Below, piece by piece: positions 1 to 37,343 of a DNA stretch of 37,343 nt; the first letter of the stretch is position 1, and the number at the start of each line of letters is the position of its first letter. Made by a program: the position numbers and the translations under genes. The DNA comes from a virus. Location: IMG/VR virus record IMGVR_UViG_3300004094_000049; one strand, written 5' to 3'. The notes below the pieces were generated by a model. The model did no database searches and was not told the origin of the DNA. It saw only the letters and a list, made by a program, of their open reading frames with translations.

Positions 1-717
1 TGGTGTAGCGGAGGCATTGGCATTGATTTCGGCTACTACGTCTTCAAGTTTATGGCCGAAACGCATGTTTCGAAGAAGTCGAACGTAGTCCGTCTCGTCC
101 GTCCTCTTGATTTCCGTTAGAACGTAAGGTGTGATTTTATTGTTGTTCCATACACGCGAATTATAGGCATAAATGTTATCACCGTAACGCTCACCCATTG
201 CATAAACTTCAGGTTTATTTCGCCAATTAAGGATTGGTTTTAGCTGACAGAAATCGCCTACAAATATTACTTGAACACCGCCAAATGGCTTGTTGCTACC
301 TTTCGCATTTCGAAGCTTAGCATCAATGTTGTCGAGTAGATCGGCACGAACCATTGAAATCTCATCAATCAGTAAGACTTTCATTGCTCTGAGTTTGCCG
401 CGCTCTTGCTTCCTTACACGACCCGCCTCATGTGGCTCCATATAGCCATGTGAAAAACCAAAAAAGGAGTGAATCGTCTGCCCTGTAATATTGAGCGCTG
501 CGATACCTGTAGGGGCTAAAAGAACAAGACCATTGATGTATTTTGATAACGTATTAATTAGGAATGATTTTCCGACACCACCGCCACCAGTGATAAACAT
601 ATTCTGGCCCGACCGAGCAGCCAAAAACGCAATTTTCTGACCCTCATTTAGCTTAATGAAGTCTTTTGCCATGCGAATGTCGCGGTTTTTGTTTTTGGCA
701 ACTTTTTTATTATTCAT
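1..717 (-). CDS. PIF1/RecD-like SF1B helicase, N-terminal part (runs off the window start; not in the ORF track)
   Basis: Manual translation from ATG at 717: MNNKKVAKNKNRDIRMAKDFIKLNEGQ..MFITGGGGVGKSFLI (Walker A), LLAPTGIAALNITGQTIHSFFG, LLIDEISMV (Walker B), PFGGVQVIFVGDFCQLKP. These are PIF1-family motifs; the frame is open to position 1. Confidence 0.9.
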   Translation of the reverse strand, partial: MNNKKVAKNKNRDIRMAKDFIKLNEGQKIAFLAARSGQNMFITGGGGVGKSFLINTLSKYINGLVLLAPTGIAALNITGQTIHSFFGFSHGYMEPHEAGRVRKQERGKLRAMKVLLIDEISMVRADLLDNIDAKLRNAKGSNKPFGGVQVIFVGDFCQLKPILNWRNKPEVYAMGERYGDNIYAYNSRVWNNNKITPYVLTEIKRTDETDYVRLLRNMRFGHKLEDVVAEINANASATP

Positions 718-776
718 TTTTATTGCGAAACCCTTAATTCTGAATGCGAATATTATACCTCAAATATTAATAACTG

Positions 777-1586
777 TCATATTAAATCATGAATGAAATC
801 AATTGAGCGACCAGTATATGACCACATGTTCCACATCGATGCTTCACTATGTTTCTCGTCTAAATTCACACGGTAGCCTGCCCACTCAGGATCAGTCATC
901 AATAACTGATTGTGGAGGATCCTTAGGCTTGGAATATCAGGCCCCGCGCCAAACTCTAGTATCAGTACTCGTTTGTTTTTCTCAAACATACCATTGACCC
1001 ATTTAGAGTAACGTTTTTCTTGAGCATTGCTCAGGGGTGATTGCCATAACCAATCATTGAAGAGCAGTATCGAAGGTCGAAGCAAGGAGCCGCAATGCTC
1101 ACACTTAGGAAGAAATGAAGGAACTAAAGACTCGTCGCTTTTCAGCGAAGCTGGTGCATCAATTAAACCATGCTCATCAAAGCATTTGGCATTTACACAC
1201 CTGTAGTGATTTATAGAGCCATGCTTCTCGTGGATCTTTAATGGGTCATACCCTGCCCTTTCGAAATGACCATCAACATTTGTCGTAACCACAAAGTATT
1301 CGAGATTATTCTCGTTGATGGCCTGTAACAAATCTGCATACCCGCAATGTGGCTCAGTTTTCCGATAAAGGTCAAGTCTATGAGCATAGAAAGCAGTAAA
1401 AAGAGACTCTTCAGCCTCTGCAAAATCTGGGGAAGCAACATATTCAAATGGAACTGAAATGTCCTTGAATGGTGGATAGGCGGTATAAAACCCTTCTTCG
1501 CCTCTAAATACGGGCAATCCACTGTCAGCACTAAAACCTGCACCTGCTAATATTAATATTCCGTCGAATTGTTGTAGTTTATGCAT
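777..1586 (-). CDS. Sir2-family NAD-dependent deacylase (sirtuin)
   Basis: GAGFSADSGLPVFRG, TTNVDGHF, HGS, zinc-site cysteines (C-x4-C and CEHC), LRPSIL, EFGAG. Likely start is ATG 1586 (MHKLQQ); the longer ORF-track start overlaps the divergent gene. Confidence 0.9.
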   Translation of the reverse strand: MHKLQQFDGILILAGAGFSADSGLPVFRGEEGFYTAYPPFKDISVPFEYVASPDFAEAEESLFTAFYAHRLDLYRKTEPHCGYADLLQAINENNLEYFVVTTNVDGHFERAGYDPLKIHEKHGSINHYRCVNAKCFDEHGLIDAPASLKSDESLVPSFLPKCEHCGSLLRPSILLFNDWLWQSPLSNAQEKRYSKWVNGMFEKNKRVLILEFGAGPDIPSLRILHNQLLMTDPEWAGYRVNLDEKHSEASMWNMWSYTGRSIDFIHDLI

Positions 1587-1650
1587 CACCTTAACCTTGA
1601 CCCTAATCAAAAAATAATGCAAAGTATACCAATAATAAATTGAATAATAA

Positions 1651-2097
1651 ATGATGAAAACTGGACAACGGTTTACTGCTGCTGAATTTAGGAATAATCC
1701 TGCATTACTCAAGCAAGCAAGGCTCTCTACATCAGCAAAGTCGCAAAACAAGAATGAAGAGTCAGAAAAAAAACGCAGTAAGTATGGCGCAAAAAAGGTC
1801 ACAATCGACGGGATCGTCTTTGACTCTAAACTTGAAGGTAAACGCTACACTGTACTTAAGATTCTTGAAAAATCTGGTGAGATTTCAGATCTAGAGTTAC
1901 AGGTCAAATACGATTTATCTTTTAATGGTGTTCATATTTGCAATTACTATGCAGACTTTGTCTATCAAGAAAATGGCAAGAAAGTGGTTGAGGACGCCAA
2001 AGGCATGCGCACCAAAGAATACAATCTTAAGAAGAAGATGATGAAAGCTGTTCACGGCATAGACATTTTTGAATCTAATATTAAACATACTAAGTAA
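1651..2097 (+). CDS. DUF1064-family protein (phage/plasmid PD-(D/E)XK-type nuclease)
   Basis: SKYGAKKVTIDGIVFDSKLEGKRY, ISDLELQVKYDL, YYADFVY, VVEDAKGMRTKEYNLKKKMM. Confidence 0.85.
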   Translation: MMKTGQRFTAAEFRNNPALLKQARLSTSAKSQNKNEESEKKRSKYGAKKVTIDGIVFDSKLEGKRYTVLKILEKSGEISDLELQVKYDLSFNGVHICNYYADFVYQENGKKVVEDAKGMRTKEYNLKKKMMKAVHGIDIFESNIKHTK

Positions 2098-2106
2098 GGA
2101 AGTAAC

Positions 2107-2442
2107 TTGAAAACTGTACATTGCATTCGCTACAAGAAAGAATTACCCGCTCTTCTTTTTGCCCCATATCCTGGCGAACTTGGCGAAAAGATCCTTGAAA
2201 CCATTTCACAAGATGCATGGAAAGATTGGCTTGAACATCAAACGAAACTTATCAATGAAAATGGTTTGAACCTCATCGACGAAGTGGCACGCAACTTCTT
2301 AAAAGAAGAATTAGAAAAATATGTCGCTGGTGAACTTCTGGAGAAGCCTAGAGGCTTTGATGGTGTCGCGCCTCATCTTTATGAGGAAGACGCTAAGAAG
2401 ACGACTTCAGCGCCATCTGATGAGATGTTTTATGAAGCTTAG
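2107..2442 (+). CDS. yggX: Oxidative damage protection / Fe(II)-trafficking protein YggX homolog with acidic C-terminal extension
   Basis: TVHCIRYKKE..PYPGELGEKI..ISQDAWKDWLEHQTKLINENGLNL; TTG start preceded by AAGGA. Confidence 0.85.
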   Translation: MKTVHCIRYKKELPALLFAPYPGELGEKILETISQDAWKDWLEHQTKLINENGLNLIDEVARNFLKEELEKYVAGELLEKPRGFDGVAPHLYEEDAKKTTSAPSDEMFYEA

Positions 2443-2463
2443 CTTAAAGAACCAAGGTTAAAC

Positions 2464-2491
2464 AAAAAATCGGCCACTGGCCGATTTTTTT
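2464..2491. terminator. Bidirectional intrinsic terminator
   Basis: AAAAAATCGGCCA-C-TGGCCGATTTTTT between convergent genes. Confidence 0.85.
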
Positions 2492-3065
2492 ATGCTGTGA
2501 ATATAAGGTGTGAAACAACCGACCAAAAAACGATTAATCCATGAGTAAAGCAACTTCGCAACATGCCTACGGATTTCAGAGAGCCATAAGCTGTAAACAT
2601 CGCAAAGATAAAGTACAAGGTTGCAAGTAAACCAAAGAACAACTGTACTTGGGGAATTGGAAAGAGCATTAGATTTACTAGAGACGTAGCGGTCAAAAAG
2701 CTTGAATAGACCACTGCCTGCTTTCTCATGTAATGGGAGTAGTCACCCTTCTTATGCGGATTTTGAATTGAAATGCCTATCGTGTAAACAATCGTTGATA
2801 GAGCAAAAACAAATAGTGGGAAAATGACGGCAAATAGGAGTCCACCAGCAGAAACAATGCTCACCAGTGAGAGTTCTTCGGATTGTATTAGCTCTGCATC
2901 CATTGCAAGTGCGAATGTTGATGCTATTAATACAGATATGAATGCCGTACAAAGCGACCTGCCTACCAATTTTCCGTTGATATCGCTTCTCAGTATCTTG
3001 ATTGGGTTCACTAGCATCTTAAATGGTATTGCAAAGTCAGATGCCATAAATTCTCTTAGTTTCAT
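2490..3065 (-). CDS. Multi-pass membrane protein, Yip1-like topology
   Basis: About five hydrophobic segments; N-terminal 'MLVNPIKI' resembles the Yip1 'l..P..f' start. Confidence 0.55.
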   Translation of the reverse strand: MKLREFMASDFAIPFKMLVNPIKILRSDINGKLVGRSLCTAFISVLIASTFALAMDAELIQSEELSLVSIVSAGGLLFAVIFPLFVFALSTIVYTIGISIQNPHKKGDYSHYMRKQAVVYSSFLTATSLVNLMLFPIPQVQLFFGLLATLYFIFAMFTAYGSLKSVGMLRSCFTHGLIVFWSVVSHLIFTA

Positions 3066-3152
3066 AACGTAGCTATTTTTATGTTTTCTTTATGCTATAA
3101 TATTAGACAACAAAAACAAATCTGTAATTTCAAATAATAAGAAGAGAAAATT

Positions 3153-5105
3153 ATGGCCGACAATGATAATCAAGCACTTAATCCAGAAGATAGCATGGGC
3201 ATTCTAGAAGATAACGTCCTTCTACAACGTCATGCCCTGTATATAAATCATTTGCTTAACAACCCTGATAAGCACAATGAGTTTGTAGAAGGTGTGATAA
3301 AGTCTTCGTTAGGTGAGGCTTCTGTTGAAGATCTTCAAGGTGATAGTCCTGAGGCTAAAAACCGAAGAGAAGAAGCTATTATGCTTTTTCAGTCACAACT
3401 TAAACCTTCAGAACTTCTAAAGCGCTTTGACGAAGATGAGTCACTACGACAAGAGATCGATAACCTAATCTCTAATGTTAATATTGACCCATTCCTTGAA
3501 GAAGCAGGTTTCACTGATGATGAAATTGAGCAGGTTAAATCTGATCCTGATGCGTATTTTGCACTTCAAGAGCGTAAATATTTCATCGATACCATAGAGC
3601 AGCAAGATACCCCAGAGTCTGAAAGGAATTCTAGCTTTGTCGAAGGACTAAAAGCGGCCAAGGATGGTATTTTAAGTACACTTGGAAATCCAAATGTAAA
3701 ACTTGCTATTAGTGCAGTGGGACTAGCGGCGACTGTTGCTAGTGGTGCAGGTGCGTTAGCTCTTACTGTGGCAGGTGCTCGTGCAGTAACGAACCTTGTT
3801 ACACATGATAAAATTTCCGAAAAGTTAATTGATTTTTCAAGTAAGCTACTTAAGGCTGGCGAAGCGTCAAACTTACTTCCAGACGGGACAGCAGATAAAG
3901 CAGTAGAAAAAGCAAGCAAACTAAAATCATTCTTCAATAAACGAAACGGCATTATAGGCTTAGCCGTAACTGGATTAGCAGTTACTGGTGCTATTATGAC
4001 AGGTGATTTAGATGGCGTTCTTGAAGCTGTAGATTTGCATGTAAATTCTGATATTTCTCTTGAAATGGAAGGCGGTGCAGATTCAAGCACTACAACAATT
4101 GACCCTAATTCATCTGAATTGTCTAACAATTTACAAACTTCCGTAATAGAAGTAAATAGTGGTGACTCTGCTTGGAGCCTTGCTGAACAACACTTTGAAG
4201 CTGTAACAGGCGAACAGCCAACACCTCAACAAGTTGTAGCTATGGTTAATGATCTTGGCATTGAAAACCCTAGCTTAATCAAGGCAGGTCAAACACTTGA
4301 GTTCTCGAATGATTTAGGGAAGTATGACTTGGATGCTATTGGTAAGGTTGATGCAGATTGGCTTGGTCAATCACCACAGTCACCAGCGGAAATGGCAGGC
4401 CAATCAAGTCCAGCCGCTCTCGGTGTTGCTACACCAGAAAAAATCGATATCACAAGATCATTTGACATTACTCAGATCGCGCAAGATAAGTTTGGTGACA
4501 CCTCATTAAGTGAAATCGCCGCACAGAACCCTGGCCTTAATCTTAGTAGCTTGGCCCCTGGTGATGAGATTACTGTTGGCGAAGTAACTTATGAAGTGCC
4601 AAATGTTGAAGACATGATTGCAAACAATCTTTTCCCAAATGGAGCGCATCCGCTTATTGATGTAGATGCAGTTGTTGAACAAGTTTTGGAGGTGAATAAT
4701 CTTGAACCTTCTAGTTATTTGTTTTTCACAAATGAAGATATTGGCCGTCAAATCGTTCAGCAAGGAACAATTGATATACCAGTGATTGATACTGCGGCTC
4801 TACAGCCAACAATGACTGAAATTCATGTTGAAGGTGTTGTTCAAGGAAATAGTCAATTCGCAATTCAGAATGATATCCTAGAAGCTGCGTACCCTAATGG
4901 AGTCCCAGAGCATTTAGACCGTAGTGCATTTTTCTCAGCCCTTAAAGATGCCAACCCTGGCTTTAACACGCTTGTTGGAAGTGGTGACTATTATGAGAAA
5001 ACACTTGTGATTCCTGATATGACACAACCAATGGATGACTATGGTCTTCAAGAGCAAACTCAAGTTGCGAGTCAGAAGCATGGTGATGTCGGCCTATCAA
5101 TGTAA
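3153..5105 (+). CDS. Large acidic LysM-domain protein with central hydrophobic segments
   Basis: LysM-like VIEVNSGDSAWSLAEQH...LGIENPSLIKAGQTLEF plus degenerate repeats (SLSEIAAQNPGLNLSSLAPGDEITV; ALKDANPG..TLVIP); two G/A-rich hydrophobic stretches. Confidence 0.75.
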   Translation: MADNDNQALNPEDSMGILEDNVLLQRHALYINHLLNNPDKHNEFVEGVIKSSLGEASVEDLQGDSPEAKNRREEAIMLFQSQLKPSELLKRFDEDESLRQEIDNLISNVNIDPFLEEAGFTDDEIEQVKSDPDAYFALQERKYFIDTIEQQDTPESERNSSFVEGLKAAKDGILSTLGNPNVKLAISAVGLAATVASGAGALALTVAGARAVTNLVTHDKISEKLIDFSSKLLKAGEASNLLPDGTADKAVEKASKLKSFFNKRNGIIGLAVTGLAVTGAIMTGDLDGVLEAVDLHVNSDISLEMEGGADSSTTTIDPNSSELSNNLQTSVIEVNSGDSAWSLAEQHFEAVTGEQPTPQQVVAMVNDLGIENPSLIKAGQTLEFSNDLGKYDLDAIGKVDADWLGQSPQSPAEMAGQSSPAALGVATPEKIDITRSFDITQIAQDKFGDTSLSEIAAQNPGLNLSSLAPGDEITVGEVTYEVPNVEDMIANNLFPNGAHPLIDVDAVVEQVLEVNNLEPSSYLFFTNEDIGRQIVQQGTIDIPVIDTAALQPTMTEIHVEGVVQGNSQFAIQNDILEAAYPNGVPEHLDRSAFFSALKDANPGFNTLVGSGDYYEKTLVIPDMTQPMDDYGLQEQTQVASQKHGDVGLSM

Positions 5106-5115
5106 GAAATAATAC

Positions 5116-5140
5116 AAGCCCTTCAATTGGAGGGCTTTTT
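5116..5140. terminator. Intrinsic terminator after the LysM gene
   Basis: AAGCCCTT-CAATT-GGAGGGCTTTTT. Confidence 0.8.
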
Positions 5141-5165
5141 GTACTACCTAGACAAGCTAGTGCCT

Positions 5166-6269
5166 TTAAAAACTTTTCGTCCAGTTAAGGTTTTTTAATC
5201 GTTCTTTATAGGCACTCAAATCTTCGTCTCCCTCTAATACATGACTGTATTTTCTAGTTTTTTTAATATCTCTATTTAGCACCATTCCGCTCACAATTAA
5301 CTTTTCTAAAGGTGGATAATGAACTTTGGCATCATTCCAAACTTTATTAAAAACTTGCTCATCGGACATTTCAAAATTCAACTCACTATTTAAAATCATA
5401 TTATTTAAGCTTTCTATCGCCAATGAGACTGAATAAATACCTGAATTAAGGTTATAGTCATGTCTATAGTGAACTTTATATGCCATTCTTAAGGTTTCAA
5501 CATAATACTTATAACCATGACTTTTATAAGAATCCCATAGAGCAATTACTGATGCAAAAAGTTCTTTATTTAGTGTTCCACTATATCTTATTATTTGATC
5601 ATGGAATTTTGCAGTATCTATTACGTTATAATCTAGATTTTTCACCAAATCCATTGCACTTTGCTGGTCATATTCAATGGAAGAACTCCTAACATTTCTG
5701 GCATCTTTGCAGTGAGCTAATTCATGATATAAAATATAGTTATTTTCAGTGCCAAAATCATCATGATTAATCAGAATTGAACAAACTACTGACATTCCTG
5801 AGAATGTCATTTTAGCGGTACTAGAAGCACTTCCACCTTTTGCTTTTCTTCCTTGTTTCGTTAATTCCTCAGCAGCTTTTATTATATCACTGTTCAACGG
5901 GAATTTATCATCACTTTTCAGATGCTTTACTCGTTCCAAATGATCCTTGTTATTGACATCAGAATACAAAATAACCATATTTAAGTCTTTAGCAACTTTA
6001 TCCCTTAATATTTTTTCTACTGGATTTAATACATAACCCGTTTCTCTTAAGTCATTGTAATCATATCCAAAATGACCGTTGAGCCATAACCTGCCAGCTA
6101 GAAACAGTGTTGCCAGAAAGATAACTAAAGAGCTGTAGCCAATAAACTTTCTCTTCTTAAGCTTGTTAGATTCTTCTAATGCTTTGTTTTTTTTCATCTC
6201 ATCCAACATCTTACAGTATGATGCATCAAAACTTGATAAGGCTTCTTCATTTAACCCATTGTGTTTCAA
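5166..6269 (-). CDS. Membrane-anchored HExxH zinc metallopeptidase-like protein (paralog 3)
   Basis: N-terminal TM; ILYHELAHC; downstream ELFA; TTG start with AGGAG RBS. Confidence 0.65.
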   Translation of the reverse strand: MKHNGLNEEALSSFDASYCKMLDEMKKNKALEESNKLKKRKFIGYSSLVIFLATLFLAGRLWLNGHFGYDYNDLRETGYVLNPVEKILRDKVAKDLNMVILYSDVNNKDHLERVKHLKSDDKFPLNSDIIKAAEELTKQGRKAKGGSASSTAKMTFSGMSVVCSILINHDDFGTENNYILYHELAHCKDARNVRSSSIEYDQQSAMDLVKNLDYNVIDTAKFHDQIIRYSGTLNKELFASVIALWDSYKSHGYKYYVETLRMAYKVHYRHDYNLNSGIYSVSLAIESLNNMILNSELNFEMSDEQVFNKVWNDAKVHYPPLEKLIVSGMVLNRDIKKTRKYSHVLEGDEDLSAYKERLKNLNWTKSF

Positions 6270-6318
6270 CTTAGGCTCCTTATAGTCGTGCCATTTACCT
6301 GTATTGGTTAAATATATA

Positions 6319-7299
6319 TTATAACTTAAATAAAGTCAATTTGTCTAAATATTGAAAATACTCGTCCATTTCCTGATCATTCTGCCTTATTGACTCTAAC
6401 GAAACATTATAGCCGAGTTCTCCTGACATCAAGTAGTAATTGGCTACTAGGCTCTCAAGATTCGGTATCGGAGATGACTTTACTTTTTCAATGACTTCTT
6501 CGTAAAAGACTTGGTTTGATCTAGTGCTTTTGAAACCATTTAAAATCAACTCTTCTGCTATCTCAGTGATGATTGTGAGTGGGTGCAGTGGTAGTCCTCC
6601 GCTGCTTTCATGTTTTAGATACAGCGATCTCGATCTTTTAACGTTCTCTAAGAACGTTGATTTTCCATACCAGATCTCTATCTCCCTTAGCCCTATGGCT
6701 TCTGCAAAAATCTCTCTCAATATCCTATCGTGAAGCTCAATTGCATCTTGTATTGTCCTTTGAGCAACAGCAAGTTCAACTCTAAACTTAAGCATGTATT
6801 TTAGATATTCGGACTCATTGAAACTCAAACTGCTCGCTGTAGATATCTTCTCCCTGTAGTCTATGCAATGCCCTACTTCGTGCATTGCTGTCGATAAGTA
6901 ATAATCAGAACGCTCATTCATATCAATGAAGATTATGCACAGAGGCATGTTCTTATCTGACTCTAGATACCTTACTGCGCCATATTTAAAGTTAAACTCA
7001 CCTTCCATCAACTCTTCTTCAAAGTCTAATACTTCTGATTTGACGTTGTAGTTTTGATAATTTGGAAGAGTTTTGATCCTATCTAGATGTTTAGTGAAAT
7101 TACTTTCAAAGAACAGAACTAGAAACTTGTCTCCATAAACATCGTTTAAGGAGACTTCCATGTCAGAAGAGTAGTATCCATCATTCTGGATTGCTTCCAA
7201 AGTTGCATCACCGAACATGTAGTTCTGGCTGTAGAGCCAAGTTGCCAAAAATACAGATGCTAATAATGCAATTGAACCTAACGTATGTACTAACTTCAT
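6319..7299 (-). CDS. Membrane-anchored or secreted HExxH zinc metallopeptidase-like protein (paralog 2)
   Basis: N-terminal hydrophobic segment; TAMHEVGHC; downstream EIFAE. Confidence 0.65.
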   Translation of the reverse strand: MKLVHTLGSIALLASVFLATWLYSQNYMFGDATLEAIQNDGYYSSDMEVSLNDVYGDKFLVLFFESNFTKHLDRIKTLPNYQNYNVKSEVLDFEEELMEGEFNFKYGAVRYLESDKNMPLCIIFIDMNERSDYYLSTAMHEVGHCIDYREKISTASSLSFNESEYLKYMLKFRVELAVAQRTIQDAIELHDRILREIFAEAIGLREIEIWYGKSTFLENVKRSRSLYLKHESSGGLPLHPLTIITEIAEELILNGFKSTRSNQVFYEEVIEKVKSSPIPNLESLVANYYLMSGELGYNVSLESIRQNDQEMDEYFQYLDKLTLFKL

Positions 7300-7309
7300 G
7301 GGCCACCAA

Positions 7310-7335
7310 AAATAAAGCCACCTAAATCGGTGGCT
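7310..7335 (-). terminator. Hairpin/terminator between paralogs 1 and 2
   Basis: AGCCACC-TAAATC-GGTGGCT, followed on the - strand by TTATTTT. Confidence 0.6.
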
Positions 7336-7341
7336 GACATC

Positions 7342-8316
7342 TTACTCATAAGTTTTTTGCAGATATTCTATGACGGGCTGCCTCTCAAGAACCCATTCTC
7401 GTGCAAAGTTTCCATCGTTAACATTCTCCTGCCCGTATTGAATCAGAAGGAATACATCATACAGAGATGGCATAAACTCATGGCGGTGGCTTATTACTGC
7501 CTTATAAGCCTCTATGGTCGGAGTATATGCATTGATTTCTCCTTGCTCGTACAATTCCTTAAGCTTCATTAGTGCAAGTGTAGACAATTGGTTCTGACGA
7601 CCGATGTCTTCTTGGGCCATGAACTTACGATAGTTACCAGCATTAAGTACTAGATCTGCAAATGATGAACGCGAGGCTTCGTACTCCACCATTATTGCAT
7701 GGACATCAACATAAATTGTTCTGAATAGTTCATTGATCGTAGCTTCAATCAATTCATCATAGGTAGAGCCTGGGACATACCTTTCTTGGTATTCTCGTAT
7801 AGATACTTGCTCTTTCTCTGTCAGTGTTAGCAATTCAATTGCAATATCATCTTGGGCCAAAGAGCATGAAGCTAGTGACTGATGTCTCTTAAAGCTTGGT
7901 GATAATTGAAAATCATCATTGTCTTTTACGTACATCAAGCAAATATCAATACCATCTGGATTTGAGACCAGTATCTCAGCAGACTGGTATGGTACGGTTT
8001 CAGCTAAAACATTTAATTCTGGTCGCAATGATTCAGGGTCAAGTTGTGCCACAGCTTGAGGGTCAAGCAAATCCAATTTGGCATCAAAATTTTCCATATC
8101 ATTGATGATGATTGGCACTAATTTTTCTTCAGCACGAGTATAAAGCTGTCTCTCAGTTGATGGAATTGTCGATGGATCAAAGTAGACATCCTCTTGGCTA
8201 TGAATGCCAAATTTCAACAGACTATTAAATTCATTTGGTTTTACCACAGCAAAACCACCAATAGCAGAAGCGATGGCTACGACTACGCCCAAACCTGCTA
8301 CTATACCCTTGTTCAT
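7342..8316 (-). CDS. Membrane-anchored degenerate metallopeptidase paralog (HExxH lost; paralog 1)
   Basis: N-terminal hydrophobic segment; aligns by eye with its neighbours (ICLMYV..RHQSLASC vs LCIIFI..MHEVGHC; FMPSL vs PIPNL/YPPL). Confidence 0.55.
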   Translation of the reverse strand: MNKGIVAGLGVVVAIASAIGGFAVVKPNEFNSLLKFGIHSQEDVYFDPSTIPSTERQLYTRAEEKLVPIIINDMENFDAKLDLLDPQAVAQLDPESLRPELNVLAETVPYQSAEILVSNPDGIDICLMYVKDNDDFQLSPSFKRHQSLASCSLAQDDIAIELLTLTEKEQVSIREYQERYVPGSTYDELIEATINELFRTIYVDVHAIMVEYEASRSSFADLVLNAGNYRKFMAQEDIGRQNQLSTLALMKLKELYEQGEINAYTPTIEAYKAVISHRHEFMPSLYDVFLLIQYGQENVNDGNFAREWVLERQPVIEYLQKTYE

Positions 8317-8326
8317 TGTTGATTCC

Positions 8327-8917
8327 TTAAATTGTTACTATCGTGACCAGAGATAAGATAGTTCCTAAAACCAAGTAGGTAATCATTTTCTTATCTGTAT
8401 ACAAGACTCTTCTTTTCAGTCTGTAGATTTCAGAGTTAGAAGGAATTGAAATCACTGCTTCCTCTGGATTATCGGGGTTCACCCGTACAGCAATTACTTC
8501 AGTTTTTGATGCATTTATTTTTTGCAAAATTGAGTATGCCTTCTCGAAACCTGGCTCAACCGTAATGTTTCGATTTTGAAACACCTCTCCTTCGAACTCA
8601 TACTCGTACATCACATTTACATTTTCATAAAGGGCAGAGTTTTCCGCGCCTTTCAGCCTCAATGCATCTAGCTTATCAGCTTCTACTGCTGTAGGTTCAC
8701 GATCACCTATTTCATGAAGTAATTTATAATATTCTTCAAACTCAAGCCCGACACTCATACTAAGCACTCTGGCTTTTGTTTTTTTCCATTTCCTTTGGTT
8801 ATCGCACTGTTTTTTAACACTTTTAAAAAGCGATAAAGTGTCTTTTAGATCTGAATAGGCACTAAAAAGGCACAACCCTGCGCCTAAAGATCCGAAAACA
8901 GTAAGTAGTCCACTCAT
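8327..8917 (-). CDS. DUF3592-like membrane protein
   Basis: TM - W..T.ARV - V.YEYEFEGEVF - VRVNPDNPEEAVI - TM. Start ATG 8917 overlaps the upstream stop (ATGA). Confidence 0.7.
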   Translation of the reverse strand: MSGLLTVFGSLGAGLCLFSAYSDLKDTLSLFKSVKKQCDNQRKWKKTKARVLSMSVGLEFEEYYKLLHEIGDREPTAVEADKLDALRLKGAENSALYENVNVMYEYEFEGEVFQNRNITVEPGFEKAYSILQKINASKTEVIAVRVNPDNPEEAVISIPSNSEIYRLKRRVLYTDKKMITYLVLGTILSLVTIVTI

Positions 8918-9312
8918 AATGTACTCCACATTGAATAAATCACAGCTAAACCACAAATGCTAAATTTAATCCATAGTGCTACCGCCACTTGAGCGCTTGG
9001 CTCAACCAAGACGGACTTCAGTGGATCCTTCTTGTTAAAAAACACACAGATATCTTCATTTGAACTATTTAGTTGACGTAGAAAGGCCCCTTTCGAAGAG
9101 GCTCCAATCTTTGAATATATTAAAATGTTGTTACACCCATAATCTGCTGTTCCCACCCTAAATTTAACAAGGATTTGCTCTGTTTCTTTGTTGAAAAAGA
9201 CAAGCTCTCCCTTTTCTTTTTCAGTATATTCAGACCTTTTAATGTAAAACAAACAAAGGTTCATCATGTAAAAAACCATGCCCATAACAGCAAAAAATAG
9301 TATGTATATCAT
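8914..9312 (-). CDS. Small membrane protein, DUF3592-like
   Basis: TM - VKFRVG..Y - VFFNKKDPLKSVL - TM; translationally coupled on both sides. Confidence 0.55.
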   Translation of the reverse strand: MIYILFFAVMGMVFYMMNLCLFYIKRSEYTEKEKGELVFFNKETEQILVKFRVGTADYGCNNILIYSKIGASSKGAFLRQLNSSNEDICVFFNKKDPLKSVLVEPSAQVAVALWIKFSICGLAVIYSMWSTL

Positions 9313-10433
9313 CGTGTTAAGCCAAAGCCCCCAAATTTATTGTGAAATTTATTCAATCGTTCTTGCCTTTCTTCTTTGGAAAGCTGAGTAACATTCACCA
9401 TTTGAACTTGTGGCCTGTCTGCTTCATTTAGATTTAGCTGCTGGCGGTACTTGCTAGACAGATTTCCACCATTTAACTCCATGAAATTATTGAATTTCGT
9501 CATGCGTCCACGACTGTAATGATCGCGTGCTTTAGCAGCAGTTCTCATGAAATCCATTCCAAAGGTATCTAAAAGTAAGTTACTGTCGTAGCGACTCATG
9601 CCATTTCGAGCAAAATAACCTAAAATCGTACCTTTCGTGAAGAAGGAGTTATTAAAGTTCTTCTTTAAACGGCCAATACCAATGTTTCGATCTCTTTCAG
9701 TGCCTTCATAATCGTTATTGAGGTACAACAAAGAACTAGCTATCGCTTTTACAGCGCCCTTGTTCGCAATGTAGTCGGCTTCATGGTTGCCTGTGACCTT
9801 GTTAGCCAAAGAATAGTCATCTAAAGTGCTGCAAGAATCGAAGTCGATAGCGTCGGCCTCAATGCTATCAAGCGTATGTGATCGAACCCATTCACAGTCA
9901 ACAGACAGGATGTTCTCGTTATTTTTTATGGTATCGAGAATACCAAGTGCAAACCTTGATTCATTGTTCTTAACCCAGTCTTCACTAGGAATATTTTTCG
10001 CACCGACTTTTTCAATTCGGGCGCTAAAGCTAGCAATATCGTTCTCTAACTTCTCACGATTCTTAAGTTTAGCTATCGTATTGAACGAATCTGTAAAAAT
10101 GGTGACATTACTTTTGTATTGTACATTTTCTAAAGCCTGCTTCATTGCCGTGAATTCAGCTTCCATCGCACTAGCATTCTGCATTCCACCATAACGGTAA
10201 GATTTATGAACGTGTCCATTAAGGTTTTTGTGCTTTTTAACCCAGCCCCAACCAGCGAACGAACGTCCATCTATGCCATTTTCTACGCCCTTTACAGAGC
10301 CATCAGTGAAGATCTCAACGGCCTGGCCCAGTTTATCTAGTCCACCCTCCACAATATTGTGTCGTTGATTTGTTGTCTCTTTACTCGCATCTTTGTAAGC
10401 GTCGCGCACCTCATTAATTGATACTTTTTTCAT
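9309..10433 (-). CDS. RNase HI-family protein with insertions and C-terminal extension
   Basis: IFTDGS, AMEAEFTAM..AL, TIFTDS, EWVRSH, GNHEADYIAN: all catalytic D-E-D-H-D positions present. Confidence 0.85.
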   Translation of the reverse strand: MKKVSINEVRDAYKDASKETTNQRHNIVEGGLDKLGQAVEIFTDGSVKGVENGIDGRSFAGWGWVKKHKNLNGHVHKSYRYGGMQNASAMEAEFTAMKQALENVQYKSNVTIFTDSFNTIAKLKNREKLENDIASFSARIEKVGAKNIPSEDWVKNNESRFALGILDTIKNNENILSVDCEWVRSHTLDSIEADAIDFDSCSTLDDYSLANKVTGNHEADYIANKGAVKAIASSLLYLNNDYEGTERDRNIGIGRLKKNFNNSFFTKGTILGYFARNGMSRYDSNLLLDTFGMDFMRTAAKARDHYSRGRMTKFNNFMELNGGNLSSKYRQQLNLNEADRPQVQMVNVTQLSKEERQERLNKFHNKFGGFGLTR

Positions 10434-10511
10434 TATTATTATCCTATAGGCGTTCCTAGCCTTTATTATATCATGTATAATAATTTATCAACAAATGAAA
10501 GCGAATTAAAC

Positions 10512-10769
10512 ATGGAAAACATTGAATTTGAAATCTCCTTAACTCGAAACAGCGACGTAATCTTAGGTATTCCTGAGCATCTTTTCGATACTTCAAGGCT
10601 AAAGCTAAAACTAACGGAAGACGGTTTCACCTTATCTGATGAGAACACGGCATTACCACTAACAGCTTTGCCCGACGAACTATACCAAAAAATAGTAAAT
10701 TCGAGAAGGATTTATGTTTCCTTTACTGAAAACCAACAGTTGGAGTTGTTACAAGTAGACTCTAACTAA
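10512..10769 (+). CDS. Small acidic hypothetical protein
   Basis: ORF divergent from the RNase H gene; likely start MENIEF at 10512, downstream of a TATAAT. Confidence 0.55.
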   Translation: MENIEFEISLTRNSDVILGIPEHLFDTSRLKLKLTEDGFTLSDENTALPLTALPDELYQKIVNSRRIYVSFTENQQLELLQVDSN

Positions 10770-11098
10770 TTCACAAATTCGATAAGCTTCGGTGGTCTAT
10801 TGAGGAATCGAGTAAAATGTCGCTTTCCTCCATCAATGGCAACTTTTGATAAAAGAGCTTTACGCCAAGCACTTCTCCATCCGTACTTACAGATAGATAC
10901 TAGTTTGGTCTCATTGTCAGTGGTTGTTACTTTGAAATAAGGCATCAACTTGATTGAGCCGTGTGTACAACGCTTTACCAAAACAACCTTTACGCAATCA
11001 ACATAGGTGACTTGGTCACTGCTTTTAAAGGATAGATGACTGATGCGTTGTTCTGAAGGTACTACTGAATTTCCATGATTCATATGAGTAGTTTCCAT
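10766..11098 (-). CDS. Hypothetical basic protein, possible AP2-like DNA-binding motif
   Basis: Likely start METTHM at 11098; VSICKYGWRSAWRKAL resembles the AP2 'fs..kyG...A...A' motif. Confidence 0.45.
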   Translation of the reverse strand: METTHMNHGNSVVPSEQRISHLSFKSSDQVTYVDCVKVVLVKRCTHGSIKLMPYFKVTTTDNETKLVSICKYGWRSAWRKALLSKVAIDGGKRHFTRFLNRPPKLIEFVN

Positions 11099-11146
11099 TA
11101 TTATTTCTCTTATAGGATAATCAATGGAATTATATATAGGATAATA

Positions 11147-11674
11147 ATGACAAGTCAACAGTGCAATTGTATTAACATCGATTCGATTGAATCATCACTA
11201 AATAAACTCGGCATTAAGAGGCCAAAAGGCTTTCACGTTGGGAAGAAGGTTGGCGACAATCTTTGGTTTCATAAGATGTCCATGAGCACCATGCTTACTG
11301 ATGAGGAAATACGAAGAGTTCACTCTATCTGTGAAACTCAAAAGTTCGAATTTGATGTTGTTAGGTTAAGCCTGAAATCTCGGCAGCTATGCCTGATTGA
11401 GTGCCCAGAGTTCTTTGACATCGAAGAGCCAGCAATAGAGAGGTCTCTAGTCATTAATGAACAAGACTTCAAGATCACTAACTCATCCAAGAACAAAATG
11501 ATTTACCATCATAAATGGCAAATGCTTCCACGAAACTATGACACAGAATACCTAATAAAATCTATGCAACGAAGTCTCAAGTGGAAATCAATATTAGGTG
11601 TAGACAGAGCCATTAGCTCTAGAATTGGTAGACAACAATTCTGGGAGCAGTGGTTAAAGGATAACAACGTTTAA
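11147..11674 (+). CDS. Protein resembling the non-catalytic repeat domain of the DNA phosphorothioation-associated putative methyltransferase
   Basis: GKKVGDNLWFH, FDVVRL, LCLIECPEFFDIEEPAIERS, NKMIYHHKW; start 11147 after AGGA. Confidence 0.55.
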   Translation: MTSQQCNCINIDSIESSLNKLGIKRPKGFHVGKKVGDNLWFHKMSMSTMLTDEEIRRVHSICETQKFEFDVVRLSLKSRQLCLIECPEFFDIEEPAIERSLVINEQDFKITNSSKNKMIYHHKWQMLPRNYDTEYLIKSMQRSLKWKSILGVDRAISSRIGRQQFWEQWLKDNNV

Positions 11675-11704
11675 CCTTCATTTAATAATAATAAGAATAA
11701 TAAT

Positions 11705-12220
11705 ATGGAACAGACATTTACCTCGAAGAACACTTCCATCAACAGCAATAAGCTCCCTGTCCTTTTTTCTAAAGCTTCTAAGCTAAATGTATGGACAAAA
11801 GATGCAATCAACTTAGACATTGGTGGAGGAAAGTTTGATAACGTTTCACTCTTTTTGTCTTCCGAGCATAAGGTTACGAATCTAATATATGATCCATTCA
11901 ATCGAAGCGAAGAGCACAATGCCGCCATTATAACAATGGCGAAAGGGGCCAAGGTTGATACCGTCTCCCTTTCTAATGTATTGAATGTTATTGATAGTGA
12001 AAGTGCTCAAGAAGACCTGATCAGGCTCGCAGATGAATGCCTTAAAGAAAACGGTACTCTTATCGTAGCCGTATACGAAGGCGATAGAACAGGTGTTGGT
12101 AGGCAAACAGGTCGAGACCAATGGCAAGAAAATAGAACCATCGACAGTTATTTGTCCATGATAAAAAAATACTTCCCACGAATAACGCTTAAAAACAAAG
12201 TTATTTATGCCTCTAAATAG
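11705..12220 (+). CDS. Class I SAM-dependent methyltransferase
   Basis: NLDIGGGKFD (motif I), IYDPFN, DTVSLSNVLNVID, LKENGTLIVAVY. Confidence 0.85.
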   Translation: MEQTFTSKNTSINSNKLPVLFSKASKLNVWTKDAINLDIGGGKFDNVSLFLSSEHKVTNLIYDPFNRSEEHNAAIITMAKGAKVDTVSLSNVLNVIDSESAQEDLIRLADECLKENGTLIVAVYEGDRTGVGRQTGRDQWQENRTIDSYLSMIKKYFPRITLKNKVIYASK

Positions 12221-12238
12221 CCTTGCCTTTTCAATAAC

Positions 12239-12282
12239 TTGAACTATATTGACCTAAGGTTGGATAATTATTAGGTCAATAT
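12239..12282 (+). promoter_or_regulatory. Putative promoter with a 12-bp perfect inverted repeat overlapping RBS/start of the tus-like gene
   Basis: TTGAAC..GATAAT; ATATTGACCTAA (12246-12257) / TTAGGTCAATAT (12271-12282). Confidence 0.55.
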
Positions 12283-13126
12283 GGAACATTCACTGAAGTA
12301 CACAAGAGTCGTAGAAGCACTTCATGAACTCGAAAGTGCTATTGATGAATTGATTCGCTTAAATGGCGACATGAACATTCACTTACCAGATGTCGATGGG
12401 AAGTCCTCTCCTGTCAACTTGCTTAAAGAGTATTTGACCGACCTTTGGTATCGCGATAGTGATGATGGTCGAAAGACCGTTACTTATACGGGTGTGGTTG
12501 AATGCAATCCCCTCGCACTCCACGCCGCCCAGTTGGTTAATGCTGCAAAAATAAAACTGCAAAAGGAAGTACAATCAATAGGATACCTGTCTCCTGCTGT
12601 AAAGAGAAAGTTCAATAGAGACATGTTTGACTCCAGTTCCTGGAGACCTCACCTTGGCTCCATTGGTCTTGGAAGGATTAATTTAAATCATTGCTACAGA
12701 AAGATCCCAATCCACACAGAACCCGTCAAAGTCATCTCTTATAGCTGGTATGTTAATGGTAAGAGTCTTAAGGTAATTAATCCTAAAAAAGCAGAAGCAT
12801 TATTGGTTAAGCTTTCCAAAAGTGGAATGACGGAAGCTTTAGAGACCCAGATCCAGTTACTGGGTCAGCATCCACACCACATCCCTCTTGTACAGGTGCA
12901 AGAACTCGCACCTCATCTTAAAGCAAATTTATTCAAAGAGGTCAGCGGCCTTCCAAAGACGATGAAGCCAGCATTGCCTATTTTTATTCCTCACTGCGAA
13001 CCTGTCATAAAGTATGAAAAGTCATTAGGTAATGATGAACCTACGAGAAAACAACGTAGTGATAAAGAAATTGAAGATATGCCATTTCTACCTTCAATAA
13101 GGGTTTTTAGAAAAATTGCTAACTAG
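12281..13126 (+). CDS. DNA replication terminus site-binding (Tus/Ter) family protein, non-enteric type
   Basis: DLWYRDSDDGRKT..YTGVV, VNAAK, GRINLNHCYRKIP, SWYVNGKSLK, LVQVQELAPHLKANL, RKQRSD..IE..PFLPSIRV; resembles the Pseudomonas/Halomonas-type proteins annotated this way (from memory). Confidence 0.7.
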   Translation: MEHSLKYTRVVEALHELESAIDELIRLNGDMNIHLPDVDGKSSPVNLLKEYLTDLWYRDSDDGRKTVTYTGVVECNPLALHAAQLVNAAKIKLQKEVQSIGYLSPAVKRKFNRDMFDSSSWRPHLGSIGLGRINLNHCYRKIPIHTEPVKVISYSWYVNGKSLKVINPKKAEALLVKLSKSGMTEALETQIQLLGQHPHHIPLVQVQELAPHLKANLFKEVSGLPKTMKPALPIFIPHCEPVIKYEKSLGNDEPTRKQRSDKEIEDMPFLPSIRVFRKIAN

Positions 13127-13140
13127 GGGCTTCGGCCCCT
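13125..13140 (+). terminator. GC hairpin with UUCG loop after the tus-like gene
   Basis: AGGGGC-TTCG-GCCCCT. Confidence 0.7.
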
Positions 13141-13178
13141 CATTTAATTATTTAGTTTAAATTAATTCTATCACTCTG

Positions 13179-13206
13179 TTGACACCTCTATTTTTTTGAA
13201 TATAAT
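13179..13206 (+). promoter_or_regulatory. Sigma70 promoter of the four-gene AAA operon
   Basis: TTGACA-16 bp-TATAAT; RBS GAGGT at 13272. Confidence 0.75.
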
Positions 13207-13284
13207 AACCTCCAGATTGAGAAAAGGAGATCACGCCTGATTCTCAACATTTAATAATAAGTAATAATAATGAGGTTATAAATC

Positions 13285-14352
13285 ATGTTCGATCTAGAAT
13301 CTGGCATTAAATCGGCTAAAGCTCAAGTGGCTGAAGCATCACAAAAAACACAACAAGTAAGTCTGCAAGATCGCCTATCAGGCTCTGAAGAAGAACTGCT
13401 AACAAGTTACGATCTTGAGTCGGCACAACTTGAAGATGTTCGTAATAACAACGATCATCTAAACCAAAACATGGTTACTATGATCCTTGAGCTAGACGAA
13501 ATCACTCAGTCTATGGGTAGTGATTTCAACACTATGCGTGAAAGCAGCTCAATGGAAAAGTTCGTTGGTATTTTCTCTAAAAACAAATCAAGTCAAATGC
13601 GTGCTGACCGTATCGCAGCAAGCAACATCAACACCAAACTAAACGATCTTATCGTTCAGTCTCGCCAAATTAGTGAAATTCTTAAAGAGCAAGAGCAAGT
13701 TCTTGGTGAACAGCTTTCTAAGGGTAACACTAACCTAGAGCAAACAATCGAAAATCGTAAGTCTACGATTGCTGAGCTAATGAGCGTTGAAGAAGAGATG
13801 TCAACTCTTGACCCTCAAATCATGCAACTTGAGCGTAGCATCGCTGAAGAAGCAGACAAAGGCGTTCGTACTGAGCTTGAAGAGCAACTGACGCAACTTA
13901 ACCAGCGCTTTAATACGCTTCAAGGTGATCAGCAGAAGCTTACTGTACGCTCTCAAACTCTTGAGCGCTACATCGACATGAACAAGACAAATATCGATAG
14001 CTTGAGCAATCAGTTGGTTTCACAAACCACCCTAATTGACAAGCTTGAAACTGATACTGCGCAACGTGTTGTACTTTACGAGCAATACGAACTGTCTCTA
14101 AAAACGGCTGATCAGCAAACAACTGCTCACCGCATCAATGAAATCGGTACAGCAGTTGACTCTAAACAGCAAGAAGGCATGGCATTTATTGGTGCTGCTG
14201 CTCAAAACCGTACCATTGACATGATGGAGAAGCATGAAACTGACATGGCTATGTCTCGTGAGCTAATGGATAAGAAAGCTCGCTCTGACGAACGCTTCAT
14301 GCGCCGTTTTGCTGACGTTATCGACAAGCATAACGCAGGCTCTTACGAATAA
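13285..14352 (+). CDS. Long all-helical coiled-coil protein (TelA-like architecture), first gene of the operon
   Basis: Heptad-rich throughout, nearly Pro-free, amphipathic EKFVGIFSK segment; codon usage looks like that of a highly expressed gene (CGT/GCT/AAC-rich). Confidence 0.75.
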   Translation: MFDLESGIKSAKAQVAEASQKTQQVSLQDRLSGSEEELLTSYDLESAQLEDVRNNNDHLNQNMVTMILELDEITQSMGSDFNTMRESSSMEKFVGIFSKNKSSQMRADRIAASNINTKLNDLIVQSRQISEILKEQEQVLGEQLSKGNTNLEQTIENRKSTIAELMSVEEEMSTLDPQIMQLERSIAEEADKGVRTELEEQLTQLNQRFNTLQGDQQKLTVRSQTLERYIDMNKTNIDSLSNQLVSQTTLIDKLETDTAQRVVLYEQYELSLKTADQQTTAHRINEIGTAVDSKQQEGMAFIGAAAQNRTIDMMEKHETDMAMSRELMDKKARSDERFMRRFADVIDKHNAGSYE

Positions 14353-14365
14353 CCTCGTGATCTTG

Positions 14366-14430
14366 GCCCACTTTCGGGTGGGCTGAATCTTTTTACAAGC
14401 GTCTCATTCTATTGAGGCGTTTATAAAAGG
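14366..14430 (+). terminator. Two intercistronic hairpins after the coiled-coil gene
   Basis: GCCCAC-TTTCGG-GTGGGC, then CTTTTTACAAGCGTCTCA-TTCTAT-TGAGGCGTTTATAAAAGG. Confidence 0.55.
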
Positions 14431-14447
14431 AATAATAAGGACTGGCA

Positions 14448-15557
14448 ATGAGTAACAATTCTGAAGAATACGTAAAACTCACGGTAAATGGCGAGATTAA
14501 AAACTACTTTTCTCGTATGAAAAACGTGCTTAGTTGTCTTGAAAACGTCTTCGATATCGATTCAGCCGATGTGGAGTCATCTGTAGATAACGCAATTATC
14601 CATAACTACCTGCAACAACTGACTAACTCGTTTAAAGCATTAGAGCTTAAAAACTGGTTTGTTGGTATTAGTGACCGCGAAGGCTTAGAGCTTGTTATTG
14701 ATAGTGTTGATAGCGGCTTTCCGCTACGTAAGGACTTCACATTCCTTACCGCTGAGCAAGAAGAATCAGAGCAATTTAGTGGAAAACTACCAAGTACAGA
14801 AGTATTAAAATCGAAGATCGAAAAGCATTTGCTACGTCAAAAAACGTTGCCTCGTTCTTTACAGCAAGATTTGGCGACAAAGCTGTATTTTGATCTTCTT
14901 GAGAATCAGGAACTTTTCCTAAACACAAACGATGTTCAGTACCAATGCATTGGTGAAAATGAGTCTAATGGCAATATTCGATACCTTGCTCATTGGGCCA
15001 ACTACGATATGAAGAAAAATATTCCAAATATCTACATCATGGTTTTTGAATTCTCAGGTGACGAAGTATTTGAAGAAACTTCTGAATATCACTCGATTGG
15101 TAATTACCTAGCCAACAATAGCTATTCGCAAACAATGCTATTAGAGCTTGCTCAAGAAATTGATAAGAACAAATTCATTCACCCTAAGTTGCTCAAACGA
15201 ATTCATGTAGGCCCTATATATAACTCAGGTCTTACTAAGCACAATGACAACATTCAGGACATCCTGGGGCGAATCAAAAATGAAGATGACAACTGGGTTT
15301 TTGCTTGGAGTACTGAAATCTTGCGTTCTAAGGGTCAAGAAAGTGTTAGCACGGGTCTCTTATCAAAACGACAACGTGAAATCTTCATGATCGACAGATA
15401 CTCGGTCGATACCTTTGAGGCTGGTGCCTCAGAAATCATTCAGAGCATGATAATCCCTTATGGTGCCTATCAAGCTCTTGCTGAAAGTAGTGAAAACCCA
15501 CTACACAACATTCAAAAATACGTAATTGACCCAAACGGTAGCGTAATTTACCTGTAA
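14448..15557 (+). CDS. Hypothetical protein, second gene of the AAA operon
   Basis: 369 aa; AAGGA RBS; DSGFP, HWANYD..NIPNIY, HPKLLKRIHVGP motifs. Confidence 0.8.
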   Translation: MSNNSEEYVKLTVNGEIKNYFSRMKNVLSCLENVFDIDSADVESSVDNAIIHNYLQQLTNSFKALELKNWFVGISDREGLELVIDSVDSGFPLRKDFTFLTAEQEESEQFSGKLPSTEVLKSKIEKHLLRQKTLPRSLQQDLATKLYFDLLENQELFLNTNDVQYQCIGENESNGNIRYLAHWANYDMKKNIPNIYIMVFEFSGDEVFEETSEYHSIGNYLANNSYSQTMLLELAQEIDKNKFIHPKLLKRIHVGPIYNSGLTKHNDNIQDILGRIKNEDDNWVFAWSTEILRSKGQESVSTGLLSKRQREIFMIDRYSVDTFEAGASEIIQSMIIPYGAYQALAESSENPLHNIQKYVIDPNGSVIYL

Positions 15558-15582
15558 ATCACATAAGAAGGTTATAAGAATA

Positions 15583-17484
15583 ATGGATAATAAAAATCTT
15601 TTGGAAATCCCAGAAAAGGATGTCTCGGTTCAACTTAACGATGCTCATGCACTGCTAAGTTCATTTGTTCATTCTGAAGCAGTTTCGTTGAATGCTTCAC
15701 CAGAAGAACGCCGTTTCCGACCTCGCTCTGTCGTTGCAGGCTCTGGCGCACAAACAACGACAAAGACCATTAAGGTTATTGACGTAATTAACTCAATCAA
15801 CCCTGACAACCCACTACCGAGTGACATTCAACACCATGTACTAACGACTCTTCAGCGTGGCGTAGCCGTTAGTAACACGATCATGAATCAATTCTCGCGA
15901 ATTTCAGGTCTTAGCCGACTAATCGAAGAAAATCGTGGTGGATACCTTGAAGAAGGTAAGCGATCTATGCTGGCTGAAATGACAAATACATCCGCTGCAA
16001 TTGCAACGCATGTGCTTGCATCTTATGTTGTCTTTAAGCTTGGTAATGACATCTCTCAAGGTGGTGAAGAGGCTTCCATTAAGCCACTAACACTGAATAA
16101 GCCTGGTGATGCAATTAAGTCAGTGCTAACGCAGCTTACTGAAAATGTGGAACAGAAAGTTCACGACGACGAAAAACTTGTAAATATCGTTGTTTCATTC
16201 TTTGAACAAGTGCTAGCAGACATAGCGGTACAAAAAGACAGCTTGAAGCACGGTGAAACCTTCGAAAACTATACGTTTGATGTGGGTTCAGAAGAGTTTA
16301 CTATTACTGGTTTTGAAAAAGTAACTGCGGCTAAGAAAGCTGATCTGGTTATGACTTTCAAAAAGCCAACTGAAGTTATTGGTAACGCGCATGCAAAGCA
16401 GCAGGCAGTGAAACTTGCAAAAATGATCATGTGTTATGACTTTAAAACACAGATGAATCCATTTGCTGAAGCTGGTGGCTTCATGTATACATTTATGGGT
16501 GACGGCAACCCTGGTACGGGTAAGACAACACTGATTCAGATGATTGCAGGTCTCGTGCATGATTACTGTCAAGTTGCACAATATCCATTTTACTACGAGA
16601 ACTTCGGCCCAGACCAAATCTCAGAGTATCAAGGCAAGACAGCACAGAATGTGAAACAATTCGTTCAAAATGTGCAAAATCCAAATGTAATTGGTTTTGG
16701 TACAATTGATGATATCGACCAAATTGCAGGTAAACGTGGTGATAAGCAATCAAGTGCTGGTCAACAAGAAGTAACAGCGGTACTAATGGAAACATTTGCG
16801 GGTGCTAACACGGTAATTCGCGGCAATGCTACTTTTGGTATGTTCTCTAACTTCCCTGAAAATGTAGACGATGCTCTTCGTCAACGTGCAAGCACACGTA
16901 TGTTGATTGATGGCCCACAGACATTTGAAGACTTTGTTGATATTACAGCACTTCTTGTTGGCAAAAACACAACAATTCCACTTGGCAACCATAACCTATT
17001 TGCCACGCAGAACATTCAAGAAGCGGCGGAAAAATCATTTGAAGAGCATAATCTTCCGCAAGAACCAGAGCTTCGCTCTGTGTACGATAAGGTGGTTGCT
17101 CAATACGGCCCAATCAACTCATTTGAAATTATTGGCCGTTACCAAAAAGCCATCAACGAAGCAGATGATCGCTTTACAGGTCGTGCAATTATGAACATTG
17201 CAAACGCAGCAAAAGTTCGTGCTAATGATGTAGATCTGCCTGATGAATGGTTTGAAGACCCTTCTTTGTTCTTGCATAAATCATACGAAGAGAAAAAATC
17301 TATGCTAGAGCAATTTGTGGTGCCGATTACGCCTGAAATGTATCTTCAAGAGCTTAACCGCTATGCAGACTCTGAATTCCGTTACAAAAACAAGAGTCGC
17401 AATGTTGAAATTCAGAACCGTAAAGATCAAATCCTTATGGAAAATGAAGCTCGTAAACTTGCACAAGAAGAATTGCAAAATTAA
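15583..17484 (+). CDS. AAA+ ATPase (classical clade) with long N-terminal domain
   Basis: Walker A GDGNPGTGKTT; pore loop ISEYQG; Walker B FGTIDDID; SRH MFSNFPENVDDALRQR; FTGRAIMNI. Confidence 0.9.
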   Translation: MDNKNLLEIPEKDVSVQLNDAHALLSSFVHSEAVSLNASPEERRFRPRSVVAGSGAQTTTKTIKVIDVINSINPDNPLPSDIQHHVLTTLQRGVAVSNTIMNQFSRISGLSRLIEENRGGYLEEGKRSMLAEMTNTSAAIATHVLASYVVFKLGNDISQGGEEASIKPLTLNKPGDAIKSVLTQLTENVEQKVHDDEKLVNIVVSFFEQVLADIAVQKDSLKHGETFENYTFDVGSEEFTITGFEKVTAAKKADLVMTFKKPTEVIGNAHAKQQAVKLAKMIMCYDFKTQMNPFAEAGGFMYTFMGDGNPGTGKTTLIQMIAGLVHDYCQVAQYPFYYENFGPDQISEYQGKTAQNVKQFVQNVQNPNVIGFGTIDDIDQIAGKRGDKQSSAGQQEVTAVLMETFAGANTVIRGNATFGMFSNFPENVDDALRQRASTRMLIDGPQTFEDFVDITALLVGKNTTIPLGNHNLFATQNIQEAAEKSFEEHNLPQEPELRSVYDKVVAQYGPINSFEIIGRYQKAINEADDRFTGRAIMNIANAAKVRANDVDLPDEWFEDPSLFLHKSYEEKKSMLEQFVVPITPEMYLQELNRYADSEFRYKNKSRNVEIQNRKDQILMENEARKLAQEELQN

Positions 17485-17500
17485 TTTTTTCTCGTATAAT

Positions 17501-17525
17501 AAAGACCTCTTTGGAGGTCTTTTTT
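17501..17525 (+). terminator. Intrinsic terminator/attenuator after the ATPase gene
   Basis: AAAGACCTC-TTTG-GAGGTCTTTTTT. Confidence 0.75.
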
Positions 17526-17547
17526 AATTATAAAAATAAGGATAATC

Positions 17548-18804
17548 ATGATCACCCATCAGAAACTTAAAGATGTTCTATATTCAGAACTACTAGTCAT
17601 TAATACTGAACACATGATCGAACGCTATAATCGAGCACTACTGGGCTTGACTGGAAAAGCAACTAAGTTAACGAGTTTTCATATTGATGGCTCTGGATTT
17701 TCTCCTGAAATTGCAGAAGAATTTGACGATCAGAACTACCTGAACCCCAATGGCGTAAATCGTCAATTTATCCTTCTTGATATCAAGCAAGAATCTCTAC
17801 CATTATTTGAAAGTTTTTTTACTTCAACGGCCCATATTCTTAAGTCGTTTATTAGCGATAATCGCTCTGCATTACTGACACTTACTGCGTTAGATTGTGT
17901 CTATGGTGAACTTGAAAATAATATCTATAAAATTGAAAAAATTGAAGACCTCTTGAGTGTCAAAGAAGTAGAGATTAAGATTGAAACACCTAAAAGGCTG
18001 ATTGAGCAGGCAAAATTACTAAATGGTAAATTGGAAGAACTGCGAAATGCTCCTTCGACTACCTGGCTCGAAGACCAGCCACTTGAAGAAATTATTGATA
18101 TCGCAAAAGAAACAGGCAATATCACACTAAACAAAATCATCCCTGAGCATATGAATTACTCAAAGGACTGGTTCTACACCGATCACTTTGGTGGACTCTA
18201 TGTTTTCACAAGTTCTAAAAAGAATGTCATTATCAATATGGGTGATGAGTTAAATGGATGGTCTCATCCTGATTACAAAATCATCGATGGTAAAGATCAT
18301 AAATCAGTGTACAAATTCCTGCTGAGTAGCAAGTTTATAGAAAAGCTTAAAGGGCAAGAACTACGTGACCAACAAGAAAGCATTAAAAACAAAAAGTTTC
18401 AGGTCATGCTTGATCACCTTTCAACTTCAGAAGGGCTTCATCATCAAGAAATTGACTGGTTTACTATCAAGCAATTCATTTTTGACAACTACAATACACT
18501 ACCTCCAGAGTTTCATGAGCTTTACAAGCTTTCTCAGCAGGTTGAGCGTGAAGAGGCAATACCAACAGACAGCGAAATGCTTTTTTATGTTGCCAAAGTA
18601 AATCGTAAAATTTTGTCCGAACACAGGTCTAACATAGTCAACCATATGCTAGCCAATTTTACGCAACTTAGTTACATGAGGACGTTTACTTATAACCGTT
18701 CGCTATTTATCAAGCAGTTCAATACATGGTCATCAGCCAAGCAAAATTACATTGCTGAATACCTGTCATCTCACTTGTCGTACCTGAACAATTTGAAGCA
18801 CTGA
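17548..18804 (+). CDS. DUF6638-like protein
   Basis: IERYNRAL..LTGKATKLTSFHIDGSGFSPEIAEE..YLNPNGVNRQFILL; FYTDHFGGLYVF; resembles, from memory, the family found beside this AAA ATPase in Rhodobacteraceae. Confidence 0.7.
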   Translation: MITHQKLKDVLYSELLVINTEHMIERYNRALLGLTGKATKLTSFHIDGSGFSPEIAEEFDDQNYLNPNGVNRQFILLDIKQESLPLFESFFTSTAHILKSFISDNRSALLTLTALDCVYGELENNIYKIEKIEDLLSVKEVEIKIETPKRLIEQAKLLNGKLEELRNAPSTTWLEDQPLEEIIDIAKETGNITLNKIIPEHMNYSKDWFYTDHFGGLYVFTSSKKNVIINMGDELNGWSHPDYKIIDGKDHKSVYKFLLSSKFIEKLKGQELRDQQESIKNKKFQVMLDHLSTSEGLHHQEIDWFTIKQFIFDNYNTLPPEFHELYKLSQQVEREEAIPTDSEMLFYVAKVNRKILSEHRSNIVNHMLANFTQLSYMRTFTYNRSLFIKQFNTWSSAKQNYIAEYLSSHLSYLNNLKH

Positions 18805-18846
18805 CCTATCATTTAAAATTAGATATAAAAAACAGTATCTTATACG

Positions 18847-18872
18847 ACGCCGCATATTTTTTATTGCGGCGT
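18847..18872. terminator. Hairpin ending the operon
   Basis: ACGCCGCA-TATTTTTTAT-TGCGGCGT. Confidence 0.55.
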
Positions 18873-19029
18873 TAAAACTTGTCTTGGCATTTATTATTCA
18901 CTATAATGTATACACAAAATATACTTGTTTAGGATGATTCTGGAAACGCAACCCAATCAGCTAAACAAAATGTTGTGAATCGGATTTTACAACAATTCAT
19001 ACATTATAGGCCGACACTGATTAGTTTTA
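18873..19029 (+). promoter_or_regulatory. mfd promoter embedded in a long multibranch inverted-repeat structure
   Basis: TTGTCT(18879)-17-TATAAT(18902); CTATAATGTAT/ATACATTATAG closing arms; internal hairpins. Confidence 0.6.
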
Positions 19030-22000
19030 TGCTAGATACCGTTTTCTCTCCAAATCTACATGACTTCACTTCACAGCTTTACGGTGGTGTAAGTGGCTCT
19101 TCTGTTGCCTCGATAATTACTAAAGAATTTCAAGCAAACAATAGAACATCTGTTCTAGTCTGTGCTTCTGATCAGCAAGCTCAAGAAACATACAATCAGA
19201 TACGTTTCTTTAACAAAACGAATCTTGATGAAAGTAATATTCTCTATCTTCCTGGTCTTGAAACACTTCCATATGACTTGGAATCTCCACATGCTGAACT
19301 GATCGCTGATCGAGCAAAAGTCTTCTATGAGGTCTTTTCTTCAACATCGCAGAGCAATCCTGAAAGTAAGCTGATTGTTACTTCAATCAACTCTCTTGTG
19401 CAAAAAATTTGCTGTGGAAAGCACTGGGTAGAAAGTTCATGGATTATCGAGCGAAACGAAGCTCTTTCTATTCCTGAGATTATTGAACATCTTTCGACTC
19501 TTGGTTACAAGCAAGATACGCTTGAGTCAACTTCGATGGCAACGTTCTTTAATACCAACGATAACATTGATATTTTTTCTACGAGTGAAGAGGCTCCCAT
19601 TCGAATTAAAGTTCGTGATGGTGTCGTTCACAGCATGAAAGCAATAGATATTAATACTCAGTTGACCGTTGGTGAAGAGATAGAAACCCTTAAAGTACTA
19701 CCTGCACGCGAGATCCCTGTCTCTGCACAAGGCGTTCGTACTTTCAAGATCAACTATCGACGCACTTTCAATCGCGCTATCGGTGATAAATTCTACGAAA
19801 GTGTTAGCCACTTTGACTTCCCAAGCGGCATTGAGAGTCTTCTACCATTATTCTCTGATACAAACGTATCACTTCTTGAGGCAGTCCTTCCGCTCGATCC
19901 TTGTGTCTATATTCTTGATGGTGCAAAAGAATCGCTAGAAAAGTATCTTGTACAAATAAATAAACGATACAACGAGTTAGGTAAAGATAAAACTCGTCCT
20001 ATTCTTCCACCAAACAAAGTTTGGCTGGATGGTAGACGTCTCGCTGAAGTACTGAATGATGCCAATGTGTTTAAAGTTCAATCAAGTGTATCAGAGCACG
20101 ATGAAAAAACTTTCCACACTCAACTCACGAATTTTACGAGGAAGAGTAATCTCAATGAGATCATTGAAATGCTATCCGAGTATACAGTTCAAGCCTCAAA
20201 GACCATTGTATTTATTCACTCTGATGTACGACTTCAGCAAGTAGAAACACTTCTTAGTCTATTAGATAAAGACGTGGAGATCTGTAGTAGTTGGGACGAA
20301 GCTTTAGCTTCTGATTCTGATGCATGTATTATTGAAGCTGGCATTAACGTAGGTTTCTATGATTTAGATAATGACATGCTTGTTGTTACTGAAAAGGAAA
20401 TCTTCGGACAGCCGATTCAGGCGAAAGATGAATCAGGCTTAGAACGCTCTGCCCCAATGAACATGAATGACTTAAAGTACCTTAAGACAGGTGATTTGGT
20501 CGTTCATATTAATAATGGTATTGGTCGCTACGACGGTTTAAAGGTTCTCTCTGTTAATGGTGCAGACAAAGAATACTTTACTATCAACTATGCAGACTCT
20601 GCTAAAGTCTACGTCGATCTGAACGATTTGCAGTTGGTCAGTAGGTATTCTGGCGCGGATCCAGAGAAAATTAAACTTGATCGAAAAGATGCCAAGAAAT
20701 GGGGTGCGAAAGTTGAGCAAGCCGTTAAGCATATCCAAGGAACTGCCTTGCAATTACTTGAGGCACAAGCTGAACGCGCTGCGAAAAGAGGTATTGTATT
20801 TGATAAGCCAATGAGTTCTTACAACCGCTTCTGTCAGGAGTTCCCGTATCAACCTACATCTGATCAAATAAAAGTTTCCACAGAAATTGCACAAGACTTA
20901 ATTAGCCCAGTTCCAATGGACAGGCTTGTTGCTGGTGACGTTGGCTTTGGCAAGACTGAAATTGCAATGCGTACTAGCTTTATTGCCGCAGCTTCTGGTT
21001 ATCAAACCGTTGTTTTAGCTCCATCTACTATTCTTGTGCATCAGCACTTTGAGAGCTTTAAAAGTCGATTTGCCAACACTCCGTACAAAATTGTTGAACT
21101 CTCTAGTAGTAGCAATAACAAGCACGCCCTGGCTCAAATTAAGTCTGGTGATGCTGACATTATCATTGGCACTCATAAAGCGATTCAGAAGTCCGTAAAG
21201 TACCACAATCTCGGCCTTTTAATTGTCGATGAAGAGCATCGTTTTGGTGTTAAAGCTAAAGAGCAGTTACGTTTTATCTCTAAAGACATCAATATACTGT
21301 CAATGACGGCGACACCTATACCTCGCTCGCTATCAATGGCAATGAATGGCATTAGAGACATGTCTGTGCTTGCAATACCACCAGCTAAAAGACTGTCTAT
21401 CAGAACACAAGTACGCAATAAAACTAATGATGTTCTGGTTGAAGCTGTTGAGCGTGAGCTTTTAAGAGATGGGCAGGTTTTCTATGTTCACAATAACACA
21501 TCGACCATTGATGAATGTGCAGATACACTGAGAGCCATTTTCCCTTCTGCTCGAATCTGTGTGGGTCACGGAAAAATGTCCACTCAGGAACTTGAGACTG
21601 TTATGTCTGCGTTCTATAAGCACGAGTATGATATTTTGGTTGCAACGACGATCATTGAAACGGGTATCGATGTACCTAACGCAAACACAATAATCATTGA
21701 AGAAGCGGAAAACTTTGGTGTGGCATCACTACATCAGCTTCGTGGCCGTGTAGGACGTTCACACCACCAAGGTTATGCCTATTTACTTCGTGGTAAAGCC
21801 GCGAACTCAGAAACAAGTATAAAGCGCCTCAATGCAATGGAAAATGCCACCCAACTTGGTGACGGCTTCCTTCTTGCAAATCATGACTTGGCTATCCGTG
21901 GTGCTGGTGAAATACTTGGGGAAGAGCAAAGTGGACACATGGCTCAAATTGGTTATGAGCTGTATGATAAAATCATGCAACACGCCTTGGAGCTAATCCG

Positions 22001-22499
22001 CGACAACGGCATGATTGAGCTAACTAATAAACAGGTAGATTCTCTGTACAAAGGACAAGAGAGTACTCAAATTGATGTGGGCCTTGCTGGTCTCATATCG
22101 CCTCAGTATGTCTCTAACGAACAGCTCAGGCTTTCTCTGTACCGAAAAATTTCTCTTGTTGAAACCAAAGACGATGTCGAACAGATTAAGGCTGAATTAG
22201 TTGATCGCTTTGGCCCACTGCCTAAAAACACAGAGCGTCTGCTAGAGATTTCCAAACTTAAAACAGTTATCGTTAAGCTAGGCATCAATGAGATTAAGCT
22301 TCATCCAAATGGTGGCGTTATGAAGGTCTCTCACGCCAAAGAGAGCAGTCATAAGCTTGTTGATATGGTAGAGCGCAATGCGCCTGAGATGCAGCTCTCT
22401 ACACCCTTTGCAGCGACAATCTACAACAAGTTTGAGAACCCAGATGATCGTGTGAATCACGTAATTAAGCTCATAAAACAATACGCTAGCGCAAAGTAA
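19029..22499 (+). CDS. mfd: Transcription-repair coupling factor Mfd (diverged)
   Basis: LETLPYD, LPARE, CarD-like RID (GDLVVHINNGIGRYDGL), PMDRLVAGDVGFGKTEIAMR, DEEHRFGV, TATPIPRSL, QLRGRVGRS, DLAIRGAGEILGEEQSG, RLSLYRKI, ELVDRFGPLP. ATG 19029 preferred over GTG 18975. Confidence 0.95.
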   Translation: MLDTVFSPNLHDFTSQLYGGVSGSSVASIITKEFQANNRTSVLVCASDQQAQETYNQIRFFNKTNLDESNILYLPGLETLPYDLESPHAELIADRAKVFYEVFSSTSQSNPESKLIVTSINSLVQKICCGKHWVESSWIIERNEALSIPEIIEHLSTLGYKQDTLESTSMATFFNTNDNIDIFSTSEEAPIRIKVRDGVVHSMKAIDINTQLTVGEEIETLKVLPAREIPVSAQGVRTFKINYRRTFNRAIGDKFYESVSHFDFPSGIESLLPLFSDTNVSLLEAVLPLDPCVYILDGAKESLEKYLVQINKRYNELGKDKTRPILPPNKVWLDGRRLAEVLNDANVFKVQSSVSEHDEKTFHTQLTNFTRKSNLNEIIEMLSEYTVQASKTIVFIHSDVRLQQVETLLSLLDKDVEICSSWDEALASDSDACIIEAGINVGFYDLDNDMLVVTEKEIFGQPIQAKDESGLERSAPMNMNDLKYLKTGDLVVHINNGIGRYDGLKVLSVNGADKEYFTINYADSAKVYVDLNDLQLVSRYSGADPEKIKLDRKDAKKWGAKVEQAVKHIQGTALQLLEAQAERAAKRGIVFDKPMSSYNRFCQEFPYQPTSDQIKVSTEIAQDLISPVPMDRLVAGDVGFGKTEIAMRTSFIAAASGYQTVVLAPSTILVHQHFESFKSRFANTPYKIVELSSSSNNKHALAQIKSGDADIIIGTHKAIQKSVKYHNLGLLIVDEEHRFGVKAKEQLRFISKDINILSMTATPIPRSLSMAMNGIRDMSVLAIPPAKRLSIRTQVRNKTNDVLVEAVERELLRDGQVFYVHNNTSTIDECADTLRAIFPSARICVGHGKMSTQELETVMSAFYKHEYDILVATTIIETGIDVPNANTIIIEEAENFGVASLHQLRGRVGRSHHQGYAYLLRGKAANSETSIKRLNAMENATQLGDGFLLANHDLAIRGAGEILGEEQSGHMAQIGYELYDKIMQHALELIRDNGMIELTNKQVDSLYKGQESTQIDVGLAGLISPQYVSNEQLRLSLYRKISLVETKDDVEQIKAELVDRFGPLPKNTERLLEISKLKTVIVKLGINEIKLHPNGGVMKVSHAKESSHKLVDMVERNAPEMQLSTPFAATIYNKFENPDDRVNHVIKLIKQYASAK

Positions 22500-22503
22500 G
22501 AAG

Positions 22504-22527
22504 AAGCCCCGCATAATGCGGGGCTTT
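22504..22527. terminator. Bidirectional intrinsic terminator
   Basis: AAGCCCCGCA-TAA-TGCGGGGCTT. Confidence 0.85.
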
Positions 22528-22531
22528 CTAC

Positions 22532-23092
22532 TTAGATAGCACCAGACAATGAAAGTAAAGAATGAATTAACCTGATAAGAAAGTAAAAGCTAATCCCTAT
22601 CACTGTGTAGGCAGGCACAAAGATGAACCAAGGGTTTTGCTCCAATCTAGTACTGATAACTGAATCACTGATATTTTCAGGGTTAAAGTATACCTTGATC
22701 ATCTTCCCTTCTAGCTCATCAATCTGCTCAATACCTCTGAACTCAGGGAGCATTTTCAACAAACCCTTAGTCGCATGCTTCTGAGTTAAATCAAACTGAT
22801 CATTGAAGTAATCTCTATCTTCATAAGTGTACCTATAAGTAATGAGGTACTTGCCACGTTCACGTCGCACATCCCGAATCCGACCCATTAATGTAGGCCA
22901 TTTTCTAGCACGTCTAATCTTTATATGTTTCGTCAAATAGATTATAGTGATGACGAAAATTACGGCGCTCATAAGAAACAACAACGTAAGTGGCGCAAGA
23001 TAAAAATCACCAGAAAGTGATTCAGAACCAGACACTAAATAGTAGGTCAAACAAGCAATAATTCCTGTACTTAGCAGTAAACTTAGTAGCAT
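22532..23092 (-). CDS. DUF3592-like membrane protein
   Basis: TM segments; ARKWPTLMGRI, ITYRYTYEDRDY, IKVYFNPENISDSVI. Confidence 0.75.
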   Translation of the reverse strand: MLLSLLLSTGIIACLTYYLVSGSESLSGDFYLAPLTLLFLMSAVIFVITIIYLTKHIKIRRARKWPTLMGRIRDVRRERGKYLITYRYTYEDRDYFNDQFDLTQKHATKGLLKMLPEFRGIEQIDELEGKMIKVYFNPENISDSVISTRLEQNPWFIFVPAYTVIGISFYFLIRLIHSLLSLSGAI

Positions 23093-23173
23093 AAGACCCT
23101 CTCTTGTTGATTGTTATTAAGGCTTAAATTATTGTTTGCGCATTAATATAATATAAAAATAAGGTATCGTCTA

Positions 23174-23710
23174 ATGGTTTTTTTAGTTATAATATCGCTT
23201 GTTTTCTTAACAACTTCACACACTCAAGCATCAGAGATTTACCCCACTATAGGTATCCCTTTAGAGATCGTTCAATACGCAAGTGTTTTTATGGTTTCAT
23301 TTTCACTAGGGGCATGGATGCTGCGTGAAAGATATCAGCACACCCAAACTGTAAAAAATAAACAAAATTTCAGTACCATTTCATGGCGAGACTTTGAGGA
23401 ATTGGCTGGAGAGTATTACCGTAAAAAAGGTTACTCTGTTCAAGTGGTCGGAGGCTCTGGTGGTGATGGTGGAATTGACTTAATTGCCAAGAAGCGATTC
23501 CGAAAAACCATCGTACAATGTAAACACTGGAAAAATAAAATTGGTGTTTCAATTGTACGTGAGATGTTTGGTGTCATGCATGCTGAGTCTGCTCATAGAG
23601 TTGTGATAATTTGCTCTGGTCAATTTACCAGCGAAGCTATCGCATTCGCTGAAGGAAAGCCGATTGAGCTTGTAGATGGCCCTACTTTCATAAAAAGGTT
23701 AAACAAATAA
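23174..23710 (+). CDS. Membrane-anchored Mrr-like restriction endonuclease domain protein
   Basis: Two N-terminal hydrophobic segments; WRDFEELAGEYY..GY.V..GGDGGIDL..IVQCKHW..VRE..G..FTSEA..FA..IELVDG. Confidence 0.85.
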   Translation: MVFLVIISLVFLTTSHTQASEIYPTIGIPLEIVQYASVFMVSFSLGAWMLRERYQHTQTVKNKQNFSTISWRDFEELAGEYYRKKGYSVQVVGGSGGDGGIDLIAKKRFRKTIVQCKHWKNKIGVSIVREMFGVMHAESAHRVVIICSGQFTSEAIAFAEGKPIELVDGPTFIKRLNK

Positions 23711-23711
23711 T

Positions 23712-25055
23712 ATGCAAGAAGACCTGTTCACCCAACCTTCAGTGTGTCTTGATCAACCGTTAGCTGCTGCCATAAGGCCCTCAGGTCTTAATGGTTACTT
23801 TGGGCAGGAGCATTTGACTGCCCCAGATAAGCCCTTAGGCCGTCTCTACAGTCAAAAAAAGCTCCATTCCATGATCCTCTGGGGAAGTGCAGGAACAGGT
23901 AAAACAACACTAGCAAAGATCTTAGCAGGAAATGCTACTTACACTCTCATTGAACTCTCCGCCGTTGGTAGCGGCGTTAAAGACATGCGTGAAGCCTTTA
24001 CGAAAGCTAAAGAGCAAGCCAATATGTATGGGCGTAAGACGGTCTTACTCGTAGATGAAATTCATTCCTTCAATAAATCTCAACAGGACATTTTGCTTCC
24101 TGAGGTTGAGTCAGGGCTGATCACCTTAGTAGGATGCACAACAGAAAACCCTTCATTTAGTTTGAACAATCCGTTGCTCTCGCGAGTTCGCGTCTATACA
24201 TTGAAACCCCACTCAATTGAAAGTACGCGCATAATTTTGAATAAAGCTGTTGAGTTTGCTCGCAGAGATTTAACTCGGTCTCTCGATAAAATCGATATTG
24301 ATGATGATGCAATGAGTGGGATTGTTGATCTCTCTAGTGGTGACGCAAGAGCGGCTATAGGTATATTAGAGGCTCTTCTTGATTTAGCATCTACGGGGAA
24401 CTATTGCCACATAACACTTCAACATCTTGCAGAGTTCAGTAAGTTTGGGGGATACGATAAAAGTGGAGACGACCATTACAATCAGCTTAGTGCTTTACAC
24501 AAATGCATAAGAGGCAGTGATCCTGATGCTGCACTTTATTGGACGGCAAGACTTATTACACAAGGATGTAATCCAAATATTGTTTTAAGACGCCTCAGCG
24601 CCATTGCATCAGAAGATGTTGGCATGGCAGACCCGTATGCCATGACACTAGTTGAAAGTGCATGGAGGGCCTATGAACGCACAGGAGACCATGAAGGGTT
24701 ACGCTCGATTGGTTTATGTGCTGTCTATTTAGCGAATGCGCCTAAATCTAATAGCATTTATACAGCTTGGAAAGAAGCTCTAGAATTGGCGAAAAACACA
24801 ATTAATCACGAAGTTCCAATTCACCTAAGGAACGCGCCTACAGAATTGATGAAAGAGCTTGGGTACAAAGATGGGTATCGATACTCACATGATGAGTTCT
24901 TTAACTATTCACCTGGGCAGACATACTTGCCTGAAGACTTGGTTGGTTTATCGCTATACAAACCTACTGCGCATGGCCGAGAAAAAAACCAAAAAGAATT
25001 GATGGAATATCGGGCAAAACTAGATGAGCAGTACCTAAAAGAAATTAATAGTTAG
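23712..25055 (+). CDS. rarA: Replication-associated recombination protein A (RarA/MgsA)
   Basis: PLAAAIRP, GQEHL, SMILWGSAGTGKTTLA, VDEIHSFNKSQQD, TTENPSF, SALHKCIRGSDPDAALYW, ASEDVGMADP, PKSN, VPIHLRNAPT. Confidence 0.95.
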   Translation: MQEDLFTQPSVCLDQPLAAAIRPSGLNGYFGQEHLTAPDKPLGRLYSQKKLHSMILWGSAGTGKTTLAKILAGNATYTLIELSAVGSGVKDMREAFTKAKEQANMYGRKTVLLVDEIHSFNKSQQDILLPEVESGLITLVGCTTENPSFSLNNPLLSRVRVYTLKPHSIESTRIILNKAVEFARRDLTRSLDKIDIDDDAMSGIVDLSSGDARAAIGILEALLDLASTGNYCHITLQHLAEFSKFGGYDKSGDDHYNQLSALHKCIRGSDPDAALYWTARLITQGCNPNIVLRRLSAIASEDVGMADPYAMTLVESAWRAYERTGDHEGLRSIGLCAVYLANAPKSNSIYTAWKEALELAKNTINHEVPIHLRNAPTELMKELGYKDGYRYSHDEFFNYSPGQTYLPEDLVGLSLYKPTAHGREKNQKELMEYRAKLDEQYLKEINS

Positions 25056-25570
25056 TATTTTAACTCTCTTTTCTGCTCTTTCCACGAGCCTGTCTCCCAA
25101 AAGGCATGCTCTGGATTCATGCCAGCTAGTGCCACCAGAATTTTCATTGCCCCAACATCGTTATCACACCACTTATACAATCTAGATGCCACTGTCTTTA
25201 AGGAACTTTGATGCGCGGATGTAAAGTAAAAAGAATCAGTAAAATCGTCAAAACCTTCAGGGATTAACCTGCCACCATCTATCGTCATTGTTTTAATAAT
25301 TGTTCTACTGACAATGTCCCTAGACTCGATATCGTAAGCCACTAAGCTCATTTGTATATGCTCAGGTGGCTTGTAGCCTCTATCTGTTTGTTGAATCTCA
25401 CAAACAGTGGATGTGGTAGCGACTGTTTTCGCAGCCACTTTCTTGGTAGGTTTCCGTGCTTTTGCCAGAAAATCCGCCAAGGCAATTATTGGCTGCGATG
25501 TGGTTAGGCCAGAAGTAGGTTTCCCATCAACATCCACTTGTGTCACACGATATAGAAATTTACTAGACAT
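25052..25570 (-). CDS. Hypothetical protein
   Basis: 172-aa ORF convergent with rarA, stop codons overlapping. Confidence 0.65.
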   Translation of the reverse strand: MSSKFLYRVTQVDVDGKPTSGLTTSQPIIALADFLAKARKPTKKVAAKTVATTSTVCEIQQTDRGYKPPEHIQMSLVAYDIESRDIVSRTIIKTMTIDGGRLIPEGFDDFTDSFYFTSAHQSSLKTVASRLYKWCDNDVGAMKILVALAGMNPEHAFWETGSWKEQKRELKY

Positions 25571-25640
25571 ACACTTATTGCATCCCTTAATATAGTCACA
25601 ATATTATAACTCAAATAAACAATAAGAAGAAACCAAGAAG

Positions 25641-26240
25641 ATGAAAAACATCAAAACCATAGCACTTGCTACAACAGTTATGGCCCTTGTCGGTTGCAAC
25701 AGCGTAACTGTAAAAGATTCAGACTTAGAAAGTGAGTTCAATGCACAACTGAATGAGAGAAAGCTTAAAAGTTCATTTGTCTACCAGTCAAGCCCAAGCC
25801 CCTATACAATTCAAATTCACGATATTGACTTTGATCTTGATGATAAAAACAAGTTTTCCATCGAAGGTGAAGTACACCTAAATGGTGATGAGTTTGATAC
25901 CAAAACACCAATCAGCCTTTATGGTCACACTGATATAAAACTCAATCGTGCGACAGGCGTTCTCTACCTTTCTAACTTCTTTGTTGAATCGATCACTCTT
26001 CCTGAATACCACGGCATCGCTGTCAATCGTATAGAGAAAGAACTTCTTATTTCTAGCCATTTGTTACTAGAAAGCCAATTGCGCAGCCTTATCGTTTCTG
26101 ACTTCTCAGAAGAGCTGAAAGCTTATGAGGCTCACGGTATAAATCTCAATAATTTCAACATTGATATGAAGACTAAAGATGGAAAGATAGTCATCCAACA
26201 GAAAAAAAAGGAGCTTGATAACAGTGACTTACAGGAATAA
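25641..26240 (+). CDS. Lipoprotein, possibly DUF1439/YceB-like
   Basis: Lipobox MALVG-C; beta-rich mature region with 'GVLYLSNF'. Confidence 0.65.
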   Translation: MKNIKTIALATTVMALVGCNSVTVKDSDLESEFNAQLNERKLKSSFVYQSSPSPYTIQIHDIDFDLDDKNKFSIEGEVHLNGDEFDTKTPISLYGHTDIKLNRATGVLYLSNFFVESITLPEYHGIAVNRIEKELLISSHLLLESQLRSLIVSDFSEELKAYEAHGINLNNFNIDMKTKDGKIVIQQKKKELDNSDLQE

Positions 26241-26241
26241 C

Positions 26242-26757
26242 TTGATATTAGGCAGTGATGGACTCGTGACAGCATTGGTCTCAGGAAAAACTTACTGCGG
26301 TTGTTTTTCTGAGATAGACTCAGCAAGTGGTTTTGGGAAATATGGTCTTGGACTTGTCGTTTCTTATCTATTTAATGATGTGGCTATCATAGATCTCGAT
26401 AAGACTATTGAGATGTGGGAAGAAAAACTTAAACAGTACATCTTAGACTTAACAGACAGCGGTGTATCGGTAAGTGCAACCTCTGAAATTGAAAGCAGGT
26501 GCCAAGCTTTCTTGAATGAGATCGAAAGCAAGGACATTGCAAAGCCTGTCGATTTTTATGAAAAATGGCTAGAGCCTGTGATACTTGATATGGGCCATAC
26601 GAAATACGACTCTACTGAAATAGAAGTCTCTATCAAAGAGTTTTTTAACAATAGCTGCGTAGCATTAGATCTTCCAGAAGACGAATATAATTTTGTCGAT
26701 TCTTATCTAAAGCCAATTTGTTATACAGGTTTTTCAGACTTAATCCGTGTGCTATAA
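26242..26757 (+). CDS. Acidic hypothetical protein
   Basis: Likely TTG start at 26242 after AGGA; ORF-track start is 26215. Confidence 0.55.
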   Translation: MILGSDGLVTALVSGKTYCGCFSEIDSASGFGKYGLGLVVSYLFNDVAIIDLDKTIEMWEEKLKQYILDLTDSGVSVSATSEIESRCQAFLNEIESKDIAKPVDFYEKWLEPVILDMGHTKYDSTEIEVSIKEFFNNSCVALDLPEDEYNFVDSYLKPICYTGFSDLIRVL

Positions 26758-26786
26758 TATAATAAAAATAATAATACAGGTGAAGT

Positions 26787-27218
26787 ATGTCATTCATTAA
26801 AGAACTAAAGGATAATAATTTCCACAATACCAAAGGCAAAATTTACGATGCTATGAGAGGCTTCCTTCTTGAGTTTGGCAATGAGGTAGAATCATACCGC
26901 GCTAACGAACAAGATTGTATTGAATGGGAATCACCAGATAAACGCTTCTTAATGGAGATGTCCTTTGATGAAGCAGAACCCGCATTCGATGAAGTGAGTG
27001 AGCGTAAAAACACTACAGCCTTTAGAAGTCGCCGTGGTCATATTGAGCTTATTGATCGAGAAGCAAATACAACTCTTTACTCATTTACTAATGCAGACAG
27101 GCAAGAGCGAGACACATTAGTTGAATTTAAACAAGATTGGTTCAAGCCAATCTACTTGCACAAGAAAGCTGCAATGGAAAAATCTAACGATCAAGCTGTA
27201 GCAGCACCTGGCATGTAA
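26787..27218 (+). CDS. Hypothetical protein with C-terminal ...AAPGM tail
   Basis: 143 aa; AGGTG RBS; upstream extended -10 TGCTATAAT. Confidence 0.7.
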   Translation: MSFIKELKDNNFHNTKGKIYDAMRGFLLEFGNEVESYRANEQDCIEWESPDKRFLMEMSFDEAEPAFDEVSERKNTTAFRSRRGHIELIDREANTTLYSFTNADRQERDTLVEFKQDWFKPIYLHKKAAMEKSNDQAVAAPGM

Positions 27219-27238
27219 ACTTTATCCACTGTCTCAAA

Positions 27239-27291
27239 TTGACTGTCTCTTAATGCACTCGTAATATTTATCAAAAAAAATCGAGTGCATT
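27239..27291 (+). promoter_or_regulatory. pilD promoter with a 10-bp perfect inverted repeat bracketing the -10
   Basis: TTGACT-17-TAATAT; AATGCACTCG (27252-27261) / CGAGTGCATT (27282-27291). Confidence 0.6.
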
Positions 27292-27295
27292 TTTA

Positions 27296-28183
27296 ATGGA
27301 AACCATAAATCAAATATCTGATCTGCTTAGCAGCATTCAGACTGAACACCCTATCATTTTCTACTCATTCATTTTTGCTTATGCGGCATCATTTGCAACG
27401 TTCCTTAACGTTGTCATATTTAGAATGCCATTTATTATGGATAAAGAGTGGTGTGAAGATGCTACTGCATTTTTAGCTCATAAAGGTGTAAAGCATGACG
27501 AAATCAAACCCAACAACCTTATGTACTCGGTCATTGGTGGACGCTCACATTGTCCAATTTGCTTCGACCAAATTCCTCTGTACTACAACATTCCTATCCT
27601 TGGATGGTTAATGCTCAAAGGTAAATCGGCATGTTGCAAACAGCCTATTCCCTTTAGATATATCGGATTTGAACTGCTATATACCGCTGGTGTTTTGGTA
27701 ATTTTTACTCAATTTAGCATAATGCAATCGGTCTTTTTATCATTGTTTCTCTTTGTGGGCCTAGCAATCGCGGCAATAGATGCAAAAACTACATTTATTC
27801 CAGATTTTCTGAGCTACACGCTGCTTTGGTCAGGGCTTATAGCAAGTACAATGGGTGTGTTTAACACTCCAATCGAGTCAATTATCGGTGCATCAGGTTC
27901 ATTTCTATTTTTGTATGTTATTGCGAAATCTTACACTATGGTTCGCGGAATTGATGGCATGGGCGCAGGGGATTTTAAGCTCGTAGCTGCGATTGGTGCT
28001 TGGACTGGTATTGCTGCCATGCCGTTCACTCTACTATTGGCATGCTTTACAACGTTCTTCCTCATGATTATGAGCAAAACAATGCTGCGCACAATCCCTG
28101 GAATGCAAAACCTTCAAGGTGCTCCATTTGGCCCTGGTCTAATAATTTCTGGTTTAATTATGACTATTCACCAAATTCTTTAA
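27296..28183 (+). CDS. pilD: Prepilin peptidase / N-methyltransferase (A24A)
   Basis: FLNVVIFRMP, RSHCPIC, NIPILGWLMLKGKSACC, AIDAKTTFIPD, GMGAGDFKL, PFGP. Confidence 0.92.
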   Translation: METINQISDLLSSIQTEHPIIFYSFIFAYAASFATFLNVVIFRMPFIMDKEWCEDATAFLAHKGVKHDEIKPNNLMYSVIGGRSHCPICFDQIPLYYNIPILGWLMLKGKSACCKQPIPFRYIGFELLYTAGVLVIFTQFSIMQSVFLSLFLFVGLAIAAIDAKTTFIPDFLSYTLLWSGLIASTMGVFNTPIESIIGASGSFLFLYVIAKSYTMVRGIDGMGAGDFKLVAAIGAWTGIAAMPFTLLLACFTTFFLMIMSKTMLRTIPGMQNLQGAPFGPGLIISGLIMTIHQIL

Positions 28184-28191
28184 TTTAGCGA

Positions 28192-28278
28192 TTGACTTTT
28201 GATATTTTTTTGAATATAAATGAAGTGTCTAAAATATTGTGATTTTCATCTTAAATTAGGCACTATTCATTTATTATT
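28192..28278 (+). promoter_or_regulatory. Promoter whose -10 lies in a long imperfect inverted repeat
   Basis: TTGACT-17-TATAAA; ATAAATGAAGTGTCTAA / TTAGGCACTATTCATTTAT. Confidence 0.55.
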
Positions 28279-28297
28279 AGAGGTGTTTTAAACTCCC

Positions 28298-28804
28298 ATG
28301 AATTTCATCAGTAAAGCAGTTATCAAAATCTGTACTTTTGGACTTGCTACCTTAGTAGGAGTTGGCCTGAGTGGTATTATGTACACTCTAGCTTTGCAGA
28401 CTTTGCAGTCAACATTTCTTCTTGGTGCCTTAGTGGCGACGCTTGTCCCAATTACATTGTTTCTTATGACTCACCTCTACCAGCGTGGTGTAGTCGTACC
28501 AATTAGACAATTATCAATGATGGACAAAGACAACATTGATAATAGCCAAGCTACACTGGTGTATCAAATCTCCTCTAAACGCAAGATTACCGAAAAAGTG
28601 CCATTTTTTTCTGCAATTATTACTGCATTTAGCGCGATAATTATTATTCCTTCTGATATTATCAAAAGCATGGACTCTACAAGCAACATCATCGCGTTTG
28701 ATGCTCTATTTATTTGTATGCTTATCTCAATGCTAGCTATTACGTCATTCCATGCATTGAAAATGGCAATTGCATCATTAAAATACAATTTACAGTTACA
28801 ATAA
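28298..28804 (+). CDS. Four-TM hypothetical membrane protein
   Basis: Two pairs of hydrophobic helices; GAGGT upstream. Confidence 0.65.
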   Translation: MNFISKAVIKICTFGLATLVGVGLSGIMYTLALQTLQSTFLLGALVATLVPITLFLMTHLYQRGVVVPIRQLSMMDKDNIDNSQATLVYQISSKRKITEKVPFFSAIITAFSAIIIIPSDIIKSMDSTSNIIAFDALFICMLISMLAITSFHALKMAIASLKYNLQLQ

Positions 28805-28818
28805 TTGCGAGAAAAATT

Positions 28819-29118
28819 ATGAAAAAATACATGCTACGTTTGATGGCTGTCGCACTGTTATTCCCTCTTTCGGTTAGTGCGAAAGTGTTGAATTTATACA
28901 ACTTTGAAACGGCTGAGTATGACAAGGTAAACACGAACGCTCCTTTGGCTACGGAGGATGCTCGTGCATATCTTCCACCAATTGAGGAAGTTCACACGGT
29001 ATTTGATAAATTCATTGATCAAGGTGAATCACCTGCAATGGCAATGGGTAAATCACTGGCCTTTTTGCATCAGGCAATCGAAAAAGCAAAGGCTCAAGCC
29101 GATTCCGCTTCAAAATAA
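28819..29118 (+). CDS. Small secreted protein
   Basis: Signal peptide MKKYMLRLMAVALLFPLSVSA; start 28819. Confidence 0.7.
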   Translation: MKKYMLRLMAVALLFPLSVSAKVLNLYNFETAEYDKVNTNAPLATEDARAYLPPIEEVHTVFDKFIDQGESPAMAMGKSLAFLHQAIEKAKAQADSASK

Positions 29119-29140
29119 AACGATAACAAGACAAGACAGA

Positions 29141-29177
29141 TTGACAGTGCATTTATTTTAGCTATAATAAATGCACT
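29141..29177 (+). promoter_or_regulatory. clpP promoter inside a 32-bp near-perfect palindrome
   Basis: TTGACA-16-TATAAT; AGTGCATTTATT-T-TAGCTA-T-AATAAATGCACT. Confidence 0.7.
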
Positions 29178-29197
29178 TATTTTTTAGGAGTACCTAC

Positions 29198-29797
29198 ATG
29201 ATTGATCCAATGAACGCACTTGTACCTATGGTTGTTGAACAAACGTCTCGTGGTGAGCGTAATTACGATATTTATTCTCGACTACTCAAGGAGCGTATCA
29301 TTTTTCTAACGGGCCAAGTTGAAGATAACATGGCAAACCTGATCACTGCTCAGTTGCTCTTTTTGGAATCAGAGAACCCTGATAAGGATATTTATCTTTA
29401 TATCAACTCGCCTGGCGGCTCTGTTACAGCAGGAATGTCAATCTACGACACCATGAATTTCATCAAGCCAAAAGTTCATACTATTGTTATTGGCCAAGCT
29501 TGCTCGATGGGTGCATTTATTCTCTCAGGTGGTGAAAAAGGTTGTCGCTATGCACTTCCAAATGCATCTATCATGATTCATCAACCTCTAGGCGGCTTCC
29601 AAGGTCAAGCTTCAGATATTCAAATTCATGCTCAACGAATTCTTGAGACAAAGAATAAACTCAACAGAGAGTTGGCTAGTCACACTGGGCAACCGCTTGA
29701 AGTTATTGAGCGTGATACAGATCGAGATAACTTTATGGATCCACAGGAAGCGCTTGACTATGGTTTGATTGATAAAATCCTTGAAAAGCGTGATTAA
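29198..29797 (+). CDS. clpP: ATP-dependent Clp protease proteolytic subunit
   Basis: [46 protein letters not shown] (Ser), IMIHQP (His), DTDRDNFM (Asp); AGGAG RBS before ATG 29198. Confidence 0.97.
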
Positions 29798-29807
29798 TCA
29801 ATGGAAT

Positions 29808-29831
29808 ATAGCGGTCGAAAGGCCGCTATTT
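29808..29831 (+). terminator. Intrinsic terminator after clpP
   Basis: ATAGCGGTC-GAAA-GGCCGCTATTT. Confidence 0.75.
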
Positions 29832-29835
29832 GCTT

Positions 29836-30144
29836 ATGACAAATACAAAAATATTAGAGCTTAAAAATAGCCTTAAACTGCGCAATAACATTGAATTAGC
29901 TGCATTTAGCATTCTTGTTTTTGTTGCAGCCTCTTTCATATCAGGCATGTTTGAACTGCCAATGGATACCTCTCTTGTATTCTCTAGCCCACTTATTTTT
30001 ATTGGGCTGCACTTTCTTGTTAAAAGGCATAAGAAACGTGAAGATCAAAAGATGCTTGAGCTAATCAAGGCTGATGAAAATCTAGGTGAGAGGATCGACC
30101 CTAAAGCAAGCACTCTGGAAGAAGCACTTAAGCAAGTCGATTAA
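29836..30144 (+). CDS. Small two-TM membrane protein
   Basis: Two hydrophobic helices followed by a charged tail. Confidence 0.6.
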   Translation: MTNTKILELKNSLKLRNNIELAAFSILVFVAASFISGMFELPMDTSLVFSSPLIFIGLHFLVKRHKKREDQKMLELIKADENLGERIDPKASTLEEALKQVD

Positions 30145-30162
30145 TTCATCCAAAGGATGGTT

Positions 30163-30187
30163 AGCCCAGCAATCGCTGGGCTTTTTT
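30163..30187. terminator. Terminator between convergent genes
   Basis: AGCCCAGC-AATC-GCTGGGCTTTTTT. Confidence 0.8.
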
Positions 30188-31037
30188 ATGAAAAATGGTC
30201 TGAGATGTGTGTGAGGCAATTGTCATACATCACCTCTTCTGTTTTACAATCGAGTTTACTCAATTCCCTGTTAAGTGCCTGCTTGTTTCGTTCTATCACC
30301 CCTTCCGCAACACACGCGCTAATTTTCTTGCTTTTTACCATGTATCGGATGAATTTCGCTAAGCTCACTTGAATAACACGCTCATCATTCTTGTTTAATT
30401 CACTATACTCGGTGAGTTTTTTTTGGATATCGTCGTCCTGTAGCAAATGAATAAAGAACTCCTTGAGAAATGCTTTACCTATGGATGCTTCTTCATTTCT
30501 TGAATGCAGTGTGTCTGTGATACCTTCCTCTACAGGTTTGCCTCTATGGAAAATAACTTCTTTATCTTCAGTAAACCCTTGGCATGATTGGCGATGACCA
30601 TGCATTTCAAATGATCGTGAGCGCTCTCGTCTCAGCCCCTCTACCATATGCAATACAGGCGTATCCACACGATATGGGTATAGACTGCAAGCTTTAGGAC
30701 GACGACTGTAGATCTGGCACTTATTATCCCAATCTAAATTTGGACATCCATGCTCGCCGCCAACGAGCGTAATAAATTCTGGGTGTACAACAATTTTCCT
30801 GTTATCTGAGCTTTTCGAGTAAAATGATAAGCACTCCTTTGAGTGCTTCTTCATAGATTTTGCATAAGGGGTCTTCTCTTTTTCAATAGGAACATTACGA
30901 ACGTCTGATACTGAAAAAATGACAGCTACGGGAAAATCACCACTATGAGTATTAATCACTTCATTGTAAGTTAAAGAAATCCCGCCTAAACAGCACCCTC
31001 CGCAACCGTTACACTTAAACTTGATGTCCACTACCAA
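30186..31037 (-). CDS. YkgJ-family CxxCxxCC cysteine-cluster protein
   Basis: FKCNGCGGCC...CPNLDWDNKCQIYSRRPKACSLYPY. Confidence 0.88.
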   Translation of the reverse strand: MVVDIKFKCNGCGGCCLGGISLTYNEVINTHSGDFPVAVIFSVSDVRNVPIEKEKTPYAKSMKKHSKECLSFYSKSSDNRKIVVHPEFITLVGGEHGCPNLDWDNKCQIYSRRPKACSLYPYRVDTPVLHMVEGLRRERSRSFEMHGHRQSCQGFTEDKEVIFHRGKPVEEGITDTLHSRNEEASIGKAFLKEFFIHLLQDDDIQKKLTEYSELNKNDERVIQVSLAKFIRYMVKSKKISACVAEGVIERNKQALNRELSKLDCKTEEVMYDNCLTHISDHFS

Positions 31038-32325
31038 TTTCTCCTTTAAATCTTTCTATTTGCTTCTGAGTGCCTTTTAGAGACACAACTAGACCTTCGA
31101 CCTCAATCGTTTCATGCTCCATCTTTTCTTCTTGGAAAACTTGATATGGCATAAATGGCAAACTAAGTCCTTTTAGGCTCGTTTTACCACGAGGCTTGAA
31201 TCGGAATGAATCTTTTGCCAATACAAATGTGCTTTCCCCTACAGTAATTTCACCTGGCTTAGTGATAGACTCTAAGCGGCTAGCGATATTTACACTGTTA
31301 CCAACTACTGTGTAATCCATTCGATTGTTAGAGCCAAAATTTCCAACATGACAGAAGCCAGTGTTGATACCAATTCTGATCTTAATTGGATTCGTCATAC
31401 CTAGCTCTTGAAAGGTACTATGAAGCTCAATGATTCTCTTCTGCATTTCTACAGCCATTGCAATAGCAGAAATTGCATCTTCCTTAACGCCTTTCGTCAA
31501 AGGATCTCCAAAAAACACAAGCATGCCATCACCAAGGTACTTGTCTATTGTTCCTCCATGCTTCAATGCCACCTTTGACATTTCTTCAAAATAGCAATTA
31601 AGAAATTTTGCAGTAATCTCAGAAACATGAGTTTCAGCCATGCTTGAGAACCCTACTATGTCAGTGAAACAGGCTGTAATCTGCTTTCTTTTTGCTGGCA
31701 GGATTTCCCCTTTGGACTCCTGAATTCGATGGATAAGCTGTGGCGAAAGATAGTTAGACAAAACACCAAATAACTTTTCCATTTCTTCAGTTTTAATTTT
31801 TTCAAGCTCTCTAGACTCAATGAGTTGAACGGTTTTTTCGTATCTTTGTTGCGAAACAGAAACCACAAAAATCAATGTGTAAAGACCACCAGCAAAGACC
31901 ATGAAATCATTTGTTGATCTCATGTAGAAATCAAAGCCAACGAATAAGAACAGGCAGCATGTTGATAGGGTGCTTGCCATATATATAAACCAAAATGCTA
32001 TGCCACCTGCCGACACAAATATGTAGCTTTGAATAATGAGTAGCATAAACGATAACGAAAGGTCTGCTCTGATGAAGTAGATAAATGCACCACAAACGAT
32101 AGAGTCCATGAAGAGCATTATGTAATGAACAAGATTACTTCTTGAATCCTTTTGACAAAATTCAATCAGGAATGTCCCACCCAAGTAAAGCAAAGTGAAA
32201 ATAAGCATCTTCGATGACACATCACTTATCACTCGCCCTTCCGATATAATATAAGTTCCTAATATTGTTGATAAAAATATATAGCCTAGTACTCTTACTA
32301 GGCTATTTTCAATATTCTTTGTCAT
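31015..32325 (-). CDS. Membrane-bound class III adenylate cyclase (CyaB-like; MASE2-like N-terminus)
   Basis: About six TMs; YLSPQL; FTDIVGFS; DKYLGDG (adenine-specifying Lys); RIGINTG; RMDYTVVGNSVNIASRLES. Confidence 0.9.
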   Translation of the reverse strand: MTKNIENSLVRVLGYIFLSTILGTYIISEGRVISDVSSKMLIFTLLYLGGTFLIEFCQKDSRSNLVHYIMLFMDSIVCGAFIYFIRADLSLSFMLLIIQSYIFVSAGGIAFWFIYMASTLSTCCLFLFVGFDFYMRSTNDFMVFAGGLYTLIFVVSVSQQRYEKTVQLIESRELEKIKTEEMEKLFGVLSNYLSPQLIHRIQESKGEILPAKRKQITACFTDIVGFSSMAETHVSEITAKFLNCYFEEMSKVALKHGGTIDKYLGDGMLVFFGDPLTKGVKEDAISAIAMAVEMQKRIIELHSTFQELGMTNPIKIRIGINTGFCHVGNFGSNNRMDYTVVGNSVNIASRLESITKPGEITVGESTFVLAKDSFRFKPRGKTSLKGLSLPFMPYQVFQEEKMEHETIEVEGLVVSLKGTQKQIERFKGEIGSGHQV

Positions 32326-32333
32326 TTTAAATC

Positions 32334-32675
32334 TTACAAGAATGGCTTAAATGGCATGCATAGTAGTGCGCTTACGCCTTTACCAAATACAACGCCCTTA
32401 TCGTCAACATCACAAAACTCATTTATTGCCTTTTCACAAGGCTTACTTCCATCAGGGCAACTATATCCAAAAATATCACTCGTAGGCATTATTGATATAA
32501 ACTGTGTCGCGCACATCATAAAGTTATCCATGATATTGTCTTGTTCAGCATAAGTTTGTTCAGTTGTCGCGATTTGACTTGGATCTGTACCGTCTAAGGG
32601 TTCGTAACAACCTGGAGAAGCATGCGCCCCTGCTGACAATAGTAAAGCAAATAGACCTAACGTTATTCTTTTCAT
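32334..32675 (-). CDS. Small secreted cysteine-rich protein
   Basis: Signal peptide ending AHA; six Cys in the mature part; 8 bp upstream of the cyclase gene. Confidence 0.75.
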   Translation of the reverse strand: MKRITLGLFALLLSAGAHASPGCYEPLDGTDPSQIATTEQTYAEQDNIMDNFMMCATQFISIMPTSDIFGYSCPDGSKPCEKAINEFCDVDDKGVVFGKGVSALLCMPFKPFL

Positions 32676-32708
32676 TTTTTAGCCTTTTTTATTATACGTT
32701 AAATTATT

Positions 32709-32731
32709 AGACCTCTTATGTAAAGAGGTCT
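32709..32731 (-). terminator. Hairpin after secA
   Basis: AGACCTCTT-ATGTA-AAGAGGTCT. Confidence 0.65.
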
Positions 32732-32742
32732 GATTTTCTTAG

Positions 32743-35478
32743 CTATTCGTTTTCTGTATTACTATTGTCAGTCGGCATTTGTTCAATGCTTTCAGATGTT
32801 GATGCAACGCTCTCGTTTGAATGGTCTAAAGAGTCTTCTTCCAGTCTTTTAGCTTCTGCTTCTGCTTTTAACTTCATTTGCTTTACATGAGCTTCATAAG
32901 ATTGAATTGTTGCATAGGCTGACGCGAAGTATGCAGTAGAAAAATCGACAATTGTGGTTTTCACCATTTCTTCAAACAATGACAGCGAATCGCGGCCATA
33001 CTCTTGTAGTGGGTTCTTTTGTGCATAACCACGCAAGTGAATTCCTTCACGCAAGTTACTTAACATATCAATCTGGTCAAACCAAAGTCGATCTAAAGTA
33101 TTGAGCAGTACAGTTACCGATAGCTCTTTACATAAATGGTCTGGAAGTATGTCGGCAATAGCTTCCACCGATTTCGACACTCGCTCAAAAAGCTCATCAA
33201 TAATTGCTTCTCTTCCCATGCCATCTTGAACCATCTTGTCGATGAAAGGTTCGATTCCCCATTTTACGTGAATGAAGGTATCAAAGGCATCTGCATCCCA
33301 AGCCTCTTCAAATGTGTCCTGAGGAAGAAACTGATCTGCCGCATGACTTATTGATCCGCCAAGAAGATCCTTCGTTCGCTCTACTGCTTCTTCTTCTTTT
33401 ACTTCAAGCCAGTCATTACGCATCTCATATACATTTTGACGCTGCATATTTACGATATTGTCGTATTTCACTAGCTCAGCACGTACTTTTGAATCCTGGC
33501 CTTCTGATTGAATCTGGGCCTTTTCAATGAACTTGTTTAACAGTGAGTGTTCAATGCATTCTTCTTCACCGACATCAGCAGCTAGAAGTAACTGCATCAT
33601 TCCTGAATTACCAAAGCTCTTAAGCAGCTTATCCTCAAAGGACACAAAGAAGACTGAGCTACCTGGGTCGCCTTGTCGTCCAGCACGGCCCTTTAGCTGA
33701 TTATCAACTCGACGACTTTCATTTCGGGTTGTACTGATAACATGAAGTCCACCAAGCCCTTTAACAATCTCAGACTCACTCTTACACATTTGTTTTACAG
33801 CCTGAATAGAGACGTCATCTTTATGTTCAAGCCTTGAAATTAGATCGTCTGAATTGCCACCAAGAATAATATCGGTGCCTCGCCCTGCCATATTGGTTGA
33901 AATTGTAATAGCACCTTTTCGGCCAGCTTGAGCAATAATTTGTGCTTCTAACTCGTGGTTCTTAGCATTCAATACATTGAATTCAACGCCTTCACTTTCC
34001 AGTAGCTTAGCAATGATCATGCTCTCATCAACAGAATCCGTTCCCACGAGTACTGGGCGACCTAACTGGTGGGTCTTGATTGTTTCTTCGATAATCGCTT
34101 TATGCTTTCCGCTACGTGTTAAATAAACACGGTCATTCATATCATTTCGTTGATTTGGCTGGTGTGTTGGGACTACAACAACCTCCATGCCATAAATTTC
34201 ATCGAACTCTTGGGCTTCGGTGTCACCTGTGCCCGTCATTCCAGATAGTTTCTTGTATTGCTTAAAGAAATTCTGAAGCGAAATACTAGCCATAGTTCTT
34301 GTTTCTGGCTTAATTTCCACACCTTCTTTTGCTTCTACAGCTTGATGTAGACCTTCAGACCATCTTCTTCCGTAATCAATACGCCCCGTAGTAGGGTTAA
34401 TGATTTCGATTGCTTTGTCTTTTGTAACGACATAGTCCACATCCCTTTGAAACATAAAGTGCGCACGAGCTGCTGTTTCTAGTGATTTTACGATATGAAG
34501 CGTATTTGGCTCGTATAGACTACTGCCGTGTTCAATAACCTTATGCTCAACAAGAAGAGCTTCCAGCTTATCAAAACCCGCTTCGGTTACAAAAACCGCC
34601 CTCGACTTCTCAACGATAATCAAGTCTTCCTCGGACTTCTCAAGTGTCTCCTTTGTAGCTTCTTTAAGCTTAGCATGTGTGAAAGAGTGGATATGGTCAT
34701 TCATGAATGAAATGATGCCCATGTCTGTCTCTGCGTGTCCTGAAATAATCAACGGAGTACGAGCATCATCAATAAGAATTGAGTCAACCTCATCAACAAT
34801 AGCAAAGGACAAACCTCGTTGTACTTGTTCTTCAGTTCGCTGAGCCATGTTGTCGCGCAAATAATCGAACGCAAACTCACTATTAGTTCCATACAGAATG
34901 TCAGCGTGCTGGTAGATGAGTTTACGCTCATGAGGCGGTTGGGTTGATTGCAGGTAGCCGACTTGCATACCAAGCATCTTATACAGTCGAGACATCAACA
35001 GGGCATCACGTTTAGCAAGGTAGTCATTCACAGTCACAACGTGAACTTGCTCCCCACCCAATGCATTAAGATATGAAGGCAGAGTTGCCACTAGAGTTTT
35101 ACCCTCACCTGTCTGCATCTCAGCAATATTGCCTGAATTAAGTACAATACCACCAAGAATTTGCACATCGTAATGACGCATGCCGCTTAATCGCTTTGAC
35201 GCTTCACGAACTAAGGCAAATGCTTCTGGGATCAAGCTTTCGATAGTGGCACCATTGGACAACCTTTCCTTAAACTCACTGGTCTTCTTTGGAAAATCCT
35301 CTGTGGCTAGGTTGCTGAAGTCATTTTCAATTTCACTGACTTTCTTTAGCATCTTAATGTGCTTTTTTAATACTCTAGCATTACGTGTACCAAACAGCTT
35401 TGCAGCCGTTCGAACAACCATGTTTGAACTTCGAACGTGATTAAGTTCGCCATTCTTAAAACTCTGATTAGCAGTCAT
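32743..35478 (-). CDS. secA: Preprotein translocase ATPase SecA paralog lacking the C-terminal Zn-binding domain
   Basis: MRHYDVQ, EMQTGEGKTLVATLP, VVTVNDYLAKRD, DEVDSILIDDARTPLIISG, GRRWSEGLHQAVEAKE, TNMAGRGTDI, QLKGRAGRQGDPGSS, LRGYAQKNPLQEY. Likely start MTANQS at 35478. Confidence 0.95.
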   Translation of the reverse strand: MTANQSFKNGELNHVRSSNMVVRTAAKLFGTRNARVLKKHIKMLKKVSEIENDFSNLATEDFPKKTSEFKERLSNGATIESLIPEAFALVREASKRLSGMRHYDVQILGGIVLNSGNIAEMQTGEGKTLVATLPSYLNALGGEQVHVVTVNDYLAKRDALLMSRLYKMLGMQVGYLQSTQPPHERKLIYQHADILYGTNSEFAFDYLRDNMAQRTEEQVQRGLSFAIVDEVDSILIDDARTPLIISGHAETDMGIISFMNDHIHSFTHAKLKEATKETLEKSEEDLIIVEKSRAVFVTEAGFDKLEALLVEHKVIEHGSSLYEPNTLHIVKSLETAARAHFMFQRDVDYVVTKDKAIEIINPTTGRIDYGRRWSEGLHQAVEAKEGVEIKPETRTMASISLQNFFKQYKKLSGMTGTGDTEAQEFDEIYGMEVVVVPTHQPNQRNDMNDRVYLTRSGKHKAIIEETIKTHQLGRPVLVGTDSVDESMIIAKLLESEGVEFNVLNAKNHELEAQIIAQAGRKGAITISTNMAGRGTDIILGGNSDDLISRLEHKDDVSIQAVKQMCKSESEIVKGLGGLHVISTTRNESRRVDNQLKGRAGRQGDPGSSVFFVSFEDKLLKSFGNSGMMQLLLAADVGEEECIEHSLLNKFIEKAQIQSEGQDSKVRAELVKYDNIVNMQRQNVYEMRNDWLEVKEEEAVERTKDLLGGSISHAADQFLPQDTFEEAWDADAFDTFIHVKWGIEPFIDKMVQDGMGREAIIDELFERVSKSVEAIADILPDHLCKELSVTVLLNTLDRLWFDQIDMLSNLREGIHLRGYAQKNPLQEYGRDSLSLFEEMVKTTIVDFSTAYFASAYATIQSYEAHVKQMKLKAEAEAKRLEEDSLDHSNESVASTSESIEQMPTDNSNTENE

Positions 35479-35511
35479 TCTTATTCTTTTATTATTAAAA
35501 ATCTTGCACAT

Positions 35512-35540
35512 ATTATATTTTTAATTTTCACAAATGCAAT
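35512..35540 (-). promoter_or_regulatory. secA promoter
   Basis: On the - strand TTGCAT-17-TATAAT. Confidence 0.65.
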
Positions 35541-35558
35541 TAGGTGTAACTGATAATA

Positions 35559-35586
35559 AAAAGGCCAAGCATTTGCTTGGCCTTTT
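35559..35586. terminator. Intrinsic terminator
   Basis: AAAAGGCCAAGCA-TT-TGCTTGGCCTTTT. Confidence 0.85.
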
Positions 35587-35611
35587 CGTTGTCTCTATAT
35601 GCGATAAATCA

Positions 35612-36874
35612 TCATTTCTTGTCTGTATCTTTTAAAAAATGGGACATCTTGTATGCGGATTTGCCATTCTTATCGATAGAGAAAATGTTTCCCTGTGGAG
35701 CGCTGAAAGCGTGAATTGTACTCAACAAAAGGTTTCCTTTTCCATCACCACGAGCAACACGAGACAAACGCATTCCAACATTGGCAAATGTAAAACCTTT
35801 CTCACGGCCAAAATCAACGGTTGGATTTTCACGCAAACGCTTTTCCACATAGGTCTTTAGCGTTTTGGATCCCCCCATTGGAGCATCATTAATCTCACCG
35901 CCGAACTTATTATTTCCCGTAGAGCCACAGTTCACTCGTTGTACAGGGATTACTTCAAGAACATAGCTCTCATTGGCTTTAGCAAGTCTAAGTGCTTTAT
36001 TGCCATAAAACTTCATGTAATCATCAATGATCGGATCAATTTCTGCTACTTTTCGATTAGTATAGTCAAACTTATGCACACAAGAGCTACATAGTTCAGA
36101 TTTAATAATATCGCCATCACGTACACGCACAAGCAGACCACCATACATGCCATCGACTGTGTACTTTTCAAGGTAGAATCGAATAAAGTTTTTCAGAACA
36201 TCAGGAGTATAGTCGTAAATTTCCGTTAGCTCTTCATGTTTAATCAGAACGGCAGCAAACCATTTTTGTCTCTCTTTCATGATCTTAGAATATAGAGAAG
36301 ATTTTTCTTCTTCTGCATCCATTGGGCTGATTCTTTGAGCATCAATAGCTTCCTGAAGCTCAGAAAATCGAGCTTGAAGTTCCACTAACTCGTCCGAAAT
36401 TTTGAACCCAAAACTTGTTTCTAAGTACCCTTTTCCCGTCATAAACGGCGCTTCTTGATCATCGACTTGGAGTACACTGGCCCACTTCCCAACTAGAACA
36501 TGCTTGCCTGGGAATCGATGGCCCATAGTCATGTCAATTTGTACCTGCTCAATCATCAATACGCCACAAGGCTTTTCAGGCCCATTTTCATCAGAAGCAA
36601 TGCAAGGGTTCTTTGCAGTGCGGTGAGTTTCTGCAAAAAGATCTACAGTAGGGATTGTTTGAGCTGTATCGCTATTTCTGGCCTTTTCTTGGTTTGCTTT
36701 GGTTGGCTCAATGAACACTACCACTTCTTTGCCGCCAAGTGTAACACCTTCAACATAGCTATTTAGGAAGTCATTATCATCAACGACATAGTTTCTCGGA
36801 TAAAAGATAACGCCACCATTGATTGCCTGACGTTGTTGTTGGTTTTGTGATTCTGTTTGAGCTGCTTGTGCCAT
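35612..36874 (-). CDS. Hypothetical 420-aa protein
   Basis: Long ORF, GGAG RBS, own terminator; no motif recognised. Confidence 0.8.
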   Translation of the reverse strand: MAQAAQTESQNQQQRQAINGGVIFYPRNYVVDDNDFLNSYVEGVTLGGKEVVVFIEPTKANQEKARNSDTAQTIPTVDLFAETHRTAKNPCIASDENGPEKPCGVLMIEQVQIDMTMGHRFPGKHVLVGKWASVLQVDDQEAPFMTGKGYLETSFGFKISDELVELQARFSELQEAIDAQRISPMDAEEEKSSLYSKIMKERQKWFAAVLIKHEELTEIYDYTPDVLKNFIRFYLEKYTVDGMYGGLLVRVRDGDIIKSELCSSCVHKFDYTNRKVAEIDPIIDDYMKFYGNKALRLAKANESYVLEVIPVQRVNCGSTGNNKFGGEINDAPMGGSKTLKTYVEKRLRENPTVDFGREKGFTFANVGMRLSRVARGDGKGNLLLSTIHAFSAPQGNIFSIDKNGKSAYKMSHFLKDTDKK

Positions 36875-36941
36875 TGAAAATTCTCCACCCTTAATATAAT
36901 TTATAGTTTTAAAATAGTGAAAACCCGTGATTTGACAAGGG

Positions 36942-37343
36942 TTACGAAAATTGAATTTTTTCGATTAATTCAGTTAACTTAATTTCTAATGTTTTTGAAA
37001 TCCAACCAGAACGCCATGCTTCATGCTCTCGGTGTTTATCCGAGACATTTCTGTATGGGTTTGCTTGAATTGCCATACCACTTGATGCGACAGACTGGCC
37101 TTCCAAGTATGGGCTTACCAATTCAGATGCTTCTGGGACTTCAAAGTTAGCTGCGACATTGGATACTGTTTCTTTTATAGATAGGGACTTAAAGCCAGAA
37201 AGCCAAGCATTTTCAAGTTCCCCAAATTTGAGTCCATAATTTCGGAATGGATTCTGACTGATGTTGCCACCAGATTTGAAAACTTTCACGCCATTTTCAA
37301 AAGCATCAGAGATTGTAGTTTCGTTATTGATAATTATTGACAT
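36942..37343 (-). CDS. Protein with two tandem Rmf/CrpP-like repeats (ATG sits at the window edge; may extend further)
   Basis: AFENG..SGGNISQNPFRN..NAWLSGF and PYLEG..SGMAIQANPYRN..EAWRSGW. Confidence 0.6.
   Translation of the reverse strand: MSIIINNETTISDAFENGVKVFKSGGNISQNPFRNYGLKFGELENAWLSGFKSLSIKETVSNVAANFEVPEASELVSPYLEGQSVASSGMAIQANPYRNVSDKHREHEAWRSGWISKTLEIKLTELIEKIQFS

Follow-up and report, generated by a model that had tools for sequence, protein, structure and literature searches.

A conserved four-gene operon of undescribed function encoding an abundant-looking helical protein and a classical-clade AAA ATPase

What is done by four adjacent genes that encode an all-helical protein, a protein lacking a Pfam family, an AAA ATPase and a DUF6638 protein is the question raised by a segment of the IMG/VR record IMGVR_UViG_3300004094_000049 (the window, i.e. 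the whole stretch of 37,343 nucleotides analysed). In the ORF list of the window all four reading frames lie on the + strand and encode 355, 369, 633 and 418 aa; they are real genes, and are co-transcribed (Table 1). The promoter-like site ahead of gene 1 is the sole perfect TTGACA-16-TATAAT sequence in the 8.8 kb scanned (10400-19200), and TTGACA is found upstream of gene 1 also in the homologous plasmid copy of V. vulnificus. The tandem hairpins following gene 1 (-32.3 kcal/mol, z -5.6) were matched in stability by 0 of 200 shuffled sequences, and a T run behind the first of them gives the region a terminator- or attenuator-like appearance. A preliminary sequence-only reading had described four co-oriented genes bounded by a consensus promoter and hairpins, and ORFs, promoter matches and hairpin z scores agree with this layout. 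The same reading had taken the hairpins as a sign of graded stoichiometry among the products. As a general feature this is not supported: in most operons of alphaproteobacteria the genes are closely spaced and hairpins are lacking, and the hairpin pattern, when compared across homologous loci, is not kept outside the Vibrio-type copies.

Table 1. Features of the four-gene cluster, in window coordinates
Feature	Position	Strand	Basis or remark
Promoter-like site TTGACA-16-TATAAT, sigma-70 consensus	13179..13206	+	upstream of gene 1, 12/12 matches
Gene 1, 355-aa all-helical protein	13285..14352	+	ORF; family without Pfam model
Hydrophobic patch E-K-F-V-G-I-F-S-K, gene 1 residues 91-99	13555..13581	+	within conserved block
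Gene 1 segment, residues ~268-289, S-L-K-T-A-D-Q-Q-x-x-A-H-R-I-N-E-I-G	14086..14151	+	always found along with genes 2-4
Two tandem hairpins after gene 1	14363..14430	+	14363-14386 and 14389-14430
Gene 2, 369 aa	14448..15557	+	ORF
Gene 3, 633-aa classical-clade AAA ATPase	15583..17484	+	PF00004
Gene 3 AAA motifs	16504..16899	+	alignment to Cdc48 D1 and D2 and 30 orthologues
Hairpin and T run between genes 3 and 4	17501..17522	+	9-bp stem, z -2.9 to -3.3
Gene 4, 418-aa DUF6638 family protein	17548..18804	+	PF20343
Hairpin closing the cluster, ahead of the mfd promoter region	18846..18873	+	9-bp G+C-rich stem, z -4.7

The four genes travel together. The order 1-2-3-4 on one strand is found at ~60 of the 64 loci of other species with enough flanking sequence, at 47 of 57 metagenome loci, and at all 20 further Hyphomicrobiales loci inspected; conservation of the neighbourhood, suggested beforehand as a check on the cluster, is borne out. 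Similar gene sets with generic annotations had been ascribed to Rhodobacteraceae, and about 46% of the members of this family that were sampled do carry the operon. Among sampled Hyphomicrobiales the figure, counted as presence of a gene 1 homologue, is ~18%, and includes Sinorhizobium meliloti. No characterised pathway was matched, and neither a paper nor an experiment bearing on the operon was found in the literature. The operon is conserved and previously undescribed in function, and the description of the cluster as a self-contained gene set stands, being supported by synteny. The window copy represents its minimal soluble form.

The distribution is patchy: the operon occurs in 1% of a class-wide sample and in 1 of 37 genomes of the Thalassospira family, and it resides on giant Vibrio plasmids of 0.88-0.94 Mb. 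The 10 records of the plasmid database that contain gene 1 are also those that contain gene 4; in this database the operon is missing from all mobilizable plasmids and confined to replicons of at least 0.88 Mb typed as non-mobilizable. The location on a mobile replicon that had been assumed for the window is not supported by such relatives. Patchiness and giant accessory replicons would suit an anti-phage or other conflict system, with the helical protein as its sensor or effector and the AAA protein as a switch. A gene for an Mrr-type nuclease 4 kb downstream of the cluster in the window, and the PADLOC-DB 2.0 profiles IetA (E 2e-7) and TRIP13 (E 9e-6), both matched by gene 3, point the same way. 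These weak matches cover the AAA core only and reflect the generic fold, however, and the other genes give nothing meaningful in the same database (E 7e-4 and 4e-3 for genes 1 and 2, both marginal, and no match for gene 4). Moreover, neither the 50,697 phage genomes searched nor the viral contig collection yielded a copy, the sequences are more conserved than is usual for a conflict system, and in Rhodobacteraceae and rhizobia the operon is a single-copy resident of stable chromosomal neighbourhoods, adjoining housekeeping genes. The anti-phage module imagined at the outset loses most of its appeal in the light of these data, and a conflict role appears quite improbable.

Gene 1 defines a family of 417 representatives at 50% clustering, for which no Pfam match (24 homologues, E <= 1) and no solved structure were found. 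The window protein is ~43% identical to its alphaproteobacterial orthologues, and the mean column identity of the alignment reaches 72%, which is very high for a helical protein. The AF2 model is all-helical (mean pLDDT 76), with a helical bundle spanning residues ~1-268 followed by a long C-terminal helix. Of the near-continuous coiled coil with an EKFVGIFSK patch that had been described, the all-helical nature and the patch are retained, the latter lying in a conserved block in which E91 and G95 do not vary and F97 and S98 hardly do. The codon bias of gene 1 is the strongest among the 20 window genes tested at the same GC3, as shown by an NNC/(NNC+NNT) ratio of 0.61, compared to 0.23-0.50 in the others, and by values of 1.00 for both CGY/Arg and GGY/Gly. 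The codons do look like those of a highly expressed gene, as had been remarked; the product is abundant-looking, and is likely a scaffold or a substrate.

The remodelling partner would be encoded by gene 3. Its AAA domain (PF00004, residues 308-442, E 1e-14, 55.5 bits; cut-off 21.2) is preceded by an N-terminal region of 300 aa with no assigned domain, and the C-terminal region that follows it is strongly conserved. Among relatives of solved structure Cdc48, Afg2 and Vps4 score best (E 1e-10 to 1e-6), and weak similarity to the SpoVK/CbbX, PAN and FtsH ATPase modules emerges from NCBIfam. The Walker A sequence GNPGTGKT (308-315) aligns with GPPGTGKT of Cdc48, and is kept in 30 orthologues. Between Walker A and Walker B lies an aromatic pore loop, E-Y-Q-G (348-351); in the alignment S-E-Y-Q-G faces S-M-W-Y-G of Cdc48 D2 and S-K-M-A-G of D1, and SYQGK is conserved. 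Both the domain and the loop, conserved in the orthologues, sustain the assignment to the classical clade. For the SRH attributed to the protein the alignment gives a mixed picture: N423 aligns with the sensor-1 Asn, whereas R433, R435 and R439, though conserved, fall by manual count one residue off R359/R362 of p97. The Walker B motif is peculiar, as it reads T-I-D-D at its end (370-377), with D-D in place of D-E; the I-D-E-I-D of Cdc48 corresponds to I-D-D-I-D, and Asp substitutes for Glu in all 30 orthologues, as it does in the window. The hhhhDE form with its catalytic Glu was not found in gene 3, and the ATPase may consequently be slow, or work as a switch rather than as a threading motor.

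The remaining two proteins offer fewer footholds. Gene 2 is modelled with high confidence by AF2 (pLDDT 90, pTM 0.90) as an N-terminal helical bundle joined to a C-terminal alpha+beta domain, a predicted fold that no solved structure clearly resembles: Foldseek retrieved nothing from the PDB at E < 1e-3, a Pfam family match is likewise absent, and the best fold match of a structure search, to the uricase T-fold over residues 173-333, has a Z of 5.8 only. Gene 4, anticipated to be DUF6638-like, is indeed a member of that family (PF20343, E 3e-77, 260.7 bits; cut-off 27); the match is near full length, covering profile positions 2-395 of 439, and a sequence search collected 1161 relatives. Neither a structural nor a PDB lead was found for it.

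Clues to the cellular setting come from the neighbours. A DUF1523 gene, encoding two TM segments and a periplasmic domain, follows gene 4 at ~56 of 64 loci, and is replaced in rhizobia by DUF2333, which has an N-terminal TM segment; the alphaproteobacterial operon thus closes with one or the other of these inner-membrane proteins. Small ORFs with TM segments are present between genes 1 and 2 at 25 of the 28 alphaproteobacterial loci, and between genes 3 and 4 at 42 of 50. A gene for a dynamin-family GTPase lies within one cluster, a single case from a family with the operon in 1 of 37 genomes. DUF1523, DUF2333, the small TM proteins and the dynamin-like neighbour make a link to the membrane plausible in alpha-Proteobacteria. 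In the neighbourhoods of the window and V. vulnificus plasmid copies no membrane partner was observed, and the link is hence not universal. Of the membrane-binding protein that had been envisaged for gene 1, the membrane context is in this sense plausible, while no homology to a known polymer-forming or membrane-binding protein was detected.

Regulation adds a second clue. A sigma-32-like -10 element is located at -36 to -45 upstream of gene 1 at 16 of 40 representative alphaproteobacterial loci, mostly of Rhodobacteraceae, i.e. ~40% against a background of 4.7%, and this points to a stress or maintenance function; the element is absent upstream of gene 1 in the window. A third clue is a reduced form of the system. 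Some rhizobia carry a gene 1 homologue and DUF2333 only, in genomes that lack DUF6638 altogether, and the persistence of gene 1 in the company of DUF2333, with no ATPase, implies that it has a function of its own. The four pair-only homologues retain E-x-x-x-G-x-x-S of the hydrophobic patch, and have lost both the 22-residue segment at ~268-289 and the KH..Y C-terminal tail, which are kept by every full cluster; the segment is retained in all 20+ full clusters examined. Its pattern of conservation makes the segment a candidate for docking the AAA module. One or two evolutionary events probably account for the pair-only form, and with so few the correlation is thin.

The same observations may be read in terms of general protein quality control. 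According to this hypothesis the AAA protein would unfold or extract damaged clients, for instance from the membrane as Msp1/ATAD1 or the FtsH ATPase module do, and genes 1, 2 and 4 would provide adaptors or co-chaperones, not the substrate. A classical-clade AAA with a pore loop, its weak NCBIfam similarities, the sigma-32-like element and the membrane proteins encoded nearby are all in keeping with it. Yet gene 1 seems far more abundant than an adaptor requires, it survives with DUF2333 alone, and domain scans found no protease or chaperone domain in any cluster. We regard quality control as unlikely, although less so than a conflict system.

A DNA-linked function, such as maintenance or repair of chromosomes or replicons, would be suggested by other neighbours. 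On the V. vulnificus plasmid, as in the window, the cluster has an RNase H-family gene on one side and mfd on the other, and RarA/MgsA and Mrr lie close by; in rhizobia a thymidine kinase gene is found upstream. The gene 1 model resembles the coiled coils of SMC, Rad50 and MukF at noise level, and one homologue is labelled 'chromosome segregation ATPase' in one database. But these neighbours are not conserved across Rhodobacteraceae, membrane proteins are the partners that do show conservation, matches to coiled coils are generic, and a Pfam scan revealed no DNA-binding or nuclease domain in the four proteins. Such a role looks the most improbable of those weighed here.

Known systems pairing helical proteins with AAA ATPases, or serving the envelope, supply terms of comparison. 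Vps4 and ESCRT-III of eukaryotes, and CdvB/CdvC of archaea, share with the operon a classical-clade AAA with an aromatic pore loop, an abundant all-helical protein, and a likely membrane context. In ESCRT-III as well a hairpin or bundle core precedes a C-terminal helix, and the short conserved segment on this helix in gene 1 has a position like that of the MIM, the segment of ESCRT-III bound by Vps4. Differences are marked, as gene 3, in which Pfam detects AAA and RNA_helicase only (E <= 0.01), lacks the MIT and Vps4 C-terminal domains and has a D-D Walker B, and as gene 2 and DUF6638, two additional obligatory proteins, have no counterpart. Gene 1 is not a Snf7 homologue by profile (no PF03357 match in 24 homologues, E <= 1), and its model matches CHMP4B, Shrub and Snf7 in the hairpin only, at Z 10.1-11.4 over 77-113 residues, within the helical noise that extends up to Z ~13. 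PspA/Vipp1 (IM30) is likewise an abundant helical protein with small inner-membrane partners, and is akin to the operon for stress-type regulation in some lineages; PspA-type proteins adjoin classical AAA ATPases in some genomes (PMC11237479). PF04012 was not matched by the 24 homologues, and the hhalign probability was 2.4% in a comparison of low sensitivity, based on 3 PspA sequences all from operon-bearing genomes. Canonical PspA is, in addition, encoded elsewhere in 4 of 5 operon-bearing genomes checked, and is partnered by PspB/C or LiaF, in contrast to the DUF1523 or DUF2333 of the operon. TelA/KlaA is similar in length (about 350-400 aa), all-helical, and shares a link to envelope stress. 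PF05816 was not matched by the 24 homologues, the hhalign probability against 13 TelA sequences was 0.2%, TelA is encoded elsewhere in 2 of the 5 genomes, and Ter genes are absent nearby. Homology of gene 1 to TelA or PspA/ESCRT-III, with which the sequence-only reading had drawn an analogy, is not supported by these results. The Cdc48/p97 and Afg2 segregases are the closest solved relatives of gene 3 (E 7e-10 to 1e-6), and can be aligned with it over Walker A, pore loop 1 and sensor-1. Cdc48/p97 has two AAA domains where gene 3 has one, the N- and C-terminal regions are unrelated, and the Walker B and arginine positions differ as described.

The explanation we favour, while holding it to have somewhat less than an even chance, is that the AAA ATPase remodels a helical scaffold linked to the membrane, with a role in stress or maintenance. 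The gene 1 protein, with its helical bundle, would be abundant and assemble as a scaffold, held at the inner membrane in most lineages by dedicated membrane partners. A hexameric gene 3 ATPase would grip the exposed C-terminal helix and tail of gene 1, and remodel or disassemble it, with genes 2 and 4 possibly serving as adaptors or regulators of gene 3. The genes with their order and conservation, the AAA motifs, the codon bias, the membrane partners of particular lineages and the pair-only form are observed; who acts on whom, the role at the membrane and the link to stress are inferred. The overall task may lie in the stress response or the maintenance of the envelope or the proteome. On the giant Vibrio-type accessory replicon the operon would be driven by its consensus sigma-70 promoter, and operate with no membrane partner of its own. 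A more specific version, which we consider doubtful, albeit a little less so than quality control, views the operon as an independently evolved bacterial counterpart of ESCRT-III/Vps4: the gene 1 polymer would coat or repair the inner membrane, anchored by DUF1523, DUF2333 or the small TM proteins, and be recycled by the ATPase through its conserved C-terminal segment with the aid of two adaptors of new fold.

The pair-only variant and its deleted segment provide a direct and cheap experimental handle. About half of the Rhodobacteraceae sampled, a family of major marine bacteria, carry the operon, which is found on giant Vibrio replicons as well, and three of its four core proteins lie outside any characterised family. 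If the operon does encode a membrane- or protein-remodelling machine, it would add a new system to the cell biology of genetically tractable bacteria.

The four genes of the cluster, encoding a helical protein (gene 1), a protein of unknown family (gene 2), an AAA ATPase (gene 3) and a DUF6638 protein (gene 4), are kept together far beyond the window. The neighbourhood conservation on which the sequence-only reading depended was checked by tblastn of the four window proteins against 82 loci fetched from other genomes, and of the 64 loci whose flanks were long enough, about 60 maintain the 1-2-3-4 order and strand, at identities of ~43%, ~28%, ~46% and ~32% for genes 1 to 4, respectively. DUF6638 has at least 565 species-level matches in the genome collection. 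It occurs in 138 of 301 genomes of the Rhodobacter aestuarii family, mostly as a single match each, in 4 of 401 genomes of an even sample of Alphaproteobacteria, and in 1 of 37 genomes of the Thalassospira family; the gene 1 family was found in 60 of 331 genomes of Hyphomicrobiales. A 925-kb plasmid of Vibrio vulnificus carries all four genes, with mfd behind them as in the window, and its proteins are about as distant from those of the window as the alphaproteobacterial ones; the four genes are also present on Vibrio parahaemolyticus plasmids of 0.88-0.94 Mb. Genes 1 and 4 match an identical set of 10 plasmid-database records, all of at least 0.88 Mb and typed as non-mobilizable, several of which are really chromosomes. 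The operon was found neither among 50,697 phage genomes nor in the collection of viral contigs. Spread, synteny and the phage and plasmid records thus identify the operon as a real, old and accessory unit, stably chromosomal and occasionally transferred between lineages. Literature searches, including PspA/Vps4-like neighbourhoods, retrieved nothing on the operon, and no mention of the name DUF6638.

On both sides of the cluster, at 9309-13126 and 18975-25055 of the window, lie extra copies of genes for DNA metabolism, namely those for an RNase H family protein, mfd, an Mrr-type nuclease and RarA/MgsA. The window shares with the 925-kb V. vulnificus plasmid the order RNase H, cluster, mfd, DUF3592, A24 peptidase, despite a protein identity of just ~40%. 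Two adjoining short ORFs at 11075-12220 weakly match a methyltransferase domain and the DNA phosphorothioation-associated methyltransferase TIGR04096 (E 2e-5); the scanned parts of the window showed no dnd genes. A DNA-linked role of the operon, suggested by the neighbours on Vibrio replicons only, is very improbable.

The interval 13285-18804 of the window is occupied by four plus-strand ORFs, separated by gaps of 95, 25 and 63 nt, with mfd next after gene 4. As a class, promoter-like sites are not more frequent in the 8.8 kb scanned than in shuffled sequences. The hairpins claimed from the sequence alone are real, as judged by folding energies and z values, and an Rfam search of 13000-19100 gave no match.

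Features of the cluster and of its surroundings in the window
Feature	Position	Strand	Remarks
Gene 1	13285-14352	+	ORF, 355 aa
Gene 2	14448-15557	+	ORF, 369 aa
Gene 3	15583-17484	+	ORF, 633 aa
Gene 4	17548-18804	+	ORF, 418 aa
Promoter-like site TTGACA-16-TATAAT	13179-13206		12/12 matches; sole perfect site in the 8.8 kb scanned
Hairpin at the end of the gene upstream of the cluster	13125-13140
Tandem hairpins after gene 1	14363-14386 and 14389-14430		-32.3 kcal/mol, z -5.6; T run behind the first
Hairpin after gene 3	17501-17522		z about -3
Hairpin after gene 4	18846-18873		z -4.7
DUF3592 membrane protein	22532-23092	-	beyond mfd; conserved in position on the V. vulnificus plasmid
DUF3592 membrane protein	8327-8956	-

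Codon bias is strongest in gene 1 among the 20 window genes tested, and the impression that its codons are those of a highly expressed gene is therefore numerically backed. At equal GC3, NNC/(NNC+NNT) is 0.61 in gene 1 vs 0.23-0.50 in the other window genes, and both CGY/Arg and GGY/Gly are 1.00. Genes 2 and 3 follow, and gene 4 comes last, a gradient with which the hairpin pattern agrees. The graded stoichiometry proposed earlier is not supported as a general feature. The hairpin after gene 1 recurs on the Vibrio plasmid, where z is below -3.5 in all three gaps, and in a few alphaproteobacteria. In most alphaproteobacterial operons the genes stand close together, -7 to 30 nt apart, so that graded expression is local. 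A promoter-like TTGCAA-16-TATAAT (10/12) at 17473-17500 overlaps the end of gene 3, right before the hairpin at 17501-17522, and gene 4 may have a separate transcript starting there.

The window and the V. vulnificus plasmid share a sigma-70 type TTGACA promoter, rather than a sigma-32-like one. Upstream of gene 1, the strict alphaproteobacterial RpoH pattern CTTG-N16-18-CYTATNT was found in none of 59 loci, and the E. coli sigma-32 consensus, allowing one mismatch per half, in 4 of 59 vs 0.14 in shuffles. Among the sigma-32 patterns tested, clear enrichment was seen for the -10-like element only: of 40 representative loci, 16 have C[CT][CT]AT[AC]T between -36 and -45 relative to the start codon, vs 4.7% of random windows. 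For a large subset of loci, mostly from Rhodobacteraceae, this makes a sigma-32-like -10 element plausible. TGTAAA is also enriched upstream (13/40 vs 0.47 expected). Many Rhodobacteraceae copies (as an example L030, L047, L051 and L055, among the comparison loci L006-L082) share, ~40-75 nt 5' of gene 1, a block of the form (GA)TGTAAA-N5/6-(C/G)RTTAACA-N3-5-CCC(C/T)ATAT. Its -10 part is sigma-32-like, and ATGTAAA and TTAACAT make an imperfect inverted repeat, which could be an operator.

The product of gene 3 has a single AAA domain (PF00004, residues 308-442, E 1e-14), and its closest solved relatives are Cdc48, Afg2, Rix7, Vps4 and the ATPase domain of Yme1 (E 7e-10 to 1e-6). Alignment to Cdc48 locates the Walker A motif GNPGTGKT, the sensor-1 residue N423 and a pore loop 1, S-E-Y-Q-G, facing S-M-W-Y-G. 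Walker B reads I-D-D-I-D vs I-D-E-I-D in Cdc48. The D-D pair is kept in 30 of 30 gene 3 orthologues aligned; it is a family trait and not a lesion, and the motif suggests a slow or switch-like ATPase. No match was obtained for the first 300 and last 180 residues. The C-terminal part is highly conserved, and the Pfam scan reported neither MIT nor Vps4_C domains. Gene 4 corresponds to DUF6638 over its full length (E 3e-77), and its PDB profile search was empty; genes 2 and 4 are mutually unrelated on comparison, and hence no paralogues. In PADLOC searches gene 3 matched IetA (E 2e-7) and TRIP13 (E 9e-6) over the AAA core only, and genes 1, 2 and 4 had no meaningful match; that the operon is a conflict or defence system carries little probability.

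Profile searches with genes 1 and 2 found no Pfam, NCBIfam or PDB sequence match. ESM Atlas models of genes 2 and 4 were too poor for use (pLDDT 0.32 and 0.37). The AF2 model of gene 1, built on a 24-sequence alignment, is all-helical (mean pLDDT 76). It features a bundle spanning residues ~1-268, which includes a long hairpin (115-188/192-265), and a last helix running on to residue 350 with lower confidence. Foldseek gave no match at E < 1e-3. In exhaustive structural alignments the STAT2 coiled coil, a generic helical match, reached Z 15.5, syntaxin, SPX and MukF 12.7-13.2, AhlC 11.5 (about 11 for the AhlC/AhlB pore-toxin family), and the hairpin of the ESCRT-III protein CHMP4B 11.4 across 77 residues (about 11 for ESCRT-III hairpins in general). 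All are generic helical bundles, none of which stands out. The gene 1 family is small: clustering of 1.84 billion proteins at 50% left 417 representatives, none of them a fusion, and complete members measure ~340-390 aa. The AF2 model of gene 2 is excellent (pLDDT 90, pTM 0.90), and in it an N-terminal helical bundle precedes a C-terminal alpha+beta domain. It had no Foldseek match in PDB, and similarity to the uricase/DHNA/PTPS T-fold was discarded as too weak, the top Z in the exhaustive (VIA-wide) comparison being only 5.8; the fold, confidently modelled but unmatched, is left unassigned.

Kinship of gene 1 to TelA, PspA or ESCRT-III, with which an analogy was drawn earlier, was not borne out. 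PspA_IM30, TelA and Snf7 match none of 24 gene 1 homologues, even at E <= 1. Profile-profile comparisons, made with sequences from operon-carrying genomes and other alphaproteobacteria, gave probabilities of 2.4% for PspA, at low sensitivity since the PspA side holds three sequences, and of 0.2% for TelA, represented by 13. Within the sensitivity of these tests, homology to either was rejected. Four of five operon-carrying genomes encode a canonical PspA at another place, and two of five a TelA. Gene 1 is therefore no detectable member of the PspA, TelA or ESCRT-III families by sequence, nor does it replace them. The likeness is limited to an abundant helical protein beside a classical AAA ATPase. 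Vps4 with ESCRT-III is the closest functional analogy, PspA/Vipp1 the second, but on the defining features tested the operon qualifies as neither. A survey of PspA partners describes different AAA associations, and this operon is not among them (PMC11237479).

Membrane proteins recur as partners. In about 56 of 64 loci, from alphaproteobacteria, gene 4 is followed by a fifth conserved gene encoding DUF1523, a protein with its conserved periplasmic domain between two TM segments and with a basic tail in the cytoplasm; hhalign found no relation between DUF1523 and the window DUF3592 protein beyond mfd. The gap between genes 1 and 2 is occupied, in 25 of 28 loci having one, by small plus-strand ORFs with 1-4 predicted TM segments, as is that between genes 3 and 4 in 42 of 50. 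In rhizobia, including Sinorhizobium, the final position belongs to DUF2333, a protein with a TM segment at its N-terminus. This arrangement was found in 6 of 20 DUF2333 loci, in 47 of 57 loci from metagenomes and in 12 of another 20, the remaining eight of which carry DUF1523. DUF2333 is not a general partner. It is missing from the 82 fetched loci except Sinorhizobium, recurs behind gene 4 in other Hyphomicrobiales and metagenome loci, and canonical gamma-type DUF2333 genes have no gene 1 neighbour. In Thalassospira xianhensis, a single case, genes 1, 2 and 3 are followed by DUF1523, then by a gene for a dynamin-family GTPase (L043:8476-9924, locus coordinates; PF00350, E 1e-16), and gene 4 comes last. 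Since just one of 37 Thalassospira-family genomes has the operon, it was apparently acquired there as a single copy. The window copy has no DUF1523, DUF2333, small TM ORF or dynamin partner.

A reduced form was found on plasmid pSK03 of Rhizobium leguminosarum (L105:7791-10145, locus coordinates), where DUF2333 comes directly after a diverged homologue of gene 1 (hhalign probability 99.2%, 280 columns), and genes 2-4 are missing. The pair sits in the same choXWV-tdk ... fhs neighbourhood as the full cluster of S. meliloti. In the latter species SMc02733, which carries a ChvI-bound fragment (PMC3687685), may be gene 3, at a guess from gene order. Three more genomes (L144, L145, L147) have the same pair, and DUF6638 nowhere. 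Aligned to full-cluster proteins, the four pair-only homologues retain the E-x-x-x-G-x-x-S patch and lack a 22-residue block (S-L-K-T-A-D-Q-Q-x-x-A-H-R-I-N-E-I-G; window gene 1 residues ~268-289), as well as the C-terminal KH..Y tail. The block contains nine invariant gene 1 positions, and sits in the AF2 model on the protruding, lower-confidence C-terminal helix. It was kept, in some cases in diverged form (S-I-R-T-x-E-Q-Q-N-V-A-H-R-I-D-D-V-G), in 20 of 20 further full clusters inspected. The block is also missing from several distant relatives of gene 1; a metagenome scan aimed at these returned ordinary full clusters. We infer that gene 1 may have a function of its own with a membrane protein, and that the gene 2-3-4 module would need the segment and the tail. 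The losses behind this reading probably reflect one or two events.

The most likely reading of the operon, tentative as it is, is that of a helical scaffold remodelled in a stress or maintenance role. The product of gene 1 would be an abundant scaffold, in most cases attached to the inner membrane, and the AAA ATPase would remodel or recycle it via its C-terminal segment, with the products of genes 2 and 4 as putative adaptors. An alternative in which the ATPase is a quality-control unfoldase acting on clients, and gene 1 an adaptor, is unlikely; the remaining probability goes to something else. Within this family, the window and the Vibrio plasmid carry the minimal form of the operon, and alphaproteobacterial forms alternate DUF1523 and DUF2333 as last gene. 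The variant reduced to the pair, in which the segment is deleted, represents a natural dissection of the system.
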